Shown: positions 1-64,000 of the stretch, piece after piece
How positions within the stretch are numbered: the stretch's first letter is position 1
Layout of the letters: each line of letters begins with the position of its first letter
Sequence record: PV340856.1
Length of the DNA stretch: 64,000 nucleotides
Reading direction: 5' to 3' (one strand)
Position numbers and translations under genes: made by a program
The notes under the pieces: generated by a model
What the model was told of the DNA's origin: nothing
The model's input: only the letters and a program-made list of their open reading frames with translations
Databases searched by the model: none

Positions 1-1
1 T

Positions 2-2512
2 TTAGTTGTGAGGGGTAATGATACTGTTGATTTGCAAGCGAGGTTAAATGGAAGCTCTATTGATAAGGTATTTGTTCTTCAGAATGCTTTTGAATTTGAT
101 GAACCGCTAAGTATTATTCCAGTACAAAACTCTAATGGATTTGATATTGATCAAATTACTCACAATGGAGACACTGTAACTCTTGAACTTCTTTTGGATG
201 CTCAGTTCAATATTCCAGTCAGAACTGGATATGGATCAACTGATATTGAATTCCCATTTGAAGTTGGAGACTCTATTTTTATTGAGGGATGTAGATTGAC
301 ACCCGAATCTTTTGATGCTGGTGACATTAACTTCAACTCAGAAAGATTTGATTATAGATTCTTTACTGTTACTGGAGTTGATACTAATAATTTTACTCTC
401 ACATATAGTCTTGCTGGAATTAACACGGGAAGATTGGGTGCTTATGATGATGATTTTGGACTTGGATATGTTGTTAATTATAAGGACATGGCTAAGTTCC
501 GAATGAATCTTGTTAACGATGCAAAGTTCTTATCGGAAGAAAGAATTACTTCTAACACATTTGAAGGATTTGTATCTCCTAATGGTTGGAATAGTAGATT
601 GAATCAACTTAGACTCTCTAATTCTTCTGGCAATTTATCTGTTGGTGATATCATTTATGGAGAACAATCTACTATTTTGGGTAGAGTAGAAGCTGTTAAC
701 AAATTTAATGTAAGAACTACATTAGGAGTTAGTAGAGAAAAAGTTGCTAAAAATGATAATAGTTCTGGAATTCTAAATGATTTTAGTCAAAGAATTTCTG
801 ACAACGCATATTATCAGAAATTCTCATATTCTATTAAAGGTAGAGTTCCATATAATACTTGGAGAGAATCTGTAAGATCTATTGTTCATCCATCGGGATT
901 TCAAGAATTTTGTGATCTTGAGGTTATAAGCACGCCGACTGATAATGTTGGAAGTGCTAGATCTACAACAATGAAAGTGAAACCCGATTCTACTTCAGTT
1001 GAATTGCTTGTAAATATTGATAATGATATTTACTTGCAGGAGAGACAAAATTTTGCTCTTGTAACCGAAGATGATCAAGCTAGGGATGGAAGTATTCAAC
1101 GTATTTTCTTTCCAGAAGGCAGACCAATTAAAAGTTATATTTTAAATAAGACCAATAAAGTTTTGTTGATAGATGATATTTCTGATGGATTTAATGGTGA
1201 TCATGATAGAACAGGAACATTGGTAGGAAATACTGGATTCAAACTTAAAAGTAATGGTAAACCATTATTCAAAGCAGTATTTGATGCTTCTGATAGTAAA
1301 GTCGTTGATATTACAGATAACATTATTAATATACAAAATCACAATTTCCAAACTGGTCAAGAACTATTTTATGATCGCCAAGGTGGAGGTGAAATTGGAA
1401 TTGCAACAACATCTCATGCTTCGGGAGTCCGAGATATTGTGATGAATGTTGAATCTGCATTGGCTGGTTCTGGAGCAATGTTTGAGAATGGTTATAATAT
1501 AGAAATTCCAGAAGGTGGTGTTACTGGTGTTGGTACTATAGTCAATCCCATTGTCACATTTGTTGTATATGGATTTGGAAGTCCTGATGGTGGACTTCCT
1601 GGTATTTCGACCAGAGGAACTGGTGCTAGATTCCAAGTCAAATTCACTTATGAACAAAGCACAGGTCAACCTATTTCTACAAATGTTATTCTTACTAAAG
1701 GTGGAACTGGATACTATGTTGGTGACAATGTAAGTATTGCTGGTACACATCTTGGCGGAACAACTCCTGCAAACGATCTTACATTCCCTGTAACACGTAT
1801 TACTGGTACTAGAACTGGTATTACCACTACTTACCTAGACGTACCATCTACTAGTGATTTGAGCGGTACTGGGGCACGTTTTAACGTTACCCGCGATTCC
1901 AACTTGGATGTCGAAAGTATTGTCGTTGTTAGTGGTGGTAGTGGTTATGTAAGCACCGAAACTATTTCCATTGCTGGAACTTATATCGGAGGCAGTGGAT
2001 CCCTTGACGATCTTCTTTGCACACCAGTTGAACTGGGAACTACTACTATTCCTGAAATTGTTTTCTGTCAGAAAATTGATGATGTTAAGTTTAAGATTAG
2101 TGGATTGTCTACTTCTTTGCCTCTTAATTTTACTGGACTTGGTACGGGAACTCACAAGTTCAGAATTTCAGATCCTACTTCAGATGCATTAATTTTAATT
2201 GATAATATTATTCAGAGCCCTATTAGAAATAAAAAACTTGAAGTTGGCATTGGATCTCCTATTGGAATCTTTGACCAGAGTATTGTTGTCAGTTCTGGAA
2301 TTGGTTCACTCGCTTCTGGTGATATTATTAAATCTGGTGATGAGTTCATGAAGGTTAAACAGATTGGCGACAGTGTTTTTGTTCAGGGTAGAAGAGCTGA
2401 AATTGAAAATACTGTGGATAATAATTTTTATTATGATGTAAATAGAATGAATTCTACTATTACTAGTACTGATGAAACTGTCGTAACTCACGATGATAAC
2501 CCTCCATATTAA
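2..2512 (+). CDS. gp7: Baseplate wedge initiator gp7-like protein, C-terminal part (5' end outside window)
   Basis: Frame is open from base 2 (TTA GTT GTG...), so the track start at 8 is not the true start. Contains YYQKFSYSIKGRVPYNTWRESVRSIVHPSGFQEF, matching the YQxFSY..W...V..HPAGF signature of T4-like gp7; lies upstream of gp8. Confidence 0.65.
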   Translation, partial: LVVRGNDTVDLQARLNGSSIDKVFVLQNAFEFDEPLSIIPVQNSNGFDIDQITHNGDTVTLELLLDAQFNIPVRTGYGSTDIEFPFEVGDSIFIEGCRLTPESFDAGDINFNSERFDYRFFTVTGVDTNNFTLTYSLAGINTGRLGAYDDDFGLGYVVNYKDMAKFRMNLVNDAKFLSEERITSNTFEGFVSPNGWNSRLNQLRLSNSSGNLSVGDIIYGEQSTILGRVEAVNKFNVRTTLGVSREKVAKNDNSSGILNDFSQRISDNAYYQKFSYSIKGRVPYNTWRESVRSIVHPSGFQEFCDLEVISTPTDNVGSARSTTMKVKPDSTSVELLVNIDNDIYLQERQNFALVTEDDQARDGSIQRIFFPEGRPIKSYILNKTNKVLLIDDISDGFNGDHDRTGTLVGNTGFKLKSNGKPLFKAVFDASDSKVVDITDNIINIQNHNFQTGQELFYDRQGGGEIGIATTSHASGVRDIVMNVESALAGSGAMFENGYNIEIPEGGVTGVGTIVNPIVTFVVYGFGSPDGGLPGISTRGTGARFQVKFTYEQSTGQPISTNVILTKGGTGYYVGDNVSIAGTHLGGTTPANDLTFPVTRITGTRTGITTTYLDVPSTSDLSGTGARFNVTRDSNLDVESIVVVSGGSGYVSTETISIAGTYIGGSGSLDDLLCTPVELGTTTIPEIVFCQKIDDVKFKISGLSTSLPLNFTGLGTGTHKFRISDPTSDALILIDNIIQSPIRNKKLEVGIGSPIGIFDQSIVVSSGIGSLASGDIIKSGDEFMKVKQIGDSVFVQGRRAEIENTVDNNFYYDVNRMNSTITSTDETVVTHDDNPPY

Positions 2513-2513
2513 C

Positions 2514-2521
2514 TATAAATA
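2514..2521 (+). promoter_or_regulatory. T4-type late promoter TATAAATA
   Basis: Exact T4 late consensus, 21 bp upstream of the ATG at 2542. Confidence 0.75.
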
Positions 2522-2541
2522 ACAGAAAAAGTATTTGATCA

Positions 2542-3567
2542 ATGGCAAAACAAGGCATTAATACTGGTACTGCCCCTAATGATGGCACTGGAGATACCCT
2601 CTTGGCGGGAACTCTAAAGATCAACGCAAACTTTGATGAAGTTTACGATGTTTTTGGTGATGGGGATAATCTTATCAGTTTTGTTTCTTTTGCTACTACT
2701 GCTGGGTATTCTACCAATGCTGGTATTGCATCTACGTCTACCTATGCTCAGACTGCAAGATATGTAACGTCAGATATTGATATCAACACATCTGGTGTTG
2801 TTACTACATCATATGCCGATATCGGTAAGATTACTATTCAACAACCAGGAGCTATTACAGACGGTCCTATTGAGGTTGGATTTGCAGCCACCATGTTTAG
2901 GATTAAAGCCGACGGCATGGTTGGAATTGGAACTTCTCTTCCAACATCCCAACTCCAAGTTGCATCATTCTCTTCCAGACCTGCATTATGGACTATTGCA
3001 AAAGATCAAGGACCCTCTTTTAGAGCTTCTGACGAAGATATTACTCCAGATAAGACTTTTATTGTCACAAAAGACGCCAATATTGGCATTGGTACAAATG
3101 TTCCTGCTGCCAACCAAAGACTTGATGTTAGGGGCAATGTGACTACTCAAGGCATTGTTACTCTTGATGGCACTGTTGACTTCAATAGTGATATTACTGA
3201 AACGGTAGTTAATGACTTTAATGATAATATAACCGTATCTGCTGCAGGAACACTTACCGTTGATTTGTCTCAGGGAACTGTGGTTCTTGGTGGAATTACT
3301 ACTTCTATCAATACTTGGAATTTCACTAATGTTACTGCATTAAATAGTAAGGCAACTACGGCAACTCTTGTTATTAATGCTGGCGTTGGATACACTTACG
3401 GTGATGCTGTAAATGTAAATGGTGGACCTATCGCTGGTGGTGTTAGATGGGTTGGTGGAAATCCGCCACCTGCTTCAGATGGAGAAGACATTTTAACATT
3501 CAGTATCATTAGAGATTCTACGGGTCTAACAAGAGTCTATTGTAGTAGTTCCATTAATATTAGCTGA
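2542..3567 (+). CDS. Baseplate/tail-fibre connector-like structural protein (gp9/gp10-type N-terminus)
   Basis: N-terminus MAKQGINTGTAPNDGTGDTLLAGTLKINANFDEVY matches the gp9/gp10 'PNDGTGD.LR....KIN.NF.E.Y' motif; fibre-like GIGT repeats; C-terminal VRWVGGNPP..DILTF tail-fibre domain. Confidence 0.65.
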   Translation: MAKQGINTGTAPNDGTGDTLLAGTLKINANFDEVYDVFGDGDNLISFVSFATTAGYSTNAGIASTSTYAQTARYVTSDIDINTSGVVTTSYADIGKITIQQPGAITDGPIEVGFAATMFRIKADGMVGIGTSLPTSQLQVASFSSRPALWTIAKDQGPSFRASDEDITPDKTFIVTKDANIGIGTNVPAANQRLDVRGNVTTQGIVTLDGTVDFNSDITETVVNDFNDNITVSAAGTLTVDLSQGTVVLGGITTSINTWNFTNVTALNSKATTATLVINAGVGYTYGDAVNVNGGPIAGGVRWVGGNPPPASDGEDILTFSIIRDSTGLTRVYCSSSINIS

Positions 3568-3575
3568 TACGATAA

Positions 3576-6500
3576 ATGCCAAGAACAACACCTGGATCTG
3601 GAGCTCTTCTAAGACCCGTATTTAACTCTTCATATGGAGTTGAATTAATTGAGGTTATTGATGGAGGAAACGGTTATAGTAAAGCAGATCCCCCCAAAAT
3701 TGTTATTGAAGGCACCGAAACTCCAGTAGTTGAAGGTGTTTTTTATCCAGTAATCACTGGAGTTGGAACTATTAGCGAAGTGATTATTTTTAACACTGGT
3801 GCTGGATATTATCCAGTATTTTCAACAACTACTTCGTCGGAGGTTGTTGTTGAAAGAGCAGCTTTTGGTTCTATTTCTACTACTCATGGTCTTGGGGTAT
3901 CTTCTGTATTTTCTGGGGATTTTAATATTGTTGAAGATGAAATTTTCTTCACCGATGCTCCATATGGAAAAAGAGGTCCAGTTGGATTGGAGACTGGATC
4001 GACATTTAATGGTAGATTATTTTCAAGAAAATTTGATCCATTTGAACCACAAGATAAGAATTTAGTTTTAGATGATATTTCTTTGGAGTTTACTGGAGTT
4101 GCTGGAACAGAATTTGCAGTAACAGAAAATCTTGGTATAGTATCATCTTTGTATAATAGTGTTAATTCTGGTGTAGATATTAATAATAACCCGTTTATTT
4201 TAATTAATAACATTGTCCAAACTCCTAATTTAGATTTTAATTTTTCTGATAACTCAAGTAATAAACTAAATTTTTTGAGTGGGACTCCAAGAGCAGGAAG
4301 AATTAATAAAGTCGCTATTCAAACTGGTAGTGGATATTATGTTCCACTCAGAGCGGCAGCCATTGCAGGTGTAAATTCTTCTGGATCTGTGAGTTTTATT
4401 GAAATGCGTGGTGGAGGACAAGGATATAGGACTCCGCCCAAGGTTGAGATTAGAGGAATTGAAGGAACGGGTGCTGCTGCTACTGCCGTTCTCGGAACAA
4501 AGGTAAATACCCCCGTTGCTATTTCTACTGCTACATTTGATATGTTCAGTGGTATTGGAACATTTACGACATCTTCGCCACATGATTTTTATGACGGGGA
4601 TAGAGTTGTTATTACTGGAGCCGGATTTACATTTACTGCTTTATCTTCGGTAAGAAATATTAGTGAATTTGGATATGACTATATTACTGGTATTGCCACT
4701 CTCAGTGTTTATGGTGGTCACTATATCGGTACTGGGGATAATCAATCTAGACATCTGTTGATTCAAGGTGTTCAGGTAACTGATGGAATTAGTACCTTTA
4801 CTCTTAGAGAAGATTCTTATCCTATTATTTCTGTTGGTAATAGTAGAGAAGCTAAAGTTAATATTGGTATTGGATCTACAGGATTGCAGTATGTCTCTGC
4901 TGGTACAGTTCAGGCTGGTGTTGACACCAATATTCTCGAAGCAAGAAATGTAATTGGTTTTGACGTTCTTGATACTCCAACTGATGATACTTTTGAAGTA
5001 TTTCTTGGAATTACTACTTTCCCACACAATTATGTGAGTGGTGGAGTCGTTCAGAGGGACCAGACGGGTATTGTAACTTCTATCGAAATAACTTCTGGTG
5101 GATCTGGGTATTTTCCACCAGCTAAAGTAGTTTATTCCAATCATACACAAGAATCTGGAATTACAACGTTTACTGCTCATGGGGAACAAGTTGGTGTTCC
5201 AACTTCTGTGGGAAGTGTATATTACAATCCAATTGTTGGTATATTAACAGTTAGAACAAGTTATTTTCATAATCTTACGGACGATAATGTTGTAAAACTG
5301 GAAGGATTGAAAATTGATACTATTAATGGTCAAATAACTTTTCCATCTGGAAAGAGGAAATTTTTTGGAATCACTACGGCTAACAATGTTGACATTGAAA
5401 TTGACGTAAAGGAAGACATGTATGATCTTACTAGAAATGTAGGAGTTTATACAGGACAAGTTCTTAAAGGAACTTTAACAAGATATAAAGGTCATGGATT
5501 GGATACTGATGATTATGTTCTTATTACTGGAGTCGGACAAACCACGAGTAGTTCTGTAGATTTAAGACTTTCTGACGTTGAATATGACAATGCTAGTGGA
5601 TTGGCAACAATTACTACACGAAGAAATCACAATTTCTCCAAAAATGATTTCGTAATTCTCAGTGGAATTGCATTTACATGTGATTATTCTCCGTCAATTG
5701 GCATTACTACTGCTGAATATGATAATATCAGCGGTATTATGACAATTACTACTGCTGCTCCACATGGATATACTGAGGGTGGTAAAGCAGGAACTGTTGT
5801 TTTGAGTGGTCTTGGATTTACTTGTGATATTGATAACGGATCATCTATCCATTATTATCCAAGAGGTAGAGACGAAGCATATCAGAAGTCAATTTCCATC
5901 GCTTCTACAACAAATACTACAATTACTCTTGATGTTGGTAAAACTTCCAAAAAAGATTCCTATCCCCATACCTTTGATTCTGCAACAACTGGATCTGTAG
6001 TTTCTGGCGGTGACTATCCACATACTTTTGTTGGATCTGCATCTAGTGCAATTATTTTTGGTGGTGATTATAATTATAATTTTATAAGTGCAGACCCTCA
6101 AGGAATTACAATTGGTGGTGAATATGACCACAACTTTGTAAGTTCTGGATCTACTGCTCTGTGGAGAGGTGGTGGATATCCACACACTTTTGTCAGTGCT
6201 GGAGCAACTGCTGTTATTACTGGTGGTGATTACACATATACATTTGTTCCAGACAACAATAATTCGGGAGCTGTTGCAAAGTATAGTTGGGCTGGTCCAT
6301 TCCTAACTCCAACTAATGCTTCATACATTCCATCTACGGGTGTATTGACACTCCAATTCAATCAACCTCACTTCCTTACAATCAACGATACTATCGGTAT
6401 CGCAACGGGAGGCCTCACATTTACTTGTGATATGGATGGCAATGCAACTGAGCACAACTATCCCAGATTTAGAGATCCTATCCACGATAGATCAGATATC

Positions 6501-9500
6501 CCAGTTGCCAGTGTTGTCGATGCGACTACGATTACCGTAAATGTTGGAGCAACTCCAATTGTCTATCAACAACCAACTAATGCGGTTTATTACCCAGATC
6601 TTGGCGAGTTGATTGTTACTGTACCAAATCATGGACATGTAAGAGGAGAGACACTTAAACTAACTGAGAATTCTTTCACATTTACTTGTGCTCAGGATAA
6701 TTATCAAACTGAACATACATATCCAAGATCAACTGATCCCGCCGGCGGTGGATATGCTTCTACTACTAATACAGTTGCAATTACAACCCACACCAATGAT
6801 ACATTTACTATTCCTGTCGGGGCTTCTCCATTAGAATATTTTGCAGCCACAGATGCTCAATATAATGCAACAACTGGCATTCTGACAGTTACTTCACCAA
6901 GTCATGGATATGTCAATGGTGATTTTGCTAGATTCACAGACAGTTCTTTAGTATTTACTTGTAGTCTAGACAATTATGCAACAGAACACGCATATCCAAG
7001 ACCTACAGATCCCGCATCTGGAATTGCACTTACAATTAGTAACGTAACTACAAACACCTATGAAGTTAATGTTGGAACATCAACTAACTCATATATTCAA
7101 GCCGTTACTGCAAGTTATTATCCCAAAACAGGTATTTTTGAAGTTGGTACTGGAAATACAGCACATGGATTATCAACTACAACTGGAAATGTATTAATTC
7201 CAGATGGGTCATTCACATTTACTTGTGATATGGACAACAATCAAACACAACATTCATATCCAAGATCAACTGATCCAGCATCCTCTAAAGCTCTCACTAT
7301 TGTTGGATATACAACAAATACTTTCCAAGTTAATGTTGGAACATCTACTCATATCTTTAGACCCGCTACGGAGGCATATTATACTGCTTCTACAGGAATT
7401 CTTACCGTAACATGTCCCAATCATGGCATGAGAGTTGGTAGATCTATTAGATTTACCAACGATACTTTATCATTTACTTGTGGAATGGATGATTATTCTA
7501 CGGTTCATACTTATCCTAGGTCTACCGATCCATATTCTGATACCAGAGTTGCTATTTCTGCAACAACTGTAGATACATTTACAGTTAACGTTGGTCCAAC
7601 TACCAGTTATTTCTGGGATGTTAGTGGCGCCAATTATGTTCCAGATACTGGAATAATTGAGTTAACAGTTGGTGCTGGACATACTTTATATGCAGGTAAG
7701 TCGATAAGAATTCAACCAGAATCTTTGATCTTTACATGTACTAAAGATGGTAACTCTACGACACATAGATATCCAAGAAAAGGAGATCCATATTGGATTT
7801 CTGCTAATATTGAATCGGTATTGAATTCGACCAATGTTAGTGTTAATGTTGGTCCTTCCACAACACCATCATATTATGTCGGTGGTGGAACCATTCAAGG
7901 TTCATTTGTTGCTCCTAGAGAACAAAATAATTCTGATAGTGGAATGGATTTCTCATTCTCTGGTACTTTTGTGGAAAAGGTTGGTGGAGCAACTACATTC
8001 ACTGTTCAGGTAGGTCCTTCTACAACACCACACAACTATAATAGAGGTGGTACTGTTTCTAGAGCACAAAGATTTGCAGATTCCTTAGATGATGGATATG
8101 ATGGTGTATATGTTGGAGAAAAATTATCTGGAGCCACATTTAGAGTCCAAACGGGAGTCGTAACTGAGAAAAATTACTACTCTAGACCTGGATCTGCACA
8201 GAAACCTGTTAGAGTTGAAATTTCAGATCCAAATCCATATTATAATAGAGACCTCATTTATTCGGATGGTTCTTCTGGCATTGGAACAAATGCAGTTGTT
8301 GATTTTCGCATCAACGCTGATGGGGAAATTCAAGAATATAATATTACTGAAGAGGGCGTTGGATTTAAAGTTGATAATGTTCTAACAGTAGCTGGAATTG
8401 TTACTGATCCTAGAGTTGGTGTTCATACTGATTTTGAACTCACTGTATCTGAACTTACTAACGATAAGTTTTCAGGGTTTTATCCTGGCCAGTTTATTGT
8501 GTTTGATGATATCAGTAAATTCTTTAATGGATTTAGAACGAAGTTTACACTTTCAGTTACTACTGGCGGAAATACTGAAATTTTGAGTTTAAAAACACTT
8601 CCTGGAAGTGACATGGACATTAGTAATAATATCTTTATTTACATCAATGATATACTTCAAGTTCCTGGTGAGTCTTACATCTTTAAGGGAAGTAGAATTA
8701 TTTTCTCAGAAGCTCCTAAGTCTGGATCTAAATGTTCTGTATTCTACTTTAGAGGGTCTAAGAGGGATGTTGAGACAATCAATCCACCACTAACCGTCAA
8801 ACCAGGCGATACAGTAACCATTAAAGAAAACAAATTTAATTTGTTTGATATTGATCAATTCCCAAGACAAGCCAAGCGAATTGTAGCTTCTGATATTCTT
8901 GAAACATTCGCATATAAGAGTGTCGGAATAGATACTAATCCACTTGCAGAAAGACCTTTAACGTGGAAAAAACAAAAACGAGATAAGATTCTTTCTGGAT
9001 CTTTAATTTCTAAACAAAGACCAAGCTTGAAGTCTAGAACTACTCCAACAACTAGAATCATTAATAATGTTAGTGAAACCGATAGAGAAATTTATGTAGA
9101 AAATGCCTTCCCAATTTTCTCCGATATTGATTTGGTTACTCAAAGTGAAAGAAATGTTTTAATTTTTGATGACAGGGAAATAAGAACGGCTATTTCAACT
9201 TCTTTTGTAGCAACCTCTTCTAGTATCACTCAGATTAATATTGTTGATGGTGGAGTTGGATATGCAATTACATCTCCAGATGTAACAATTTCAGAATCTA
9301 AGATCGAGAAGAAAGATCCTATTTTTGACTGGAGTTTCAATGATATTATCACTGGATTTGCCCCAGGGCAATATGATTGGAATGAACTTGCTCATGGAGA
9401 TCAAGTGATTGCTGTTGGATCAAGCAGTCGTTATATTAATACCAAAAGTGGACTTTTCTGGGAAAGAGGAGTTGTTGGTTTTGGTGGAACTGTCACAATG

Positions 9501-11054
9501 AACACTGTTGGAATGGGCAAATCGGTATCTTCACCAGTTAATTATGTAAGAACAGCGGGGGACTTCGCAAAAGTTGCTAAAGGAGTTTCTGTTGGAAATA
9601 CTATTACTGATTGGGAAGAGGTTTCTCTTTTAGAAGAAAGACAAATTCCTGCAATCCAATCTACGTTAGTATTTCCATCAGAATATGAAGGCAACTTCAA
9701 TAAAATTATCTATGAACCAACTAGAGATGCTTGGGTAACTGTTGGAACTGGTGGATCTATTTTCACTGGTGTCGGGATTAAAACTTCCTCAATGTTTAGT
9801 AGATTTTCTAGAACTTTTGATGACTTAAACTCAATAGCATATGGAATGGATGCGTTTATTGCTGTTGGAAATGGTGGTGCTCTTATTTCTTCAAATGAAG
9901 GTTTAATTTGGAGTCCATTAAATAGCAACACTCCAAAAAATATCAGAGATATTGTATTTGATGGCAACCGATTTGTTTTTGTTGGAGACGATGGACTTAT
10001 TGGTATTTCTTCAGATAAAAATTTCTGGATGATTTATAGTGATCCAAATGCTATAAATCCACCGACATTTGACTTTGACAGAATTCGATATCAAGATGGA
10101 TTTTATGTTGGCATCGATACTGCAGGATCCCTATACTATTCTTTTGATCTGTCTAATTGGACTTTGCGAGAAATCGATCATTCAAATACAATTAGTGACT
10201 TAATAAAAACTGATTATGGAATTGAGGGAAGGACAATCGCAGTCGGATCTGCAACAACTGCTTTCTATGCAGATCCAGTTCTCAATAGAGCAACTGCAAC
10301 ATCTTCTGTTTCTAATGGAATAGTTACCAGTGTGACCATTACAAATGGCGGATTTGGGTACGAAGTTGGATCTAGTCCTCCAATAGTCATTGAGACAGAC
10401 TCGACTACAAAGGAAGAACTTCTTTCTATTGATGCTGTTGGTGACTTTGGTGTTATTGTTGGTGTAAATACTTTCCTTCCTGGAATTGGATTTAGTACTC
10501 CACCCACAATGGAGTTTGTACTCAAATCCGAATTTTATGACAATAACAATCTTGGATATGGATATTCTTCGTTAAATAGCCTTGGAGTTTCTTATTCCGA
10601 ATTATCAAAAGGAGACTATTTTATCATATATGATAGTCCTCTAATTACTGGACATGCATTGACAGGAATTACTACTTCTCTTGGCGGATATTTGAATTTT
10701 CCAGCTAATAAGATTGCGGAAATTCCTGCGGGAGAAACTTTACAAGGAAGATTCTTTGTTGAAAAAGTAACTCCTGTTGATGTTGTTTCAGGATTAGTTA
10801 CGGTAACTTGCGCTTTCCAACCAAAACCATTTAATAATAGTGATATTGCTGTTGGTTTAGATCCCAATGGTCCATATTTCTTAGATAATGAATTTTATTA
10901 TTCTCCATACTATGGAAAATATACTTGGGGCAAAATTAGAAATTACCAAAATAGAGCTGGAGGAAGTCCAAAACAATTCTTCGTCAATCCAGATAATGGA
11001 GCAACTGGATTGTCAACTGCTGCGGTAGTTACCAGAATTCAACCTCTATCTTAA
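3576..11054 (+). CDS. Giant (2492 aa) repetitive virion structural protein of the baseplate region
   Basis: Long ORF between gp7-like and gp8 genes; many GGSGY beta-sandwich motifs, 18-aa tandem repeats, FTC..H.YPR..DP repeats and a propeller-like region. Confidence 0.75.
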   Translation: MPRTTPGSGALLRPVFNSSYGVELIEVIDGGNGYSKADPPKIVIEGTETPVVEGVFYPVITGVGTISEVIIFNTGAGYYPVFSTTTSSEVVVERAAFGSISTTHGLGVSSVFSGDFNIVEDEIFFTDAPYGKRGPVGLETGSTFNGRLFSRKFDPFEPQDKNLVLDDISLEFTGVAGTEFAVTENLGIVSSLYNSVNSGVDINNNPFILINNIVQTPNLDFNFSDNSSNKLNFLSGTPRAGRINKVAIQTGSGYYVPLRAAAIAGVNSSGSVSFIEMRGGGQGYRTPPKVEIRGIEGTGAAATAVLGTKVNTPVAISTATFDMFSGIGTFTTSSPHDFYDGDRVVITGAGFTFTALSSVRNISEFGYDYITGIATLSVYGGHYIGTGDNQSRHLLIQGVQVTDGISTFTLREDSYPIISVGNSREAKVNIGIGSTGLQYVSAGTVQAGVDTNILEARNVIGFDVLDTPTDDTFEVFLGITTFPHNYVSGGVVQRDQTGIVTSIEITSGGSGYFPPAKVVYSNHTQESGITTFTAHGEQVGVPTSVGSVYYNPIVGILTVRTSYFHNLTDDNVVKLEGLKIDTINGQITFPSGKRKFFGITTANNVDIEIDVKEDMYDLTRNVGVYTGQVLKGTLTRYKGHGLDTDDYVLITGVGQTTSSSVDLRLSDVEYDNASGLATITTRRNHNFSKNDFVILSGIAFTCDYSPSIGITTAEYDNISGIMTITTAAPHGYTEGGKAGTVVLSGLGFTCDIDNGSSIHYYPRGRDEAYQKSISIASTTNTTITLDVGKTSKKDSYPHTFDSATTGSVVSGGDYPHTFVGSASSAIIFGGDYNYNFISADPQGITIGGEYDHNFVSSGSTALWRGGGYPHTFVSAGATAVITGGDYTYTFVPDNNNSGAVAKYSWAGPFLTPTNASYIPSTGVLTLQFNQPHFLTINDTIGIATGGLTFTCDMDGNATEHNYPRFRDPIHDRSDIPVASVVDATTITVNVGATPIVYQQPTNAVYYPDLGELIVTVPNHGHVRGETLKLTENSFTFTCAQDNYQTEHTYPRSTDPAGGGYASTTNTVAITTHTNDTFTIPVGASPLEYFAATDAQYNATTGILTVTSPSHGYVNGDFARFTDSSLVFTCSLDNYATEHAYPRPTDPASGIALTISNVTTNTYEVNVGTSTNSYIQAVTASYYPKTGIFEVGTGNTAHGLSTTTGNVLIPDGSFTFTCDMDNNQTQHSYPRSTDPASSKALTIVGYTTNTFQVNVGTSTHIFRPATEAYYTASTGILTVTCPNHGMRVGRSIRFTNDTLSFTCGMDDYSTVHTYPRSTDPYSDTRVAISATTVDTFTVNVGPTTSYFWDVSGANYVPDTGIIELTVGAGHTLYAGKSIRIQPESLIFTCTKDGNSTTHRYPRKGDPYWISANIESVLNSTNVSVNVGPSTTPSYYVGGGTIQGSFVAPREQNNSDSGMDFSFSGTFVEKVGGATTFTVQVGPSTTPHNYNRGGTVSRAQRFADSLDDGYDGVYVGEKLSGATFRVQTGVVTEKNYYSRPGSAQKPVRVEISDPNPYYNRDLIYSDGSSGIGTNAVVDFRINADGEIQEYNITEEGVGFKVDNVLTVAGIVTDPRVGVHTDFELTVSELTNDKFSGFYPGQFIVFDDISKFFNGFRTKFTLSVTTGGNTEILSLKTLPGSDMDISNNIFIYINDILQVPGESYIFKGSRIIFSEAPKSGSKCSVFYFRGSKRDVETINPPLTVKPGDTVTIKENKFNLFDIDQFPRQAKRIVASDILETFAYKSVGIDTNPLAERPLTWKKQKRDKILSGSLISKQRPSLKSRTTPTTRIINNVSETDREIYVENAFPIFSDIDLVTQSERNVLIFDDREIRTAISTSFVATSSSITQINIVDGGVGYAITSPDVTISESKIEKKDPIFDWSFNDIITGFAPGQYDWNELAHGDQVIAVGSSSRYINTKSGLFWERGVVGFGGTVTMNTVGMGKSVSSPVNYVRTAGDFAKVAKGVSVGNTITDWEEVSLLEERQIPAIQSTLVFPSEYEGNFNKIIYEPTRDAWVTVGTGGSIFTGVGIKTSSMFSRFSRTFDDLNSIAYGMDAFIAVGNGGALISSNEGLIWSPLNSNTPKNIRDIVFDGNRFVFVGDDGLIGISSDKNFWMIYSDPNAINPPTFDFDRIRYQDGFYVGIDTAGSLYYSFDLSNWTLREIDHSNTISDLIKTDYGIEGRTIAVGSATTAFYADPVLNRATATSSVSNGIVTSVTITNGGFGYEVGSSPPIVIETDSTTKEELLSIDAVGDFGVIVGVNTFLPGIGFSTPPTMEFVLKSEFYDNNNLGYGYSSLNSLGVSYSELSKGDYFIIYDSPLITGHALTGITTSLGGYLNFPANKIAEIPAGETLQGRFFVEKVTPVDVVSGLVTVTCAFQPKPFNNSDIAVGLDPNGPYFLDNEFYYSPYYGKYTWGKIRNYQNRAGGSPKQFFVNPDNGATGLSTAAVVTRIQPLS
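5810..7800 (+). repeat. Seven copies of a ~85-91-aa domain with core F-T-C-x2-D-x5-H-x-Y-P-R-x2-D
   Basis: FTC codons at about 5817, 6420, 6681, 6954, 7218, 7473 and 7731; the last six have 255-273 bp spacing. Confidence 0.85.
5961..6250 (+). repeat. Six tandem 18-aa (54-bp period) coding repeats, GG[D/E]Y-x-[H/Y]-[T/N]-F-V
   Basis: Tyr codons at 5961, 6015, 6069, 6123, 6177 and 6231, exactly 54 bp apart (YPHTFD, YPHTFV, YNYNFI, YDHNFV, YPHTFV, YTYTFV). Confidence 0.85.
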
Positions 11055-11056
11055 CC

Positions 11057-11064
11057 ACTAAATA
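11057..11064 (+). promoter_or_regulatory. Probable late promoter ACTAAATA upstream of gp8
   Basis: xxTAAATA motif in the short intergenic gap, about 32 bp before the ATG at 11096. Confidence 0.6.
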
Positions 11065-11095
11065 CTAAAAGAAAAAACGTCTCGTTTTCATCAAA

Positions 11096-12691
11096 ATGCC
11101 TGCTATTATATCGGAACAGTTTAGAATTCTAAACGCCGAAACCTTTGTAAAGAGTTTCGTTGGCGTTGGGTCTACAGTTAACAAATATTATGCCTTCATT
11201 GGACTGCCCAATGCTTTTGAAACAGAAGCTGGTGGAACAACAGACTGGGCTACCAATACTCCCGCTCCTTTAGATGGATTTATTGAAGAAAATCAAATTA
11301 AGGAATCCATTATTGCAATGAAAAAAATTACGGACAAGGATGTTCGTAGATTGGTTCGTAAAGTCGAATGGGTTGCTGGTACAACGTATGAGATGTATAG
11401 GCATGATTATACTATCTACAATACCACTCCAATTACTAAACAAGGTAATTTGTATGAAGCAAATTATTATGTTGTTAATGAAGATTTAAAAGTCTATATT
11501 TGTCTTCAGAACGGATCTGATCCAGAAAACCCAAGCGGTAGACCATCATATGATCAACCGACGTTTATTGACTTAGAATCAAGAGCTGCTGGTACTTCTG
11601 GTGACGGATACATCTGGAAATATCTTTATACTATCAAACCATCGGAAATTGTAAAGTTCGACTCTATTGAGTATATTCCAGTTCCAGAAAATTGGGGATT
11701 TGATGGGGAATCGATAGCAACTAAAAACAACGCTATTGATGGAAAAATTGAAGTTGTAGTTATTGACTCTAGGGGATCTAGTTATCAACCTATCTCCACA
11801 TCATTCTCCAATGTTCCTATTTTGGGAGATGGTATTGGTGGAAAAGCAACCGTAACTATTGATTCTTTTGGCAAGGTATCCGAAATCTTTGTTACCGATG
11901 GTGGATCTGGATATACACATGGATCTGTTCAATTTTTCCCAGGAGCTCCTGGAAGTGGATCTGGTGGACCTTTAGAAAACCTTACTAATACTGGCATCGG
12001 CACTACTTCTATTAGTAACTTTAGTGTAATTATTCCACCAAAAGGTGGACATGGATATGATGTTTACAGAGAGTTGGGTGCATATAGAGCACTCTTATAT
12101 TCCAGATTTGAAACTATTGAAACTAATCCAGATATTATTGAGGGAAATGATTTTGCTAGAGTTGGAGTTATTAAAAATCCAACCATTTTCGGTAGTGATG
12201 TTGAACTTTTGGAGACTTCTCAAGTCAGTGGGTTAAAAGCAATCAAGATGGGTGGAATTACAACCGCAACAACTTATGCAGTTGATTCTAAAATTACTCA
12301 AACTGTAGGACTTGGATCTACTGCTATTGGATATGTTGCTTCTTGGGATAAAATTACTGGTGTTTTAAAATATTATCAACCAATGGGTCTTGCTTCTAGC
12401 GAGACGGGATATAAGATTACTAAATTTACATCTAGTCCCGATGCTGGATATGGATTAACTATTTCTGGAGAAACAGTTACAGGACCTCTATTATCCATCA
12501 ATACTGATTTTAGTGGTGTAAGTACCTCAATAAATAATAGGACGTACCAACTTGGTCTCAACTTCGTTGCTGGTATTGCGTCTGCTGAATATAATACGAA
12601 GTCTGGCGAAATTATCTATATCGATAACAGAGCCCCTATTCCAAGATCTGCAAGTCAGAAAGAAGACATCAAGATTGTTCTGGAGTTCTAA
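11096..12691 (+). CDS. gp8: Baseplate wedge subunit gp8
   Basis: MPAIISEQFRILNAETFV N-terminus; WVAGTTYEMYRHDY, YYVVNEDLKVYICLQNG, DGYIWKYLYTIKPSEIVKFDSIEYIPVP; C-terminal SGEIIYIDNRAPIPRSASQKEDIKIVLEF. Confidence 0.9.
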   Translation: MPAIISEQFRILNAETFVKSFVGVGSTVNKYYAFIGLPNAFETEAGGTTDWATNTPAPLDGFIEENQIKESIIAMKKITDKDVRRLVRKVEWVAGTTYEMYRHDYTIYNTTPITKQGNLYEANYYVVNEDLKVYICLQNGSDPENPSGRPSYDQPTFIDLESRAAGTSGDGYIWKYLYTIKPSEIVKFDSIEYIPVPENWGFDGESIATKNNAIDGKIEVVVIDSRGSSYQPISTSFSNVPILGDGIGGKATVTIDSFGKVSEIFVTDGGSGYTHGSVQFFPGAPGSGSGGPLENLTNTGIGTTSISNFSVIIPPKGGHGYDVYRELGAYRALLYSRFETIETNPDIIEGNDFARVGVIKNPTIFGSDVELLETSQVSGLKAIKMGGITTATTYAVDSKITQTVGLGSTAIGYVASWDKITGVLKYYQPMGLASSETGYKITKFTSSPDAGYGLTISGETVTGPLLSINTDFSGVSTSINNRTYQLGLNFVAGIASAEYNTKSGEIIYIDNRAPIPRSASQKEDIKIVLEF

Positions 12692-12697
12692 AGAAAA

Positions 12698-15600
12698 ATG
12701 CCACAGAATACTAATTTAAATTCATCTCCATATTTTGATGATTTTAATTCATCTAATAATTATCAGAGAGTTCTATTCAAGCCTGGACTTCCAATTCAAT
12801 CTAGAGAATTAACAACTTTACAGTCTATTCTACAGAATCAGATTGAAAATTTTGGCACACATTTCTTTAAAGAGGGGTCGGTAGTTATCCCAGGACAGAT
12901 TGCATATGATAGTGAATATACTTCTGTTCAAATTGATGAAACTCACTTAGGACTTCCAGTATCTTTATATTTGGATTTTCTGAAAGGAAAAAGAATTAAA
13001 GGGGAAACTAGTGGAGTTAAGGCAAAAATTGAAGATTGCCTTACTAATGCTCAATCTGACAGAGGAAATTATACTCTTTATATTAAATATGAAGGTGCTA
13101 GTGAGGAGGACTTTTCTGGGACCACTTTTATTGATGGAGAAAACTTGATTGCAGAGGAAGACATTAAATATTCTCTGTCAAGTATTAGATCTGGATCTAG
13201 TTTTGCAACCGCAATTATTTCAAATTCAACATCTGTAGGGTCTGCTGCAAAAATTGCTAATGGTGTATATTTTATTCGTGGATTTTTCGTAGATGTACCA
13301 GACTCCACAGTTATTCTTGATCAATATGATAATCAACCAAACTATAGAGTTGGACTAAGTATTTCCGAAGAACTTGTAACAGCTTCGGATGAATATGATG
13401 ATCTATATGATAATGCTAGAGGATTTTCAAACTTTGCAGCTCCTGGTGCAGATAGATTAAAGATTTCTACAACTTTAATTAAAAAGTCTCTAACAGATCT
13501 AAATGATGAAAACTTTATTGAGTTGATGCGACTTGAAGATGGAGTCATTAGAAAATTTAGTAATGAAACTACTTCCAACCTGATTACTAATGAATTAGCT
13601 AGAAGAACCTTTGATGAGTCTGGAGATTATTACGTAACTCCATTTTCTGTTGACATTAAAGAATCTCTTAATGATAGGGTTGGCAATGATGGAGCTTATT
13701 ACGATAATCAAACTACGCAAGAGGGAAATATTCCATCTGAAGATCTGATTTCTCTTACAATCGGACCTGGAAAAGCGTATGTTCGTGGATTTGAGGTTGA
13801 AACTCTCGATACAACTTCATTAGATATAGACAAGCCAAGAACAACATCAACGGTTGATAATGAAGCTTTGCCATTTTCTGTTGGTAGAACTATTGAACTT
13901 AACAATGTTTATGGATCTCCCGCAGTTGGTATTGGAACAGAAGGGTTAGTAAATCTTTATAAATCTAGAACAGCATCACCAGGATCTGCTAGTGGTCTTC
14001 ACATTGGAGTAGCAAGATTATATGATTTCAGATTAAGGGATGCTGCATATTCCGATGCGTCCACTACATTTAGATCATCACTTTATGATATTCAAACATT
14101 TACATATTTAAATCTTAATACTACAACTTCAATTAATGTTCCTGCATTTGTTGAAGGCAGAAATAGTAGTGCATCTGGATATGTATATGTTGCTTCTGCA
14201 AATAGTAATCAACTAATCCTATATCAAGTTACAGGAGAGTTTCAAGTCGATGAAGAAATTACTGTAAATGGGGAATCAATTAATAGAAGCATTGTCAGTT
14301 TTGATGATTATGGATTTCAAGATGTTCACCAAATTAAAAATGCTAGTGGAGTTGCCTTTACTGCGGACACAAAACTGACGAATAGAATTAGATTTGCTGA
14401 ACCAGGGACTGATTATACTATCTCCGCAGAATCTGCAGGAGTATCTACAATTACATCATCTAATGCTAATTTTGGCGCGGTTTCGGGTATTTCTACTGGA
14501 GATGTTATTGCCTATAGTAAAGCGGCTACTTCTGTACCATCTTATGGTATTGTGAAACAAATTGGTACTAATTCCAGAAGTATTATTATCGAAGCACCTC
14601 CTGCGGCGGTTACCAACGTAAATGGATCATCTCTTCCAACTTCAGAAACAACACTCAGTGACGTATCAAAAGTTACTCTAGAAGTTCTCAATAATGGAGA
14701 AAATTCTCTTTATTCTGAACTTACTGAACCAAATGTTTCTTCGGTAAATCTCAATAATTCTGAGATTTCATTTAAGAAAACGTATTACATTTCCGTCTCT
14801 TCTGGTGCATATAGTGCTACCTTGGAATCTGATACCAACTTGACGTTGCAGTCTTTCGATGAAGAGGATTACAACTTATCCTTTGATTCTACTGGTACAG
14901 TAGAGTCGTTAACGGACCAAAAAGTGTCTGTTTCTGGTAGGACTATCACCCTTTCACAGATAAGTGAAGATGGTTCTGCTGTTCTTACAGTTACGTGGAC
15001 AAAGAAAAATCCAAAAGCAAAAAATAAAATATATCGTAGAGCACAAATTATCCAAATCAATAAGTCTTCAAAGAATTCTTCTGGTATCGGTAACTCCACC
15101 ACAGACGATGGACTTACATTTTCAAACATTTATGGAACCAGGGTTCAAGATAAGAAAATTTCTCTTGGAGTTTGTGATGTAGCTGCAGTAAGAGCTGTCT
15201 TTGAATCCTCCTCTGTCAATAGTCCACAACTTCCAAAAATTGTTTTGGTTGATTTGAATTCTAATCTTACAAATGCTTTGAGAGGAGAAACTATAGTCGG
15301 TGAATCTTCTGGATCTGCTGCCACTTTCGTTGAAACTAATGGAACCAATGAAGCTTCGTTTATATATGAAAATGAGAATATATTTACCTCTGGAGAAAAA
15401 ATAATTTTTCAGGAGTCTAATATTACTGCAACCGTTCAATCTTTTATTTCTGGTGATCGTGACATTAAAAATAATTTTGAATTTGATCCTGGACAAAATA
15501 GTGATTTTATTGATTTCTCTTCGATTATTAGGTTGAATTCTGCAAATGCTCCTACTAAGAGGTTGACGGTTATTTTTGATCGGTTTGAAATTGATACCTC

Positions 15601-18600
15601 TGACCCAGGAGATCTTGTTTCTGTAGATTCATATGATGCAGATCTTTATGGCAAATCCCTTCCATACATCGGACAAATCCCAGTTTCCGATATTATTGAT
15701 TTGAGACCAAGAGTTGTATCTACGGCATCGACTGTATCTCCATTTGAGTACAAGTCAAGATCGTTTGATCCGTTAACATCTTCAACAACTCATGTATTTT
15801 CTAGCGAAAAAAATATTAACATAAGTTATAATTATTATTTGGGAAGAATTGATAAAATTTTCTTGACCAGGGATGGAGTCTTTAGTAGGTCTAAAGGTGT
15901 TCCTGCAACATTCCCAGAACCTCCTAATAATGTTGATAATGCTTTAGAAATTGCTACCATCGACATGCCTCCATATCTCTATTCTATTAGAGATCTTGAC
16001 GTGCAAGTAAGCACACACAAACGATATCAAATGCAAGATATTGCTGATATTGAAACAAGGTTAACTAATGTAGAGTATTATACTAGCCTTTCTCTTCTTG
16101 AAAATGAAACTTCCAGTTTAACAATTAAGGATCCAATCACCAATCTTGATAAGTTCAAGTCTGGTTTTTTTGTGGACAATTTCAAGTCTAAAAATGGCGG
16201 AGGAGATACAGACAATACTCAATTCAGATGCAGTATTGATACCACAGAGGGAGAAGCAAGACCAGAACACTATACTACTTCTATTGATTTATTATTGGGT
16301 TCAGAATCTGTTATTGGTGCTGCAACTTCTTCGTTTCCAGATGCAGACTACAGATTTGTAAGTGATCTTGGAGATTCAAATGTAGTTAAAAGAGGAGATA
16401 TTGTTACTCTCAACTATAAAGATGTTGAATATTTAAAGAATTCATTTGCTACTAGAAGTGAAAATGTAAATCCATTTCACGTTGTAAACTGGATTGGTGT
16501 GTTGGAACTAAATCCAGCTACTGACACTTGGATTGATACTAGAAGATTGCCTGGAAAGGATGTTGATGTTGAGGGTAGTTATGGCGCTATACAAGGTATG
16601 GTTGGTGGAGTTGATAGTAATACTGGGTTGTCTCCCGTTCAATGGAATTCTTGGGAAACAACTTGGACTGGAAAACAAAGAATAAAAGGACCCGTTATAT
16701 TCAAGAAAAAGAAAAAAGTCAAAGGAACTGTACGGAAAAGAAAAAAGAGAGGATCCTTTGTGCCTGGTAGAGGAATTCCCATTACTACAACTAAAAGATG
16801 GGTACAAAAAATTAAAAAGGTTAGGGAAGTAACTACTGTACGAACGGGCAATAAGAGTAGAGATGGCATTCAATATAGAGTTGATGAAAAAATTGACTCT
16901 AAGAGCTTAGGTAGTAGTGTTATTTCTAGTGATGTTGCTGCTGTGATGAGATCTAGAAATGTTGAGTTCATTTGTAAGAGGTTAAAACCAAATACACAAC
17001 TCTATGCATTTTTTGATAATATCGATATGAATGCATATATTGTTCCAAAACTCATTGAAATTGAGATGGTCAGTGGAACATTTGCTACAGGAGAGATGGT
17101 ACGGGGTGATGGAATTAATTCCAGAAATAAGAGCATTAGATTTAGACTTGCCCAACAGAATCATAAGTATGGTCCATATAACAATCCGACAGAAACATAC
17201 GTTTCTAATCCATATAATGTAAGTAATTCTATTTCTAATTCATATTCTTCGACTACAACTATTCTTAATGTGGATACCGCATCTTTAGAACTCCAATCTG
17301 CATCTGGATTCTATGGGTGTATTTCTAAAGGTATGAATTTAATTGGCGCATCTAGTGGAGCTATTGCAAAAGTTAAAGATATCAGATTGATTACTGATAG
17401 AGCTGGCGTTGTTATTGGATCTTTATTCATTCCTGATCCAACTCAAAAGTCTACTCAAGTATTTCAGACTGGTAGCAAAACGTTTACTCTTACTTCTAGT
17501 AAGACCAATGAAACTATTTCTGGATTTACTGATTCTTCAGCTGAAGCAACATTTATGTCTTCGGGAACAATTAATAATACTCAAGAAACAACTCTAAGAA
17601 TTCGTAATGCTACGGTTGAAAGAGTTCCAAGATCGGAAAGTCAAAATGTTGAAAGAAGACGTACTAGGAGAGTTACTAAAGTCAAGTTTAGAAATAGAAA
17701 GAAGACTCAAACGAGATGGGTTGATCCTCTTGCACAATCATTTGAAGTTCCTGAAGAAAATGGAGTATATCTAACTAAGTGTGATATTTACTTTAGGACT
17801 AAAGATTCTTCTGCTCTTCCAGTAACTCTTCAGGTTCGTGAACTTCAACTGGGATTGCCAACGCAAACTATTCTTCCTTTTGGTGAAGTTGTTCTCGATC
17901 CCCAAAACGTAGTTGTATCTAATGATGGTAGTAAACCCACTACTTTCACTTTCCCCTCCCCAGTATATTGTGAGGGTTCTAGTCAATTTGCTCTTGTTCT
18001 TCTTTCTGCATCCAATGAATATACTGTATTCATCTCTAGGATGGGCGAAGAAGATATTTCTACCGCAAATAAACCAGATTCAGAAAAAATTATTGTTTCT
18101 CAACAACCACTTCTTGGATCTTTATTCAAGTCGCAAAATGGTGCTACTTGGGATCCAAGTCAATTTGAAGATTTGAAGTTTAACCTCTATCAAGCAGAAT
18201 ATCTAACAAAAAGTGGTACAGTTAAATTCTATAACCCAGATTTAGATATTGGCAATAAACAAATTGTCACCCTAAGTCCAAATCCACTTAATATGTTATC
18301 CAAGTCCAATATTATTGGTCTTGGCAAGAGTTTGACCTCTAATGAAGTAAATGGATTAATTTCTGGTACAACTATTGAACAAGAAAACAATCCAAACTTC
18401 TCCGCAAAACTTGTTGGAGTTCTTGGTGCAGTTGGAGTCAATAGCACTTTAAATATAACAGATAGTGGATTAAATTTTGCAAGTGGAAATCCAACGTATT
18501 CTGATGTTCCTCTAGTCAGTTTAACTGGAAGAGGATCTGGAGCAAAAGCAACAATTGTTATTAATAGTGGATCTGTGGCATCTGCTACAGTATCTGCTGG

Positions 18601-20230
18601 TGGCACTGGATACTCGGTTGGTGATGTATTAGGAGTAGACCCCTCAGATACTGGAGGGTTTGGTAAAAACTTGAAACTTTCTATTCAAAATGAAGTTGGT
18701 ATTATAAGTGCATTCAACACTCTCCTAGTTGATCAAATTCAAGGTAAACCATCTATCGATGCTTCTTCGTCGGTTATTTTTACAACAGGAGCTGGATCAA
18801 CATCTATTTTATCTGGAGCTGATATTCAATATGTAAATGATGTTAGTGATGGTTTAACCTTCATGGTTAAACATAGTAATCATGGAATGTATAACCTTCA
18901 AGATATGGTTGTTCTTTCTAATATCGAGACTGATGTGAAACCAGAAAAATTAACTGCTGCATATGATTCTTCTACAACAGATAGTATTTCTGTTACTAAT
19001 GTTGGAATTTATACAAATTTTGAAAATGTTCCAGTAGATTCAAATAATCCTGGATATCTTAAAATTGGATCCGAAATTATTAAGTATACTGGAATTACCA
19101 CAACCACAAGTTCAATTAGTGGTATTACTAGAGCAATTGATGGTACTAATTCTGCGGATTTTGCTGTTGATGATTTAGTTTTTAAGTATGAACTCAACGG
19201 TGTTTCTTTAAGAAGAATCAATTGTCAACATAGTTTGAGCAATGTTAATCAAAATCAATACCCAATTGATGTTGATAGTTACTGGTTAAAAGTTGGTATT
19301 TCTAGTAGAGGGGTTGACAGAAGTACTGGAAACCCAAATGGATTCCCAGAATTATTTTGGAATGAAACAAAATCTGCTGGATCTTATATTACTGAAGATG
19401 TAAATACTGGTTCTGGTAATGCTCCAAGAGCAACTCAGAACATTCCATTTAACTTACTCAGACCAAATCTGACCATTTTGCAACCAGATGGAACCAGCGT
19501 TTCTGCTGCTGTTAGAACATTTAGTGGAGATAGTCCAGATGGAAATCTTTCTGCATATGTGGATCAAGGATTTGAATCAATATCTCTTGAAGGAAATAAC
19601 GAATTTACAACTCCAAGAATTGTTGCATCTAAAGTCAATGAACTTACAAGACTTGAAAATTTCCCTGGAAGAAAGTCATTCACTTTAGAAGTTACTCTCA
19701 ATACAGAAGATGAGTTTGTTGCTCCGCAAATTGATTTGGATCGGGTATCTGCATCATTTACTATGAATCGTCTTAATAGTAAAGTTAAAAATTATGCTAC
19801 TGATAGAAGAGTAAATTCTCTGGATAATGATCCGAATGCAGCAATTTATTTAACTCAAGTAATTAATCTTGATAAATCTGCGGATGGATTGAAGGTTATG
19901 TTTGATGCATATAGACATAACACAAATGATATTAGAGTTCTTTATAGATCGTTCCGTGTTGATGCTCCTGAGGGGGATCAATTATTCCAATTATTCCCTG
20001 GATATAATAATTTAGATCTTTCTGGTGGAGTTATTGATCCATCCAAATCTGATGGTTTGCCTGATAAATTTGTCCCCCCATCGGATAATTATGACGATTT
20101 CCGTCCTTTTGAATTTAATGTTTCCAATATCCCGCAGTTTAGTGCTTTTCAAATTAAGGTTTGCATGTCTGGAACTAATTACGCATATGTTCCCAGACTA
20201 AAAGACTTCCGAGTAATTGCTACTATTTGA
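12698..20230 (+). CDS. VrlC-like / DUF4815 giant virion structural protein (2510 aa)
   Basis: N-terminus MPQNTNLNSSPYFDDF...YQRVLFKPGLPIQSRELTTLQSILQNQIENFG and internal DKFKSGFFVDNF, ENVNPFHVVNWIG, DPLAQSF motifs typical of this family; follows gp8. Confidence 0.8.
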   Translation: MPQNTNLNSSPYFDDFNSSNNYQRVLFKPGLPIQSRELTTLQSILQNQIENFGTHFFKEGSVVIPGQIAYDSEYTSVQIDETHLGLPVSLYLDFLKGKRIKGETSGVKAKIEDCLTNAQSDRGNYTLYIKYEGASEEDFSGTTFIDGENLIAEEDIKYSLSSIRSGSSFATAIISNSTSVGSAAKIANGVYFIRGFFVDVPDSTVILDQYDNQPNYRVGLSISEELVTASDEYDDLYDNARGFSNFAAPGADRLKISTTLIKKSLTDLNDENFIELMRLEDGVIRKFSNETTSNLITNELARRTFDESGDYYVTPFSVDIKESLNDRVGNDGAYYDNQTTQEGNIPSEDLISLTIGPGKAYVRGFEVETLDTTSLDIDKPRTTSTVDNEALPFSVGRTIELNNVYGSPAVGIGTEGLVNLYKSRTASPGSASGLHIGVARLYDFRLRDAAYSDASTTFRSSLYDIQTFTYLNLNTTTSINVPAFVEGRNSSASGYVYVASANSNQLILYQVTGEFQVDEEITVNGESINRSIVSFDDYGFQDVHQIKNASGVAFTADTKLTNRIRFAEPGTDYTISAESAGVSTITSSNANFGAVSGISTGDVIAYSKAATSVPSYGIVKQIGTNSRSIIIEAPPAAVTNVNGSSLPTSETTLSDVSKVTLEVLNNGENSLYSELTEPNVSSVNLNNSEISFKKTYYISVSSGAYSATLESDTNLTLQSFDEEDYNLSFDSTGTVESLTDQKVSVSGRTITLSQISEDGSAVLTVTWTKKNPKAKNKIYRRAQIIQINKSSKNSSGIGNSTTDDGLTFSNIYGTRVQDKKISLGVCDVAAVRAVFESSSVNSPQLPKIVLVDLNSNLTNALRGETIVGESSGSAATFVETNGTNEASFIYENENIFTSGEKIIFQESNITATVQSFISGDRDIKNNFEFDPGQNSDFIDFSSIIRLNSANAPTKRLTVIFDRFEIDTSDPGDLVSVDSYDADLYGKSLPYIGQIPVSDIIDLRPRVVSTASTVSPFEYKSRSFDPLTSSTTHVFSSEKNINISYNYYLGRIDKIFLTRDGVFSRSKGVPATFPEPPNNVDNALEIATIDMPPYLYSIRDLDVQVSTHKRYQMQDIADIETRLTNVEYYTSLSLLENETSSLTIKDPITNLDKFKSGFFVDNFKSKNGGGDTDNTQFRCSIDTTEGEARPEHYTTSIDLLLGSESVIGAATSSFPDADYRFVSDLGDSNVVKRGDIVTLNYKDVEYLKNSFATRSENVNPFHVVNWIGVLELNPATDTWIDTRRLPGKDVDVEGSYGAIQGMVGGVDSNTGLSPVQWNSWETTWTGKQRIKGPVIFKKKKKVKGTVRKRKKRGSFVPGRGIPITTTKRWVQKIKKVREVTTVRTGNKSRDGIQYRVDEKIDSKSLGSSVISSDVAAVMRSRNVEFICKRLKPNTQLYAFFDNIDMNAYIVPKLIEIEMVSGTFATGEMVRGDGINSRNKSIRFRLAQQNHKYGPYNNPTETYVSNPYNVSNSISNSYSSTTTILNVDTASLELQSASGFYGCISKGMNLIGASSGAIAKVKDIRLITDRAGVVIGSLFIPDPTQKSTQVFQTGSKTFTLTSSKTNETISGFTDSSAEATFMSSGTINNTQETTLRIRNATVERVPRSESQNVERRRTRRVTKVKFRNRKKTQTRWVDPLAQSFEVPEENGVYLTKCDIYFRTKDSSALPVTLQVRELQLGLPTQTILPFGEVVLDPQNVVVSNDGSKPTTFTFPSPVYCEGSSQFALVLLSASNEYTVFISRMGEEDISTANKPDSEKIIVSQQPLLGSLFKSQNGATWDPSQFEDLKFNLYQAEYLTKSGTVKFYNPDLDIGNKQIVTLSPNPLNMLSKSNIIGLGKSLTSNEVNGLISGTTIEQENNPNFSAKLVGVLGAVGVNSTLNITDSGLNFASGNPTYSDVPLVSLTGRGSGAKATIVINSGSVASATVSAGGTGYSVGDVLGVDPSDTGGFGKNLKLSIQNEVGIISAFNTLLVDQIQGKPSIDASSSVIFTTGAGSTSILSGADIQYVNDVSDGLTFMVKHSNHGMYNLQDMVVLSNIETDVKPEKLTAAYDSSTTDSISVTNVGIYTNFENVPVDSNNPGYLKIGSEIIKYTGITTTTSSISGITRAIDGTNSADFAVDDLVFKYELNGVSLRRINCQHSLSNVNQNQYPIDVDSYWLKVGISSRGVDRSTGNPNGFPELFWNETKSAGSYITEDVNTGSGNAPRATQNIPFNLLRPNLTILQPDGTSVSAAVRTFSGDSPDGNLSAYVDQGFESISLEGNNEFTTPRIVASKVNELTRLENFPGRKSFTLEVTLNTEDEFVAPQIDLDRVSASFTMNRLNSKVKNYATDRRVNSLDNDPNAAIYLTQVINLDKSADGLKVMFDAYRHNTNDIRVLYRSFRVDAPEGDQLFQLFPGYNNLDLSGGVIDPSKSDGLPDKFVPPSDNYDDFRPFEFNVSNIPQFSAFQIKVCMSGTNYAYVPRLKDFRVIATI

Positions 20231-20231
20231 T

Positions 20232-20441
20232 ATGGACAAAATAAGAGTTGAAAATAGCCATTCTCTTTATAGAGATTCTGAAACGGGGGCTATATTGAAT
20301 TGCAATGATAGTGAGTATGACTCATATCTTAGAAGCAAGAATATTGCAGCTAAGAAAAAGAACGAAATTGATCAATTGAAGAGTGATGTGGGAGAGCTCA
20401 AAGATATGATGAAAATCATTCTAGAAAAATTGGATAAATAA
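20232..20441 (+). CDS. Small conserved coiled-coil protein
   Basis: MDKIRVENSHSLYRDSETGAILN...EIDQLKSDVGELKDMMKIILEKL; start reassigned to the ATG 1 bp after the VrlC stop. Confidence 0.7.
   Translation: MDKIRVENSHSLYRDSETGAILNCNDSEYDSYLRSKNIAAKKKNEIDQLKSDVGELKDMMKIILEKLDK
20433..20440 (+). promoter_or_regulatory. Probable late promoter GATAAATA
   Basis: Overlaps the upstream stop codon, 24 bp before the ATG at 20464. Confidence 0.5.
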
Positions 20442-20463
20442 TTAAAATCTCCCTTTTTGTGTA

Positions 20464-20796
20464 ATGGCAGCTAGAAATGTCAATTTAGTCATTGAACAAA
20501 ACGTTGATTTTGAAGCAACCTTCACTATTAGAAATGCGAACAATTCGCCATTAAATTTGACGGGGTATTCTGCTCTTGCTAAGATTAGAAAACACCCAGA
20601 TGCAACAAAATACACGGATTTTGTTATTTCTTTTCCGAATAGGATCAATGGAGTTGTAAAAGTTGCTCTTGCAGTAACTTCTACTGCTACTCTGGAGGGA
20701 GGAAGATATGTGTATGATCTGGTTCTCGTTTCTCCAAACAATTATAAGACTAGACCTATCGCAGGAAATGTTTTAGTGTTGCCTGGAGTATCATGA
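20464..20796 (+). CDS. Small virion structural protein (BppU-N-like Ig fold)
   Basis: NLVIEQNVDFEATFTI...LNLTGYSALAKIRK...GRYVYDLVL...RPIAGNVLVLPGVS, a pattern common in phage baseplate/tail modules. Confidence 0.6.
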   Translation: MAARNVNLVIEQNVDFEATFTIRNANNSPLNLTGYSALAKIRKHPDATKYTDFVISFPNRINGVVKVALAVTSTATLEGGRYVYDLVLVSPNNYKTRPIAGNVLVLPGVS

Positions 20797-21470
20797 CTGA
20801 TTACTTAGTTAATCTCAATAGTTCTGGATCATATTCAGTTGGTGTTGACTATGAAATTCCATCAAAGTCAACACAAAATACAAATTTAATTATTGACAAT
20901 ATTAATGATCAGTTCAATGGTATTGGAGTTACGTTTTCGTTAAATAGTGGAGGCGATCCGTATAATCCATTAAATGACCAGCAATTGATTGTTTGTAAAA
21001 ACAATCTGGTCATGGAACCTGGAGAAGATTTTACTATTGCTGGTGATCAGCTCATTTTCTCAGTTCCACCAATTGCTGGAGATGATGTGTTCATCATCGC
21101 TCTTGCAACAACAGCGGATCTAACAAGATCTGTTAATTTTGTTATTGATAGTGGATCTCAAGATATCTCCCCAGGAAGTAAAGGCAAGGTAACTGTCGAT
21201 GTTTCTGGAACAATTGAGTCCATTAAAGTATTGAGTGATCAAACTGGAGATATTGTCTTAGAAGTTTCAAAATCCAATTTCCAAGACTTCCCCACGTTCA
21301 CAACAATCACCAATAATCAAAGAGTTCAACTACAGTCCCAAAACAAGTACATTGATGATGTACTAAATAACTGGGATAAGACAATAGTTGCTGGTGATAT
21401 TTTGGATTTCTCAGTGGTCAGTTCAACAAACATGCGAAGACTGCTGATCTCTTTAAAATTAAAATTATAA
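20793..21470 (+). CDS. Putative virion structural protein
   Basis: ATGA overlap with upstream gene; DNINDQFNGIGVTFSL...MEPGEDFTIAGDQLIFSVPP module also seen in the 2492-aa protein (DDISKFFNGFRTKFTL...QVPGESYIFKGSRIIFSEAP). Confidence 0.65.
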   Translation: MTDYLVNLNSSGSYSVGVDYEIPSKSTQNTNLIIDNINDQFNGIGVTFSLNSGGDPYNPLNDQQLIVCKNNLVMEPGEDFTIAGDQLIFSVPPIAGDDVFIIALATTADLTRSVNFVIDSGSQDISPGSKGKVTVDVSGTIESIKVLSDQTGDIVLEVSKSNFQDFPTFTTITNNQRVQLQSQNKYIDDVLNNWDKTIVAGDILDFSVVSSTNMRRLLISLKLKL

Positions 21471-21473
21471 ATA
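21466..21473 (+). promoter_or_regulatory. T4-type late promoter TATAAATA
   Basis: Exact consensus upstream of the gene at 21516, which has a GAGGAG RBS. Confidence 0.75.
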
Positions 21474-21515
21474 AGTATAGTTCTTAAAGTCTAACCCCTA
21501 CGAGGAGTTGTATCG

Positions 21516-22523
21516 ATGGCATTACTAGTTCCTAATATTGGTGAAATTGAGTCTCTCCGTTATCTGATTGCTCAGAATAACTTCGTTGCAGACCTAGAGG
21601 ATACCTCACCAAGGAATCTCGTACTCAAACTGTTTACGAGTAACACTACACCCGCTGAAGGTGATGTACCTTCCCAAACTGCATATTTCGAGCCTTATAT
21701 TGATGGTAACGTCAATGGTTACGGAACTACTGCAAACACGGGTTATCCTAATTGCGTGGATAACAGAATTGATCAAGATTATGCCGCACAGTACGGTATT
21801 CTACTAAATGGATCTCGCTGGGTTATTAAGAACGTTGGTAGTGGTACAACCGCAACCTATCCAGAACAGACTTTCACCTTCACTGGACCTGCTGGTAATA
21901 TCTATGGTTATTATGTAACCAGAGCAAACAACATGCCAGTCTCTGTTCAGGGTGTTAATCATGCGGCTGGTGTTGGTATTGGAACAACCGTAACTAAGGG
22001 TAACAACACCGATCCCTGTATTGGAGTTGTTGGTAATAGATATTTCAATGTTGATCCACAAGTATCTATTAACGATTTAACTCTCGGACAGTATGTTGCT
22101 GGTAACGCAGGAGTTCAGACTGGAACAAGAGTTATCGGTCTTGACCGAGCATTGCAAGTTGTTTATATCGATAAACCTCTGATTGATAACATTCAGGTTG
22201 CAACCGACCCCTCCGTTACATTCAGTTTTGGTAAGATTTCCATCACAGATCACGGTCTTAAAAAAGGAGATATCGTTTACATTGCTGCTGGTGCAGGTAA
22301 TACAACTCTTGAATCGAGTGTTTATACTGTCTTTGACGTACCAAACAACGATGAGTTTGTAACTACACCTTCTCTAACCGCAACATCTAATGGTGTTCTT
22401 GGACTGAATACTGCGACTCTCTACTCCAGCATTATGTACGCTGAGAGATTCACAAATGGTCCATACAACATTCAGAACAATGGTGACCAAATTAAGATCA
22501 CCTTGAACGTCGCACTTGACTGA
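21516..22523 (+). CDS. Virion structural protein
   Basis: MALLVPNIGEIESLRYL...LVLKLFTSNTTPAEGD...ATYPEQTFTF...YAERFTNGPYNIQNNGDQIKITLNVALD; good RBS, own late promoter and terminator. Confidence 0.7.
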   Translation: MALLVPNIGEIESLRYLIAQNNFVADLEDTSPRNLVLKLFTSNTTPAEGDVPSQTAYFEPYIDGNVNGYGTTANTGYPNCVDNRIDQDYAAQYGILLNGSRWVIKNVGSGTTATYPEQTFTFTGPAGNIYGYYVTRANNMPVSVQGVNHAAGVGIGTTVTKGNNTDPCIGVVGNRYFNVDPQVSINDLTLGQYVAGNAGVQTGTRVIGLDRALQVVYIDKPLIDNIQVATDPSVTFSFGKISITDHGLKKGDIVYIAAGAGNTTLESSVYTVFDVPNNDEFVTTPSLTATSNGVLGLNTATLYSSIMYAERFTNGPYNIQNNGDQIKITLNVALD

Positions 22524-22555
22524 TACGCATATACAATAAAATATTCGTCATGGTG

Positions 22556-22588
22556 GGGATTGCTTTATTATCAGGCAATCCCTTTTTT
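22556..22588 (+). terminator. Rho-independent terminator
   Basis: Stem GGGATTGC / GCAATCCC followed by TTTTTT. Confidence 0.75.
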
Positions 22589-22611
22589 CATCTAATGAAT
22601 AGAACTAAACT

Positions 22612-25600
22612 ATGACCGTTTATGTCTACGATGAAAATAAGGTAGATGTATTCGTTGCAGAAGATGCAGGTTTGGTAACCGCCTCTGCGACGATAACGGC
22701 TGACTATGGCAATATTTCAGACACCGCTGACGATGATCGCGGCGAAGATAATTTTAATCCTTGGTATTTTGGTCTAATTACAGACCTTGATGATGTTCTA
22801 CCATTTGGTAATTTTGAAGTTGGTGGAGAAGCAGAACCACTAATTTCTCCAAAGATTCCTGGTGGTGGACGATTCCGTATAGAAGATATTGCAGAAGTAT
22901 CGTATGTAACCCCCTGGAGAGGGTCTGGAACCCTCTTCGAGATCGGTGGCGGTCTGGAGAGACTGGTCATCCCAGATTTGGGTGCCGCAGGACCATCTCC
23001 ATCCATTTACGGACAAGCCCACGAATCCAATACATTCGTTGAAATCGGATCTGGTACACTCGCTCAACTTTCTGACGAAGGAGCGACAGCCAAGTTTAAT
23101 AGGTATCCCTGGGACGCTTCAGGTACTCTTACCCTCAGTGGATACAACTCCACCCAATTTCCAGACGATTTCATTGCGGTCATTAAAAATGTTGCGAAGG
23201 TCAAAGGCACAGGTCCTTCTCGCGTCATTTATGATTATAGTCTGGATCCAGATACAGAATTTGATGCTGAGAATTACGGATTCGTTACCCAGGTACAGGG
23301 AGGCAAATTCTCAGATAATGATGATCTGACATTTGATAGAATTATTACTAAGAGGAAAGATAGATCCTTTAGTGATAATGATCTTCTTGAGAATGAGAAT
23401 TATGGTGATATTACCGTATCTGCTCAAGAAACCGAAGATGATGGAATAATTCCAAGGAAACTGGGTGGTGGACTCTTTATGCACGATTACCAGGCAACTG
23501 GTATCAGGGCTCAAGAGTCAATTCCATTCGCATATCTTGGTCTTGGATCTCTATTCTCTCTTGGAGAACTCGATCCAGAGAAGGATGTCGATCAGGTATT
23601 TGCATATGCAGGTTCTGGTGGATTCAATGTTACTGGAGAGAACTTCTTCAGTCAGGCTCCACAGAGTACAATCTTTGGTGAAGAAGGTGAGTTCTCCTTC
23701 AGTGGATCTGCTGCAGAAGCATTTGTACCTGCAACTGTTGATAATACGGTACTGTTCAATCAGGTTGGATCTGCTGATGATAGGATCATCTGGCAGGCTG
23801 GTGAACGTAAGGTTACCATCAGACCAATTGGATTTGGTTCTGTACTCCTTTCGGATACTCCGCCAACAAATACGGCAACTTTATCCGTATCTGGAGAAGC
23901 AACAAGCATTCAAAGGACGTTTGTCGAAGAAAATGTAAGTCTATTCAACATCAGTGGAGATGCCGGCAATCCACTGGATGCAAGATTCACTCCCCACTTC
24001 AGATCTGCTAGAGGAGATATTATCCTCCCAGATGAGGATTGGGGTCTCATTAGTAACTCGGCTACCGAGTTTGAAGATTGGGGTTATATCAGAGAAGTTG
24101 CAACCACCTCTCTCGTATTTGGAGATATTCTTTCTCCATTCAATTACATTCAAATTGGCGGTCAGCATTATCCAAGTACGGATACATTCTCTGTTGGGGA
24201 GTCCTCTTTTGCCAAACAGACACTTGGAGTTACTGGCATTGCAACCTTCAGACTATCTGAAGATTCCAGTCTGGAAAGAACATTCGATTACGAATCTTCA
24301 GGTATTACTGGTATTGCTACCTACAAGGCTGGTATCAATATCTTCGGTGCAAATTGGTTCAGTCAGGCTCCACAGAGTACAGTATTTGGTCTCGAAGGAG
24401 AACTTACTCTTAGTGGTTCTGCTGACGAGTCCACCACTCCATTCATTGAACCTCAAGGAACTGATGGTAACTTCAGATTCCTTACTGGATCTGCTGAAAT
24501 TGTTATTGATTCGGTCGCAAGAGCAATTGCACCTTCTGTACTTGGTGATGTCTATATTGGTGGAACGGCTGATATTAGATTCAGTCCTGCTGTCACTGGT
24601 GTTGGTATTGCTACATTCCGTCAAGGTAGAGAAGAATTCCAGACATATCGCAGAATCATTGATCCTGATATGGATCTGGTCCTTACCACAATTGGTGGTG
24701 GACTTATCAATGAGGACTTTGTTAAGAGTTACAATGAGTCTTCCATCTACTATGGTCCTCAGGATGAGGATTATGGATCAATTCTCAATGCAGCTGCATA
24801 TGGATTTGGTCTCAACTTCTCTACAAGTGTTCTTCCAAGTTTCGACAAAACAGAATCTTATTCTACTGATTTCTCAACAACTGTTGTATCTGAAAATCTT
24901 GGTACTATCACCGAAGGTATTCCAATCCCAGGTGGTAAACCATACGATCAATATCTATATCCCTACTATCCTGGATTTATTGATCAGGATATTGATGGCG
25001 GTTATGATGATCATGGATTTATTAATGTTGATGCGGATTCTCAAACAAGAGAACCATTCGGAAATCTTGATATTGAACAACCACCAACCCTTACGGTTAC
25101 TAGATTCATTCCTAGATGGAATGGTTCTGGTACTATTGTTCCTTCTGGTACTGCAAGAGAGAGATTTATTACTTCGGACGGCAATACCGTTCTCTTCGAC
25201 TTTATTGGAACAACTTCTCCAGAGAAGTTCATTGCTCAGACTCCAGAAGATACAATTCTCCTCACCTTTGCTGGTGCAGCAGAAGATGAATCGGTAACCT
25301 TCAGCGAAGTTGGAATTGGAACCGCATACTTCTCTGGTGATAGTGTTGAGAGAGTCGAATTTGTTGAAATTGGAACTGGAATTCTTTCCTTCTCTGGTGC
25401 GGCAATTGAGAGATCCTCTATGGATCCCCCAGAAGGAACATATCTCCACGTATTCAGTGGAGAAGATGTTGAATCTTCGATTACCTACGCCTCTCAGGCA
25501 ACCAAACCCACATTACGTTTGGTTGGTCAACTGGTTCATCCACAGATTGATTACACCCCACATTACGGTATTGATAGAAATATCGGTATTGAGACTGGCA

Positions 25601-27129
25601 TTACTCTTAACCCTGGAAGTTCTCCTGGAGAATATGGTAATCCTGGTATTGTCACTACCAGATTTATTCCAAATTATGATGGTCTTGGCGTTATTTCTCT
25701 CAGTGGAAAAGCTATTGGTCGTACAAACGCACCAATCTTTACCTCTGGTACTATTCACATTCTCGGTGTTCACACCGCAGCTCAAGGAATCAGTTCTGGA
25801 AGAGAGACGGGTCTTACCGAAAGTTTCTCTCCTGGAACAATATTTGGTGGTCCTGGACAACTTACCTTCAAGGGAATTGCTCCAAATCGTCCAATTCAGG
25901 TCTTTGGTTATTACGGAGATGATAGAGATCCTGGTGCTGGTACATCTGGAGTCATTTCGATTGATCCTTCTCAGGAAGGAATCAAAATCAGATCTCTCGA
26001 AGATTATATCGGTGTTGGAACTGCATACTTCTCTGGAGCATATTCCGATCTATCTGCAACATTCAGAGAAATTGGAACGGGAGAACTCTACAAGTTCTCT
26101 GCTCTATACGAAAGAAGAACCTTCGATTATGTTGGTTCTGGCACACTTACTGCATCTGGAACAACAGATGCTGCAAGCATCTTCCAGACTCCAGACAATA
26201 CAGTTCTATTCACAGTTTCTGGAGAGGCACAAAAACTTGTCGCCCTCAAGGACGAAATGGGTGGAACGATTTCCATCTACAATACAGAAAAAATTGTTAC
26301 TGGAATTACTCTTTCTATTGCAACTGAAGGCACGTTCAGTTTCTTTTCCAGTGGTGCGGAATCTATTGTCATTCCTTCAGATGCTACTACGGTTCTCTTC
26401 GATGTCGAAGGAATTGCCGATACCAGAGAAATTCAAGTCTACGGTTACTATGGAGATGATAGAGATCCTGGTACATCTGGAACTATCACAGTTGTTGGTG
26501 AACTTACACATCCACAGATTGACTTTACACCTGCAGAAACTGGATTTGGAGACATTTCTTTCTCAGGACAATCTAGCATCAAGGCGCAACTTTCAGTTGT
26601 CGGAAAAGGAATTGCTACTCTTTCTGGATCTGCAACAGAAAAATTTGTCAGTGGCTCTGGATCAGATACAATTCTCTTCAACATCGATGGAGATGGAGAA
26701 ACAGCTCTCAATTCTGTATATGGTTATTACGGAGACGACAAGGATCCTGGTACTTCTGGTCAACTCATATTCTCTGGAATTGGCGACACAAAACCGATCC
26801 AAGTTTATGGATATTATGGAGACGACAAGGATCCTGGTACTTCTGGTCAAATTACAATTTTTGGACGACCTCTTATTCATCCAGAAGTCGATTATACCCC
26901 ACATATTGGCAAAGACACTGCGATTTTATTCAAAATCGGTGGTGGTGTCAATATCCGAAGAACTTTTCCAGAAGTTATTGGAGAAGGATCTCTCTTTGGA
27001 TTCGACTCTGGAGAAGAAGCATATGCAAGATCCACATATGTCGGCATCGGTGTTGCAAACTTCTTCTCGAATGCAGTCACGGAAACTTTGGCATTTGAAC
27101 CGTCTCGCGTATACGTTACTATCATTTAA
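22612..27129 (+). CDS. Large acidic repetitive protein (1505 aa), putative virion structural/fibre protein
   Basis: Long ORF within the tail module with internal repeats (VYGYYGDD[RK]DPGTSG, HPQIDYTP, FSQAPQST.FG, E[DN]YG.I). Confidence 0.65.
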   Translation: MTVYVYDENKVDVFVAEDAGLVTASATITADYGNISDTADDDRGEDNFNPWYFGLITDLDDVLPFGNFEVGGEAEPLISPKIPGGGRFRIEDIAEVSYVTPWRGSGTLFEIGGGLERLVIPDLGAAGPSPSIYGQAHESNTFVEIGSGTLAQLSDEGATAKFNRYPWDASGTLTLSGYNSTQFPDDFIAVIKNVAKVKGTGPSRVIYDYSLDPDTEFDAENYGFVTQVQGGKFSDNDDLTFDRIITKRKDRSFSDNDLLENENYGDITVSAQETEDDGIIPRKLGGGLFMHDYQATGIRAQESIPFAYLGLGSLFSLGELDPEKDVDQVFAYAGSGGFNVTGENFFSQAPQSTIFGEEGEFSFSGSAAEAFVPATVDNTVLFNQVGSADDRIIWQAGERKVTIRPIGFGSVLLSDTPPTNTATLSVSGEATSIQRTFVEENVSLFNISGDAGNPLDARFTPHFRSARGDIILPDEDWGLISNSATEFEDWGYIREVATTSLVFGDILSPFNYIQIGGQHYPSTDTFSVGESSFAKQTLGVTGIATFRLSEDSSLERTFDYESSGITGIATYKAGINIFGANWFSQAPQSTVFGLEGELTLSGSADESTTPFIEPQGTDGNFRFLTGSAEIVIDSVARAIAPSVLGDVYIGGTADIRFSPAVTGVGIATFRQGREEFQTYRRIIDPDMDLVLTTIGGGLINEDFVKSYNESSIYYGPQDEDYGSILNAAAYGFGLNFSTSVLPSFDKTESYSTDFSTTVVSENLGTITEGIPIPGGKPYDQYLYPYYPGFIDQDIDGGYDDHGFINVDADSQTREPFGNLDIEQPPTLTVTRFIPRWNGSGTIVPSGTARERFITSDGNTVLFDFIGTTSPEKFIAQTPEDTILLTFAGAAEDESVTFSEVGIGTAYFSGDSVERVEFVEIGTGILSFSGAAIERSSMDPPEGTYLHVFSGEDVESSITYASQATKPTLRLVGQLVHPQIDYTPHYGIDRNIGIETGITLNPGSSPGEYGNPGIVTTRFIPNYDGLGVISLSGKAIGRTNAPIFTSGTIHILGVHTAAQGISSGRETGLTESFSPGTIFGGPGQLTFKGIAPNRPIQVFGYYGDDRDPGAGTSGVISIDPSQEGIKIRSLEDYIGVGTAYFSGAYSDLSATFREIGTGELYKFSALYERRTFDYVGSGTLTASGTTDAASIFQTPDNTVLFTVSGEAQKLVALKDEMGGTISIYNTEKIVTGITLSIATEGTFSFFSSGAESIVIPSDATTVLFDVEGIADTREIQVYGYYGDDRDPGTSGTITVVGELTHPQIDFTPAETGFGDISFSGQSSIKAQLSVVGKGIATLSGSATEKFVSGSGSDTILFNIDGDGETALNSVYGYYGDDKDPGTSGQLIFSGIGDTKPIQVYGYYGDDKDPGTSGQITIFGRPLIHPEVDYTPHIGKDTAILFKIGGGVNIRRTFPEVIGEGSLFGFDSGEEAYARSTYVGIGVANFFSNAVTETLAFEPSRVYVTII
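26731..26850 (+). repeat. Exact 33-bp direct repeat GGAGACGACAAGGATCCTGGTACTTCTGGTCAA (26731-26763 and 26818-26850)
   Basis: Read directly from sequence; 87-bp (29-aa) spacing; related copies near 25915 and 26452. Confidence 0.85.
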
Positions 27130-27132
27130 GTT

Positions 27133-27140
27133 TATAAATA
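27133..27140 (+). promoter_or_regulatory. T4-type late promoter TATAAATA
   Basis: Exact consensus about 34 bp upstream of the ATG at 27174. Confidence 0.75.
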
Positions 27141-27173
27141 AATCAGAAGCATATCTTTCATGAGTTTTGAATC

Positions 27174-27632
27174 ATGACAAAGCAGGTTCAATTTAGAAAG
27201 GGAACTACAGCTGAACACTTTAACTTCACTGGAGCCCTTGCTGAAATTACTGTTGATACAGATAAAAATGTTGCTGTTGTTCATGATGGTGCAACCCCAG
27301 GAGGTTTTGAACTTTCAAAATCGAGATGGACTTACGTTGCTGGTGACACCGTAACTGGTACTAACCAAAAATATACGGTGGACTCAACATATAGTCCAAC
27401 AGGACTGAATGTTACTCTTCCAACCCCCCGTGCAGTGGGTGACTGGGTTTGGATTGAAGACTTTGGTAATTTTATGAGTATCAATCCAGTAAATATTATC
27501 TCGGATCAATTTTTTGAGAACGGACATCTCGTTAGAGAAAGCTCACCCTTTATTATGGATGTATCTGGAGCTTCCGTAACATTCATTTGGAATGGAAGCC
27601 TTTGGAAAGTGTTCAACAATAGAGGCAGCTAA
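27174..27632 (+). CDS. Small tail-fibre protein with Mtd_N-like N-terminal domain
   Basis: MTKQVQFRKGTTAEHFNFTGALAEITVDTDKNVAVVHDGATPGGFEL closely resembles the N-terminus of Bordetella phage major tropism determinant; C-terminal VTLPTPRAVGDWVWIED...GASVTFIWNGSLW fibre domain. Confidence 0.7.
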   Translation: MTKQVQFRKGTTAEHFNFTGALAEITVDTDKNVAVVHDGATPGGFELSKSRWTYVAGDTVTGTNQKYTVDSTYSPTGLNVTLPTPRAVGDWVWIEDFGNFMSINPVNIISDQFFENGHLVRESSPFIMDVSGASVTFIWNGSLWKVFNNRGS

Positions 27633-27634
27633 CT

Positions 27635-28039
27635 ATGGCATTAACCCTAAGTAATTCTATTTCTGGTCGTTTTGAACCATCAGAATCATCTGGTTTCTTC
27701 GTATATGCATTAAGAAGAGATGCAGAAAACATGCTGTACTTCTCCAAGGTTAGTGCTGCATCTACTGAACTAGGTGAGTTCTATCGTAACGACGGAACGG
27801 CAATTCCCGAGTTTGGTGACGGTATTGATTACGGTACATATGACGTTGGTGTTGGTAAAACATCAGTCATCCGTAATGATATTGCTACTGAGAAAAAATC
27901 TTTAGATGATCCGAATGATAAATATCAACAGATCCGCTTTGACAGAAGGAACCTCTATTATTACATAGATGATGATGGTTTTTTCGTCATCAGGTTCAAT
28001 GGACCAGATTATGATTACAACTCTATCGGACCCAAATAA
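27635..28039 (+). CDS. Hypothetical protein, tail module
   Basis: 134-aa ORF 2 bp after the upstream stop; DKYQQIRFDRRNLYYYIDDDGFFVIRFN motif. Confidence 0.65.
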   Translation: MALTLSNSISGRFEPSESSGFFVYALRRDAENMLYFSKVSAASTELGEFYRNDGTAIPEFGDGIDYGTYDVGVGKTSVIRNDIATEKKSLDDPNDKYQQIRFDRRNLYYYIDDDGFFVIRFNGPDYDYNSIGPK

Positions 28040-28058
28040 TAATTAAAAAGGAGAAACA

Positions 28059-31000
28059 ATGGCTGAGTTTAGACTTGGAAGAGTAAAATTCAACTGGACG
28101 GGCAACTGGGCACCTTCCAAATCCTACCTGATTGACGACATCGCCAAGTTTGGTGGCAATACTTATGTAGCGGTCGCTAACCACACTTCCACGGCAAGCA
28201 CTGCTAACTTCTATACCGACCTTGGAAATTGGAATCTACATATTGAGGGTCTGGAGCAAAGAGGCGAATGGACTACTGATACTTATTACAGAGTCAACGA
28301 TCTCGTCACTTATGCTAACGTAGTATATCGTGTTACTGAGGCACACACTTCTGTTGGTACATTTATCGATGAAACGAAGGTTGTTCAGTATGTCGCAGGA
28401 TTTAATGCGGAAGGAGATTGGAACTTAGAAGAAGATTACCAAAAAGGAGACGTTGTTAACTACAACGGATCGTCCTATGTTGCAATTACTACTTCCGTAG
28501 CAGGATTTGTTCCACCACAATTCATCGGTTTAGGAACAGGTAGCAAGTGGAATATTCTTGCTGATGGCCTTGCTGGTGCGGCAATCACATATACCGAGGG
28601 TACATACTATAGAGGCGATATGATCCTCTATGGTGGTAATACATATCGCCACAAGGTTGGTGTTACTACTAACGTTTCTCCAATTCAAGTTGGTTTGGGA
28701 AGTGTTGGTGATGCTGCTAGAGATGGCTCATCAACTTGGGATCTTTTGGTCAAAGGATTCAGTTTCGTTGGTAATTTCTCTACAACATTCGCATATCACC
28801 CAGGTCATGTTGTTAGATATGGATCTAACTCCTATGTCTCGGTTGGCAATTCCTTCGTAAATATTGACCCAGTTGTTGGTGTAGGCACCTATTGGGAGAC
28901 ACTGGCTGCTGGTGACTCCGCTGCTGCTCTGAACACTAAGGGTGATCTTCTTACCTATAACGGTGGTCCGGCTAGAATCGGTATTGGTTCTACTGGTTAT
29001 GCTCTTGCAGTTCAGTCTAATGGACTACCTGGATACGAAATTGTAGGTAACCAGACTAGAATTTACTATGTTGACTCCGAGGATGGAATTGATACAAACA
29101 ACGGTCTTGCACCTAACCTAGCATTTAGAACAATTAAACAGGCTTGTCGTTCTGCACGTCCTGATAACGCTATTACTGATTTCGATTATACAGCTGCCAC
29201 TGGTGTTGCGACAATCACATCTCCTGGTCACGGATTGGCTAACACTGGTACGTTTATCCAGTTGGCTGAGATTGAGTTTGAGTGTCTGTCTGGTGGTAAT
29301 GTCTTCAACATCCTGGGCATGACCTACAACAAGTCTGTTGGTCTTGCAACTATCACGGCTATTGGTCTTGGTGCTGCTCCAGAAATCGGAATCGGTGCTA
29401 CTGTAAGACTAAGAAACCTTGGTGTTTCGTTCACTGGTAACGCAAACTTCGATCACCAGTTCTCCAGTGCATTGGATGATGCAGTTATCACTGGTGGTGA
29501 TTATATCCACAACTTCGTTGCTGCTACTGCAGGTGCAGTCAACGTTGTGACTGGATCCCTTGCAGGTTCTCAGTTAACTCCAACAAACGCTGTTTACTCC
29601 GCAACTAGTGGTGAATTGGAGATCACAGTTGGTTCTCACGGCCTGTCTATTAGTGACACCATCAGCTTCGATGCCAATTCCATGACATTCACTTGTCAGA
29701 TGGACGGTGGTACTGCTAATAAAACATATCCAAGAACAACTGACCCCGCATACGGCGTTAATCTTCCAATTAGTGCAATTACTGCGAATACCTTCACAGT
29801 TAACGTTGGACCTTCTCCAATTGTAAACTTCAACGTTAGTGATGCAACATATAACCAGAACACTGGTGACATCACAATGACCATCGGTGTTCACCAACTT
29901 GATGTTGGCACATCGATCAAACTTCTCACTGAAGGTCTGATCTTTAAGTGTTCCATGGATGGTTATCTAACCGACCACGCATATCCAAGAGCAACTGCTG
30001 GTGATGGTTCTCCTGACCCTGCATACAACACTGCTCTGTCAATTACTGCTGCAACAACTACCACCATCACAGTTAATGTTGGTACTGCAAGTTCTTCTCA
30101 GACAATTAACGGTAAGTTCCCTGCAGTTCACACTCAGGCATCTACCTTCCAGTTCCCAGTACAGGCTGTTCCTGATGCGAACTCTATCGTAGTTAACGTT
30201 GGTGCTTCTCAGACTGATTACCTCTACGTTTCTGGTGGTACTGCATTCGTTGGTGTTACTACAACTGTTTATCCTGATAAGGTTTCCAAGTCTTACTTTG
30301 AGGTTCTTCAGGTTATTGACTCTGACACCATCAGAACTAACGTTGGTATTTCTACTATCAACCACACATATGTAAGAGGTGGTCATCTAACTGACTTGAC
30401 TCCTGCTATTCTGAAACTATCTGCTTCTCAGTTCTATGAGCAACTGCCAATCAAGGTTCCTCCTTTCACCTCGATTGTTGGTAACTCTCTAAGAGGTACT
30501 CAAGTTCTACCTGCTTCTGGTATTTCTGACGACAGTGTTACTCCTAACAACAGATCTCAGATGTTCCAAATGTCTGATGCAACTACGCTTCAGGCGCTTT
30601 CCATGAAAGGAATGGAAGGATTCTATTATGATCCACAAGCACCCTATGTACTCGATAATGCCAACCTAAGAACTGGTATTGGTACTACCGCTTGTGGTGT
30701 TGTTTGTGCTCTAAACCCAGATTCTCCAATCAATAACAAGTCTCCTTACGTCAAGGATTGTACCGTATTCTCGGACAATGCTTATGACTATGGTCGCTTC
30801 GGTGGTGGTGCAGTCGGCGTCTTCTGTGACGGTGGCGTCCATGACGAAGGTGCAAAATCGATGGTCTTTGACTCCTTCACCCAGGTATCTTCTGATGGTG
30901 CTGGATTCATCCTCGACAAGAGTGCAATTGCTGAGATTGTCTCCTGTTTCACCTACTACTGTCAGTGGGGTTACTACTCTGGTGGTGGATCTAGAATCCG

Positions 31001-32492
31001 TTCTGTTGGTGGTAACAACTCCTATGGTGACTATGGTGTTATTGCATCTGGTTTCTCCACTGAGGAGACCCCAAGAACCGCAAGAGTCTTTGGTTCCCTG
31101 ATGGCCGTTAATGGCGCTACTAAGGCAGGTACACTGGCAATCGGTGCTACCATGTTCGGTGCAACATCTGGTGCTCGTGGATGGTTCCTGAATGACCAAA
31201 CTGCTGCAGATAAGATCTACTTCAAGTATCATCCTGGTTACGGTTCGGTTGGTCTTGGAACCACTGGATTCGTAGATGGTGAAGTTGTCTGGTTCGGTGA
31301 TGGTGGTGAAAATGGTGCTGGTATTGGTTCCATCACGATGTCTGGTGTTACATCTTCTATCAGTGGACAAAAGGGTACAATCCTTGAAGTTGATAATATC
31401 TCTTCAACTCTATTGGTTGGTGACGCACTTGGATTCTCCACAACTTCTTACGGTGATGATGATCTCTTCTATATCATCAATACCATTACAAATGTCTCTG
31501 CCGCGACTACTTACACATATTACACGACGACTGGCATCGCAACCATAACATATCCAGAACGTGCTACATTGACCATTTCCCCAGAGAAATCTAATGGAAC
31601 ATGGGATACCAGAGAAGTTACTGGTGCAGGTTCTACTGTTAGTATTAGAACTCTCTTCTCACAGTGTCGCCTAACAGGTCATGACTTCCTGAGTGTTGGT
31701 ACTGGCAGTAAGGCAGAAACCAACTATCCTGATGTTGATCAAACTAGAATTATTCAGGGTAATGAGACTAATTACTTCGGTCCTGGTAAAGTCTTCTTTG
31801 TCTCTACTGACCAAGGTGGTAACTTCAGAGTTGGTCAATTCTTCTCCGTTGACCAGTTGACTGGTCGCGCCACCCTGGACGCCTCCGCGTTCAACCTGTC
31901 TGGTCTGACTGAACTGAGACTGGGTGCAATTGGTGGTCAGGTCGGTGAGGCAATTAACGAATTCTCCTCTGACGAATTCATGTCTGGTCTGTCCAATAAT
32001 GCATGTCCTACTGAGGCTGCAGTTGCTGGATTCCTCCGCCACGGTTCGATGGGAACCAAGGCCATGACTCCTCCAGTTGGTACTACCGCTCAAAGACCTG
32101 GAGGCGTTGATGAAGAGTTCAACACTGGTGCTCTAAGATTTAACACCGATCTCGGTGCTCTTGAGTACTACAACGGAACCAGTTGGATACAACCTGGAAT
32201 TCAATCTTATTCTACCGTGACTACTTCTGGATCAGTTGTATCTGGCACCACTTACTTTGTCAATACCAATGGCGGTCAAGTCACTCTAGATCTTCCCGCA
32301 TCTCCTAATCTTGGAGATACCATTAGATTCTATGACGTTGCGAAGACATTCGATTCTAACAACTTAATTGTTGGACGTAATGGAAAACTGATTCAGGGTG
32401 ACTCTGCTGATATGACTGTTGCTCTTGAGGGTGCGTCATTTGAACTCACCTTCTCTGGTGACTCCTATGGTTGGAGACTGTTCTCCGTCTGA
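28059..32492 (+). CDS. Long tail fibre / tailspike-like protein (1477 aa)
   Basis: AGGAG RBS; five N-terminal W...Y..[GN]D.V.Y.G..Y repeats (CBM5/12-like), FTC/YPR repeats, pectin-lyase-like beta-helix region, C-terminal TLDLPASPNLGDTIRFYD...GRNGKLIQG domain. Confidence 0.8.
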   Translation: MAEFRLGRVKFNWTGNWAPSKSYLIDDIAKFGGNTYVAVANHTSTASTANFYTDLGNWNLHIEGLEQRGEWTTDTYYRVNDLVTYANVVYRVTEAHTSVGTFIDETKVVQYVAGFNAEGDWNLEEDYQKGDVVNYNGSSYVAITTSVAGFVPPQFIGLGTGSKWNILADGLAGAAITYTEGTYYRGDMILYGGNTYRHKVGVTTNVSPIQVGLGSVGDAARDGSSTWDLLVKGFSFVGNFSTTFAYHPGHVVRYGSNSYVSVGNSFVNIDPVVGVGTYWETLAAGDSAAALNTKGDLLTYNGGPARIGIGSTGYALAVQSNGLPGYEIVGNQTRIYYVDSEDGIDTNNGLAPNLAFRTIKQACRSARPDNAITDFDYTAATGVATITSPGHGLANTGTFIQLAEIEFECLSGGNVFNILGMTYNKSVGLATITAIGLGAAPEIGIGATVRLRNLGVSFTGNANFDHQFSSALDDAVITGGDYIHNFVAATAGAVNVVTGSLAGSQLTPTNAVYSATSGELEITVGSHGLSISDTISFDANSMTFTCQMDGGTANKTYPRTTDPAYGVNLPISAITANTFTVNVGPSPIVNFNVSDATYNQNTGDITMTIGVHQLDVGTSIKLLTEGLIFKCSMDGYLTDHAYPRATAGDGSPDPAYNTALSITAATTTTITVNVGTASSSQTINGKFPAVHTQASTFQFPVQAVPDANSIVVNVGASQTDYLYVSGGTAFVGVTTTVYPDKVSKSYFEVLQVIDSDTIRTNVGISTINHTYVRGGHLTDLTPAILKLSASQFYEQLPIKVPPFTSIVGNSLRGTQVLPASGISDDSVTPNNRSQMFQMSDATTLQALSMKGMEGFYYDPQAPYVLDNANLRTGIGTTACGVVCALNPDSPINNKSPYVKDCTVFSDNAYDYGRFGGGAVGVFCDGGVHDEGAKSMVFDSFTQVSSDGAGFILDKSAIAEIVSCFTYYCQWGYYSGGGSRIRSVGGNNSYGDYGVIASGFSTEETPRTARVFGSLMAVNGATKAGTLAIGATMFGATSGARGWFLNDQTAADKIYFKYHPGYGSVGLGTTGFVDGEVVWFGDGGENGAGIGSITMSGVTSSISGQKGTILEVDNISSTLLVGDALGFSTTSYGDDDLFYIINTITNVSAATTYTYYTTTGIATITYPERATLTISPEKSNGTWDTREVTGAGSTVSIRTLFSQCRLTGHDFLSVGTGSKAETNYPDVDQTRIIQGNETNYFGPGKVFFVSTDQGGNFRVGQFFSVDQLTGRATLDASAFNLSGLTELRLGAIGGQVGEAINEFSSDEFMSGLSNNACPTEAAVAGFLRHGSMGTKAMTPPVGTTAQRPGGVDEEFNTGALRFNTDLGALEYYNGTSWIQPGIQSYSTVTTSGSVVSGTTYFVNTNGGQVTLDLPASPNLGDTIRFYDVAKTFDSNNLIVGRNGKLIQGDSADMTVALEGASFELTFSGDSYGWRLFSV

Positions 32493-32532
32493 TACGTGAC
32501 TATCTTTATTATGATTTTTCTTTATCCTTCGT

Positions 32533-32539
32533 CTAAATA
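32533..32539 (+). promoter_or_regulatory. Probable late promoter CTAAATA
   Basis: About 20 bp upstream of the first Cys-rich gene. Confidence 0.55.
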
Positions 32540-32559
32540 AAACTAATCTAGGATCGTAA

Positions 32560-33342
32560 ATGGCCAACTATAGATCATATAAAAAAGTCACAGCGTCCCA
32601 GGTTCCTGATGGGTCTATCACCATTGAAAAACTCGCAAATGGTGTTGGACCCTCTTGGTGCGTAAAAACTTTCTATGGTGATCCAGGAGCTTGTACTCCT
32701 GGTTGTTGCTGTAACTGGACAGTACCAGCGGGAGTTGCTAAACTAACTTGGGAACTATGGGGTGCTGGAGGAAACGGACACGGAGCCTGTTCTTGTAGAA
32801 GATGCCATCACTATAGAGGTGCTGGTGGAGGTTCCTTCACAACCAAAACAATCAGTACTACTCCAGGATGTTCATATACAGTATGTGCTGCTGGAGTTTA
32901 CAGATGTTGTTCACGAGAATGTACAGGATGTTACGGATGTGCATCGTATGTTAATGGATATAACTTGAGTAACTTCTGTGCAGTTGGTGGTGGTAGAGGA
33001 GAGGCTAATACAGATTGGTCCAACCTCTGTCATTCAACAATTGCTTGTTGCGTTCAACCTGGAAGTTATAATAGTGACTTTGGAATGAATGCACATTGGC
33101 CTGGATTCAGTGGTCACTGGAGCTGCCATTGTGGACTATCTGTAACTCAAACTTGTTCTAGTGGTGCTCCATTTATTGGAGTTGGTAATAAAACGTATTC
33201 TTCACACTGCTGGATTCGTTGTGGTTGCTGGACTTCTCCATACGGTGCAGGTGGCCAGGGTGCAATGACTTCATATTGTGAGAGATGCTGCGGACAAGGT
33301 GGTACAGGTGGATCTGGACTTGTAAGACTCACATACATGTAA
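32560..33342 (+). CDS. Cys/Gly-rich tail-associated protein, paralogue 1 (putative adhesin)
   Basis: 260 aa, 28 Cys by hand count; WTVPAGV..LTWELWGAGGNG...GAGGG...GQGGTGGSGLVRLTY glycine-rich fibre-tip pattern. Confidence 0.75.
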   Translation: MANYRSYKKVTASQVPDGSITIEKLANGVGPSWCVKTFYGDPGACTPGCCCNWTVPAGVAKLTWELWGAGGNGHGACSCRRCHHYRGAGGGSFTTKTISTTPGCSYTVCAAGVYRCCSRECTGCYGCASYVNGYNLSNFCAVGGGRGEANTDWSNLCHSTIACCVQPGSYNSDFGMNAHWPGFSGHWSCHCGLSVTQTCSSGAPFIGVGNKTYSSHCWIRCGCWTSPYGAGGQGAMTSYCERCCGQGGTGGSGLVRLTYM

Positions 33343-33354
33343 TAGAGGGAATCA

Positions 33355-34149
33355 ATGGCTAGCTATTTAAGTTACAAAAAAATTCAAGGCGATCAGTTAG
33401 AGGATAATATCCTCGACGCTGCTAAGTTCTCCACATCCCCGACTTCCACATTTGGAGTGAAGTGGATCTACGGGACAATGTGTCGTTGTTCTCCTGGTTG
33501 TTGTTGTCTTTGGACTGTACCTACTGGAGTTAAGAAACTCTGGATTCAGGCTTGGGGATCTGGTGGTAATGGTGCAGGTGCATGTTCTTGTAATAGATGC
33601 CAACACTATAGAGGTGCAGGCGGTGGATTTTATAATAGTGTCATGATTGATACTGTTGCAGGATGTCAGTATCGTGTCTGTGCAGGTGGTGTATATCCAT
33701 GTCTCTCTATAGAATGTTGTGGATGTATTGGTTGTGCATCATATGTTAATGGATATAACTTGAGCAACTTCTGTGCATATGGTGGTTCATGTGGTCACGC
33801 TAATAGTAGTTGGTCAACCTCATGTAACGCAACTTGGCATTGCTGTGTAGCACCAACATCTAATGGTGGTCAGTTTGGTATGGGTAATCTGCGTGACAGT
33901 TGGACCAATGGTGGATATTCCACTAACCGTGGCTGGTGTCACTGCTATGTTCAGATGACTAACCCAACTGCCGCTCCATTTATTGGAACAGAAGTTATTC
34001 AATCTATTCGTGAGTGCTGGATTCGTTGTGGTTGCTGGATCGTTCCTTATGGTAATGGTGGACAAAATGCAATGACTACCTATTGCGGACGTTGCTGTGG
34101 TCAAGGTGGTACTGGCGGTGGCGGTCTCGTCAAAATTACGTACTTCTGA
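33355..34149 (+). CDS. Cys/Gly-rich tail-associated protein, paralogue 2
   Basis: 264 aa, 28 Cys by hand count; same scaffold (WTVPTGVKKLWIQAWGSGGNG...GQGGTGGGGLVKITYF). Confidence 0.75.
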   Translation: MASYLSYKKIQGDQLEDNILDAAKFSTSPTSTFGVKWIYGTMCRCSPGCCCLWTVPTGVKKLWIQAWGSGGNGAGACSCNRCQHYRGAGGGFYNSVMIDTVAGCQYRVCAGGVYPCLSIECCGCIGCASYVNGYNLSNFCAYGGSCGHANSSWSTSCNATWHCCVAPTSNGGQFGMGNLRDSWTNGGYSTNRGWCHCYVQMTNPTAAPFIGTEVIQSIRECWIRCGCWIVPYGNGGQNAMTTYCGRCCGQGGTGGGGLVKITYF

Positions 34150-34166
34150 TAAATAACTATTAAATA
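34148..34166 (+). promoter_or_regulatory. Tandem late-promoter-like motifs (GATAAATA, TTAAATA) before paralogue 3
   Basis: Two TAAATA boxes in the 26-bp gap. Confidence 0.45.
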
Positions 34167-34175
34167 GGACTCCTA

Positions 34176-34973
34176 ATGGCTAATTACGCTTCTTATAAAC
34201 AGATTAGTAACTCCCAAATCGTTGATGGGTCTATTACAAACACCCAGTTAGTACAGGGCGCTTTCTCGAACTGGAACGTCAAATGGATCTATGGTGATGC
34301 ACAGGCAATGACATCTGGTTGTTGCTGTAATTGGACAGTACCTACTGGAGTCCAAAGGGTTTATTGGGAGCTCTGGGGTGCTGGAGGAAACGGACACGGA
34401 ACGTGTTCTTGTAATAGATGTTATAACTGGCATGGTGCTGGTGGAGGATACTATAACTCAAAATCAATGGGTGTCAGTGCTGGAGACAGTTACACTGTTT
34501 GTGCAGCTGGTGTTTATCGTTGTTGTTCCAGATCTTGTGTTGGATGTAGAGGATGTAGTTCCTATGTAAACGGAACTGGACTATCTAACTTCTGTGCTTC
34601 TGGTGGGACAAGAGGTTGTGCAACTAACTCTTGGAGTACTACTTGTTTCTCTGCATTCCAAGATTGCTGCGTTCAACCAGGAGCATGGGGTGGAGACTTT
34701 GCAATGGGTAACCACGCTGGTGGTACTAGAAAAGGATATGGTGGTGGTGGTTGGAACTGTCACTGTTACTATAACGAAAGTAGACCCACTGGTGCTCCAT
34801 TCATGGGTACTATGGGTGTCAACTCTGCTGTTAGACACTGTTGGGTTCGTTGTGGTTGCTGGAGAGTTCCTTATGCACACGGTGGTCAGGGCGCAGTTAC
34901 ATCTTACTGTGAAAGATGTTGCGGACAAGGTGGAACAGGTGGTAGTGGTGTTGTTAAAATCAGTTACATGTGA
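34176..34973 (+). CDS. Cys/Gly-rich tail-associated protein, paralogue 3
   Basis: 265 aa, 25 Cys by hand count; same scaffold (WTVPTGVQRVYWELWGAGGNG...GQGGTGGSGVVKISYM). Confidence 0.75.
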   Translation: MANYASYKQISNSQIVDGSITNTQLVQGAFSNWNVKWIYGDAQAMTSGCCCNWTVPTGVQRVYWELWGAGGNGHGTCSCNRCYNWHGAGGGYYNSKSMGVSAGDSYTVCAAGVYRCCSRSCVGCRGCSSYVNGTGLSNFCASGGTRGCATNSWSTTCFSAFQDCCVQPGAWGGDFAMGNHAGGTRKGYGGGGWNCHCYYNESRPTGAPFMGTMGVNSAVRHCWVRCGCWRVPYAHGGQGAVTSYCERCCGQGGTGGSGVVKISYM

Positions 34974-34994
34974 TCCATCATTAGTATTATTCAG

Positions 34995-35016
34995 ACCCCG
35001 AAAGGGGTTTTTTTTA
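34995..35016 (+). terminator. Rho-independent terminator with GAAA tetraloop
   Basis: ACCCC-GAAA-GGGGT followed by a T run. Confidence 0.8.
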
Positions 35017-35024
35017 TGTTTTTT

Positions 35025-35032
35025 TATAAATA
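35025..35032 (+). promoter_or_regulatory. T4-type late promoter TATAAATA
   Basis: Exact consensus immediately after the terminator and upstream of the chaperone gene. Confidence 0.75.
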
Positions 35033-35069
35033 ATCGAGAAGGACGTTAACCTGAAAAAATTTAACCACC

Positions 35070-35846
35070 ATGGCAACAGAAATTATTTCTCACGCTTGGA
35101 ACATGCCAGTTCCAAATGACTTCCTAAGAGATCACTCTTTTAGTGAAGGTAGAACAAGAGCCGTCAGTTATGACGGACCAGATAAGATTTGGCTTCAACT
35201 CGGTGCAGATGGTACTGAACTGTATGGTCCACTGACTGAAGATGATATGGCTGATGGGCGCCCAGTCCCAGCTGATGTTACTCAGATGTTTGAAGTAAAC
35301 TGTACTGAGTATCCTCTCATCTGTCAGTTAAGAGCACCAGTTATCAACGAAAGACAAGAAGATAGAAGTGTAGATGATGAAATTCGTCATCCAGATTGTC
35401 CTGATATGACTGCCCAAGGTTACAGGACCTTTACTTACAATGAAACTCTTTTTGTGGAAGACATCTATGACGCTTCAACTGTCAGAGTTGTTGATGGAGT
35501 TCCAACAGTTCATGCCTTTACCGTTAATGAAAAACTGATTGGTAGAGCAGATGATTTAACTTGGGATGATATCAGAGCTCATAGAAACTCTCTTCTAGAT
35601 GGTAGTGATCAATCTATTGCAGAGGACATGCCTGAAGATATGAAGAATACTTGGAAAGCATATCGCCAAAAGTTGAGAGATCTCCCTGCAGAGCTTGAGG
35701 CTGCTGGAGTTAGTCCAAATATTGCATACTATATGTTCCCACAACAGCCATTCTTTACTACTCCACCTTCTGATCCAGAACCACCTGCAGATGCATCTGC
35801 AGATTGGGCTCCACCAGAAAGTGGTGTTATGAATGGGGTTTCCTGA
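35070..35846 (+). CDS. Tail fibre assembly chaperone-like protein
   Basis: C-terminal WDDIRAHRNSLLDGSD...WKAYRQKLRDLP matches the phage tail assembly chaperone motif; follows fibre genes. Confidence 0.75.
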   Translation: MATEIISHAWNMPVPNDFLRDHSFSEGRTRAVSYDGPDKIWLQLGADGTELYGPLTEDDMADGRPVPADVTQMFEVNCTEYPLICQLRAPVINERQEDRSVDDEIRHPDCPDMTAQGYRTFTYNETLFVEDIYDASTVRVVDGVPTVHAFTVNEKLIGRADDLTWDDIRAHRNSLLDGSDQSIAEDMPEDMKNTWKAYRQKLRDLPAELEAAGVSPNIAYYMFPQQPFFTTPPSDPEPPADASADWAPPESGVMNGVS

Positions 35847-35866
35847 ATCTGATATATAATATGATT

Positions 35867-35890
35867 AGGGGGATTATATCCCCCTTTTTT
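35867..35890 (+). terminator. Rho-independent terminator-like hairpin
   Basis: AGGGGGAT-TAT-ATCCCCCT followed by TTTTT. Confidence 0.7.
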
Positions 35891-35903
35891 AATGGGAGGA
35901 ATT

Positions 35904-36536
35904 ATGTTTGAACTGAATGAATCTCGTAAAACAACAGTAAAAAAAGTCTACGATCATGCTAAAAATGAACTGGGACATGTATGGAGGTATGTAATTACTG
36001 TAGATGATTTTTATAAAAACCCAGATGAAGTGAGGGAGTTTGCTTTAAATTGTACCCCCAAAAAAGATAAAAAGTATACTGGCAATCTTATTGGGTCTAG
36101 AGTTGTTGAAGATGTAAATGGTTTTGATCAGAATTTAAGACAAGTTTTTGAAAAAGCATGTCAATTTGATTTTTGGAATCCAGAGTTCGATGAAACTTTT
36201 TGGAGAGACACAAAATTTATGGTAAATGTCACCACCTCAGATGATATTGAAACCAGATTTAATGAGAGAAAACACACTTATACATTCCATAAAGACTCCA
36301 CCAGTTATAAGTGGGCATCATTAATCTATCTCAATAAAGAAGAGGAGTGTGATGGTGGAACCAACTTTTATGCGTGGATGCCAGAAGATCCTTGCGCTAC
36401 ACCTAGATTGGAATATAGTATAGAAATGAAGTATAATAGAATGGTTTTATATGAGTGTGATCATATGCATGGAGCTGTCCTAAAAAAAGGTATGTTCAGT
36501 GATTTCCCGAGACTAACACAAGTGTTATTCATGTAA
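35904..36536 (+). CDS. 2OG-Fe(II) oxygenase-like protein (DUF6445-like), copy A
   Basis: GGAGG RBS before ATG 35904; VDDFYKNPDEVR, FHKDS (HxD), WASLIYLN, GGTNFY, MKYNRMVLY, HMHG, distal Arg. Confidence 0.7.
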   Translation: MFELNESRKTTVKKVYDHAKNELGHVWRYVITVDDFYKNPDEVREFALNCTPKKDKKYTGNLIGSRVVEDVNGFDQNLRQVFEKACQFDFWNPEFDETFWRDTKFMVNVTTSDDIETRFNERKHTYTFHKDSTSYKWASLIYLNKEEECDGGTNFYAWMPEDPCATPRLEYSIEMKYNRMVLYECDHMHGAVLKKGMFSDFPRLTQVLFM

Positions 36537-36545
36537 TTTTGGTGT

Positions 36546-36553
36546 ACTAAATA
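36546..36553 (+). promoter_or_regulatory. Probable late promoter ACTAAATA heading the modification-enzyme operon
   Basis: Same ACTAAATA variant precedes gp8 and gp19. Confidence 0.6.
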
Positions 36554-36596
36554 AATCAGAATAGATCATTCTTTATCATCCCGTTTGGAGTTGTAT

Positions 36597-37751
36597 ATGA
36601 GACCCAAGGCATTTTTTATTAATGGAGGAGCTGGCAGAGTACTTTGCTCCATCCCTGCATTTGAAAAATATGCAGAAGAACATGATGATTTTATCATTGT
36701 TGCTGAAGGAGGCACTGACTTTTTTAAGGGTCATCCCACCTTAGATGGTAAAGTCTATGATGTTTGGCACAAGAATTTGTTCCAAGAACATCTGAAACAC
36801 AGAGATTGTGTTTCTCCAGAACCATACAGAATGTGGCATTACTACAACCAGAAGTGTAGTTTGACACAGGCTTTTGATATGGAAATCAACGGTCTAGAAG
36901 AACCTAGAGAACTTCCCAAACCAACTCTCAACCTCACTAAGATGGAGGTTATTGCTGGTTACAATATGGTTCAGGAAGTAAAAGCAGTAACTGGTAAAGA
37001 TAAAGTAGTTGTTATCCAACCCTTCGGTAGAGGTGTCGAACAAGTAGGTGACTTTATTGCAGACGCTTCTTCTAGAAGCATGTCTCTAGTAAACACTGTA
37101 GACATTATCAATGACCTTAAAAAGGATTATGGTGTCATTGTCATGTCCGAAATTCAATTCCCTGTAGAAGAAAACGAAGATAAGTCTAAGTATAAAATTG
37201 CAAGACCCCAGATTGAAGACATTCGAGTTTGGGCATCTGTAATTGATGTTGCAGACCACTTCCTAGGTGTGGATAGTATTGGTCAACATATCTGTAAGGC
37301 TTTAGATAAAAAGGCAACCGTTGTAATCGGATCCACATATCCAGTCAATATTTCTTATCCAGAAGATAAGAACTTTGATATCATTGATATTGGTTTGGAT
37401 AAGAGAAAATATTCTCCCATTAGATTGACAATGGATGAAGCTGTTGATCGTTATAATGATCAATCAATGGAAATGTCTAAAGATGATATTAGTAAAGTTC
37501 TAAGTTCTGTTAGAAAAGCTATGGGCAAACCCGCTACTTTTAAGGGAACTTACACTCCTGTTCAACAACAGCAAGATTGTCCTACATGCCCACCAGGAAC
37601 TAAGACAACTCCCGCCGTTGCACCAGGAAGCGCTGCAATGATGCCGCAACAACAATGGAATCAACCACCAGTTATCGCGGAGAAACCCAAAAAACCAAAA
37701 GTAGGATTCAAACAGGAAGTAAAGAATCTCTTAAAGACTGAAACTAAGTGA
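36597..37751 (+). CDS. GT9-family (heptosyltransferase-like) glycosyltransferase
   Basis: N-terminal GGAGRVLCSIPAF...FFKGHPTLD and C-terminal VVVIQPFG...ASVIDVADHFLGVDSIGQHICKALDKKATVVIGST match GT9 motifs; GGAG RBS before ATG 36597. Confidence 0.7.
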   Translation: MRPKAFFINGGAGRVLCSIPAFEKYAEEHDDFIIVAEGGTDFFKGHPTLDGKVYDVWHKNLFQEHLKHRDCVSPEPYRMWHYYNQKCSLTQAFDMEINGLEEPRELPKPTLNLTKMEVIAGYNMVQEVKAVTGKDKVVVIQPFGRGVEQVGDFIADASSRSMSLVNTVDIINDLKKDYGVIVMSEIQFPVEENEDKSKYKIARPQIEDIRVWASVIDVADHFLGVDSIGQHICKALDKKATVVIGSTYPVNISYPEDKNFDIIDIGLDKRKYSPIRLTMDEAVDRYNDQSMEMSKDDISKVLSSVRKAMGKPATFKGTYTPVQQQQDCPTCPPGTKTTPAVAPGSAAMMPQQQWNQPPVIAEKPKKPKVGFKQEVKNLLKTETK

Positions 37752-37760
37752 GGTATTTAA

Positions 37761-39557
37761 ATGTCACAATGGATTGCGGCTATTGCCCGAGGACATAACT
37801 CGGGTCTTTGTCTCCTGAAAGATGGAGAAATTGTATTATCGATTGAGGAAGAAAGACTTTCTAGGAACAAGTATGATGGTGGTCCATATGCTTGTATGAC
37901 CAGAATCCTGGATTTTACTGACAAACTAGACTATCTTGTTATTGCACATACCCAACCACTAAGTGAGGCTGGTCATTGTGATTTTAGTGGAGATCCAATC
38001 TATGTTGCATTAGCAAGAAAGTTGGGGTTGATTGATAGACATGCAAACCCACATGAACATCCACAAGTTATTGACCTAAGTTCTACTCATCATAAACTTC
38101 ATGCAGCATGTGCATTTTATAGATCAGGTTTTGATCGCGCTGCTGCAGTTGTTGTTGATGGTGCAGGCACTTTTATTCCCATGAATATTAATGGGGAAAA
38201 TGAAATGACATGGGAACTAGAGTCCATGTTTAATTGTGAGTATCCATCCGAATTTAAAACTGTCTACAAGCACCAAGGTGGAAGAGGTCCATGGGGATCT
38301 ATTAGATTTGAAGAGTTTAGTAGTGAGAGAGAAGGTGAAGAAGGCACTCATGAGATGATTCTTGATGAGAGCGCTGGCATTACCAAAGCGTATGAAGCGG
38401 TAACTCAATATTGTGGTTGGGCACCTATCGAAGCTGGTAAGACTATGGGTTTATTCCCATATGGAAAACCCAACGATCATATTCCAGATGTATATACCGA
38501 TTATAATGGTACTGCAACATGGAAAACATCTAATAGGGACCTTATTGTACCAACCTATCCTAACGGTGCCGTAGTCAACCAGGGGCGGTTTAAGTTCCTT
38601 CAGACTGACTATGACTATGAAGGAGATAAGACCCTCTTAGAGAACCGTAGAGACATGGCATACGCCATTCAAGTAGAGTCTCAGCAAATGGTTTTGGATC
38701 TTATTCGTAAAGTTGTAGATATGACTGGTCAAACTAATGTTGTATTGACTGGTGGATATGCATTAAATTGTGTTGCTAACTATTGGTATCTTGAACAACT
38801 CAAAGATGAAGGTATTAACTTATTCGTAGAACCAGTAAGTAATGATGCTGGTACTGCAATTGGAGCAGCACTCCTTCAATATCATAGAGTAACGAAAGAT
38901 GCACAAGTCCGTGAACCACTAAAAACCCTTTATACTGGATTTGAATACATGTATGCAACCGATGAAATTGTAGATACTGCAGATAAGTATGAGTCTACGA
39001 GAGTCTTTGAAGCTACAAACAAAGATGTAATTGATCTAATTACCAACAAAAATATTGTTGCTGTTTTCCAAGGTAGATCTGAAGCTGGTCCTAGAGCACT
39101 GGGCAATCGTTCTATTCTATATGATCCTCGCGATCCTGATGGAAAAGACTTTGTTAATAAGGTAAAACGTCGTGAATATTTCCGACCATTCGCTGGGTCA
39201 ATTCTAAAAGAACATGTTCATGAATGGTTTGATCTTCGTGGCATGGATGAAACTCCATTTATGATGTATGCTGTTAAGTGTAAGGAGGGTATTGAGGAAA
39301 AAATTCCTGCAATTATTCACGTTGATGGAACTTGTAGAATCCAAACAGTCACTGAAGAACAGAACAAAAATTATCATGATCTGATTAGAGAGTTCTATGA
39401 ATCTACTGGTTGTCCTATTGTCTTCAACACTTCTTTTAATCTGGGTGGCGAGCCTCTCGTTGAAACACTTGATGACGCTTGCAGAACCCTCGCTAACTCT
39501 GATATTGAATACCTGTACTTGCCCGAATATGGTTTGATGATTGAGGTTAAAAACTAA
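37761..39557 (+). CDS. O-carbamoyltransferase (NodU/CmcH/TobZ family), full length
   Basis: GHNSG.CLLKDGEIV.SIEEERLSRNKYD, HHKLHA, GKTMGLFPYG, GGYALNCVAN, DAGTAIGAA, GRSEAGPRALGNRSIL, KRREYFRPFA, HVDGTCRIQTV, NTSFNLGGEPLV. Confidence 0.93.
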   Translation: MSQWIAAIARGHNSGLCLLKDGEIVLSIEEERLSRNKYDGGPYACMTRILDFTDKLDYLVIAHTQPLSEAGHCDFSGDPIYVALARKLGLIDRHANPHEHPQVIDLSSTHHKLHAACAFYRSGFDRAAAVVVDGAGTFIPMNINGENEMTWELESMFNCEYPSEFKTVYKHQGGRGPWGSIRFEEFSSEREGEEGTHEMILDESAGITKAYEAVTQYCGWAPIEAGKTMGLFPYGKPNDHIPDVYTDYNGTATWKTSNRDLIVPTYPNGAVVNQGRFKFLQTDYDYEGDKTLLENRRDMAYAIQVESQQMVLDLIRKVVDMTGQTNVVLTGGYALNCVANYWYLEQLKDEGINLFVEPVSNDAGTAIGAALLQYHRVTKDAQVREPLKTLYTGFEYMYATDEIVDTADKYESTRVFEATNKDVIDLITNKNIVAVFQGRSEAGPRALGNRSILYDPRDPDGKDFVNKVKRREYFRPFAGSILKEHVHEWFDLRGMDETPFMMYAVKCKEGIEEKIPAIIHVDGTCRIQTVTEEQNKNYHDLIREFYESTGCPIVFNTSFNLGGEPLVETLDDACRTLANSDIEYLYLPEYGLMIEVKN

Positions 39558-39964
39558 TGAAGACAGTTTTTGTTAATGGTACATTTGATATCCTTCATCC
39601 AGGACACATTGAATTATTTCGAGTAGCAAAGTCTCTTGGTGATCGTGTAGTCGTCGCTACTGATAGTGATGCTAAGATCAAAAAAGACAAGGGACCAACT
39701 AAACCGATTAATGATTTGTGTTATCGAGTATCAATGCTTAAGTCAATTAAGTATATTGATGTTGTTCATTATTTCCATGACAGATCTGGTTTGGAGAGTT
39801 TAATTAGGCTCTATAGACCAGATATTCTCCTTTTGGGGGGTGATTGGGAAGGCGGAGATGTTGTCGGTAAAGATCTTGCCAAAGAAGTTAGATTTCTTCC
39901 AAGAGTAGGAGACTACTCATCTAGTGCTGTTATTAATAAAATTCTAACAAATCATTCAACCTGA
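39557..39964 (+). CDS. hldC: Cytidylyltransferase-family nucleotidyltransferase (HldE domain II / HldC-like)
   Basis: GTFDILHPGH (HIGH-type motif), KDKGPTKPIN...RVSML..IKYIDVV, GGDW, YSSSAVINKI; adjacent to an HldE-type kinase. Confidence 0.8.
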   Translation: MKTVFVNGTFDILHPGHIELFRVAKSLGDRVVVATDSDAKIKKDKGPTKPINDLCYRVSMLKSIKYIDVVHYFHDRSGLESLIRLYRPDILLLGGDWEGGDVVGKDLAKEVRFLPRVGDYSSSAVINKILTNHST

Positions 39965-40749
39965 TGAATTATAATATATTAGTTATTGGCGACTCCTGTG
40001 AAGATGAATATATCTATGGAGATTGTTCTAGATTAAATCCAGAGGGACCCATTCCCGTTCTTGATAAAACTTCTACAGAAGTCAAGGCAGGAATGGCAGC
40101 AAATGTTAATGCAAACTTGAAGTCACTTGGAATTAAAACTAATCTAATTACTCAAAAAGAGACAATCAAAAAAACAAGATTTGTTGATAGAAAGAGTAAT
40201 TATCAATTACTTAGAGTTGATTCTACACCTGAGGTGACTCCTTTAAGCGCTCCTCAGGTCAAGATGGCATTCATGCACAGTCGATATGATGCATTAGTAA
40301 TATCCGATTATAATAAGGGGTTTCTTACAATCCAATCAATGCAGACTATTTGTACGTATTTTAGGGGTCCTATTTTCATTGACACTAAAAAGACTAAGTT
40401 ATTCCAACAATCTAATGTTTTTTACAAAATAAACAAGAAGGAATATGATCTACTTGATAGGGAATATATGCCCAGTGATACTAATCTAATCGTCACTTTG
40501 GGAGCAAACGGATGCAAATGGAGTGGTATCCATTTTCAACCAAGAACTGTCAATGTATTTGACGTATGCGGAGCTGGTGATACCTTTCTCGCGGCATTAG
40601 TTTCTGAGTTTCTTGTTACAAAAGATATGCAAAGGTCTATTGATCTTGCAAATAGAGCAGCTTCTATCTCTGTAGAAAACCCAGGAACATATCAACTAAC
40701 TAGATCTGATATTGAGAGGATTTATAATGAGCGAATTCAAACAACCTAA
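39964..40749 (+). CDS. hldA: PfkB-family heptose-7-phosphate kinase (HldE domain I / HldA-like)
   Basis: ILVIGDSCEDEYIYGDCSRLNPEGPIPV, GMAANV, QLLRVD, ISDYNKG, VFDVCGAGDTF, ANRAASISV parallel the E. coli HldE kinase domain. Confidence 0.85.
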   Translation: MNYNILVIGDSCEDEYIYGDCSRLNPEGPIPVLDKTSTEVKAGMAANVNANLKSLGIKTNLITQKETIKKTRFVDRKSNYQLLRVDSTPEVTPLSAPQVKMAFMHSRYDALVISDYNKGFLTIQSMQTICTYFRGPIFIDTKKTKLFQQSNVFYKINKKEYDLLDREYMPSDTNLIVTLGANGCKWSGIHFQPRTVNVFDVCGAGDTFLAALVSEFLVTKDMQRSIDLANRAASISVENPGTYQLTRSDIERIYNERIQTT

Positions 40750-41272
40750 TCCAATATTTTGGATGCCTTTCTTTATCGAACCAATCGATGTCGATAAATT
40801 AGAATTTAAAGAGGAACCAAACTATAAACCAACGTTTATTTCAAGAACTCCAACTACAATGGAGGAGGATTGTCTCACTGATGAATCATACAATTATCTT
40901 GGTAGATTGATTTGGGAATGTATTGGTCAATATACAGAAAAACCTTTTTTCATTGGTTCTGTTTGGCGTAATAAGTATGGAAAGACTGATTGGCAAGATC
41001 CACATATTCATTCTGGAGCTCAATGGAGTTTTGTAATTTACGTGGATGTTGAAGAGTCCAAGACAGTTTTTCTTTCTCCAAGCAGACACGATCAGATGAA
41101 TCAATGGGGATATTTGGGTAACGCATTTCCTATTGATTATTCACCTAAAGTTTCTCCTGGAAATATTATAATTTTCCCATCATTCATCGAACACTTTGTT
41201 CCCCCTGGAAATGAAGGTATAACTATATCAGGTAACATTTATTATGATCAACCCCCTGGAGGACCATGTTAA
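40727..41272 (+). CDS. Putative 2OG-Fe(II) oxygenase (TIGR02466-like)
   Basis: QDPHIHSGAQWSFVIYV...PGNIIIFPSFIEHFV...ITISGNI; start reassigned to ATG 40727. Confidence 0.7.
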   Translation: MSEFKQPNPIFWMPFFIEPIDVDKLEFKEEPNYKPTFISRTPTTMEEDCLTDESYNYLGRLIWECIGQYTEKPFFIGSVWRNKYGKTDWQDPHIHSGAQWSFVIYVDVEESKTVFLSPSRHDQMNQWGYLGNAFPIDYSPKVSPGNIIIFPSFIEHFVPPGNEGITISGNIYYDQPPGGPC

Positions 41273-42423
41273 AAAAACAAGTAGGGTTTAATCTGACACA
41301 TGATTCATCGGTATCAGTTTTAGATGAAGATGGTGACATAGAGCTTTTTGTAGAAGAAGAAAGATTAAGCAGAATTAAACATGATAGCATTCCATTCAAA
41401 GCATGTGATCTTGTTCTTGGTGGACTTACTTTGCAAGAGATTGAAAAATATGAACTGGGTGCAGGTGGATTAATATACAGAGATGAATATGGAGCAACAA
41501 AATTAAATACTTATTATGACCCACTGATTATTAATACTGTTAAATCATTAAAAACTGCCGTACAGGATCGCTCCATTGAAAACTATGAACTAATAAAGAA
41601 AAAATTTGATATATTTTATGAGCATCACTTATTTCATGCTTATTGTGGATTCTATAATTCTGGATTTGATGATGCAGTTACAGTTGTAGTTGATGGTATG
41701 GGAAATTCTGTAATTGATAATACGGGGTCTTTCAACGAAGATACAAATGAGGTTGCTTCAATATTCGATGCATCTTATCCAAAGAATATGAATTATTTGG
41801 GAGGAATGGCTACACATTCTACTCATAGTCCTTGGGAGAGTCAAAATACAAACCATGATGGTAATTGGACATGTGGAATTGGCATGGCATATTCTGCAGT
41901 ATCTGCTTACATGGGTTTTGGACAACTTGGATCTGGAAAACTAATGGGTCTTGCTCCGTATGGTAAAGAAGATCCAAATATTAGACCTTTTCTTCTTGAC
42001 AATGGATTTCATGTAAATTCATCTCTTTTTTATAGGACCATAAATGGATGTAATTTTGTTCCATATGATTATTTGCCTCGATGTGGAGATGGAGAATCTT
42101 TCGATATTGAAAATAATTTTGAAAAATTAGCTAATCTTGCTTGGAGGATTCAAGAAGATTTTCAGAAACACATGTTGAAAATTTTATTGGATGCTCTTAA
42201 AATGACAGGACGTAAAAATATTATTTTAACTGGTGGATGTGCTTTAAATTGTGCTGCAAATTACTGGTATTTGGATAAGTTGCCAAAAGATGTTAAACTA
42301 TATGTGGAGCCCATCAGTACTGATGCTGGAACTAGTCTTGGGATAGCCAAGGCTCAACATTATTCCAAAACTGGTTCCATGAAGAAACACCCACTTAAAA
42401 CCTTATACTTAGGACCCGAATGA
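41266..42423 (+). CDS. Carbamoyltransferase, N-terminal (Kae1-like) domain only
   Basis: THDSSVSV...EEERLSRIKHD, HHLFHA, GKLMGLAPYG, GGCALNCAAN, DAGTSLG; ends KTLYLGPE at the interdomain linker. Confidence 0.85.
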   Translation: MLKKQVGFNLTHDSSVSVLDEDGDIELFVEEERLSRIKHDSIPFKACDLVLGGLTLQEIEKYELGAGGLIYRDEYGATKLNTYYDPLIINTVKSLKTAVQDRSIENYELIKKKFDIFYEHHLFHAYCGFYNSGFDDAVTVVVDGMGNSVIDNTGSFNEDTNEVASIFDASYPKNMNYLGGMATHSTHSPWESQNTNHDGNWTCGIGMAYSAVSAYMGFGQLGSGKLMGLAPYGKEDPNIRPFLLDNGFHVNSSLFYRTINGCNFVPYDYLPRCGDGESFDIENNFEKLANLAWRIQEDFQKHMLKILLDALKMTGRKNIILTGGCALNCAANYWYLDKLPKDVKLYVEPISTDAGTSLGIAKAQHYSKTGSMKKHPLKTLYLGPE

Positions 42424-42746
42424 GATATAACGTGGATATAGACGGCACTATCTGTATTCCTGGAAAGGGAGAAGGTAGATATACTGAAGCTGTACCTATC
42501 CCAGAAAGGATCGCTAAAATAAATGATCTATATATTAAAGGACATCAAATAATCTACCATACTGCTAGAGGTATGGGTACATTTGATAATGATAGAGAAA
42601 AGGCTAAAGAAAAGTATTATGACTTCACCCTAAAACAGCTTCGCAGTTGGGGGTGTATGTTCCACGATCTTTTCCTAGGGAAACCTGCCGCCGACTATTA
42701 CATTGACGACAAAGGAGTAAACTCTGATGATTTCTTCAAGACCTAG
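42420..42746 (+). CDS. HAD-family phosphatase (EcbF/BcbF capsule-biosynthesis type)
   Basis: VDIDGT motif I, HTARG motif II, GKP..DYYIDDK motifs III/IV. Confidence 0.8.
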   Translation: MRYNVDIDGTICIPGKGEGRYTEAVPIPERIAKINDLYIKGHQIIYHTARGMGTFDNDREKAKEKYYDFTLKQLRSWGCMFHDLFLGKPAADYYIDDKGVNSDDFFKT

Positions 42747-43101
42747 AGCAGGGGAACCGATCAAATTCGTATCCAAAGGATGGGGATATGAAAAATGGAT
42801 CGTTAACTCCGAACAATATTGTGGTAAACTCCTTTTCATTGCAAAAGGAAAACAATGTTCTTGGCACTTTCATAAAAAGAAAGACGAAGTTTTCTACGTC
42901 CAAAGTGGAAAAATTAAAATCTACTATGGATGGGACGACAATATTGAGATGGCTAGTGTATCTGTCTTGGAACCAGGAGATAAGTTTCATGTTCCTATTG
43001 GAATGAAACATAGAATGTATGGTCTTTCAGATACTGAACTATTTGAGTTTAGTACAGAACACTTTGATGAAGACAGTAATAGAATTCAACCTGGGGATTG
43101 A
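42727..43101 (+). CDS. Cupin sugar(-phosphate) isomerase-like protein
   Basis: KGWGYEKWI...CSWHFHKKKDEVFYVQSG...PGDKFHVPIGMKHR: cupin HxH..E..H metal site of mannose-6-phosphate/D-lyxose isomerase-like proteins. Confidence 0.75.
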   Translation: MISSRPRAGEPIKFVSKGWGYEKWIVNSEQYCGKLLFIAKGKQCSWHFHKKKDEVFYVQSGKIKIYYGWDDNIEMASVSVLEPGDKFHVPIGMKHRMYGLSDTELFEFSTEHFDEDSNRIQPGD

Positions 43102-43706
43102 TGAAAGCAGAAAAGATAACTGACCTGATTGTGGTTTTGAAAAATCACATTCCAGATGATACCTGTGATGAAATACTAGAATGGTTTGAATTAAATAAAC
43201 ATCTACAAACAGATGGATGTGTTTATAGCACAGAAGGAGATCAAGATAAAGGTGCCAAAGTTGACAAAGATTTTAAGAATGCTATTCAAACTCTAGTTCC
43301 TCCAGGAGCATCTATCTCAGACAAAATGACAGAGATCACCATGTCTGCCTTCAGAGAAGCTGGTTCTAGATATCCAGTTCCAGAAAATAGTATGACCTTA
43401 AATGATTATTGCGTTAGAGTATATCCCAAAGACGAAGGGATATTTAAGACTCATGTGGATCAACACGCATTTGGAACCGTAAGTAGATTATTTGCTTGCA
43501 TTATGTATCTTAATGATGTTGAGATTGGTGGGGAAACTGAATTTCCAGACTGGAACATAGCAGTAAAACCAGAGAAAGGAAAAGTTTTATTGTTCCCATG
43601 CAATTATCTTTTCAAACATAAAGGCAATGTTCCTATCTCAAACGAAAAATATATTGCTACAAACTTCATTAACTTTATGATGCAAGATATTCCTCTAGTG
43701 TCTTGA
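43101..43706 (+). CDS. Prolyl-4-hydroxylase-like 2OG-Fe(II) oxygenase
   Basis: KTHVDQ (HxD), RLFACIMYLNDVEIGGETEF, VKPEKGKVLLFP, HKGNVPISNEKY; TGATG overlap with the cupin stop. Confidence 0.85.
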   Translation: MKAEKITDLIVVLKNHIPDDTCDEILEWFELNKHLQTDGCVYSTEGDQDKGAKVDKDFKNAIQTLVPPGASISDKMTEITMSAFREAGSRYPVPENSMTLNDYCVRVYPKDEGIFKTHVDQHAFGTVSRLFACIMYLNDVEIGGETEFPDWNIAVKPEKGKVLLFPCNYLFKHKGNVPISNEKYIATNFINFMMQDIPLVS

Positions 43707-44478
43707 GTCTATAATTCAACCATTCCATATCTGCACAGGTGTAGTCTTGATACTTACCTTTCAGATGATCAGGGAAAGGAATCATTTCGATTTCTCCCCC
43801 TTCTTTTTTAGCAATTAACTCTGCAACTCTCTGGAATGACATTGGTTTACCAGTTCCGATGTCATAGATTCCACTAGGAGCATCATTATTCATGACAATA
43901 TTGACTATATCATCTACACATACAAAGTCTCGATAAAACTTATCGGATCCTTCAAATAATTTTAGTTTTCCTGTCTCTTTAATCTGTTTAGTAAACTTTG
44001 AAACGGGACTTGCTTGATCTCCCTTATGGTCTTCACCAGTTCCATATACATTAAAATATCTAAATCCTTGGATACTCTCAAACCGATCTAGATTGTCCAA
44101 TACGTAATAATCTATGATTAGTTTTGAAATTGCATATTGATTTAAGGGATTTATTTTTCTACATTCTTTTGTTTGATTGCCATACACAGATGCTGAAGAC
44201 GCATACTTAATAGGAATCTTGTGTTCTATCGCATGAGAGAAGAGATGAGCAGTAAAGGTTTGGTTGTAGTGGGAGATCTTCATCCAGTTTTTTTCTGTAG
44301 TGGATGAGATTGCTCCATTATGAATGATTAGATCTACATTTTCCCAACCATTGAATTTAGCCATGAAATCCCATGCATTATCCATATCAATACCGATAAC
44401 GTCACGTTCTGCTTCATTCTCTAGGTATTTTAGGAAGTGAGATCCAATGAATCCCTTATATCCAGTAATTAAAATCAT
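43675..44478 (-). CDS. hldD: ADP-L-glycero-D-manno-heptose 6-epimerase
   Basis: ITGYKGFIG, HNGAISSTTE, YASSASVYG, PLNQYAISK, GFRYFNVYG, HKG, LFEGS..FYRDFV, YDIGTG, IPFPDHLKGKYQ closely parallel E. coli HldD. Confidence 0.9.
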   Translation of the reverse strand: MILITGYKGFIGSHFLKYLENEAERDVIGIDMDNAWDFMAKFNGWENVDLIIHNGAISSTTEKNWMKISHYNQTFTAHLFSHAIEHKIPIKYASSASVYGNQTKECRKINPLNQYAISKLIIDYYVLDNLDRFESIQGFRYFNVYGTGEDHKGDQASPVSKFTKQIKETGKLKLFEGSDKFYRDFVCVDDIVNIVMNNDAPSGIYDIGTGKPMSFQRVAELIAKKEGGEIEMIPFPDHLKGKYQDYTCADMEWLNYRLKTLEEYLAS

Positions 44479-45185
44479 CAGTATATTATCCTTGGAATAG
44501 GTAGAAATATTGATTGAGCGAGTCTATACACCTGTTGATCAAAGTGACCTGGATGTTGATATACACCATGAAGAAAATTATCTGGATATACAATCAATCT
44601 ATTGTATTTCATTTCTGCTAAGTGAACAAGTTCCCAAGGACCAACACTATCTCTTACAATATCTTCGTTCCAGATTCCAGATTGGTTTACATCAACACAA
44701 CTCATTCCCTTATAAGTATAAAATCCAGTGCCACCATGACATTCTTCTGGCGTGTTTAAATAAATTACACCTGCCCAACCCCTAACTAAATTTTTACTAT
44801 CTATAGGAGAATCTACGTGTGGAATAAGTACTTGATCTGATGCAGTTACATTTACCGAGAATGTAAGTTGTTTGCATCCAAAGACAAATCGTTCTTCTTC
44901 TTCTTTTGACAATCCATAAACTGATTTGGCTATGTCAATCCAGATTGGAACTAAATGATCAAGATCAAAATTTGCACTAACTCTACCACCTGGAACTGCT
45001 CCACAAATTCTTCGATTAAAAGTTGGAGGAATTCTTAGAGCCAAATCTCGAACCTGATCGGGATTTTTATAGAAGTTATCGATGTATACGATTGGTTTTT
45101 CTTCCCACCCCATTAACTCTACTCTTGCATCCAATTCATCATTGATTGCAAAGACTTCGGATTCATTTATAAAGTACTTTTTCAT
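44478..45185 (-). CDS. 2OG-Fe(II) oxygenase-like protein (DUF6445-like), copy B
   Basis: IDNFYKNPDQVR, PHVDS, WAGVIYLN, GGTGFY, MKYNRLIVY, FLHG, YRL; paralogue of 35904..36536; TGATG coupling to hldD. Confidence 0.7.
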   Translation of the reverse strand: MKKYFINESEVFAINDELDARVELMGWEEKPIVYIDNFYKNPDQVRDLALRIPPTFNRRICGAVPGGRVSANFDLDHLVPIWIDIAKSVYGLSKEEEERFVFGCKQLTFSVNVTASDQVLIPHVDSPIDSKNLVRGWAGVIYLNTPEECHGGTGFYTYKGMSCVDVNQSGIWNEDIVRDSVGPWELVHLAEMKYNRLIVYPDNFLHGVYQHPGHFDQQVYRLAQSIFLPIPRIIY

Positions 45186-45189
45186 GAGA

Positions 45190-45197
45190 CATAAATA
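45190..45197 (+). promoter_or_regulatory. Probable late promoter CATAAATA upstream of gp13
   Basis: TAAATA box 27 bp before the reassigned gp13 ATG. Confidence 0.55.
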
Positions 45198-45223
45198 TGT
45201 TGAGAACCCTATTATTATTAGGA

Positions 45224-46042
45224 ATGGCTAAGCCCTCCAGCAGAGAAGAATTGAAGCAATATTGCCTCAGGAAACTTGGAAAGCCAGTATTGGAAGTTAA
45301 CGTTGATGATGATCAAATCGAAGATCTGATTGACGATGCAATCCAATTATACCATGAAAGACATGGAGAGGGGATAGATCGAGTATTTCTTAAGCATAAA
45401 CTTCTAGAGACAGAAAAACAAACATTAGTGGGAATTGCTAGTACAACTACAGGTACAAGCAGCCACGGTGGTATTTCTATGATGGAATATGAGGAAGGTG
45501 CAAACTATCTTCCTCTTCCAGAATCTGTTATTGGAGTCAATAAAGTATTTAAGATCGACTCTTCCTCAGTGTCTGATGGATTGTTTAATATTAAATATCA
45601 ACTCTTCCTTAATGATTTATACTACTACGGAGCAGTTGATTTATTGAACTATTCGATGGTCAAGTCATACTTAGAAACTCTTGATTATCTAATCAACCCA
45701 GATGCACAGGTAAGATTTAATAAGAAAAATAATAGACTTTATCTAGATATAACCCTAAAGGACCTACAGAGCAATCACTATTTGCTCTTAGATTGTTACA
45801 GGATTGTAGATCCAGAAAGTGAGACTGCTGTATACAATGACCCATGGGTCAAGAGATATACAACGTCTTTAATTAAGAGACAGTGGGGTCAGAACCTTAT
45901 CAAGTTCCAAGGAGTTAAACTTCCTGGTGGACTTGAGATGAACGGTAGACAACTGTTTGATGATGCTCAAAGAGAACTTGAGGATCATGAACAGAAACTG
46001 ATGACCGAATACGCTATGCCACCTCTAGACATGATAGGATAA
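45224..46042 (+). CDS. gp13: Neck protein gp13
   Basis: MAKPSSREELKQYCLRKLGKPVLEVNVDDDQIEDLIDDA...WVKRYTTSLIKRQWGQNLIKFQGVKLPGG.EMNGRQ; start reassigned to 45224. Confidence 0.93.
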   Translation: MAKPSSREELKQYCLRKLGKPVLEVNVDDDQIEDLIDDAIQLYHERHGEGIDRVFLKHKLLETEKQTLVGIASTTTGTSSHGGISMMEYEEGANYLPLPESVIGVNKVFKIDSSSVSDGLFNIKYQLFLNDLYYYGAVDLLNYSMVKSYLETLDYLINPDAQVRFNKKNNRLYLDITLKDLQSNHYLLLDCYRIVDPESETAVYNDPWVKRYTTSLIKRQWGQNLIKFQGVKLPGGLEMNGRQLFDDAQRELEDHEQKLMTEYAMPPLDMIG

Positions 46043-48333
46043 TGCCCCTAAATCCATTTTTTCTACACGGTTCACCAAGCGAACAAAGATTGGTTCAGGA
46101 TTTGGTTAACGAGCATTTGAAAATGTTCGGTCAGGATGTTTTGTATATGCCTCGGAGGATTGTTAATGAGCAAACAGTTATTAAAGAAATAACTGCATCT
46201 AGGTTTGACGATAGTTTCCGACTCGAAGCATACTTAGTAAATTTTGATGGATTTGGAAGTCCTTCGGAGATTCTATCAAAGTTTGGTGTTAGATCGCAAG
46301 ATGAAATTCAGTTGGTCATTTCAAAGGAAAGGTATGATGATTTCATCTCTCCTTTGTTGAAGTTGTGGCCAGAGGATGAGATTAAAGTTGCTACTAGACC
46401 TCAGGAAGGAGATCTAATCTATCTTCCTCTAGATAATGCGTTATTTGAGATTAAGTTTGTAGAGACAAAAGTTCCTTTCTACCAACTCAATGATCTTTAT
46501 ATGTATGAATTAAGATGTGAAATCTTTGAGTATGAAGATGAAATCATTGATCTTCCAGATACTCTTGCTGGTGTAAATGGTGATGAGGTTATGGAGCCCA
46601 TTGGTATGGGGGGACAGTTTATATCCCTACAACTATCGAAAGATACGTACACCAATGCAACGGCTTCCGTATCTCTTGCTTCAACTATTTTTGGCACGAA
46701 ATCGGTACAATATATTAGATTGTTTGATGACGGTAATTATAAAGGAACTCCAACCGTATACATTTCAAAACCAACCAGAGGTAAACAAGCAACTGGTATT
46801 GCTACAGCGGTTAATGGACGTGTAAATGATCTAACTATTGATTTTGGCGGAACAAATTACATTCAGATTCCACAAGTAACGTTTACGCCACCAAACAGAA
46901 CAATAGCAACGCAAATAAAGTTTGGAAATAACTCCCTTTATCATGACAATGCTCAGGATACGGAGCAATCGAGATTTGAGTTCCCAACAAACATTGACTC
47001 TAGAGATACTGAGGATGGAAGATTGTCCTTTAGTATGTGGTTCTATCCAACCACGTTTACTCCGAACCCAAGTTATGGTGGAGTTATTTTGTGGTCTGAT
47101 AGAATCAAACTATACCATAGAGATTCTGGAACTGTAGTTTTTGCTTCTGGATCTACTGCTATTGAAAATCCAAATCCACTTACATTGAATACATGGAACT
47201 TCATTAGAATCGAACAGCATGGTTCCAATGCCAAACTCTGTGTGAATGGTAATCCTGGATCTGAATATAGTAATGCAGACCCAATCATGTTCTTTACGAA
47301 CAACCAATTGCATTATGGGGCTGATGCTTCTGGTCTAGGCAAACTAAACACAATCAGAGATGGATATATTGGATATCTCGATCACGTAACTCTCAATCTT
47401 ACTGGGGATACTTCTTTTAGAACTGATAGTGAATCTCTTGTCCCAACAACAACCTCAGAACAAGAAATAGATACACCAACGTCTAGAACAGCTCAGTTCG
47501 TTGAGAATTTAAATAACGAATATCCAGAAGTATATGCTTCTCTAAATGATGAGAGAGAAGTATCTGGTCTACAAATTGTTTATGGTGGTAGTGGATATAT
47601 TTCCGATCCATTGATGATTATCGAAAAACCAGATCTCGGTCAACAGGCAACAGCAGTTGCTATTATGACTAGCAGAACTGGAGTTCCCAATAAGTCAATT
47701 GATAGAATTCTACTAAACAACCCAGGAACTGGATATACGACTCCACCATCCATTACTTTTAGAGGTGGTAAGCCAACATCGGTAGCCATTGCTACTGCTA
47801 TAGTATCGACTGGTGTCCTCGGACCAGTTGGAATTGACACCGCTGGATTTGGATATAACTTTAAACCAACTGTAGGAATCACTTCTGTGTTTATTCCTCA
47901 GTCTGTTGATACTACAGACTTGATTAAAAATGCAAAAGCAGAATCAGTCGTAAGTACAGGATCTAGTATTACAAAAATAAGATTCTCGAATGCAGGAACT
48001 GGATATACATCCGTAATACCAAACATAGAAATTGAAGAAGTTATAAATCCAGTCTTTGGCGACTTCGTAATTGGTGAATCTGTAAGAGGAGTTTCTAGTG
48101 GAACTAGTGCAATTGTTGCTTCTTGGGATGCTGGTAACAGAATCCTCAAGCTTGGAAATGCAACTGGAGATTTTCAATTTGGAGAAACAATCGTTGGCGC
48201 AGGAGCTAGTCATACTATTGCAAGTTTCTTTAATGAGTATGATGATAATGGATTTGCATCTAATGATGATATTGAGTTTGAAGCTGATCAAATTATAGAC
48301 TTCACAGAGAGGAATCCTTTTGGGGAAGTCTAA
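46042..48333 (+). CDS. gp14: Neck protein gp14 with large internal insertion (LamG-like domain)
   Basis: MPLNPFFLHGSPSEQRLVQDLVNE...PQEGDLIYLP...FYQL..LYMYELRCEIFEY and C-terminal IIDFTERNPFGE; 763 aa. Confidence 0.88.
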   Translation: MPLNPFFLHGSPSEQRLVQDLVNEHLKMFGQDVLYMPRRIVNEQTVIKEITASRFDDSFRLEAYLVNFDGFGSPSEILSKFGVRSQDEIQLVISKERYDDFISPLLKLWPEDEIKVATRPQEGDLIYLPLDNALFEIKFVETKVPFYQLNDLYMYELRCEIFEYEDEIIDLPDTLAGVNGDEVMEPIGMGGQFISLQLSKDTYTNATASVSLASTIFGTKSVQYIRLFDDGNYKGTPTVYISKPTRGKQATGIATAVNGRVNDLTIDFGGTNYIQIPQVTFTPPNRTIATQIKFGNNSLYHDNAQDTEQSRFEFPTNIDSRDTEDGRLSFSMWFYPTTFTPNPSYGGVILWSDRIKLYHRDSGTVVFASGSTAIENPNPLTLNTWNFIRIEQHGSNAKLCVNGNPGSEYSNADPIMFFTNNQLHYGADASGLGKLNTIRDGYIGYLDHVTLNLTGDTSFRTDSESLVPTTTSEQEIDTPTSRTAQFVENLNNEYPEVYASLNDEREVSGLQIVYGGSGYISDPLMIIEKPDLGQQATAVAIMTSRTGVPNKSIDRILLNNPGTGYTTPPSITFRGGKPTSVAIATAIVSTGVLGPVGIDTAGFGYNFKPTVGITSVFIPQSVDTTDLIKNAKAESVVSTGSSITKIRFSNAGTGYTSVIPNIEIEEVINPVFGDFVIGESVRGVSSGTSAIVASWDAGNRILKLGNATGDFQFGETIVGAGASHTIASFFNEYDDNGFASNDDIEFEADQIIDFTERNPFGEV

Positions 48334-48353
48334 ATAATTAAAAATACTGTATT

Positions 48354-49433
48354 ATGTTAAGCTCTCATTTTTATCACGAAATCATCAGGAAGGTAATTAT
48401 TTCCTTCGGAACCCTATTTAATGGGATTGAAATTAAGCATCAAGATAAAAATGATAATACCTTTAGTGTCATCAATGTTCCCATTTCATATGGACCGACT
48501 CAAAAATTCTTGGCACGACTAGAACAGAGTAGGGATTTGAGATCTCCTGGTAAACCAGCTGGTGCATTGACATTGCCAAGGATGTCATTTGAAATGATTG
48601 GTGTTCAGTACGACGCTAGTAGAAAAATTTCTACTATGCAAACATTTAAAGCTGTTAATAAAGAGAGCAATAAGTTGATTAAGGGATACATGCCAGTTCC
48701 CTATAATATCAATATGCAATTAAGCATTCTAACAAAACTTAACGAAGATGCTTTGCAAATTTTAGAACAAATTTTACCATATTTTCAACCATCATTCAAT
48801 CTTACAGTAAATCTCTCTGACACAATTGGAGAATCAAGAGATATTCCAATTACATTAGAGGCGATTCAGATGGATGATAATTATGAGGGGGACTTCTTGA
48901 CCAGAAGAGCCCTTATCTACACACTAAACTTTACTTGTAAGGCATACCTTTACGGACCTATCAACCCCACTACAGATGGACTTATCAAGAAAGTTCAGGT
49001 CGATTACATGCAAGGGACCGAAAATATTAAAACTCCAAATAGACAACTTAGATATACTGCTGTTCCAGTAGCAATAAAAGATTATGATAATGACGATACT
49101 GCTAGAACTGGAGAAGTATTTAATGAAATCGTAACAGCGTTTGCGGTTTCAGATTCAACTCCATTTATCGAAAATACTTATATTCAAGTAGATGATGAAG
49201 TAATGAGAATTAAATCGAAGAGTGGACAAAGATTGCATGTTTCTAGGGGAGAATATGGAACAAGTGCTGTTCCTCATGATATCGACGTTCCAATTAATGC
49301 AATTACTGCTCAGGATGACTCGTTTGTTGAATCAAATTTGGATGATGATGATTTTGGATTTGGTGAAACCAGAACAGAATTCATGGATGGGCAAGTATAT
49401 AGCATTAGTCAAAGTAGAGATTCCGATCTATGA
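48354..49433 (+). CDS. gp15: Tail sheath stabiliser/terminator gp15
   Basis: FYHEIIRKVIISFGTLFNGI...VPISYGPTQKFLARL...LPRMSFE...PVPYNI...QILEQILPYFQP; TCTAAATA late box at 48329-48336. Confidence 0.92.
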   Translation: MLSSHFYHEIIRKVIISFGTLFNGIEIKHQDKNDNTFSVINVPISYGPTQKFLARLEQSRDLRSPGKPAGALTLPRMSFEMIGVQYDASRKISTMQTFKAVNKESNKLIKGYMPVPYNINMQLSILTKLNEDALQILEQILPYFQPSFNLTVNLSDTIGESRDIPITLEAIQMDDNYEGDFLTRRALIYTLNFTCKAYLYGPINPTTDGLIKKVQVDYMQGTENIKTPNRQLRYTAVPVAIKDYDNDDTARTGEVFNEIVTAFAVSDSTPFIENTYIQVDDEVMRIKSKSGQRLHVSRGEYGTSAVPHDIDVPINAITAQDDSFVESNLDDDDFGFGETRTEFMDGQVYSISQSRDSDL

Positions 49434-49858
49434 ATATGAATTTTGATGAGATTGATAAGTCTTTGGACATTACTCCTTCAGAAGTAGTGCCTGAAGAAAA
49501 ACCCGTTGCCAAAAAGAAACCTGTACGAGAGGAGAAACCTGATATTGATCGGGATTATGAATATACTAGAGGTCATCTATATTCTTTGATTGAGAAGGGA
49601 CAAGAAGCAATTGATGGAATTCTTGAATTATCTCAACAATCTGATTCTCCCAGAGCATATGAAGTTGCTGGACAATTAATTAAGAACGTTGCAGACACAA
49701 CAGATAAGTTGATGGATCTCCAAAAGAAATTGAAAGATGTTAACGAAGAATCTAAAAAAGGTCCAACCAATGTCACTAACAATGCCTTATTTGTTGGAAG
49801 TACAGCTGATTTGCAAAAAATGTTGAAACAGGCATCTAAAGACAATCAATCTAAATAA
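49430..49858 (+). CDS. gp16: Terminase small subunit gp16
   Basis: DYEYTRGHLYSLIEKGQEAIDGILE..SPRAYEVAGQLIK..TTDKLMDLQKK...NNALFVGSTADLQKML. Confidence 0.92.
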   Translation: MNMNFDEIDKSLDITPSEVVPEEKPVAKKKPVREEKPDIDRDYEYTRGHLYSLIEKGQEAIDGILELSQQSDSPRAYEVAGQLIKNVADTTDKLMDLQKKLKDVNEESKKGPTNVTNNALFVGSTADLQKMLKQASKDNQSK

Positions 49859-49879
49859 ACGTGTAGATGTCTCCGAAAC

Positions 49880-50128
49880 ATGAAGTCATTTCAAAAATTT
49901 CTGGGTGAAGGTGTGGAGAGAATTGCACAATATGGAAATTATTACAGCATAACTTTAGTTTTTAGGGGATCAACCAGAACTCTTCAAATGTTCTTTCCAC
50001 AAAGAGGAAGACCTATGAAGAAAGATGTCCAGAATGAAGTCGAAAAAGTATATCCTGGAGCAAAAGTAATTTACTTTTATCCTGCAGTAAAAGATCCTAG
50101 AGAACCTCTTTTTATGGTAAACCCCTGA
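49880..50128 (+). CDS. Small hypothetical protein, possible internal head protein
   Basis: 82-aa ORF between gp16 and gp17 preceded by CTAAATA (49851-49857); starts MKSFQKFLGE. Confidence 0.6.
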   Translation: MKSFQKFLGEGVERIAQYGNYYSITLVFRGSTRTLQMFFPQRGRPMKKDVQNEVEKVYPGAKVIYFYPAVKDPREPLFMVNP

Positions 50129-50135
50129 ATGTCTT

Positions 50136-51788
50136 ATGAGTGATAATATATATCTTGGTAATCCTAATCTTAAAAAGTCCAACGTTGCTATTCAGTGGAC
50201 TCAAGAACAGGTAAAGGAATATTTGAAATGTAAGGAAGATCCATTATATTTTGCAGCCAATTACGTAAAGATTATTAGTCTTGATGAAGGTTTAGTTCCT
50301 TTCAAGATGTATGATTTTCAGGAAAAACTTATTCAAAATTTCCATCGGAACAGATTCAATATCTGTAAGATGCCTCGACAGTCGGGAAAGTCAACAACTG
50401 TTGTTTCATATCTCCTACATTACGCACTCTTTAACGATAGCGTTACTATTGGTATACTCGCAAACAAGGCTGCAACTGCCAGAGAACTATTGGGTAGGCT
50501 TCAGACTGCATATGAGGCACTACCTCATTGGATGCAACAAGGTATCGTTGCCTGGAACAAAGGTTCCATGGAATTAGAAAATAAATCAAAGATTATTGCG
50601 GCATCCACATCCGCATCTGCCGTTCGAGGCATGTCGTTTAATATTATTTTCTTGGACGAATTTGCATTCATTCCAAATCATATTGCAGATGAGTTTTTTA
50701 GTTCTGTATATCCTACCATTTCATCTGGTAAATCCACAAAGGTAATTATCGTTTCTACCCCCAAGGGTATGAATCATTTCTATCGATTGTGGCACGACTC
50801 AGAACTGAATAGAAATGAATATGTAAATACTGAGGTTCACTGGTCAGAAGTTCCTGGTCGTGACGAGGCTTGGAAAGAACAGACAATTAAAAACACATCA
50901 GAAGCTCAGTTCCGAGTTGAGTTTGAATGTGAGTTCTTGGGATCTGTTGATACTTTGATTGCTCCATCAAAGCTTAAGTCAATGGTATATGATGAACCAA
51001 TCAATACCGCCAAGAATGGTGGAGAAATATACGCACATCCACTAGAGAAACATACTTATGTAATTACTGTTGACGTTGCAAGAGGCGTAGAAAAAGACTA
51101 TTCAGCTTTCATCGTATTTGATACTACGGAGTTTCCATATAGAGTAGTTGCAAAGTATAGAAACAATTCTATCAAACCAATGTTATTTCCAAATATTATT
51201 TGGGAATTTGCAAAAGCATACAATGATGCATATATCTTATGTGAAGTAAACGATATTGGAGATCAGATTGCCGCAACAATTCAATACGATTTAGAATATC
51301 AAAATCTTCTCATGTGTTCTATGAGAGGTCGTGCTGGTCAATTAGTCGGTCAAGGATTTTCTGGTAAAAAGACACAACTAGGTGTGAAGATGTCCAAGAC
51401 TGTCAAAAAAATTGGAGCATTGAATCTAAAAACAATGATTGAATCTGATAAGTTATTGATATCTGATTATCATATCATTGCAGAACTTACTACATTTATT
51501 CAGAAAAATAATTCTTTTGAAGCAGAAGAAGGTTGTAATGACGACCTTGCAATGTGTCTTGTTATTTTTGCTTGGCTAGTTCAACAGGAATACTTTAAAG
51601 AGATGTCAGATGATGATATTAGAAAGAGAATCTATGATGATCAAAGAGACCAGATTGAACAGGATATGGCACCATTCGGATTTGTCAGCGATGGTATCAA
51701 TGAAGAAACATCATTCGTAGATAGTACTGGAGATAGATGGCATACCGATGAATATGGTGATATGTCTCACATGTGGGATTATCAATGA
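50136..51788 (+). CDS. gp17: Terminase large subunit gp17
   Basis: YLGNPNLKK, Walker A PRQSGKST, Walker B IIFLDEFAF, nuclease DVARG..DYS and DDLAM motifs. Confidence 0.96.
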   Translation: MSDNIYLGNPNLKKSNVAIQWTQEQVKEYLKCKEDPLYFAANYVKIISLDEGLVPFKMYDFQEKLIQNFHRNRFNICKMPRQSGKSTTVVSYLLHYALFNDSVTIGILANKAATARELLGRLQTAYEALPHWMQQGIVAWNKGSMELENKSKIIAASTSASAVRGMSFNIIFLDEFAFIPNHIADEFFSSVYPTISSGKSTKVIIVSTPKGMNHFYRLWHDSELNRNEYVNTEVHWSEVPGRDEAWKEQTIKNTSEAQFRVEFECEFLGSVDTLIAPSKLKSMVYDEPINTAKNGGEIYAHPLEKHTYVITVDVARGVEKDYSAFIVFDTTEFPYRVVAKYRNNSIKPMLFPNIIWEFAKAYNDAYILCEVNDIGDQIAATIQYDLEYQNLLMCSMRGRAGQLVGQGFSGKKTQLGVKMSKTVKKIGALNLKTMIESDKLLISDYHIIAELTTFIQKNNSFEAEEGCNDDLAMCLVIFAWLVQQEYFKEMSDDDIRKRIYDDQRDQIEQDMAPFGFVSDGINEETSFVDSTGDRWHTDEYGDMSHMWDYQ

Positions 51789-52030
51789 TTAAATTTTTAA
51801 AATTATTGAGTAATGTGGTTGATCCAAATTGGTGGGCAGAAGTTGTTGGTAAAAAATCTGGTTTATATGCTTTAGCAAGCAAACCAAATAAATTTAAAGA
51901 GTGGAAGTTAAAGCAACCATTATGGAAACAAGCATTCATTGAAATTTTAATGTTCACACTTTTAGCATTAGCCTTTGAACCAGTATTGAATACATTGGGT
52001 TATTCGATGCTCCCTTGGAGATGGTTCTGA
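51785..52030 (+). CDS. Small hypothetical protein with a hydrophobic C-terminal segment
   Basis: ATGA overlap with the gp17 stop; AFIEILMFTLLALAFEPV predicted membrane helix. Confidence 0.55.
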   Translation: MIKFLKLLSNVVDPNWWAEVVGKKSGLYALASKPNKFKEWKLKQPLWKQAFIEILMFTLLALAFEPVLNTLGYSMLPWRWF

Positions 52031-52278
52031 TGGACTTAGATGAAGAGTTTAAATTAAGTCACCTACTTTTACAGGAGAGGAAGTGTAGGTCTTGTAACCA
52101 GATAAAAGACTTATTAACTGATTTTTACAGAACACGTAGAGATAGAACATCATATTCCGCATATTCATATGAGTGCAAAGAATGTACTATTAAAAGAGTT
52201 GTGGAATCCAGAAAGCAAAAATCAGAGATGCCATACAATATAGTTCTTGGAATAGATGATGTATATCCAGACTGGTAA
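52030..52278 (+). CDS. Small CxxC...CxxC zinc-finger protein
   Basis: KCRSC...YECKEC; TGATG coupling to the upstream ORF. Confidence 0.65.
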   Translation: MDLDEEFKLSHLLLQERKCRSCNQIKDLLTDFYRTRRDRTSYSAYSYECKECTIKRVVESRKQKSEMPYNIVLGIDDVYPDW

Positions 52279-52366
52279 AGTGTTCATGCATTGTTTCCCC
52301 ACTTAAAAACTAGCAAATTCTAAATAATAACAGATAAAAAATGGACTTCTTCAAGAGGAACTAACA

Positions 52367-54811
52367 ATGTCATTAAATTTAGTCTCCCCAGGCGTAAGAG
52401 TAAGAGAAGTTGACTTAACTATTGGACGTATTGATGATATTAATGATCAAGTAGGTGCTATCGCTGGACCATTTCAAAAGGGTCCCGTAAATACACCAAT
52501 CTTAATTGAAACCGAAAACGATCTTTTACAAACGTTTGGTAAGCCACTATCTACTGATTCTCAGTATGAATACTGGATGAGTGCATCCTCATATCTCTCA
52601 TATGGTGGTATATTGAGAGTTATCAGATCTTCGCATACGGATGATACATCTCCATTATCCAATGCTAACGTCTCTGTCGATGGTGGAACTCTAACGAGTT
52701 TACAAGTTGATTCCTCAGAGGACTATTACAACAACCATTTAAATGATATTACTTGGATGTATGCATCCAGAAACCCAGGATCTTGGGCTAATGACTTGAA
52801 GGTTTGTACTATTGACTCCAAAGCAGATCAGAGACTGGCAATTGGAACGGATGGTCTTGCCGTAGGATATGCGATCACGGCTGGATTTACAACTTCTGTA
52901 GCAAATACGGATGGAACTATTGGTATTCAAACAGGATATCTTAAAGCAGTTATTACTGACATTCATGATTCGTCTGTTGATGTCAAAATTTTGTCCGAAC
53001 ATAACGTAACAACTGATGTTTGGAGTGAAGTTGACTATCAAGAGGGCAGTTCTACTAAATCTTTCTCAGGATATGATGAGGGAGTAGACACATTTAATCT
53101 TGAAACTCCAGGTGGGGCACTCCGAAATAACTCAAATTTATATAGGGCTTTTGATAATGCTGGGGCAGAAGTTCAACTTGAAAGAACAAGATTCCAAGCC
53201 GTTGTTGGTTTAGGATCTACAGAGATTACTTTTGGTGATGATCTAAACACTCTAAAGGCTAGTATCGGTGATCAGATTAAATCTGTTAATGGTACTTATA
53301 CTGGTAACATTGTTGGATTCTCTCCAGAAGGATCTGATGGACAGTACATTATCATGGACACTGCTACTTCTGTTGCATTTGCAAATACAGACTTTATTGT
53401 TAAGAGTGGAATTGGTAGTGGATTAATACTCAGACAAGGCAATACTGCGGAAGACTGGTATAATCAACAGACTCTTGGTTTAGACAATCAAAAAATCTTC
53501 TGGAAATCTCTTGCGGAAAGACCAGGAACGTCTGCATATGCTGCAGATAGAAGTTCTAGATTTGACGAGGTTCATATTGTTATCGTTGACGACACTGGTA
53601 AAGTAACTGGTAGTGCAGGAAACATTGTAGAGAAGTGGGTTGGTCTTTCTAAGGCATCGGATGCCAAGATTTCTCCATCTGCGGACATATACTATAAGAA
53701 CTACATTGCACAGTATTCATCAAACATTTTTGTTGGTGCGGCACAAACTGGTACTGGGTTAAAATACACAATGCTCAGTGGATATACAATTGATAATAGT
53801 GGTACATGGGGTCAACTCACTCAAGGAGTTTCTTTTAATGGATCTGGACCTCAAACATATTCATTATCTGGAGGTAGTGATTATGGTGGTGTTGGAGTTT
53901 ACAAGTGCAAACTTTCTGATGTTGTTTCCTCATATTCCATCTTAGATAACCCCGCAGAATACTCGGTTAACTACATTATTCAAGGTCCATCTTCAGGCGA
54001 TACTGTTTTTTCTGCACAAGCTAAGGCAAATAAACTGATTCAGATTGCGGAAACTCGTAAAGATTGTGTTGCTTGTATTTCGCCATACAAGCCTGATGTT
54101 GTTGGAGTTACTCAGTCAGATACACAGACAACAAACATTATCAATTTCTATGATAGTTTGACATCTAGTTCTTACGCTGTATTTGATTCTGGATACAAGT
54201 ACACCTTTGATAGATTCAACAATACATTCAGATATGTTGCTTTGAATGCCGACATTGCTGGTTTGATGGCAAGAACTTCTATTAATTCTTTCCCCTGGTT
54301 CTCACCTGCAGGATCTCAAAGAGGATCCATCAATAATGCAATTAAACTTGCTTATAATCCATCACAGGCACAAAGAGATCTGCTTTATCCTAAGAGAATT
54401 AACCCAGTTATATTCTCTCCTGGTGCAGGAATGATTCTATATGGAGACAAAACTGCTCTTAAGGAATCATCTGCATTCGATAGAATTAACGTTCGTCGTC
54501 TGTTCCTCACTATTGAACAAACCATTGAAAGAGCTGCAAGAGCACAACTCTTTGAGTTCAATGATATTTTAACAAGAACTAACTTCTTGAATGTCGTTGA
54601 ACCATATCTCCGCGATGTTAAGGCGAAGAGAGGTATCATTGATTTCGTTGTTATTTGTGACGAATCTAATAACACACCAGATGTTATTGATTCCAATCAG
54701 TTTAAAGCTGATATCTTCATAAAACCAAATAGATCAATCAACTTCATTGGACTGACGTTCGTGGCTACACGTTCTGGAGTCAGTTTTGATGAAGTAGTTG
54801 GTAATGTTTGA
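52367..54811 (+). CDS. gp18: Tail sheath protein gp18
   Basis: LVSPGVRVREVDLT, SASSYLSYGG, PWFSPAGSQRG, RDLLYPKRINPV, FDRINVRRLF, IKPNRSINFI; GAGG RBS; CTAAATA at 52320-52326. Confidence 0.96.
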   Translation: MSLNLVSPGVRVREVDLTIGRIDDINDQVGAIAGPFQKGPVNTPILIETENDLLQTFGKPLSTDSQYEYWMSASSYLSYGGILRVIRSSHTDDTSPLSNANVSVDGGTLTSLQVDSSEDYYNNHLNDITWMYASRNPGSWANDLKVCTIDSKADQRLAIGTDGLAVGYAITAGFTTSVANTDGTIGIQTGYLKAVITDIHDSSVDVKILSEHNVTTDVWSEVDYQEGSSTKSFSGYDEGVDTFNLETPGGALRNNSNLYRAFDNAGAEVQLERTRFQAVVGLGSTEITFGDDLNTLKASIGDQIKSVNGTYTGNIVGFSPEGSDGQYIIMDTATSVAFANTDFIVKSGIGSGLILRQGNTAEDWYNQQTLGLDNQKIFWKSLAERPGTSAYAADRSSRFDEVHIVIVDDTGKVTGSAGNIVEKWVGLSKASDAKISPSADIYYKNYIAQYSSNIFVGAAQTGTGLKYTMLSGYTIDNSGTWGQLTQGVSFNGSGPQTYSLSGGSDYGGVGVYKCKLSDVVSSYSILDNPAEYSVNYIIQGPSSGDTVFSAQAKANKLIQIAETRKDCVACISPYKPDVVGVTQSDTQTTNIINFYDSLTSSSYAVFDSGYKYTFDRFNNTFRYVALNADIAGLMARTSINSFPWFSPAGSQRGSINNAIKLAYNPSQAQRDLLYPKRINPVIFSPGAGMILYGDKTALKESSAFDRINVRRLFLTIEQTIERAARAQLFEFNDILTRTNFLNVVEPYLRDVKAKRGIIDFVVICDESNNTPDVIDSNQFKADIFIKPNRSINFIGLTFVATRSGVSFDEVVGNV

Positions 54812-54819
54812 TTCATACC

Positions 54820-54827
54820 ACTAAATA
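54820..54827 (+). promoter_or_regulatory. Probable late promoter ACTAAATA upstream of gp19
   Basis: Intergenic TAAATA box followed by GAGG RBS. Confidence 0.6.
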
Positions 54828-54850
54828 ACAGTACAAGAGGTTAACTAGCC

Positions 54851-55546
54851 ATGCCAAGTTCCAAGTCATTTAATCCACCTCAGGTAGGGGATAGGACTAT
54901 TGAGGATTTTAAGGCTCGACTCAGTGGAGGGGCTGCACGCCCCAATTTGTTTGAGGTTGAACTTGCCTTCCCAAGCTACGTCCAAATAGCAACAGAATCT
55001 GTAGCTAACTCCAGATTCTTAGTAAAAGCTGCTCAGTTACCAGCTTCAAATATTAATGTAATTGATGTTCCTTTCAGAGGAAGAAATTTAAAGATTGCTG
55101 GAGATAGAACTTTTGATGTTTGGACCATTACGGTCATTAATGACATCTCTTTCGATTTGCGAAATGCTTTTGAGCAGTGGATGAATGGTATCAACAAGCA
55201 TGATAATGCTACTGGTGTCATTAATCCAACTCAATATCAGAAGGATGCCGTTGTTTATCAACTAGGAAGAAATACTAGAACATCCACTGGTAATTTTCCA
55301 ACTACTATTTCAGATGCAACTTTAGGAGCTGCTGACAAATATCCAGTTCTCAAGAAGTACGTATTCCATGGTATCTTCCCAACCAATGTAAGTTCTATTG
55401 AATTATCATACGACAACTCTGATACTATTGAAGAGTTTACTGTAGATATGCAAGTTCAATGGTGGGATGCATATACTGCAGAAAATGTAAATCTCTTTGG
55501 AACAGAGGAAGAACCAGTAACAACGGCTGATTCTCAGACTGCTTAA
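54851..55546 (+). CDS. gp19: Tail tube protein gp19
   Basis: GAARPNLFEV, FLVKAAQLPAS, VPFRGRNLKIAGDRTFDVWTITVIND, IFPTNVSSIELSYD, IEEFTV. Confidence 0.95.
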   Translation: MPSSKSFNPPQVGDRTIEDFKARLSGGAARPNLFEVELAFPSYVQIATESVANSRFLVKAAQLPASNINVIDVPFRGRNLKIAGDRTFDVWTITVINDISFDLRNAFEQWMNGINKHDNATGVINPTQYQKDAVVYQLGRNTRTSTGNFPTTISDATLGAADKYPVLKKYVFHGIFPTNVSSIELSYDNSDTIEEFTVDMQVQWWDAYTAENVNLFGTEEEPVTTADSQTA

Positions 55547-55591
55547 TTTTCATTGAATAAATATATTTGATTATGCCTCAAGTGAATCTAA

Positions 55592-57262
55592 ATGGCTAGG
55601 TTGTTTGGTTTTAAAATTGATAAGGGAGACGATGCTTCAAAGAGCATCGTTTCTCCCGTCCCAAAGTCCGATGAGGATTCATCGGACTTTTATGTTAGCA
55701 GCGGCTTTTATGGTCAGTACGTAGATATTGATGGCGTCTACAAGTCAGAGTTTGATTTAATTAAAAGATATCGAGAAATGGCTCTGCATCCAGAAGTGGA
55801 TAGTGCTATTGAAGATATTATAAATGAGGCGATTGTCTCGGATCAGAACGATTCCCCCATTCAAATTGATCTATCGAATCTCCCTGCTTCGGAAAAACTC
55901 AAAGAACTTATTAGAGATGAGTTTAAGAAGATCAAAGAAATCATGGACTTTGATAAAAAGTGCCATGAAATCCTCCGTAACTGGTATGTCGATGGAAGAA
56001 TCTTCTATCACAAAGTAATTGATCTCAAAAAACCAGAAGAAGGTATTCAGGAAGTAAGATATATTGATCCACTAAAAATTAAGTACGTTAGAAAGCTGAA
56101 GAAGAAAGATAACGTACAACAAACTGTTGCAAAAATTCAAAATCAAGATAATCCACTCACTCCAGAAATTGAAGAGTATTATCTTTACGATCCAAACACT
56201 CAGGCAGCAAAGAACAATGTCGGGGCTATTGGACAACCAGCATTCAAAAATGTAACTAAACCAGTAAAAATTGCTATTGATGCAGTTACATTCTGTCACT
56301 CTGGTCTAGTAGATAGAAATAAACAGACGATTCTTTCATATTTACATAAGTCTATCAAAGCACTCAATCAACTTCGTATGATTGAAGATAGTCTAGTTAT
56401 CTATAGATTGTCGCGTGCTCCAGAAAGAAGAATTTTCTATATTGATGTGGGCAATCTTCCCAAAATTAAAGCGGAACAATATCTAAAAGATGTGATGAGC
56501 CGTTATCGTAACAAACTTGTTTACGATGCTGGAACTGGTGAGGTCAGAGATGATCGCAAACACATGAGTATGCTAGAAGACTTCTGGCTTCCTCGTCGTG
56601 AAGGTGGTCGTGGTACTGAAATCACAACTCTTCCTGGTGGACAGAACTTAGGCGAACTATCCGATATTGAGTATTTCCAGAAAAAACTTTACAGAGCACT
56701 TGGTGTTCCCGAGTCTCGTATTGCTGGATCTGGAGAAGGTTTCAACCTCGGTCGTTCTTCCGAAATTCTTAGAGACGAAATTAAGTTTACTAAGTTCGTC
56801 GGTAGAATGAGAAAGAGATTCTCTGGTGTTTTTAGCGATATGCTGAAGACTCAGTTAATCCTGAAAAACATTGTTACCCCAGAAGATTGGGAAATTTTGT
56901 CTGATCATATTCAATATGATTTTGTATATGATAATCACTTTGCCGAACTGAAGGAAACCGAACTTCTCAGTGAAAGACTCGGAACTGCTGCTGCAGTTGA
57001 TCCATATCTTGGTAAGTACTTCTCTCTTGAGTATGTTAGAAGACATGTCCTCAAACAGAAGGATGAAGAAATTATAGAGATTGATAAACAGATTGAGAAA
57101 GAAATTAAAGATGGTAAGTTGATAGATCCAATGGAAATTCAACAGATGGAAATGGGAGCTGGAGAAGATTTGGGATCTCCTGTCACAGAACCAGAAATTG
57201 ATGCATCCGCCGTAGAAGCTGATGGATCATCAATGGAGATGCCCAAGGGAGGGGAAATATAA
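55592..57262 (+). CDS. gp20: Portal protein gp20
   Basis: EDSLVIYRLSRAPERRIFYIDVGNLPKIKAEQYL, EDFWLPRREGGRGTEITTLPGGQNLG, LYRALGVPESR. Confidence 0.97.
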   Translation: MARLFGFKIDKGDDASKSIVSPVPKSDEDSSDFYVSSGFYGQYVDIDGVYKSEFDLIKRYREMALHPEVDSAIEDIINEAIVSDQNDSPIQIDLSNLPASEKLKELIRDEFKKIKEIMDFDKKCHEILRNWYVDGRIFYHKVIDLKKPEEGIQEVRYIDPLKIKYVRKLKKKDNVQQTVAKIQNQDNPLTPEIEEYYLYDPNTQAAKNNVGAIGQPAFKNVTKPVKIAIDAVTFCHSGLVDRNKQTILSYLHKSIKALNQLRMIEDSLVIYRLSRAPERRIFYIDVGNLPKIKAEQYLKDVMSRYRNKLVYDAGTGEVRDDRKHMSMLEDFWLPRREGGRGTEITTLPGGQNLGELSDIEYFQKKLYRALGVPESRIAGSGEGFNLGRSSEILRDEIKFTKFVGRMRKRFSGVFSDMLKTQLILKNIVTPEDWEILSDHIQYDFVYDNHFAELKETELLSERLGTAAAVDPYLGKYFSLEYVRRHVLKQKDEEIIEIDKQIEKEIKDGKLIDPMEIQQMEMGAGEDLGSPVTEPEIDASAVEADGSSMEMPKGGEI

Positions 57263-57265
57263 ATA
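57258..57265 (+). promoter_or_regulatory. T4-type late promoter TATAAATA
   Basis: Exact consensus overlapping the gp20 stop codon. Confidence 0.7.
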
Positions 57266-57293
57266 CTTCTAGTTTGTATGTAATTTAACTGTC

Positions 57294-57539
57294 ATGGATG
57301 ACCTTATTGATTTGATTGTGAATAATGAATCTCCAACGGAAATTCATTCTAAGATCAAAGATGTTCTTTTTGCAAAGTCTGCTGAGAATATCGAAACCAT
57401 TCGTCCAGCTATCACAGCTGATATGTTTGGTGGTCCCAATCCTTGGGTTGATCAATTAGATGATGCGGAGCCAGAAACTGATGAAGTGGAGGCATCTGCA
57501 GAAGTTGAAGAACCTGCCGAGGAACCAGAGGAAGAATGA
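57294..57539 (+). CDS. Small acidic protein between portal and protease (prohead core-like position)
   Basis: Acidic 81-aa ORF; ATGA overlap with gp21; position equivalent to T4 gp67/gp68. Confidence 0.65.
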   Translation: MDDLIDLIVNNESPTEIHSKIKDVLFAKSAENIETIRPAITADMFGGPNPWVDQLDDAEPETDEVEASAEVEEPAEEPEEE

Positions 57540-58261
57540 AACTTATTACCGAAGAAATCGAATCAGCTAAGGTTCTTGTCGAAGAAAAAGACGGCAAGAA
57601 ATCTATGTTTATTGAGGGTATTTTCCTTCAAGGAAACCTAAAGAATAGAAATGGTCGTTTCTATCCTGTTGAAACTCTTCAAAAAGAAGTAAACAGATAT
57701 ACCGAGTCTTTCATTTCTAAGGGTCGTGCTCTTGGTGAGCTTGGCCACCCCGATGGACCAACGGTAAATCTCGATAGAGTTTCCCATAAGATTGTTGATC
57801 TTCATAAAGAAGGAACCAATTTTATTGGAAAGGCTAAACTTCTCGATACACCTATGGGCAAAATTGCTCAGTCATTAATTGATGAGGGTGTTCAACTGGG
57901 AGTTTCTTCCAGAGGAATGGGAAGTCTACGTGACACAAACGAAGGTTATAAGGTAGTAGGCGAAGATTTTATGCTTGCTACTGCTGCTGATATTGTCGCA
58001 GATCCTTCTGCTCCTGACGCTTTTGTTAATGGAATTATGGAAGGAGTTGAGTGGATTTGGGACGCTGGTCTTCTCAAAGCACAAACTACAATTAAAGAAG
58101 CAACAGTTGAAGAAACCGTTGCAGTAATTGAAAAAGAACCAGAAGAAGTTGTCGAAGAGACGATTGAGAAAACTAAGAAAACTATAAATACCTTAGTTAA
58201 ACAACAAAGACTTGATGAGAAGAAATTGGAACTATTCCAAAACTTCCTATCAAATCTTTGA
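57536..58261 (+). CDS. gp21: Prohead protease gp21
   Basis: MKLITE, FIEGIFLQGNLKNRNGRFY, ALGELGHP, LGVSSRGMGSL, DIVADPSAPDAFVNGIMEG. Confidence 0.95.
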   Translation: MKLITEEIESAKVLVEEKDGKKSMFIEGIFLQGNLKNRNGRFYPVETLQKEVNRYTESFISKGRALGELGHPDGPTVNLDRVSHKIVDLHKEGTNFIGKAKLLDTPMGKIAQSLIDEGVQLGVSSRGMGSLRDTNEGYKVVGEDFMLATAADIVADPSAPDAFVNGIMEGVEWIWDAGLLKAQTTIKEATVEETVAVIEKEPEEVVEETIEKTKKTINTLVKQQRLDEKKLELFQNFLSNL

Positions 58262-58318
58262 ATTTAATAAATAAATATAGATTACGATATCTACAACGAT
58301 CAAAAACGGAGAGTTCAA

Positions 58319-59404
58319 ATGTCTCGTGGAGATTTACAAGAAATGGAAGTAGGCACTAAGCAATCCAAAACCGCTGTTAATAGTGGTGCAAAGGCTGGTG
58401 AACCCATGCCAAAAGCACCTAACTATGTTCCCGACAACGGTGCCGTTGAGGATCTCGGTGGTCCAACCCCCGAGAATTCTAAACCAGACGATAATTCTAA
58501 TGCGCTTAAGACTCCTACCCAGACGATTAAGCAAGTTAAGGATGTAGTCAACAAGGGCGCTAAACCTGCTGAACCCATGACACAAGCACCTAAGTACGCT
58601 GAAGAAACTGAAGCATCTGCTGAAGAAGAGGTAATTTCCGAAGAGGAGACTACCGAACAGGAGAGCATCATCGACATCGACGCTGCAATTGCAGAAGATG
58701 TTGAAGCACTCCTGGGCGGTGAAGAACTCTCAGAAGAATTCAAAGAGAAGGCTAAACTGATCTTTGAAGCTTCTATTACTGCTAAGATCACAGATATCGA
58801 AAATCAAATCGTCGAGGCTTACGAACAAAAACTCGTAGAGGAAGTTGAAACCCTTAAGGTTGAACTTACCGAGAGACTTGATTCGTACCTTGAGTATGTC
58901 GCTGAAGAATGGCTTGAGGAAAACGCTCTCTCCGTTGAGCGTGGAATCAAGACAGAAATGACCGAATCCTTCCTTGAAGGAATGAAGGGTCTTTTTGAAG
59001 AACATTATGTATCTCTTCCTGAAGATAGATACGATGTACTTGAGAGCATGGTAGACAAACTTGATGAAATGGAGACTAAACTCAACGAGCAAATCGAAAG
59101 AAATATTGCTCTAAATAGTAAGCTGTCGGAATCGACTGCTGAGACCGTCATGAATAATGTTGCTGAAGGACTTGCAGTTTCTCAAAAAGAAAAACTTGCA
59201 ACCCTCGCAGAAGGTGTTGAGTTTGAAAGTGAAGAAAGCTATCGTGAAAAACTAGAAACACTGAAGGAGTCATACTTCGGTGGAAAGACTAGTTCTTCCA
59301 AGACGAAAGAGACACAAGTTCTCAAAGAAGAAGCCGAACACGTAGAAGCACCTACTGGTTCTATGGCTGCATATCTAAGAGCACTCTCTAACGTCAAACA
59401 GTGA
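58319..59404 (+). CDS. gp22: Prohead scaffold protein gp22
   Basis: Acidic coiled coil; ELSEEFKEKAKLIFEA, VDSYLEYV-like LDSYLEYVAEEW, KLETLKESYF; directly before gp23. Confidence 0.9.
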   Translation: MSRGDLQEMEVGTKQSKTAVNSGAKAGEPMPKAPNYVPDNGAVEDLGGPTPENSKPDDNSNALKTPTQTIKQVKDVVNKGAKPAEPMTQAPKYAEETEASAEEEVISEEETTEQESIIDIDAAIAEDVEALLGGEELSEEFKEKAKLIFEASITAKITDIENQIVEAYEQKLVEEVETLKVELTERLDSYLEYVAEEWLEENALSVERGIKTEMTESFLEGMKGLFEEHYVSLPEDRYDVLESMVDKLDEMETKLNEQIERNIALNSKLSESTAETVMNNVAEGLAVSQKEKLATLAEGVEFESEESYREKLETLKESYFGGKTSSSKTKETQVLKEEAEHVEAPTGSMAAYLRALSNVKQ

Positions 59405-59441
59405 TTTAAAGATTATCAAATTTCAACACAGGTATCCTAAA

Positions 59442-60833
59442 ATGCAACAAAACATCAATTACCAACAGCTCACTGAAAAGTGGGCTCCTCTTCTAGACTA
59501 CGATGGTCTAGATAACATCAAAGACGCTCACAGACGTAACGTTACCGCAGTTCTTCTTGAGAACCAAGAGCAAATGCTCAAGGAAGAAGCATCCTTCCTT
59601 GGTGAAGCATCTCCAACTAACTCTGCAGGTACAGGTGGATTCGGTGGAGACTCAGCTGCAGCTGGTCCTGTTGCTGGTTTCGACCCAGTTCTGATCTCCC
59701 TGATCAGACGTGCAATGCCTAACCTGGTCGCTTATGACCTCGCAGGCGTTCAACCAATGAGTGGTCCTACTGGACTCATCTTCGCAATGCGTTCCCGTTA
59801 CACCAACCAGAGCGGAACCGAAGCACTGTTCAACGAGCCCGATACTGCATTCGCAGGTCAGAACGACGGTGGTACTCTTACTGCAGGTCAAACTGATCAG
59901 GCTGCTGGTTTCGGTACAGGTTCTCAGTCGGGTACTAACCCTGCAGTTCTGAACCCTGTTGGTTCTGCAACTACCTCCGCTTACAACGTTGGTCAGGGTA
60001 TGGCCACTGGTGAGTCTGAGGCACTCGGAGATGGTTCTGGCAACCACTTCAATGAGATGGCATTCTCGATCGAGAAGGTCACCGTTACTGCGAAGTCCAG
60101 AGCACTGAAAGCTGAGTACTCCTTAGAACTCGCACAAGACCTCAAGGCAATCCACGGTCTGAATGCTGAGGCTGAGTTGGCAAACATTCTCTCCACAGAG
60201 ATTCTTGCTGAAATCAACCGCGAAGTCATTCGTTCCATCTACAAGGTTGCTGAACAGGGTGCAACTCTTAACACCGCTACCGCTGGTGAGTTCGACCTCG
60301 ATGTTGACTCCAACGGACGCTGGTCGGTTGAGAAGTTCAAGGGTCTACTCTTCCAAATCGAAAGAGACGCTAACCAGATCGCACAAAGAACTCGTAGAGG
60401 GAAGGGCAACGTTGTTCTCTGCTCCGCAGACGTTGCTTCCGCACTCACGATGGCAGGCATTCTGGATTACACTCCTGCACTCAACGCTAACCTCAACGTT
60501 GATGACACTGGCAACACCTTCGCTGGTACACTTGCTGGTAAGTACAAGGTCTACATCGACCCATTTGCTGCAAACAACGCTGCAAATCAGTACTACGTTG
60601 TTGGTTATAAGGGAACTTCCCCTTATGATGCAGGTATGTTCTACTGCCCATATGTTCCTCTCCAGATGGTTCGCGCCGTTGGTCAGGACACCTTCCAACC
60701 AAAAATTGGATTCAAGACTCGCTACGGCATGGTCGCAAATCCATTCGCAGAAGGAACTGATCAGGGTCTCGGCAGACTCCTCGCTAACTCCAACCGTTAC
60801 TACAGAAGAGTTACCGTTAAGAACCTCATGTGA
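59442..60833 (+). CDS. gp23: Major capsid protein gp23
   Basis: LTEKWAPLL, LLENQE, LISLIRRAMPNLVAYDLAGVQPMSGPTGLIFAMR, SRALKAEYSLELAQDLKAIHGLNAEAEL, FQPKIGFKTRYG. Confidence 0.98.
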   Translation: MQQNINYQQLTEKWAPLLDYDGLDNIKDAHRRNVTAVLLENQEQMLKEEASFLGEASPTNSAGTGGFGGDSAAAGPVAGFDPVLISLIRRAMPNLVAYDLAGVQPMSGPTGLIFAMRSRYTNQSGTEALFNEPDTAFAGQNDGGTLTAGQTDQAAGFGTGSQSGTNPAVLNPVGSATTSAYNVGQGMATGESEALGDGSGNHFNEMAFSIEKVTVTAKSRALKAEYSLELAQDLKAIHGLNAEAELANILSTEILAEINREVIRSIYKVAEQGATLNTATAGEFDLDVDSNGRWSVEKFKGLLFQIERDANQIAQRTRRGKGNVVLCSADVASALTMAGILDYTPALNANLNVDDTGNTFAGTLAGKYKVYIDPFAANNAANQYYVVGYKGTSPYDAGMFYCPYVPLQMVRAVGQDTFQPKIGFKTRYGMVANPFAEGTDQGLGRLLANSNRYYRRVTVKNLM

Positions 60834-60853
60834 TCCAAGTTTCACATTTTTTC

Positions 60854-60880
60854 AAGACCTCCTTCGGGGGGTCTTTTTTT
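60854..60880 (+). terminator. Rho-independent terminator with cUUCGg tetraloop after gp23
   Basis: AAGACCTCC-TTCG-GGGGGTCTT plus T run. Confidence 0.85.
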
Positions 60881-60889
60881 ATGCCTTTT

Positions 60890-60897
60890 TATAAATA
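60890..60897 (+). promoter_or_regulatory. T4-type late promoter TATAAATA
   Basis: Exact consensus just after the gp23 terminator. Confidence 0.7.
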
Positions 60898-60966
60898 GGG
60901 CTGCTTTTAAATAATTAAAATGTGGTAAGACTAAGTGGTTTAATTAATTCAACATCGGAGGTTGAC

Positions 60967-61578
60967 ATGTCAGAGGAACCCAAAAAAGAGAAAAAACTGC
61001 CACTGACCAAAGTGGTTGTAGGAACTATTGGTGCAATCTTTGTAGTATCGCACATTGGTTTACTGGGTTATGTTGTAAGAAAACCAGAACCACCCAGAGT
61101 TCCACAAGTTCCGACAATTAATATTCCTCGCGGTGATTATTCATCCTATACTATCAAAGCAGGAAAGGATGGATATGAGATTGAATATCGTGCAAATGAC
61201 CCCAAGATTTTAACTTCGGAAAGAGGATTAGATCTTGATAAATCAAAGAAAGGATTCTTTGGTGGATCATCTAGTGAAAAGAGAAATGAATATCGTCGTG
61301 ATGAATATACAATGGAAGGAACCCGCAATATGGGAGGTGCCGTAACGCAGGGTGAAGAGGGAAAGTCTGCAAAAGAAGTCGAGTGCATAGTGGCGGACGC
61401 TGGCGCACGGTCACAAGGTGCAATGGCAGGAACCGCAATTAGTGCTGGTCTCGTCGTCCCAGTGGTCTCTAGTATCCCCTACATTGGATGGTTAGCAGGT
61501 GGTTGGGCATTACTTCTAGGTCAGCAAGCAGGATCCGAATTAGGATCTCAAGTTGGTGAAGTATTTAATGACTGCTAA
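60967..61578 (+). CDS. Hypothetical membrane protein with glycine-zipper-like C-terminus
   Basis: GGAGGT RBS before ATG 60967; hydrophobic VVVGTIGAIFVVSHIGLLGYVV and GAMAGTAISAGLVVPVVSSIPYIGWLAGGWALLLG. Confidence 0.65.
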   Translation: MSEEPKKEKKLPLTKVVVGTIGAIFVVSHIGLLGYVVRKPEPPRVPQVPTINIPRGDYSSYTIKAGKDGYEIEYRANDPKILTSERGLDLDKSKKGFFGGSSSEKRNEYRRDEYTMEGTRNMGGAVTQGEEGKSAKEVECIVADAGARSQGAMAGTAISAGLVVPVVSSIPYIGWLAGGWALLLGQQAGSELGSQVGEVFNDC

Positions 61579-61603
61579 ATAATACAGAACTATATTTTAT
61601 TCC

Positions 61604-62140
61604 ATGGTAAAAGAAAGTGGATTATCCAAGTGGGATAGAGAGATTAAAAATAAAAACTTTCTATCCCCAACTGGATTTAAATTTAGTTTGGAAAAGGCAC
61701 CAAAGGTAGATTTCTTCTCCAATTCTGTTAACATCCCAGGCATTAATCTTGGTGTAGCTGTTCAATCTACTCCATTAAAGGATTTGATGATTCCTGGAGA
61801 TAAGTTGGTTTACAACGATCTTACCATTCAGTTTATGGTAGATGAAAACTTAGAAAACTATTTGGAAATTCATGACTGGATGCGAGGTCTTGGATATCCA
61901 GAAAGTATGTCAGAAGCATTGCCATTTGGACCTGTAGATCCCGTCATTGGTGCTTTTTCTGATGGAAGTCTACTCATCTATAATAGTAACTTTAATCCGA
62001 TATCGAAGGTAACTTTCAAAGACTTATTTCCAACATCATTATCATCTGTCGAATTTGATGCTAAGTCAACTGATATAAATTATATTATGGCATCAGCCAC
62101 GTTTAAATATACAATTTTTGATATTGAGAGTTTGCTGTAG
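61604..62140 (+). CDS. gp3: Tail tube terminator / tail completion protein gp3
   Basis: NFLSPTGFKF, VDFF..SVNIPGINLG, PGDKLVYNDL.IQFMVDENLENYLEIHDWM, FKDLFPTSLS; CTAAATA at 61575-61581. Confidence 0.88.
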   Translation: MVKESGLSKWDREIKNKNFLSPTGFKFSLEKAPKVDFFSNSVNIPGINLGVAVQSTPLKDLMIPGDKLVYNDLTIQFMVDENLENYLEIHDWMRGLGYPESMSEALPFGPVDPVIGAFSDGSLLIYNSNFNPISKVTFKDLFPTSLSSVEFDAKSTDINYIMASATFKYTIFDIESLL

Positions 62141-62141
62141 T

Positions 62142-62570
62142 ATGAATCTTGAAATGATTGAGAATCTTTGGGAACAAGATTCCAAAATTGATAACGATGA
62201 TCTTCACTTAGAGTCAACAAAAATTCCATCCTTACACTCGAAGTATTATAAAATCTATAATAATATTCTTGTTTTAAAAAAAGGGCAGGAAAATAAATTC
62301 AAAGTGTTAAGAAAAGAAAAATGGGAGTATTACTCTGGTAAAGCAAAACCAGAAGTATATACAGAAAAACCATTTGACTTCAAGGTATTAAAATCAGACA
62401 TTGACAAATATCTTGATTCTGATGAAGATCTTATTAAATGTCTCACAAAAGTTGAATATTATCAAATTGAATTGGATTATCTTGAAAGTATTCTCAAGGT
62501 AATTTTAAACAGAACATACCAGATTAAAAACGCTATTGAATGGCAGAGGTTTATTAGAGGATATGACTGA
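62142..62570 (+). CDS. uvsY: Recombination mediator UvsY
   Basis: MNLEMIENLWEQDSKID..LHLESTKIPSLHSKY...KWEYYSGKA...NRTYQIKNAIEWQRF; position gp3-uvsY-uvsW. Confidence 0.9.
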   Translation: MNLEMIENLWEQDSKIDNDDLHLESTKIPSLHSKYYKIYNNILVLKKGQENKFKVLRKEKWEYYSGKAKPEVYTEKPFDFKVLKSDIDKYLDSDEDLIKCLTKVEYYQIELDYLESILKVILNRTYQIKNAIEWQRFIRGYD

Positions 62571-64000
62571 TTTAATCATTGAAAAGAAAAATGAGGTGTT
62601 TCTTAAGATTAAAGCAGAACCTCATGTAAATCAGGAACTATCAGATCATTTTACTTTTGACGTTCCTGGAGCAAAATTTATGCCCCAATATCGTAGTAAG
62701 TATTGGGATGGAAAGATACGATTATTCTCTACGGCAACTGGAGAAATTTATGTTGGTCTTTTGGATAAAGTATGTGCATGGGCAAAAAAATCCGACTACT
62801 CTGTAAGTTTTAAAGACAATAAATTTTATGGAACTCCCTTTGAAAAGAATGACAATATCTCTAGGGAAGGTATAGAAGATTATATGAAATCAATTTCCAA
62901 GCACACTCCTAGAGATTATCAAATTGAAGGAGTATATGATGCGCTTAGATATAATAGAAGGTTATTGATTTCTCCAACTGCTTCTGGAAAATCTTTGATG
63001 ATTTATTCTATTGTTAGATATTCGATAGAAAAAGATAGAAAAGTTTTACTAGTTGTTCCTACTACATCATTAGTAGAACAGATGTATAAGGACTTTGAAG
63101 ACTATGGATGGAATGCCCAACAGTATTGTTACAAGATATATGGAGGCAAAACTCGTATTGCCAAAAAGGATGTTGTTATCAGTACTTGGCAGTCTATCTA
63201 CAAAATGGACCGTAAGTGGTTTGGTCAGTTTGATGTCATCATTGGTGATGAGGCACACCAGTTTAAATCCAAGTCTTTAGTTTCAATCATGTCCAAACTT
63301 TCGGATGCCAAGTATCGATATGGATTTACTGGAACTCTTGATGGATCACAAACACATAAATGGGTTTTGGAAGGATTATTTGGACCTAGTTATAAGATTA
63401 CACAAACAGCGGAGTTAATTAAAAAGGGACATTTATCTAAACTTGATATTCGAGTTCTTTTACTAAAACACCCACCAAGGACATTTGATACTTATGAAGA
63501 TGAAATTCAATATATTATTTCACATAATCAGAGAACTAACTTTATTAAAAACTTAGCTTTAAGTTTAAAAGGAAATACTTTAATCTTATTCCAAAGAGTA
63601 GAATCTCATGGAAAAATTATTCATGAGTTAATAAATAATTCAGTTGATAATAATCGAAAAGTATTTTATGTTCATGGTGGTGTAGATGCTGAAGAACGTG
63701 AACAGGTAAGAGAAATTACCGAGAGGGAAATAAATTCTATTATTGTTGCTTCATATGGCACCTTCTCTACAGGCATCAATATCAAAAATTTACATAACGT
63801 AGTTTTTGCTTCGCCTAGTAAATCAAGAATTAGAAATCTCCAATCGATTGGTAGAGTTCTAAGAAAAGGAAGCAATAAAGATAAAGCCATGCTTTACGAT
63901 ATTGCAGATGATATTACTTGTCAAGGGAAAAAAAACTACACTCTCAATCATTTAATCGAAAGAATTAAAATTTATACCGAAGAAGATTTTAATTATGAAT
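62563..64000 (+). CDS. uvsW: SF2 DNA helicase UvsW (3' end outside window; missing from the ORF track)
   Basis: Translated by hand from ATG 62563: MTDLIIEKKNEVFLKI...WDGKIRLFS, SPTASGKSLM (Walker A), VVPTTSLVEQM, IGDEAHQF (Walker B), GFTGTLDG, TFSTGINIKNLHN, LQSIGRVLRK; no stop before the window end. Confidence 0.95.
   Translation, partial: MTDLIIEKKNEVFLKIKAEPHVNQELSDHFTFDVPGAKFMPQYRSKYWDGKIRLFSTATGEIYVGLLDKVCAWAKKSDYSVSFKDNKFYGTPFEKNDNISREGIEDYMKSISKHTPRDYQIEGVYDALRYNRRLLISPTASGKSLMIYSIVRYSIEKDRKVLLVVPTTSLVEQMYKDFEDYGWNAQQYCYKIYGGKTRIAKKDVVISTWQSIYKMDRKWFGQFDVIIGDEAHQFKSKSLVSIMSKLSDAKYRYGFTGTLDGSQTHKWVLEGLFGPSYKITQTAELIKKGHLSKLDIRVLLLKHPPRTFDTYEDEIQYIISHNQRTNFIKNLALSLKGNTLILFQRVESHGKIIHELINNSVDNNRKVFYVHGGVDAEEREQVREITEREINSIIVASYGTFSTGINIKNLHNVVFASPSKSRIRNLQSIGRVLRKGSNKDKAMLYDIADDITCQGKKNYTLNHLIERIKIYTEEDFNYE

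Follow-up and report, generated by a model that had tools for sequence, protein, structure and literature searches.

Three conserved cysteine-rich proteins of the TNF-like/glycine-rich fold as candidate fibre-end modules of the T4-like cyanophage Sf-FS3

Introduction

Which role do three adjacent genes for cysteine- and glycine-rich proteins play between a long tail fibre gene and a chaperone gene? Few receptor-binding proteins are known from T4-like cyanophages, which rank among the ocean's most abundant viruses. The trio is found in such a phage, Synechococcus phage Sf-FS3 (record PV340856.1), of which a stretch of 64,000 nucleotides was analysed as a whole and is herein called the window. 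A first-pass annotation, made from the sequence alone, had proposed the encoded proteins as candidate interchangeable fibre-tip adhesins that are stapled by disulfides or metal. According to the reading favoured here, they are probably late-expressed, stand-alone modules of the fibre end that have a TNF-like plus glycine-rich (TG) fold, form a fixed three-component set, and are braced by cysteines. For the S-SSM7, P-SSM2, and S-CAM1 groups, the trio offers a concrete candidate for that end of the fibre which recognises the host.

Architecture of the fibre operon

The trio and its surroundings comprise the following features.

27133..27140, + strand: late-promoter motif TATAAATA, T4-type, 34 nt upstream of gene 1 of the fibre operon
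27174..27632, + strand: cassette gene 1, product of 152 aa that carries the domain Mtd_N (major tropism determinant, N-terminal; record annotation)
27635..28039, + strand: 134-aa conserved protein, PHROG 8997, syntenic in S-SSM7, P-SSM2, and S-CAM1
28059..32492, + strand: 1477-aa fibre protein with CBM_5_12 repeats (Pfam) near the N terminus; PHROG 9851 "tail fiber protein", 1038 bits
32560..33342, + strand: lineage A (copy 1), Cys-rich TNF-like/glycine-rich protein, 260 aa, 28 Cys; Gly_rich_2, PHROG 4205, AF2, Foldseek
33355..34149, + strand: lineage B (copy 2), Cys-rich TNF-like/glycine-rich protein, 264 aa, 28 Cys; PHROG 4205, 180 bits
34176..34973, + strand: lineage C (copy 3), Cys-rich TNF-like/glycine-rich protein, 265 aa, 25 Cys; PHROG 4205, 187 bits
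34993..35010, + strand: terminator-like G+C hairpin followed by a T-run, the probable end of the fibre-plus-trio transcription unit
35025..35032, + strand: late-promoter motif TATAAATA, T4-type, 38 nt before the chaperone start codon
35070..35846, + strand: 258-aa tail-fibre-assembly-type chaperone, Phage_tail_APC (PF16778, 42.6 bits); PHROG 4912, 8746, and 4697
35892..36536, + strand: 2OG-Fe(II) oxygenase/DUF6445 protein, usually the next gene after the chaperone; its link to the trio is uncertain

Cysteine accounts for 10.8, 10.6, and 9.4% of copies 1, 2, and 3 and glycine for 16.9, 16.3, and 18.1%; the mean cysteine content of the long + strand open reading frames of the window is 0.96%. 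By cysteine content, the trio members are the top three among its open reading frames of at least 150 aa, and they share a pairwise identity of 55–60%. Open reading frames and composition bear out the annotated three tandem Cys/Gly-rich paralogues with 25–28 cysteines each (about 10%), and every scaffold motif listed for them is found in all three proteins. Their position between the long tail fibre and a chaperone gene likewise holds, as seen from the PHROG 9851 match upstream and Phage_tail_APC downstream. The proposed fibre-tip setting agrees with this location in the fibre operon, adjoining a chaperone of the tail-fibre-assembly type. A chance or low-complexity artefact is excluded by the pairwise identity, by purifying selection, and by hundreds of relatives.

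The Mtd_N family of Pfam is also recorded on the syntenic gene of related contigs. The TATAAATA motif occurs seven times in the window, always on the + strand, a total that is not above chance (5.5 expected). The matches examined (at 2514, 21466, 27133, and 35025) are situated 21–43 nt upstream of a start codon. In related loci, all 58 distinct spacers between copy 3 and the chaperone gene contain the motif as well as a T-run of at least five T; for the spacer between the fibre gene and copy 1, the count of the motif is 0/58. Spacers within the trio typically measure 6–30 nt. Judging from these spacer motifs, the trio genes are probably co-transcribed with the 1477-aa fibre. The C-terminal 150 residues of this fibre are neither unusually conserved nor unusually variable, that is, they show the mark of neither a docking platform nor a hypervariable tip.

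Fold of the cysteine-rich proteins

An N-terminal peptide of ~33 residues precedes the sandwich domain, and its first ten residues are highly conserved across lineages A, B, and C. The AF2 model of the lineage A protein has a pLDDT of 80 and a pTM of 0.75; herein, the N-terminal 30 residues form three short helical turns of low confidence (pLDDT 51–66). The peptide would serve for docking, the β-sandwich would be the scaffold, and in the extended glycine-rich hairpins part of the glycine lattice would be replaced by cysteine-bearing segments.

Among the 50 Foldseek matches listed from the PDB, the best is the Pam3 fibre 7ypx_A (E 1.9e-6, TM 0.41), followed by the Bxb1 tail tip 9d93 (E 1.7e-4, TM 0.46–0.51) and then by the TG domains of ALK/LTK (E 3e-4 to 5e-3, probability 0.9–1.0, TM 0.24–0.35); nothing credible ranks beneath these three in that list. 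The probability is 1.0 for Pam3 gp24 and for the Bxb1 tail-tip chains Qa/Qb, and the TM-scores to solved structures are modest (0.41–0.46). BFVD yields 205 matches at E ≤ 0.001 with TM up to 0.62, the top ones being S-CAM3 and P-SSM2 proteins. Most of them are "glycine-rich domain", tail fibre, minor tail, or giant-virus collagen-like proteins, and in some of 500–1300 aa the glycine-rich domain is fused to longer N-terminal shafts.

At the sequence level, copy 1 matches the Pfam family Gly_rich_2 (PF21722) with 27.1 bits (cutoff 24.3) and copy 3 stays under the cutoff with 18.2 bits, and copy 2 gives no match to this family. In the wider cysteine-rich family, 31 of 48 proteins match Gly_rich_2, the best of them with E 3.7e-15; by these profiles, the family as a whole belongs to Gly_rich_2, and the single proteins of the window are borderline cases. 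NCBIfam gave no matches to the trio proteins, and a six-sequence profile found nothing among the PDB sequences at E ≤ 10. The wide-family profile reached the cysteine-free N-terminal domain of RemZ (8gl8_D, E 1.7e-4), in whose alignment small or hydrophobic residues stand at the cysteine positions. As modelled, each trio protein is a free-standing representative of the TNF-like plus glycine-rich (TG, Gly_rich_2) fold, which forms the receptor-binding end of the Pam3 fibre gp24 and recurs in many tail-fibre and minor-tail proteins of phages. The earlier proposal of a glycine-rich, fibre-distal fold of the receptor-binding kind is, thus, supported by the AF2 model, the Foldseek matches to Pam3 gp24, Bxb1, and ALK/LTK, and BFVD.

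Comparison with known systems

The closest known system is Pam3 gp24/gp25 (7YPX, 7YFW). It shares with the trio a length of ~250 aa and the order of a short N-terminal attachment region, a TNF-like sandwich, and a glycine-rich lattice, and behind gp24, too, lies the gene of a TFA-type chaperone whose C-terminal domain is helical, in a phage of a cyanobacterial host. Unlike the three paralogues of Sf-FS3, gp24 is a single gene, and its homotrimer docks on the baseplate by a long N-terminal helical bundle. The trio further differs by its ~33-residue N terminus, its ~10% cysteine, and its position after a 1477-aa fibre. No cysteine cluster is described for the glycine domain in the Pam3 papers, where the fibre disulfides involve Cys28 of the N-terminal helical domain.

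The gp38 of S16/T2-type phages (6F45) is similarly small, and its gene stands behind that of the distal fibre, just as the trio lies immediately downstream of its fibre; in gp38, glycine-rich motifs form an extended lattice with more variable segments between conserved motifs. However, the middle domain of S16 gp38 is a β-helix instead of a TNF-like sandwich, and gp38 occurs as one gene only and lacks a dense cysteine set. No clear gp38 family is present among the Pfam, PHROG, and NCBIfam matches of the trio, and 6F45 is absent from the 50 Foldseek PDB matches listed; the only weak match, to PHROG 863 "tail fiber assembly", covers 39 residues of copy 2 (E 0.0039). Beyond the likeness to T2/T6-type gp38 drawn at first, membership of the T2/S16 gp38 family is, hence, not supported.

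The remaining relatives are more remote in biology. The Bxb1 chains Qa/Qb (9D93) have ~230 aa, the same fold, and a place in a phage tail tip, but belong to a siphovirus of mycobacteria and share 16–17% identity. The TG domain of ALK/LTK falls in the same fold class by Foldseek and is a ligand-binding module, but it belongs to the ectodomain of receptor kinases of animals and folds in the secretory pathway. RemZ of Flavobacterium (8GL8 chain D) shows detectable sequence homology in its N-terminal domain (PF21722 Gly_rich_2), but has no cysteines at the aligned positions and is a bacterial cell-surface protein of the type 9 secretion system (T9SS) with 1114 aa. The Gly/Cys-rich Fe-S proteins of Megavirinae are virion-associated and likewise high in both residues, but much smaller.

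The downstream chaperone

The chaperone consists of an N-terminal β-rich domain (about residues 1–160) and a C-terminal helical Phage_tail_APC domain (AF2 pLDDT 88). Its model has no fold match in the PDB at E ≤ 0.001, so that a structural resemblance to Pam3 gp25 or Mu Tfa was not recovered; the gp25 analogy, therefore, draws on domain order and the assignment of a client on synteny, each together with the C-terminal domain recognised by Pfam. In Pam3, a TFA-type chaperone folds gp24 at a 3:3 stoichiometry, and virions contain gp24 (PMC9608196). Distant relatives of the trio are also paired with a Phage_tail_APC gene, which lies directly behind the single-copy ones, and a chaperone of one lineage is found in 67 blocks of a public assembly collection. 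Because of the Pam3 gp24/gp25 analogy and the single-copy relatives, the client of the chaperone may be the cysteine-rich proteins, instead of or besides the long fibre. A chaperone gene is, hence, present as annotated, whereas its description as the chaperone of the fibre may need to be revised. The trio proteins would be folded with its help.

Conservation and orthology of the three lineages

In 81 related loci, the order of fibre, exactly three cysteine-rich genes, hairpin with T-run, TATAAATA motif, and chaperone is constant, with the fibre counted in loci long enough to show it and the chaperone where the contig extends far enough; the same gene order recurs in Tara contigs. For 242 of 242 trio genes, the nearest relative in another genome occupies the same position, which rules out a recent tandem duplication. 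The dN/dS ratio amounts to 0.19–0.22 per lineage; pseudogenised duplicates are ruled out by this value of ~0.2 in each lineage. Residues 151–216 show a dN/dS of 0.28–0.41 versus 0.08–0.21 in the scaffold, staying below 1. From positional orthology and dN/dS it follows that A, B, and C are old, non-redundant lineages that are not freely interchangeable. The idea of interchangeable tips was, therefore, given up: within the S-SSM7-like clade, the 81 loci contain fixed, ordered orthologous lineages, and neither copy-number variation nor homogenisation of the trio was found in them. Since the lineages are ancient, non-redundant, and each under purifying selection, the virion would carry a fixed three-component set instead of swappable alternatives.

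A peak of variation had been proposed between the motifs CCV and CHC. Indels and raised variation are indeed observed between the CC pair (residues 163–164 of copy 1) and C-H-C (189–191), but residues 11–30, 151–170, and 191–200 vary as much or more. Overall, the variability of the trio proteins does not exceed that of the 1477-aa fibre. Classical hypervariable adhesins are different in this respect, and the sequence comparison, hence, appears to speak against the favoured reading as fibre-end modules.

Outside this clade, three copies are found in S-CAM1 and in the contig carrying P0167, two in P-SSM2 and P-SSM5, and one, beside a chaperone gene, in the contig with P0128. In P0128 (477 aa), the TG-fold domain is fused to a longer N-terminal shaft. 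A large protein search returned 464 relatives of the trio proteins, and a 50%-identity library contains 385 representative clusters. The family is phage-only: 185,579 species genomes, searched with a narrower alignment, gave five matches, all of them on short MAG contigs. No library searched assigns it a function, no description of this cysteine-rich family was found in the literature, and no paper mentions PF21722. The trio is a real, widespread, phage-only variant of a known adhesin fold; the analysis establishes its fold class, synteny, orthology, and selection along with the promoter/terminator motifs, and what we infer are a place in the virion, a stoichiometry, a docking partner, receptor binding, and a cysteine chemistry.

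A proposed cysteine brace

Among 194 unique sequences, 22 cysteine columns are conserved at 95% or more. Hence, one subfamily of the TNF-like/glycine-rich adhesin fold carries 22 near-invariant cysteines and is presumably synthesised in the cytoplasm. Because cysteine-free relatives share the fold, the cysteine set can be regarded as an additional brace, which the fold does not need for its stability in those relatives. This brace would most likely consist of disulfides that are formed once the particles meet oxic seawater, and it possibly includes one or more metal-thiolate sites that keep the fold in the reducing cytoplasm. Virion disulfides have a precedent in a cyanophage, namely Pam3 (PMC9942802).

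That the cysteines instead serve mainly as metal ligands (Zn, Fe, or Fe-S) bracing the glycine lattice in the reducing cytoplasm, with disulfides in a minor role, is an alternative that is less likely than not. It draws on conserved spacings of the trio that are typical of metal sites: C-x-C-x2-C (in some copies with a His behind it), C-x2-C-x2-C, an invariant C-H-C, C-x3-C-x-C, and C-x2-CC. The proteins are devoid of a signal peptide and would fold in the cytoplasm with a cytoplasmic chaperone. Cysteine counts are odd in 119 of the 194 sequences (61%) and even in 75, which the metal alternative would accommodate; as a weak argument from sequence, odd counts suggest that not every cysteine is paired within one chain. 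In addition, the variable cysteine columns 35, 119, and 151 of the alignment are present or absent jointly, as a triplet instead of a pair (phi 0.72–0.78), following lineage; within the trio clade, these are the only columns that co-vary. Metal ions occur in T4 fibre proteins, and Gly/Cys-rich Fe-S proteins occur in the particles of Megavirinae giant viruses, so that precedents exist. On the other hand, no metal-binding family was matched in Pfam, NCBIfam, or the PDB sequences, the family contains just one invariant His, and exposed thiolates or Fe-S clusters would be labile in the oxic, sunlit seawater where the particles persist. The co-occurrence of cysteine columns tracks clade structure as well. 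The wide family contains a clade-specific block of seven co-occurring cysteines (copy 1 residues 82, 124, 157, 191, 221, 223, and 240), and the presence/absence co-variation gave no clean reciprocal pairs, with both patterns confounded by phylogeny. An answer to the question of disulfide versus metal would reveal by what means phage particles keep their stability in sunlit, oxic seawater and whether virion assembly uses trace metals of the host.

Possible assembly of the fibre end

According to the favoured reading, the trio would be mounted on the distal end of the 1477-aa fibre, with the baseplate as another possible site, and would offer three distinct surfaces for binding. A function outside the virion, as late assembly factors or intracellular proteins such as redox or metal buffers, is the least probable reading. 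The gp38 of T4 acts in assembly and is not itself found in the particles (PMC9608196), and PHROG 4205 has no assigned function. The virion proteomes located are those of S-SM1, S-PM2, Syn9, and S-SCSM2R, phages not shown to carry the family; tblastn did not show S-SM1, S-PM2, and Syn9 to be carriers. However, many fibre and minor-tail proteins have this fold as their distal domain, the neighbouring gene already supplies a dedicated chaperone, the spacer motifs suggest co-transcription with the fibre, and the domain is fused to longer N-terminal shafts in distant relatives (P0128; BFVD, 500–1300 aa).

Within the virion, two arrangements other than the favoured one come into question. Each lineage could be an independent gp38-style monomeric cap or small homotrimeric fibre, giving a mixture of three tip types per particle; this version of the alternative tips first annotated, minus their interchangeability, is somewhat unlikely. 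Like gp38 in T2/S16-type phages (PMC9942802), the genes lie behind a distal fibre gene; the three low-confidence N-terminal helical turns resemble the published attachment domain of S16 gp38, and copy number varies between 1, 2, and 3 among distant relatives. Yet, the strict trio of 81 loci is without loss, gain, or shuffling, and neither a gp38 sequence match nor, among the 50 Foldseek PDB matches listed, a gp38 fold match was obtained. An obligate A-B-C heterotrimer round the three-fold axis of the fibre end, that is, an asymmetric tip with three different faces replacing a Pam3-type homotrimer, is unlikely. Exactly three genes in fixed order and fixed orthologue groups in the 81 loci would suit it, as would the three copies in the distant S-CAM1 and P0167 contig and the 6–30 nt spacers in one transcription unit, which suggest similar expression levels. 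The first ten residues are conserved in all lineages as for equivalent docking on three identical fibre chains, and in Pam3 a trimeric chaperone clasps the trimer of gp24. This is countered by the two copies in P-SSM2 and P-SSM5 and the single copy beside the chaperone in the P0128 contig; moreover, one alignment column alone is fixed differently between the lineages, so that there is no clear lineage-specific interface signature. A heterotrimer whose lattice is held by metal-thiolate or Fe-S centres, instead of an all-glycine hydrogen-bond network, is highly unlikely. It would amount to a metal-stapled, asymmetric receptor-binding tip that folds in the reducing cytoplasm and survives oxic seawater; we know of no such arrangement in any virion. 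The strict three-lineage arrangement itself raises the structural question of heteromeric fibre tips.

The Cys-rich gene trio and its surroundings

Sf-FS3 (PV340856.1, of which the window covers bases 62001–126000) is a T4-like cyanomyovirus with Synechococcus WH8102 as isolation host; among cultured phages, it is most closely related to S-SSM7 and S-SSM6a. Its trio consists of three tandem Cys-rich genes, copies 1, 2, and 3, which represent lineages A, B, and C. The ORF positions, Cys load, and shared motifs reported in the first-pass annotation are all borne out: the coordinates are exact, and every motif named recurs in all three copies. The proteins share 55–60% pairwise identity and contain 16–18% Gly. 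Compared with a mean of 0.96% Cys in long + strand ORFs of the window, they reach about 10% and are the top three in Cys content among window ORFs of at least 150 aa.

Features of the fibre operon and its surroundings (window positions)
3576–11054, 12698–20230, and 22612–27129: three very large structural ORFs (2492, 2510, and 1505 aa), upstream of the fibre operon
27133, + strand: TATAAATA, upstream of the Mtd_N gene
27174–27632: Mtd_N-domain (major tropism determinant N-terminal) protein, 152 aa, heading the fibre operon
Upstream of the fibre ORF, as is the Mtd_N gene: conserved protein, 134 aa
Upstream of the trio, + strand: fibre ORF, 1477 aa; PHROG 9851 "tail fiber protein" (1038 bits); CBM_5_12 repeats
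32560–33342, + strand: copy 1, 260 aa, 28 Cys (10.8%)
33355–34149, + strand: copy 2, 264 aa, 28 Cys (10.6%)
34176–34973, + strand: copy 3, 265 aa, 25 Cys (9.4%)
34993–35010, + strand: G+C hairpin with T-run, between copy 3 and the chaperone gene
35025–35032, + strand: T4 late-promoter motif TATAAATA, between copy 3 and the chaperone gene
35070–35846: chaperone, 258 aa, downstream of the trio; Pfam Phage_tail_APC (42.6 bits) and several PHROG "tail fiber assembly" matches
35892–36536: 2OG-Fe(II) oxygenase/DUF6445 protein, next after the chaperone; PHROG 1644, annotated "minor coat protein"
36585 to ~45200: LPS/heptose-like gene cluster, splitting the structural module into fibre cassette and neck genes

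The LPS/heptose-like cluster precedes the genes for neck, sheath, tube, and portal. Its products are a heptosyltransferase-like protein, two carbamoyltransferases, a cytidylyltransferase, a PfkB kinase, a phosphoheptose isomerase, a cupin, and an epimerase; the cupins at the syntenic position in P-SSM2 and S-CAM1 bear the annotation "cysteine dioxygenase". The oxygenase/DUF6445 gene comes after the chaperone gene in most related loci, and several further 2OG oxygenase genes lie elsewhere in the window. Tara and JGI contigs carry the Mtd_N gene in a syntenic position, and a phmmer match links the 2492-aa ORF to the 1477-aa fibre through fibre-like repeats common to both.

Three fixed lineages

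Synteny was compared over 80 IMG/VR loci and S-SSM7. All loci long enough to show it have the same order: the fibre gene comes first, then exactly three Cys-rich genes and the chaperone gene, in most cases with the oxygenase gene next. The only locus with two copies ends at a contig edge within the array. For all 242 genes of these 81 loci, the closest relative by sequence from any other genome sits at the equivalent position (81/81, 81/81, and 80/80), and mean identity is 70–72% within a position versus 55–60% between positions. Hence, the triplication is older than the S-SSM7-like clade, in which trio copies have been neither homogenized nor lost or gained. This positional orthology and fixed order argue against the initial description of the copies as interchangeable. 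Purifying selection acts on each lineage: dN/dS is 0.19–0.22, values that are rough because dS is near saturation. Constraint is looser in residues 151–216 (dN/dS 0.28–0.41) and in the N-terminal third. The variability of the trio does not exceed that of the fibre itself, whose C terminus displayed no special conservation pattern across relatives.

Fold and family

All three proteins match PHROG 4205, a family without assigned function, with 180–187 bits. In the Pfam search, copy 1 matches Gly_rich_2 (PF21722; the TNF-like plus glycine-rich, or TG, fold) above the cutoff and copy 3 below it, with no such match for copy 2; 31 of 48 members of the wider Cys-rich family match. An AF2 model was built for copy 1 from an alignment of 44 relatives (pLDDT 80, pTM 0.75). 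It shows a β-sandwich with long nonregular stretches and a low-confidence N terminus. Foldseek against the PDB places the Pam3 fibre first (7ypx_A, E 1.9e-6), followed by Bxb1 tail-tip chains (9d93) and many TNF-like/glycine-rich domains of ALK/LTK, below which the matches listed include no credible one; TM-scores to solved structures are modest. In BFVD, 205 matches at E ≤ 0.001 are led by S-CAM3 and P-SSM2 proteins and include "glycine-rich domain" proteins, tail fibres, mycobacteriophage minor tail proteins, and giant-virus collagen-like proteins, the matched domain being mostly C-terminal.

Pam3 gp24, a virion component, combines an N-terminal attachment helix with a TNF-like sandwich and, distally, a glycine-rich lattice; gp25, a TFA-type chaperone, folds it in a 3:3 stoichiometry (PMC9608196, PMC9942802). 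This description fits the trio proteins. S16 gp38 resembles Pam3 gp24 only loosely (PMC9608196, PMC9942802); it is absent from the best 50 PDB matches of the copy 1 model, and family searches returned no gp38 sequence family. The trio was first read as gp38-like fibre-tip adhesins. The family and fold matches favor the adhesin part of this reading and speak against gp38 membership: the proteins probably act like fibre-end adhesin modules of the TG/Gly_rich_2 class.

The TG fold and the arrangement of a fibre-end module with a TFA-type chaperone are already known. In the literature and libraries searched, no description was found of this fold carrying a dense set of conserved Cys, or of a fixed three-lineage cassette. 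The trio is moderately surprising to a specialist and raises directly testable structural questions.

The cysteine set

Among 194 unique sequences, 22 alignment columns are at least 95% Cys and 11 more are partly so, several being lineage-specific. Three variable columns are gained or lost jointly as a set, in a pattern that tracks lineage. In the wider family, every member contains 6–12% Cys, but only about six positions are retained as Cys by more than 84% of them. The profile of this family reaches the N-terminal domain of RemZ (8gl8_D, E 1.7e-4), which is Cys-free and carries small or hydrophobic residues at the aligned positions. Hence, the fold can do without Cys, and the set is a brace added onto it.

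The conserved spacings comprise a CCC triplet within a strand, C-x-C-x2-C, C-x2-C-x2-C, an invariant C-H-C, C-x3-C-x-C, and C-x2-CC, and many of these motifs adjoin glycine runs. The spacings, together with cytoplasmic folding, would favor at least some metal sites. That the Cys are mainly metal ligands is a real but doubtful option. The spacing of ~5 Å reported for the Pam3 lattice (PMC9608196) would suit disulfides between neighboring extended segments, and Pam3 virions use disulfides (PMC9942802). On this analysis, disulfide-dominant chemistry ranks slightly above metal-dominant chemistry, and a mixture is plausible. An odd Cys count in 119 of 194 sequences is unlike the expectation for a fully intrachain-disulfide protein.

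Expression and proposed assembly

Spacers within the trio are typically 6–30 nt. TATAAATA and a T-run occur in all 58 distinct spacers between copy 3 and the chaperone gene (related loci L002 and L004–L083), and TATAAATA in none of the 58 spacers between fibre and copy 1. From these signals we infer that fibre and trio form one late transcription unit, from ~27133 to ~35010, and that the chaperone gene opens another, apparently apart from its presumed clients. The chaperone model (pLDDT 88) contains an N-terminal β-rich domain (~residues 1–160) that matches no fold in the PDB at E ≤ 0.001; among its invariant residues are two Cys (C78 and C85) and many Pro, Asp, and Arg.

The three proteins would be made late, jointly with the fibre, fold with the aid of the neighboring chaperone, and dock onto a putative partner by a short conserved N-terminal peptide—residues 1–10 are the most conserved non-Cys part in all three lineages. 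At the end of the fibre, they would then display three different surfaces, with the variable segments 151–216 most likely serving as contact loops and the glycine-rich lattice stiffened by the Cys set. Virion presence and stoichiometry are presumed herein. Independent caps or small homotrimers, one per lineage, are somewhat unlikely, and an obligate A-B-C heterotrimer is less likely still; that the trio encodes nonvirion proteins is improbable.

Distribution and distant relatives

The cultured phages that carry the Cys-rich family are all marine T4-like cyanophages. In metagenomes the family is abundant: a large protein search returned 464 relatives at E ≤ 0.001, and a 50%-identity library contains 385 representative clusters. 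Cellular genomes are essentially without the family, with five matches, all on short MAG contigs. Across the wider family, three copies are common, not universal: S-CAM1 and the contig carrying the distant relative P0167 also have three, P-SSM2 and P-SSM5 two, and a 477-aa relative (P0128) is a single copy on a 3.5-kb contig, immediately upstream of a Phage_tail_APC gene.

Cassettes of distant relatives (locus positions)
L084 (P-SSM2): 6104–9582
L085 (S-CAM1): 4206–8492
L087: 2747–8365

In these distant relatives, the Cys-rich genes exceed the Sf-FS3 copies in length (299–356 aa in P-SSM2 and S-CAM1, with up to 36 Cys). Small conserved genes (106–225 aa), missing from the Sf-FS3 cassette, lie between or before these genes. 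A 34%-identical relative lies on a 16-kb contig of a MAG labelled Flavobacterium psychrophilum from the nonmarine SulCav sample (L100, DZCQ01000036.1), and the range of the family may hence extend beyond marine cyanophages.

Follow-up and report, generated by a model that had tools for sequence, protein, structure and literature searches.

A putative heptosylation and carbamoylation cassette in the tail module of Synechococcus phage Sf-FS3, with fibre-tip proteins as candidate acceptors

Known heptosylation and carbamoylation systems

The closest described chemistry is that of the Pseudomonas LPS inner core, in which ADP-L,D-heptose, a GT9-type transferase (WaaC/WaaF) and a NodU/TobZ-family carbamoyltransferase (putative WapO/PA5005) are combined and the product is 7-O-carbamoyl-heptose (PMC8005017). 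The cassette described here contains counterparts of these components, and the family profile of its glycosyltransferase (GT) aligns to the WaaF/WaaC donor motif. However, the phage host lacks the Kdo-lipid A acceptor, core kinases are missing from the cassette, which has a single transferase, the phage GT falls below the Pfam GT9 threshold, and the genes are located in a tail module behind a late box. The canonical ADP-heptose pathway, GmhA-HldE(HldA/HldC)-GmhB-HldD, is represented by clear HldA-like, HldC-like and HldD-like genes and a phosphatase, whereas a cupin is the proposed GmhA substitute and the phosphatase falls in another subfamily of small HAD proteins.

The autotransporter heptosyltransferases TibC/AAH are GT9-like GT-B enzymes that O-glycosylate adhesins with ADP-heptose in the cytoplasm, and their genes adjoin the adhesin to be modified. 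TibC is among the fold matches of the phage GT, but it scores no better than WaaC, and the phage candidates are Cys/Gly-rich fibre proteins rather than beta-helical autotransporters with Ser repeats. To our knowledge, carbamoylation is not part of the TibC/AAH system, and no glycan has been directly demonstrated on any cyanophage virion. Mycobacteriophages provide a precedent for phage transferases, encoded in the structural region, that decorate the phage's own virion proteins; there, other transferase families and sugars are involved, the targets are capsid and tail-tube proteins, and neither a dedicated nucleotide-sugar pathway nor a carbamoyl group is known.

In P-SSM2, S-SM2 and S-SSM7, the same heptose genes were described earlier as cyanomyovirus 'LPS genes' (T4-GCs 304, 305, 307 and 308; Sullivan et al. 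2010, PMC3037559). The authors already remarked that these genes co-occur and are probably linked in function, and left that function open, as 'stuffer DNA' or functional. In that study, the fibre-linked form with GT9 and carbamoyltransferase genes was not separated from the polysaccharide-cluster form, and the heptose genes were not tied to Cys/Gly-rich fibre proteins.

Gene content and packing of the cassette

The analysed stretch of 64,000 nucleotides (the window) belongs to the marine Synechococcus phage Sf-FS3 (PV340856.1, 100% identity); a window position is the record position minus 62000. The cassette and its right-hand boundary are as follows.

35904-36536, plus strand: ox1, 2OG-Fe(II) oxygenase of DUF6445 type (Pfam DUF6445 5.9e-8, 2OG-FeII_Oxy_3 1.5e-5; HxD...H present)
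36546-36553, plus strand: T4-type late-promoter-like box ACTAAATA, 51 nt 5' of the GT-like start
36597-37751, plus strand: divergent GT9-superfamily glycosyltransferase, 384 aa (top Foldseek matches GT9 3tov, WaaC, WaaF, TibC)
37761-39557, plus strand: CT1, full-length TobZ/NodU-type O-carbamoyltransferase, 598 aa (Pfam Carbam_trans_N 7e-29, Carbam_trans_C 5.5e-62)
39557-39964, plus strand: HldC-like heptose-1-phosphate adenylyltransferase, 135 aa (TIGR02199 rfaE_dom_II 1.5e-32)
39964-40749, plus strand: HldA-like heptose-7-phosphate kinase, PfkB fold, 261 aa (TIGR02198 rfaE_dom_I 3e-41)
40727-41272, plus strand: ox2, 2OG-FeII_Oxy_5/TIGR02466-type (Pfam 9.8e-9; HxH replaces HxD)
41266-42423, plus strand: CT2N, carbamoyltransferase paralogue with the Kae1-like N-domain only, 385 aa (Pfam Carbam_trans_N 1.1e-23)
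42420-42746, plus strand: small HAD phosphatase, 108 aa (TIGR01689 capsule biosynthesis phosphatase 3.8e-8; PDB 9iqw 3.9e-9)
42727-43101, plus strand: metal-binding cupin, 124 aa (Pfam Cupin_2 6e-9; weak matches to cupin sugar isomerases)
43101-43706, plus strand: ox3, 2OG-FeII_Oxy_3, prolyl-4-hydroxylase-type (Pfam 3.9e-10; HxD...H present)
43675-44478, minus strand: HldD orthologue, ADP-L-glycero-D-manno-heptose 6-epimerase, 267 aa (PDB 1eq2 3.5e-49, 2x6t 2.1e-48)
44478-45185, minus strand: ox4, DUF6445-type, 235 aa (Pfam DUF6445 6.5e-15; HxD...H present)
45197-46042, plus strand: gp13 neck protein (73.6% identity to S-SSM7 gp13)

The first-pass annotation had counted twelve enzyme genes between the tail-fibre chaperone and gp13, among them four 2OG oxygenases, two carbamoyltransferases and enzymes of NDP-heptose synthesis, with nine genes packed at 36597-43706. 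Enzyme-type matches were obtained for 12 of 12 ORFs, and these assignments agree with the profile matches: four 2OG-type oxygenases by Pfam, one GT-like protein, CT1 with both carbamoyltransferase domains and CT2N with the N-domain only, the HldC-like, HldA-like and HldD-like enzymes, the HAD phosphatase and the cupin. The nine packed genes are all on the plus strand; neighbouring genes overlap by 1-23 bases except at one 9-base gap. The HldD gene is convergent with ox3, overlapping it by 32 nt, and is on the minus strand in nearly all related loci reaching it (exceptions S-SM2 and P-TIM68).

The description of the 36597-37751 product as a GT9 transferase stood at the superfamily level, through fold and family profile, but the relationship is remote. 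The Sf-FS3 protein itself reaches 12.4 bits with Pfam Glyco_transf_9 (cut-off 22), while 40 of 60 family members match this profile (best E 1.2e-8). The best sequence-profile matches of the family are WaaF and WaaC, across the D-S/T-x-G-x-H donor motif; in a weak alignment, the WaaC catalytic Asp corresponds to Arg. The GT model is poor (pLDDT 62, TM ~0.4), and the fold matches do not distinguish LPS-type (WaaC) from protein-type (TibC) enzymes. The C-terminal tail, disordered and rich in Pro/Gln, has a basic amphipathic motif at its end, a possible membrane anchor.

The catalytic motifs of the heptose-pathway enzymes are intact, including HPGH at residues 14-17 of the HldC-like protein and DVCGAGD at residue 200 of the HldA-like protein, both of which score below the NCBIfam equivalog cut-offs. 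The small HAD phosphatase carries DxD at residues 6-8 and would perform the GmhB step. The 'phosphoheptose isomerase' annotation of 42420-42746 is wrong, as TIGR01689 and PDB 9iqw identify this protein as the HAD phosphatase. No SIS-domain GmhA is annotated in the genome parts examined (record 1-50000 and 62001-216248). The cupin, with its metal site H47/H49/E54/H95, is found in 35 phage records (conservation 57-74%), nearly all of which also contain the heptose kinase, and it is annotated beside heptose-pathway genes in every annotated record of the 35. It is probably the sedoheptulose-7-P isomerase acting in place of GmhA.

CT1 matches PDB entries 7xb6 (1.6e-56), NovN (1.3e-47) and TobZ (6.9e-46). 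CT2N, in which the Pfam search found no C-domain, matches TobZ (1.1e-16) and is accessory, since only some related loci carry it. Altogether, the predicted chemistry of an ADP-L-glycero-D-manno-heptose route, a GT9-superfamily transferase and an O-carbamoyltransferase is well supported.

The characterised substrates of the TobZ family are small molecules or oligosaccharides, which counts against virion proteins as the target.

Late-type boxes and linkage to fibre genes

The window contains four copies of ACTAAATA; with 3.7 expected, this number by itself is not significant. Three of the four fall in the intergenic 1.8% of the window (binomial estimate ~2e-5); the placement, unlike the count, is significant. 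The spacing of the GT-gene box is the same as that of the boxes before gp8, gp18 and gp19, with ACTAAATA located 39 nt before gp8, 51 nt before the GT-like gene and 31 nt before gp19, as expected from the earlier claim that the cassette's late box also precedes gp8 and gp19. The broader motif [AC]TAAATA has 26 plus-strand matches in the window, 12 of them wholly intergenic, and none on the minus strand, a strong bias to intergenic DNA and to the plus strand. Furthermore, TATAAATA lies 45 nt 5' of the chaperone gene, and gp33 and gp55 are encoded in the Sf-FS3 genome. Box placement thus agrees with the first-pass description of a cassette behind a late-type box in the tail module, except for the minus-strand HldD gene, and the plus-strand cassette genes are most likely transcribed late along with the structural genes. 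ox1 lies 3' of a terminator hairpin and has no late box of its own.

Of 81 related loci, 44 have a late box in the 120 nt preceding the GT gene. That only these have a box directly before it is a point against a late, virion-directed reading, and the minus-strand position of HldD and ox4, neither with a late box, is a point against virion decoration.

The block to the left of the cassette contains the following features.

28059-32492, plus strand: long tail-fibre protein opening the fibre/adhesin block, 1477 aa (phrog_9851 tail fiber, E=0)
32560-33342, plus strand: G1, Cys/Gly-rich fibre-tip-like protein, 260 aa, 28 Cys, candidate acceptor (Pfam Gly_rich_2 27.1 bits, cut-off 24.3)
33355-34149, plus strand: G2, Cys/Gly-rich paralogue, 264 aa, 28 Cys (phrog_4205; composition)
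34176-34973, plus strand: G3, Cys/Gly-rich paralogue, 265 aa, 25 Cys (AF2 model, pLDDT 69.5)
34993-35010, plus strand: terminator-like hairpin and T-run, 3' of G3
35070-35846, plus strand: tail-fibre assembly chaperone, 258 aa (Pfam Phage_tail_APC 5.3e-11; PHROG tail fiber assembly matches)
35867-35885, plus strand: terminator-like hairpin and T-run, between the chaperone and ox1

The Cys content of the Cys/Gly-rich family is ~10%, and G1 contains 10.8% Cys and 16.9% Gly. Among PDB entries, the G3 model is matched best by the fibre of cyanophage Pam3 (7ypx, E 3.2e-5), by Bxb1 tail-tip chains and by the glycine-rich domain of ALK/LTK. The long tail-fibre gene is syntenic in S-SSM7, P-SSM2, S-CAM3 and 80 IMG/VR loci, and in all of these and Sf-FS3 the order Cys/Gly-rich proteins, chaperone, GT9-like gene and CT1 is conserved. 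Loci with a different right flank, or with a relocated heptose module (AG-345-O18), keep this order as well. Across ~464 cyanomyovirus records, the GT9-like gene and the Cys/Gly-rich family occur in the same complete genomes, always adjacent, in lineages that amount to only ~4 or 5 independent genera; the phyletic profile of G1 is that of the GT9-like gene. The co-occurrence of cassette and fibre or Cys-rich genes, proposed as a check in the first-pass annotation, was therefore found. An enzyme masking the receptor of those fibres would be expected to show such linkage just as much.

Shorter, distant GT9-like homologues are also encoded in unrelated phages, inside the tail modules of D505-type Vibrio phages, an N4-like Vibrio phage and an Aeromonas myovirus; the adjoining proteins there contain 7-10 Cys per 100 aa, and no heptose genes are found nearby. 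In S-SM2, S-T4 and P-TIM68, the same heptose module is located inside large polysaccharide-type clusters far from the fibre genes, which counts against the fibre-protein reading.

Candidate acceptors and alternative explanations

WH8102, the isolation host, has an LPS devoid of heptose and Kdo (PMC4515613). This host therefore offers no classical GT9 acceptor, and the donor would have to come from the phage. We tentatively propose, with a probability of about 0.45, that the cassette makes ADP-heptose for GT9-type transfer and O-carbamoylation, the likeliest acceptor being the Cys/Gly-rich distal fibre proteins encoded upstream. From the gene set, we infer the donor, the step order, the acceptor and the benefit as follows. 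The cupin, at the weakest step, would replace GmhA in converting sedoheptulose-7-phosphate to D-glycero-D-manno-heptose-7-phosphate; the PfkB kinase would form the 1,7-bisphosphate, the small HAD phosphatase would take off the 7-phosphate, the HldC-like enzyme would adenylylate, and the HldD orthologue would epimerise C6, yielding ADP-L-glycero-beta-D-manno-heptose in a host without LPS heptose. The GT9-like enzyme would then transfer heptose to the acceptor. CT1 would form carbamoyl-AMP in its YrdC-like domain and carbamoylate a sugar hydroxyl via its Kae1-like domain, with CT2N possibly adding a second carbamoyl. Modification of the fibre proteins would take place in the cytoplasm as the fibres mature, and the benefit may be shielding of the fibre tip or tuning of its binding.

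Fibre-tip glycosylation is favoured over modification of the host envelope, a possible but rather doubtful explanation in which the GT9-like enzyme adds carbamoyl-heptose to a lipid-linked glycan (LPS core or another surface polysaccharide), masking the receptor of the neighbouring fibre tips so that progeny are spared loss on debris or superinfection is blocked. Characterised GT9 enzymes are mostly LPS heptosyltransferases, as are the best profile matches WaaF and WaaC, and carbamoylated HepII, ascribed to WapO, is normal in the Pseudomonas LPS core (PMC8005017). In other cyanophages, the heptose module is also found within clusters of polysaccharide type, which have long been interpreted as LPS genes (PMC3037559). 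The basic amphipathic motif of the GT, behind its flexible linker, would suit such a role, and if the enzyme masks a receptor, its gene should be inherited together with a receptor-binding protein family, a pattern like that of the GT9-like gene. However, the usual acceptor is missing from WH8102 LPS, and the cassette shares its location and late box with structural genes, whereas phages such as the T-even group and T5 usually express exclusion functions early. Only one transferase, and neither a flippase nor a polymerase nor any other membrane protein, is among the profile matches of the cassette genes, and the Vibrio and Aeromonas phage homologues lie mid-tail-operon. For a polysaccharide-type product, Sf-FS3 already possesses a distinct cluster of several glycosyltransferases in its auxiliary-gene region, which suggests that the cassette, with its single transferase, serves another function.

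The first-pass annotation had envisaged an obligatory three-step pathway, in which oxygenases hydroxylate fibre residues, the new hydroxyls are heptosylated and the heptose is carbamoylated. Four oxygenases in or at the edges of the cassette exceed the ~0.8 expected (estimated from 19 in ~276 genes), three of the four have intact HxD...H triads, and the prolyl-4-hydroxylase type of ox3 fits a hydroxylation-first scheme. Elsewhere in Sf-FS3, two oxygenase genes lie directly 3' of a 2423-aa S74 fibre-like protein, and mimivirus collagen, which is hydroxylated and then glycosylated, is a precedent. Nevertheless, this scheme is improbable and its obligatory form was not upheld: the S-CAM3 and AG-345-P14 cassettes contain no oxygenase gene, and oxygenase number, type and position vary among the 80 close relatives (ox2, for instance, is carried by only some), so the cassette oxygenases are accessory, optional additions. 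Moreover, ~19 such genes are dispersed through the replication, tRNA and auxiliary-gene regions of the genome, no structural protein in the window has collagen-like G-X-Y runs, and Ser and Thr are abundant in the candidate acceptors by composition, so new hydroxyls would not be needed. It is quite unlikely that the product is soluble, a free carbamoylated heptoside or other small glycoconjugate with no virion or envelope acceptor. The solved relatives of CT1 (TobZ, NovN and GdmN) all tailor natural products, and ADP-heptose is reported to feed septacidin-type antibiotics (PMC9978623), but scaffold-forming genes (NRPS, PKS, nucleoside enzymes) are not present, and strict fibre-gene adjacency across several phage families would be left unexplained. 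Least credible of all is transfer of heptose onto a modified base of phage DNA, even though GT-B folds occur among phage DNA glycosyltransferases and bases can be substrates of 2OG oxygenases. Only ThyX, and no dNMP hydroxymethylase, is annotated in record 1-50000 and 62001-216248, the late-type box and tail-module site are wrong for DNA precursor enzymes, homologues in N4-like and other phages lie in tail operons, and genome sequencing and assembly were routine for Sf-FS3 and its relatives.

If the fibre-tip proteins are the target of the heptosylation and carbamoylation proposed here, the cassette would represent a new kind of virion decoration.

Gene order and late box of the enzyme cassette

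At 100% identity, the window corresponds to Synechococcus phage Sf-FS3 (PV340856.1), a 216-kb T4-like cyanomyovirus of sponge source whose isolation host is Synechococcus WH8102. Between the tail-fibre chaperone and gp13 lie 12 ORFs, every one with an enzyme-type match, and nine of these, on the + strand (36597-43706), are linked through overlaps or a single 9-base gap.

Boundaries and main features of the cassette (window positions)
35070-35846, tail-fibre chaperone, left boundary (Pfam Phage_tail_APC)
35904-36536, first 2OG oxygenase (ox1)
36546-36553, +, late box-like element, TATAAATA-like, in the intergenic spacer before the GT-like gene
36597-37751, +, GT9-like transferase (GT-like gene)
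37761-39557, +, full-length carbamoyltransferase (CT1)
40727-41272, +, second 2OG oxygenase (ox2)
41266-42423, +, N-domain-only carbamoyltransferase paralogue (CT2N)
42420-42746, +, HAD phosphatase
42727-43101, +, cupin
43101-43706, +, third 2OG oxygenase (ox3)
43675-44478, -, HldD-like epimerase
44478-45185, -, fourth 2OG oxygenase (ox4)
45197-46042, gp13, right boundary (73.6% identity to S-SSM7 gp13)

The GC content of the cassette (36000-46000) is 35-38.5%, near the genome value of 38.7%, and base composition gave no sign of recent transfer or foreign origin. The fibre/adhesin block (28000-36000) is GC-richer at 42-45%, which fits the Gly-rich coding of its genes. Adjoining gp13, a gp14 neck-protein homologue of 763 aa (46042-48333) fits the 278-position Pfam T4_neck-protein model over about 180 residues and carries a Laminin_G_3/concanavalin-A-like lectin domain at residues 322-448.

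With 4 copies in the window and 3.7 expected, the 8-mer ACTAAATA shows no over-representation. Its positions are clearly non-random: three copies of the four are intergenic, though only 1.8% of the window is, and they lie 39, 51 and 31 nt upstream of the starts of gp8, the GT-like gene and gp19, respectively. The fourth copy (21362-21369) falls within gene SfFS3_91, 154 nt ahead of the next start; that start has a better-placed box in TATAAATA at 21466. The broader motif [AC]TAAATA matched 26 times on the + strand, 12 of them fully intergenic, and never on the - strand. Since the Sf-FS3 genome is annotated with gp33 and the late sigma factor gp55, the intergenic TATAAATA-like box marks a putative T4-type late unit; among related loci, a box directly 5' of the GT gene was present in only 44 of 81. 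A terminator hairpin (35867-35885), and no late box, precedes the first oxygenase gene. For the HldD and DUF6445 (ox4) genes, on the - strand, neither a late box nor a conserved promoter was detected, and sigma-70-type promoter matches were unenriched in the window (55 against 56 expected). The arrangement in the first-pass annotation, with enzyme genes between chaperone and gp13 behind a late box, was confirmed with three qualifications: the lack of a box at the first oxygenase gene, its lack at the - strand HldD and DUF6445 (ox4) genes, and the limited recurrence of the GT box among related loci.

The HldD gene overlaps the convergent ox3 gene by 32 nt. It is also on the - strand in nearly all related loci reaching that far, with S-SM2 and P-TIM68 as exceptions, and these genomes otherwise have nearly all their genes on the + strand.

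Predicted heptose synthesis, transfer and carbamoylation

The epimerase matched PDB 1eq2 (E 3.5e-49), contains the GxxGxxG and YxxxK motifs and, judged by its sequence, is clearly orthologous to ADP-L-glycero-D-manno-heptose 6-epimerase. The PfkB protein (best family TIGR02198, 3e-41) and the small nucleotidyltransferase (TIGR02199, 1.5e-32) both score below the equivalog cut-offs, have intact motifs and correspond best to the two halves of HldE. In S-CAM3 (L005, 12845-13231), an intact HldC-like frame, recovered as a single 129-aa tblastn segment, is unannotated in the RefSeq record. The 108-aa product of 42420-42746 belongs with the small HAD phosphatases of EcbF/BcbF capsule type, outside the GmhB family and with its DxD motif present, and its annotation as a phosphoheptose isomerase was rejected. 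The erroneous label has spread across cyanophage records, including Sf-FS3, S-SSM7, P-SSM2, S-CAM3, S-SM2 and others.

The cassette contains no SIS-domain GmhA, nor does the record carry an annotated one at positions 1-50000 and 62001-216248. The 124-aa cupin, whose metal site is intact, probably substitutes for GmhA as sedoheptulose-7-phosphate isomerase, given its weak matches to cupin-type aldose-ketose isomerases and its co-occurrence with the heptose module: it is present in 35 phage records, nearly all with the heptose kinase too, at 57-74% conservation. Homology to the published mannose-6-phosphate isomerase of S-SCSM1 was not seen, S-SCSM1 being missing from the tblastn matches of the cupin.

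CT1 has both Pfam domains (Kae1-like N-terminal, YrdC-like C-terminal) above their cut-offs and matched TobZ, NovN and GdmN in the PDB at 1e-45 to 1e-57, features of a complete TobZ/NovN-type O-carbamoyltransferase. CT2N retains the Kae1-like transfer domain only and is thus an incomplete member of the NodU/TobZ O-carbamoyltransferases. The catalytic motifs of the cassette enzymes are intact throughout, and a chemistry of ADP-L,D-heptose synthesis, transfer and then O-carbamoylation is well supported.

The GT9 assignment was the weakest call of the first-pass annotation. Against Pfam PF01075 the GT-like protein scored 12.4 bits (E 0.095), below the gathering threshold of 22; it has no above-threshold Pfam family and no PDB sequence match, and PDB searches with the sequence and with a close-family profile returned nothing useful. 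Useful matches came only from a 60-member profile and the fold search. When 1.84 billion representatives were searched by profile, 515 clusters fell into the GT9-like family, and 40 of 60 diverse full-length members matched Pfam Glyco_transf_9 by themselves at E<=0.1 (best 1.2e-8). In Foldseek, the best matches of the AlphaFold model were 3tov (GT9, E 1.4e-5), WaaC, WaaF and TibC, at probabilities of 0.97-1.0 and TM values of 0.35-0.42, kept low by a poor model (pLDDT 62); the predicted GT-B fold is nearest to solved GT9 enzymes. Furthermore, a nucleotide-sugar motif in the C-terminal domain, D-(S/T)-G-x-x-H, has D226 and H231 invariant in 60 relatives, and the 60-member profile aligns it to WaaF (PDB, E 0.012) and WaaC (E 0.035). 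The position aligned to the catalytic Asp13 of WaaC is Arg14, in an alignment stretch that scores negative. From these three independent lines (fold search, Pfam matches of relatives, and the profile against WaaF/WaaC), the protein is a divergent relative within the GT9 superfamily whose membership cannot be demonstrated at the PF01075 threshold.

That the cyanophage form adjoins an ADP-heptose pathway suggests ADP-heptose as donor. The TibC match (E 3.3e-4, TM 0.37) was no better than those to WaaC or 3tov. While TibC/AAH have an adjacent autotransporter adhesin as substrate, the GT-like gene adjoins phage fibre-type proteins and no autotransporter.

Cyanophage GT9-like proteins have a variable, disordered Pro/Gln-rich tail with a CxxC (residues ~315-384), which finishes in a Lys-rich stretch and a short basic amphipathic motif; AG-345-O18 and the Vibrio and Aeromonas homologues have no such tail. 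The peptide may dock to a membrane or to a partner, its conservation being too weak to decide on a membrane anchor.

Linkage to Cys/Gly-rich fibre-type proteins

Upstream of the chaperone, three tandem paralogues of about 260 aa (32560-34973) have 25-28 Cys each, including CCC runs. The Cys/Gly-rich proteins (9-12% Cys, 16-18% Gly) score above the Pfam Gly_rich_2 threshold, and their model is most like the fibre of cyanophage Pam3, Bxb1 tail-tip proteins and the glycine-rich domain of ALK/LTK; both results argue for fibre-type virion proteins. Marine metagenomes contain many members of this family: one search gave 388 clusters.

Cyanomyoviruses carry the five-gene heptose module in either of two contexts. 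The S-SM2, S-T4 and P-TIM68 copies sit within large multi-glycosyltransferase clusters near hli genes, without a GT9-like gene or a carbamoyltransferase. In Sf-FS3, S-SSM7/S-SSM6a, S-CAM1/3 and P-SSM2/5 the module accompanies the GT9-like gene and CT1, directly after a long fibre, two to three Cys/Gly-rich proteins and the chaperone. The same order of fibre block and cassette was observed in all 80 IMG/VR relatives reaching far enough; these are fairly close relatives (at least 60% identity) because the closer-family alignment was the query, the diverse alignment having no stretch conserved enough for a locus search. The order is kept despite a change of right flank, from gp13 (Sf-FS3, S-SSM7) to another fibre gene (P-SSM2, S-CAM3), and in AG-345-O18, where the heptose module has moved elsewhere, the GT and CT1 remain behind the Cys-rich genes and chaperone. 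Co-occurrence of the cassette with the Cys-rich genes, named in the first-pass annotation as a check, was borne out: in a set of about 464 cyanomyovirus records, the complete genomes carrying the Cys/Gly-rich family are exactly those with the GT9-like gene.

The genes of this kind, known in cyanophages as 'LPS genes', are plentiful in ocean metagenomes, the GT9-like family by itself comprising more than 3,400 sequence clusters. Shorter GT9-like homologues lie within tail modules of phages from three unrelated groups.

GT9-like homologues in other phages
N4-like Vibrio phage, between tail fibre and tail protein genes
D505-type Vibrio phages, within the tail module
Aeromonas myovirus, between a fibre-like protein and the sheath gene

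Heptose genes are missing near the homologue in all three groups, and the tail protein adjoining each homologue contains segments with 7-10 Cys per 100 residues.

Candidate acceptor of the modification and its implications

The phage's own fibre-tip proteins are the favoured acceptor, at a probability of roughly 45%, on the basis of the lineage-independent pairing of GT and Cys-rich tail protein, the position after the chaperone and the late box. The LPS of the isolation host WH8102 has no heptose and no Kdo (PMC4515613), so that the classical GT9 acceptor is missing and the phage must bring the donor pathway. The main rival, that the cassette modifies the host receptor bound by the neighbouring fibres, is somewhat less probable; it predicts the same linkage of GT and fibre genes, the LPS core of Pseudomonas ordinarily contains carbamoyl-heptose (PMC8005017), and the basic amphipathic C-terminal motif of the cyanophage GT is in its favour. 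DNA modification is an unlikely function for the cassette, and a free small molecule an unlikely product.

Extending the fibre-tip reading, we tentatively propose a widespread, hitherto unrecognised virion modification in which a dedicated phage GT9-like clade would place carbamoyl-L,D-heptose on Gly/Cys-rich fibre tips, O-linked or possibly S-linked; an S-linkage would use the abundant cysteines of these proteins. Cyanophages would carry the full sugar-nucleotide pathway because their hosts lack it, and Vibrio and Aeromonas phages would carry the transferase only.

Hydroxylation, which had been placed as a step before heptosylation, does not appear obligatory, as the oxygenases have no place in the S-CAM3 and AG-345-P14 cassettes. 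The iron triad HxD/E...H is present in ox1, ox3 and ox4 and reads HxH in ox2; a PDB search with DUF6445 was uninformative. The number and type of 2OG oxygenases differ among close relatives, and the Sf-FS3 genome encodes about 19, including in the replication and tRNA regions. The cassette oxygenases are accessory and may add tailoring in some lineages. Collagen-like repeats, considered as prolyl-hydroxylase substrates, are absent from the fibres.

Elsewhere in the record (22298-30921), a 2423-aa peptidase-S74 fibre-like protein is directly followed by two 2OG oxygenase genes, and a block of large Ig-like proteins by another oxygenase and a JmjC protein; oxygenase genes may thus have a broader association with fibre genes. 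Apart from the cassette, Sf-FS3 has a second glycan cluster beside the hli/psbA region (185186-196880 and 204738-206258), with three fucosyltransferase-like genes, GT25, a galactosyltransferase, a UDP-glucose dehydrogenase, methyltransferases and an oxygenase, and a third carbamoyltransferase gene nearby.

Virion glycosylation is known from mycobacteriophages, and protein heptosylation from bacterial autotransporters. Between 2005 and 2010, cyanophage heptose genes were described as 'LPS genes' (PMC3037559; also PMC7378029); that they co-occur in P-SSM2, S-SM2 and S-SSM7 was pointed out without settling their function (PMC3037559). In the literature searched, we found no description of the fibre-linked form with GT9 and carbamoyltransferase as separate, of its strict pairing with Cys/Gly-rich fibre proteins, or of the GT9-like clade within tail modules of other phage families.

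Should the host receptor be the target, the cassette would be a late-acting receptor-masking system co-inherited with matching adhesins, new for cyanophages. If the fibre tips are decorated, this would be the first protein heptosylation outside bacterial autotransporters and the first carbamoylated protein glycan, and it would explain why the phage has a complete pathway for a sugar never made by its host. Host recognition in some of the sea's most abundant viruses would then hinge on a sugar modification of which the fibre sequence gives no sign.

Follow-up and report, generated by a model that had tools for sequence, protein, structure and literature searches.

How might a phage that encodes a heptose-type kinase, nucleotidyltransferase, and epimerase carry out the isomerase and phosphatase steps of NDP-heptose synthesis? 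In Gram-negative bacteria, ADP-L-glycero-beta-D-manno-heptose is made by GmhA, HldA/HldE, GmhB, HldC/HldE, and HldD, and the isomerase and phosphatase steps are common to the ADP-type and GDP-type heptose routes. The locus considered here lies in a 64,000-nucleotide stretch (the window) from Synechococcus phage Sf-FS3 (PV340856.1; full record 216,248 bp). A sequence-only reading of the window had proposed that a cupin and a HAD phosphatase replace GmhA and GmhB, giving the phage a complete pathway of its own. Several independent comparative lines support such a non-orthologous replacement, and their support is strong for the HAD and good, though not conclusive, for the cupin. On balance, we favor the view that the operon at 36.6-44.5 kb (Table 1) is a self-contained NDP-heptose pathway, common to many T4-like cyanophages, in which the HAD and the cupin would take the places of GmhB and GmhA.

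Table 1. Genes of the proposed heptose module and its surroundings in Sf-FS3 (window coordinates)
Feature	Position	Strand	Evidence
GT9-like putative heptosyltransferase, 388 aa, phrog_8954	36585..37751	+	weak NCBIfam matches to heptosyltransferase III/RfaQ
NodU/NolO-like carbamoyltransferase, full-length, 598 aa, phrog_1601	37761..39557	+	Carbam_trans_N + Carbam_trans_C
HldC-like heptose-1-phosphate nucleotidyltransferase, 135 aa	39557..39964	+	TIGR02199 rfaE_dom_II 1.5e-32; HPGH
Short HldA-like (PfkB) heptose-7-phosphate kinase, 261 aa	39964..40749	+	TIGR02198 rfaE_dom_I 3e-41; GAGD
2OG-Fe(II) oxygenase, inserted into module	40712..41272	+	PF13759
Carbamoyltransferase paralogue, N-terminal domain only, 385 aa	41266..42423	+	Carbam_trans_N alone
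Small capless HAD phosphatase, 108 aa, proposed D-glycero-D-manno-heptose-1,7-bisphosphate 7-phosphatase (GmhB analogue)	42420..42746	+	9iqw, 1xpj, RB69 gp51 similarity
Metal-site cupin, 124 aa, proposed sedoheptulose-7-phosphate isomerase (GmhA analogue)	42727..43101	+	Cupin_2, motifs, context
2OG-Fe(II) oxygenase	43098..43706	+	PF13640
Short HldD-like SDR, putative NDP-heptose 6-epimerase, 267 aa	43675..44478	-	TIGR02197 4.7e-68; GxxGxxG + YxxxK

The Recognizable Heptose-Type Enzymes

The kinase, nucleotidyltransferase, HAD, and cupin genes form one tightly packed operon, with the epimerase gene convergent to it. The HAD and cupin reading frames overlap by 20 nt on the same strand, in keeping with the earlier statement that they are coupled. 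The presence of a kinase, a nucleotidyltransferase, and a 6-epimerase was likewise borne out by profile matches, all of them below the NCBIfam equivalog cutoffs: the kinase scored 141.6 bits against TIGR02198 (cutoff 345), the transferase 112.4 bits against TIGR02199 (cutoff 181.5), and the SDR 229.7 bits against TIGR02197 (cutoff 274.6). In all three cases, the heptose family is the best-scoring one in NCBIfam. Because none of the three reaches its cutoff, the identity of the sugar is itself something that we infer. Homologues of the transferase with more than 50% identity occur only in module-bearing cyanophages, and the phage records with an HldA-like kinase are the same cyanophages that carry the cupin.

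The phage module would run through the five reactions of the Gram-negative ADP-heptose pathway, and its three recognizable enzymes are homologous to those of that pathway. It differs in its shortened kinase and epimerase, in lacking a SIS-fold GmhA and a GmhB, and in the carbamoyltransferases and 2-oxoglutarate (2OG) oxygenases attached to it.

A Search for GmhA and GmhB in Phages and Hosts

Neither GmhA nor GmhB is encoded in the window, as had been noted, and a search of the full 216,248-bp record was also empty: with thresholds as loose as E<=1 to 10, SIS_2, TIGR00441 (gmhA), TIGR00213 (GmhB), and TIGR01656 matched nothing (zero matches at E<=10 for TIGR00213), while control genomes were matched. 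Besides Sf-FS3, eight more phage records gave no SIS-fold gene of the GmhA type (PF13580, TIGR00441), the negative phages including P-SSM2, S-SSM7, P-TIM68, S-T4, S-SM2, Bellamy, and S-CAM1. One 735-kb uncultured phage (LR756501), which encodes an HldE-like kinase, has neither a SIS protein nor the cupin.

Supply of the two steps by the host is doubtful, as the sequence-only reading had suspected. Synechococcus WH7803, the host of two module-bearing phages, has no gmhA and no GmhB; among the sampled picocyanobacteria, a gmhA-like gene is present in just 45 of 201 genomes and GmhB in 32 of 201. The absence of heptose from characterized marine Synechococcus lipopolysaccharide (LPS), as stated in that reading, agrees with a report on strain WH8102 (PMC4515613).

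A Small HAD Protein Probably in Place of GmhB

GmhB is itself a HAD protein; thus, replacement by the small HAD would be replacement by a distant paralogue. The 108-residue protein has no Pfam match. Its designation as EcbF-type in the earlier reading holds in part: the protein matches NCBIfam TIGR01689 (EcbF-BcbF) at E=3.8e-8, and its 33.3 bits lie far under the 162-bit cutoff, marking it as a relative of that subfamily rather than a member and the label as a loose one. Closer affinities emerged among HAD-fold PDB entries (9iqw, E=3.9e-9; 1xpj, E=7.4e-5) and with RB69 gp51 (34% identity, E=4e-14). All catalytic motifs are retained, namely the motif I DxD(G)T nucleophile, the motif II Thr/Ser, the motif III Lys, and the motif IV acidic pair, and residues D6, D8, T48, K88, D92, and D97 are invariant in 13 phage and cellular homologues, RB69 gp51 included. 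By these sequence features, the protein belongs to the group of small capless AfhF/1xpj-like HAD phosphatases.

AfhF of phage HY126, the counterpart of RB69 gp51 (PDB 9iqw; related 1xpj), is a characterized Mg-dependent arabinofuranose-1,5-bisphosphate 5-phosphatase in a UDP-arabinose route for DNA hypermodification, and its pathway follows the isomerase-kinase-phosphatase-transferase logic that is proposed here for heptose (PMC13326640). The Sf-FS3 protein shares with AfhF/gp51 the family, the catalytic motifs, and the position in the route; it differs in its proposed substrate (heptose 1,7-bisphosphate), in its heptose-enzyme partners, and in the proposed isomerase, a cupin and not a SIS protein. 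Literature searches on 9iqw and on EcbF/BcbF returned only unrelated papers.

Picocyanobacteria have the same small HAD (42-53% identity) as a fusion partner of GmhA or of a heptose nucleotidyltransferase, and four genomes carry it within HddA-GmhA(SIS)-HAD::NTase-SDR operons. These operons resemble the phage module in the HAD and the HldC-like transferase and differ from it in that their isomerase is the SIS protein, with no cupin in the loci. Because the catalytic motifs are kept, AfhF and RB69 gp51 are homologues of the phage protein, and cellular relatives are fused to GmhA and nucleotidyltransferase, the assignment of the small HAD as a heptose-1,7-bisphosphate phosphatase is well supported and very probably correct. 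A phosphomutase role that would bypass the kinase was rejected, as the kinase is always present.

A Metal-Site Cupin Proposed in Place of GmhA

The protein encoded next to the HAD scores 35.9 bits against Cupin_2 (Pfam cutoff 27.2) and has both cupin motifs, G(X)5HXH(X)3-4E(X)6G and G(X)5PXG(X)2H(X)3. Residues H47, H49, K52, E54, and H95 are invariant, and an AF2 model is all-beta with a pLDDT of 91. Motifs and model together place it in the cupin superfamily as a predicted metal-binding member. Its nearest profiles are those of D-lyxose and mannose-6-P isomerases: it falls below the cutoffs of both Lyx_isomer (PF07385; 15.9 against 20.8) and MannoseP_isomer (PF01050), and family members P0166 and P0168 exceed the Lyx_isomer cutoff, P0166 that of MannoseP_isomer as well. 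When the model was searched with Foldseek and then VIA-align, about a thousand cupins tied at Z 14-16, a result that does not separate functions; the tied top matches include D-lyxose isomerases, phosphomannose isomerases (PMIs), the C3-epimerase cupin of CapF, dioxygenases, and decarboxylases, and among them cupin-type aldose-ketose isomerases have the highest sequence identity (20-24%). Like the type II and archaeal mini phosphomannose isomerases (7zvm, 7zvy, PF01050) and the D-lyxose/L-ribose isomerases (2y0o, 7nzo, 3ww1, PF07385), the phage protein is a single small barrel with a His/His/Glu/His site and HxHxxKxE, a motif common to L-ribose and D-lyxose isomerases. Its proposed reaction would be the C7 counterpart of the conversion of fructose-6-P to mannose-6-P, with sedoheptulose-7-P as the proposed substrate.

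All 35 phage records that bear the cupin are cyanophages or uncultured marine viruses, and the cupin is present in 12 of 12 isolate cyanophages with an HldA-like kinase. In IMG/VR cupin loci whose flanks each extend for 4 kb or more, a kinase and an NTase each accompany the cupin in 26 of 26, the HAD in 25 of 26, and a SIS protein in none of the 26; an HldD-like SDR occurs in 68 of all 80 viral cupin loci, which are close relatives of one another rather than independent samples. At least 585 stretches in IMG/VR contain the cupin and 160 contain GmhA, counts that come from different search patterns. In phage Bellamy, the genes on either side of the cupin encode an HddA-type kinase (7e-83) and an HddC-type transferase; judged by sequence, the cupin accompanies two non-homologous heptose routes, with unrelated kinase/transferase pairs.

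Fusions tell a similar story, with kinase-cupin, cupin-kinase, HAD-cupin, and NTase-cupin arrangements, the last being the commonest (four cases). Kinase-cupin fusions also occur in some cellular genomes, and a genome with such a fusion has no gmhA. The neighborhood of one homologue (43% identity) is free of heptose genes, the cellular cupins of picocyanobacterial genomes (30-35% identity) are not close to heptose genes, and several divergent representatives sit on contigs under 1 kb. Another cupin (G067:C3, 57% identity) adjoins a DegT aminotransferase, with heptose genes elsewhere on the contig; this strong match proved to lie on phage DNA that had been binned with a cellular genome. Finally, viral contigs L281 and L288 carry a true GmhA, an HddA-like kinase, and an NTase paired with a cupin that is 40-45% identical; a phosphatase was sought on both and not located.

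Since a heptose kinase is present in every adequately flanked locus, the cupin is fused to pathway enzymes, its distribution is nearly exclusive with that of SIS GmhA, and its affinities lie with isomerase cupins, it likely acts as a sedoheptulose-7-P isomerase. The role is nonetheless one that we infer, because L281 and L288 carry both GmhA and a relative of the cupin.

Alternative Roles for the Cupin and the Module

These two contigs, with GmhA and the cupin together, would also suit a different placement of the cupin, later in the pathway and on the activated sugar. It would then resemble the CapF cupin domain, FdtA/WbuC, or the Campylobacter heptose epimerases and serve as a C3/C5 epimerase or keto-isomerase of an NDP-(keto)heptose, leaving the isomerase step to the host or to an unrecognized protein. 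The position of the CapF domain among the joint-top structural matches, weak WbuC and FdtA profile matches, the prevalence of NTase-cupin fusions, the DegT neighbor of the G067:C3 cupin, and the near-constant proximity of an SDR would all suit such a role. However, hosts such as WH7803 lack GmhA, so a pathway with a post-activation cupin would have no substrate there, and the beta-type modules of the window and P-SSM2 encode no 4,6-dehydratase or C4 oxidase to form a keto intermediate. The occurrence of the cupin with both ADP-type and GDP-type routes would require an epimerase tolerant of nucleotide and anomer. Moreover, the cupin has no match to the RmlC-type epimerase family (PF00908) at E<=0.01, its nearest profiles being aldose-ketose isomerases, and no SDR-cupin fusion was found among the fusions examined. 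We regard this alternative as possible but unlikely, at perhaps one chance in a few.

Less probable still, and improbable in our estimation, is that D-glycero-D-manno-heptose is not the sugar being activated, the enzymes of the module acting on another ketose/aldose phosphate with the logic of the phage arabinose route. The scores below equivalog cutoffs and the shortening of two enzymes would allow this, and the HAD family also serves the arabinose pathway in Tevenvirinae. Against it stand the heptose family as best match of each enzyme, the HddA and HddC partners of the Bellamy cupin, the GT9 heptosyltransferase-like gene linked to the module, and the fusion of cellular HAD relatives to genuine GmhA. 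That the cupin is an oxygenase or other non-isomerase metal enzyme, one more oxygenase-type auxiliary gene as its RefSeq/PHROG name implies (phrog_7851, 'cysteine dioxygenase'), is highly improbable: dioxygenase and decarboxylase cupins are among the tied structural matches and the cluster contains several 2OG oxygenases, but all adequately flanked loci pair the cupin with a heptose kinase, fusions link it to kinase, NTase, and HAD, and it has no match to a cysteine dioxygenase family profile at the thresholds used.

A Proposed GmhA/GmhB-Independent Pathway

Sedoheptulose-7-P, the starting point of the preferred isomerase pathway, is an intermediate of the Calvin cycle and the pentose phosphate pathway and is also handled by talC. 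T4-like cyanophages often carry this transaldolase, as the sequence-only reading noted, and the genome of Sf-FS3 contains talC. The His/His/Glu/His metal site of the cupin would isomerize sedoheptulose-7-P to D-glycero-D-manno-heptose-7-P, after which the HldA-like kinase, by homology, would phosphorylate C1. The small HAD would then remove the 7-phosphate through its Asp6 nucleophile, as suggested by its characterized analogue and by the fusions. Again by homology, the HldC-like transferase would form NDP-heptose and the HldD-like SDR would epimerize C6. In this scheme, the HAD would do the work of GmhB and the cupin that of GmhA, two enzymes that are absent from the phage and mostly absent from its hosts.

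More broadly, we lean toward regarding these small metal cupins as a previously unrecognized family of sedoheptulose-7-phosphate isomerases which, together with the AfhF-like mini-HAD, would constitute a GmhA/GmhB-independent NDP-heptose route, the one by which marine viruses would mainly make the sugar. If true, heptose synthesis would gain a new enzyme family at its first committed step, one undetectable by GmhA-based homology surveys. A cross-kingdom survey by Tang et al. (2024), as summarized elsewhere (PMC11461863, PMC11573728), found that viruses encode functional homologues of the heptose isomerase, kinase, and transferase and, according to those summaries, found no viral phosphatase. 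Relative to that account, the small HAD offers a candidate for the missing phosphatase, and the cupin would be invisible to a GmhA homology search. The limited literature collection searched contained no paper joining sedoheptulose, cupin, heptose, and isomerase.

Judged by sequence, both proteins carry wrong names in current databases: 'phosphoheptose isomerase' for the HAD, and 'cysteine dioxygenase' or 'nucleotidyltransferase' for the cupin. The 'phosphoheptose isomerase' label, which has spread through marine virus studies, would belong to the phosphatase, and the same may hold for the auxiliary gene that some virome studies have counted as 'gmhA'.

Accessory Genes and the Fate of the Proposed Heptose

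The GT9-like protein is a likely consumer of the NDP-heptose. Its protein-atlas neighbors are viral clusters named ADP-heptose:LPS heptosyltransferase (PF01075 in 22% of members), and its gene is carried by a subset of the module-bearing cyanophages. Together with the carbamoyltransferases, it would use NDP-heptose on some acceptor. Given that hosts such as WH8102 reportedly lack LPS heptose, the question arises why abundant ocean phages would make a carbamoylated heptose, and whether they attach it to the host envelope, to the virion, or elsewhere.

The full-length carbamoyltransferase has a conserved position in P-SSM2 and S-CAM1, and the 2OG-Fe(II) oxygenase that follows the kinase gene has no counterpart at the corresponding position in either. 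Several 2OG oxygenases lie within the Sf-FS3 cluster. S-SSM7 also has the pair of full-length and N-terminal-only carbamoyltransferase genes, as well as a 2OG-Fe(II) oxygenase at the position matching the one downstream of the Sf-FS3 cupin.

Organization of the cluster and absence of GmhA and GmhB

Non-orthologous replacement of GmhA and GmhB, proposed by the sequence-only reading for the coupled cupin and HAD genes, is supported by comparative analysis, strongly for the HAD (homology to AfhF and RB69 gp51, gene fusions) and probably for the cupin (co-occurrence, gene fusions). So read, the module would be a known heptose pathway in altered form, with the HAD and the cupin in place of the usual enzymes.

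The genome of Synechococcus phage Sf-FS3 (PV340856.1, 216,248 bp; host WH8102) contains the window at 100% identity. From 36.6 to 43.7 kb, + strand ORFs are tightly packed and converge with two - strand genes; the sugar cluster is followed by neck genes gp13/14, gp15 and terminase. Five 2OG-Fe(II)/DUF6445 oxygenase-type genes are spread across the cluster (35892-45185), at 35892, 40712, 43098 and 44478 (- strand), plus a paralogue of 35892.

Genes of the Sf-FS3 sugar cluster in order
Product	Position	Strand	Remarks
388-aa protein (phrog_8954)	first	+	
Carbamoyltransferase, full	second	+	
HldC-like nucleotidyltransferase	third	+	transferase motif intact; TIGR family below equivalog cutoff
Short HldA-like PfkB kinase	fourth	+	
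2OG oxygenase	after kinase	+	
Carbamoyltransferase, N-terminal domain only	41266-42423	+	
108-aa protein (small HAD)	42420-42746	+	
124-aa cupin	42727-43101	+	20-nt overlap with preceding gene
Second 2OG oxygenase	after cupin	+	
Short HldD-like SDR	downstream of second 2OG oxygenase	-	convergent
DUF6445 protein	beside SDR	-	

The kinase, nucleotidyltransferase and 6-epimerase recognized earlier are indeed present: in profile comparison the heptose family scored best for each, and signature motifs are intact, with scores below the equivalog cutoffs (kinase, 141.6 vs 345 bits; transferase, 112.4 vs 181.5; epimerase, 229.7 vs 274.6). Six-frame searches of the full 216,248-bp record with SIS_2, TIGR00441, TIGR00213 and TIGR01656 gave zero matches at E thresholds as lax as 1 to 10, and control genomes gave matches in the same searches. 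SIS_2 was likewise not found in P-SSM2, S-SSM7, P-TIM68, S-T4, S-SM2, Bellamy or S-CAM1; thus, the lack of gmhA and gmhB noted in the window is confirmed, and it holds for the whole genome and, as regards SIS_2, for these seven relatives.

Using tblastn against 50,697 phage records, the cupin was detected in 35, all cyanophages or uncultured marine viruses. The HldA-like kinase also occurs in 35 phage records, 31 of them the same cyanophages, and close transferase homologues follow the same phage set. Gene order is conserved in P-SSM2, S-CAM1 and S-SSM7 and shuffled in P-TIM68, S-SM2 and S-T4, which have different glycosyltransferases downstream. The constant core comprises kinase, transferase, HAD and cupin, joined in most cases by the SDR.

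The small HAD as a probable heptose-bisphosphate phosphatase

Pfam searches with the HAD gave no match; TIGR01689 matched weakly, and the protein aligns with the HAD-fold PDB entries 9iqw and 1xpj. All catalytic motifs are kept (13 homologues share D6, D8, T48, K88, D92 and D97 without exception). The protein is 34% identical to RB69 gp51, in an alignment that reads the same as that with 9iqw. The gp51 counterpart in phage HY126, AfhF, is reported to be a Mg-dependent phosphatase converting arabinofuranose-1,5-bisphosphate to the 1-phosphate, in a route that runs from SIS isomerase through kinase and phosphatase to transferase (PMC13326640, 2026); the heptose route follows the same logic. The HAD family is broad (393 phage records), mostly from Tevenvirinae, in which homologues adjoin a large arabinose kinase/transferase gene. 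In RB69 and IME523 (L132:2313-4366 and L133:1709-4599), the small HAD directly follows this 560-aa gene, near a SIS arabinose-5-P isomerase and DNA polymerase, an arrangement that fits the published arabinosyl-cytosine DNA modification locus.

Among 201 sampled picocyanobacterial genomes, 11 encode the small HAD. It is fused to true GmhA in three of these (for example, a 309-aa frame; SIS_2, 1.4e-19) and to an HldC-like transferase in four (G138, G083, G112 and G040), within HddA-SIS-HAD::NTase-SDR operons in which no other phosphatase was found. The HAD::GmhA proteins, of ~300-317 aa, lie at L116:16728-17654 (picocyanobacterium G133), G026:C23 and G009:C1. The cellular heptose route of these picocyanobacteria relies on the mini-HAD instead of GmhB. 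The phage HAD is very probably a heptose-bisphosphate phosphatase.

A second small-HAD copy, in S-SM2 (L006:754-4370) and Bellamy (L007:156-3763), lies beside an AraD-like class II aldolase/epimerase, a 370-aa protein and a 522-524-aa nucleotidyltransferase-containing protein. This locus, which showed no similarity to RB69 gp52:53 by BLAST, may represent a second, pentose-type NDP-sugar pathway of cyanophages.

The cupin as a proposed isomerase

Both canonical cupin metal motifs can be read from the sequence, H47, H49, K52, E54 and H95 do not vary among 20 homologues, and the predicted fold is confident (pLDDT 91). The HxHxxKxE motif is that of L-ribose and D-lyxose isomerases; some family members exceed the Pfam cutoffs for Lyx_isomer and MannoseP_isomer, families also carried by related protein-atlas clusters. 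Structural searching returned hundreds of cupins tied at Z 14-16; within the tie, D-lyxose isomerases and small phosphomannose isomerases of Thermococcus show the highest identities. The modelled fold is compatible with an isomerase and leaves function undecided.

The comparative evidence is stronger. In Bellamy, an HddA-type GHMP kinase (7e-83) and an HddC-type transferase flank the cupin, and a GMD-like dehydratase and an RmlD-like reductase come next, an arrangement resembling a GDP-6-deoxyheptose route; the cupin is therefore found with two non-homologous kinase/transferase pairs, whose common steps are isomerase and phosphatase. Of 80 cupin loci in IMG/VR, the HAD is present in 73, the kinase in 64, the transferase in 60 and SIS in none; for the 26 loci with flanks of at least 4 kb on either side, the counts are 25, 26, 26 and 0. 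Profile searches of 1.8 billion proteins uncovered natural kinase-cupin, cupin-kinase, transferase-cupin (four) and HAD-cupin fusions, and gmhA was not found in the genome with the kinase-cupin fusion. Around true GmhA (80 viral loci), a heptose kinase occurs in 34, a phosphatase in 25 (small HAD 14, GmhB 11) and a cupin relative in 2. These associations lead us to lean, modestly, towards a sedoheptulose-7-P isomerase; no proposal of such a role for a cupin was found in the literature searched.

Action on an NDP-(keto)heptose is a real rival, albeit a less likely one. Two marine myophage-like IMG/VR contigs (L281, L288) encode an HddA-like kinase and genuine GmhA, with a transferase-cupin pair ~5 kb away; as an isomerase, their cupin (40-45% identical) would only duplicate GmhA. 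G067:C3, a T4-like phage contig of 130 kb assigned to the bin of a cellular genome, has its cupin (57% identical) next to genes for a DegT aminotransferase and a radical SAM protein, with kinase, transferase and HAD elsewhere on the contig, and one 43%-identical homologue has no heptose genes nearby. In structural comparison, the CapF cupin domain, a C3 epimerase, scores level with the isomerases.

In L281 and L288, NifU, IscA-like, ferredoxin and chaperonin genes are interleaved with HddA, GmhA and the NTase-cupin pair, and no recognizable phosphatase occurs within 10 kb. G067:C3 (L117-L123) encodes a UvsX-like recombinase and has structural genes matching the window; because it is binned within a picocyanobacterial genome from the species-representative set, it affects the gene-presence counts of G067.

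Host supply, precursor and product

Host supply, doubted in the sequence-only reading, is unreliable, which also speaks for an isomerase role of the cupin: gmhA and GmhB were not found in WH7803, host of S-CAM1 and S-T4, and only 45/201 sampled picocyanobacteria carry a gmhA-like gene. The heptose-free LPS invoked for marine Synechococcus is reported for WH8102 (PMC4515613). The transaldolase expected of T4-like cyanophages was also located, as talC in the Sf-FS3 genome, and the phage therefore handles sedoheptulose-7-P. In P-TIM68 (L004:2941-4086) and the contig of P0140, the heptose kinase is immediately preceded by a transketolase-like gene (E1_dh + Transket_pyr, ~380-400 aa) and a Zn alcohol dehydrogenase; these two might supply or alter the seven-carbon precursor. 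As to use of the product, the 388-aa protein is similar to GT9 ADP-heptose heptosyltransferases, and a subset of phages carries it together with the carbamoyltransferase; others attach different glycosyltransferases.

Database names and literature

GenBank, RefSeq and PHROG (phrog_1238) name the HAD 'phosphoheptose isomerase' in ~390 phage records, and the cupin (phrog_7851) is named 'cysteine dioxygenase' or 'putative nucleotidyltransferase'. These names are wrong; the HAD::GmhA and HAD::NTase fusions are the probable source of the former. Commentaries (PMC11461863, PMC11573728) on the study of Tang et al. (2024) describe functional heptose enzymes encoded by viruses but no viral phosphatase, a step for which the small HAD is a candidate. 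In genome notes and virome papers, 'phosphoheptose isomerase (gmhA)' appears as a cyanophage or marine auxiliary gene. In Sf-FS3 and its relatives the gene bearing this label is the HAD, and the auxiliary metabolic gene entered as 'phosphoheptose isomerase [gmhA]' in virome papers may be this HAD.
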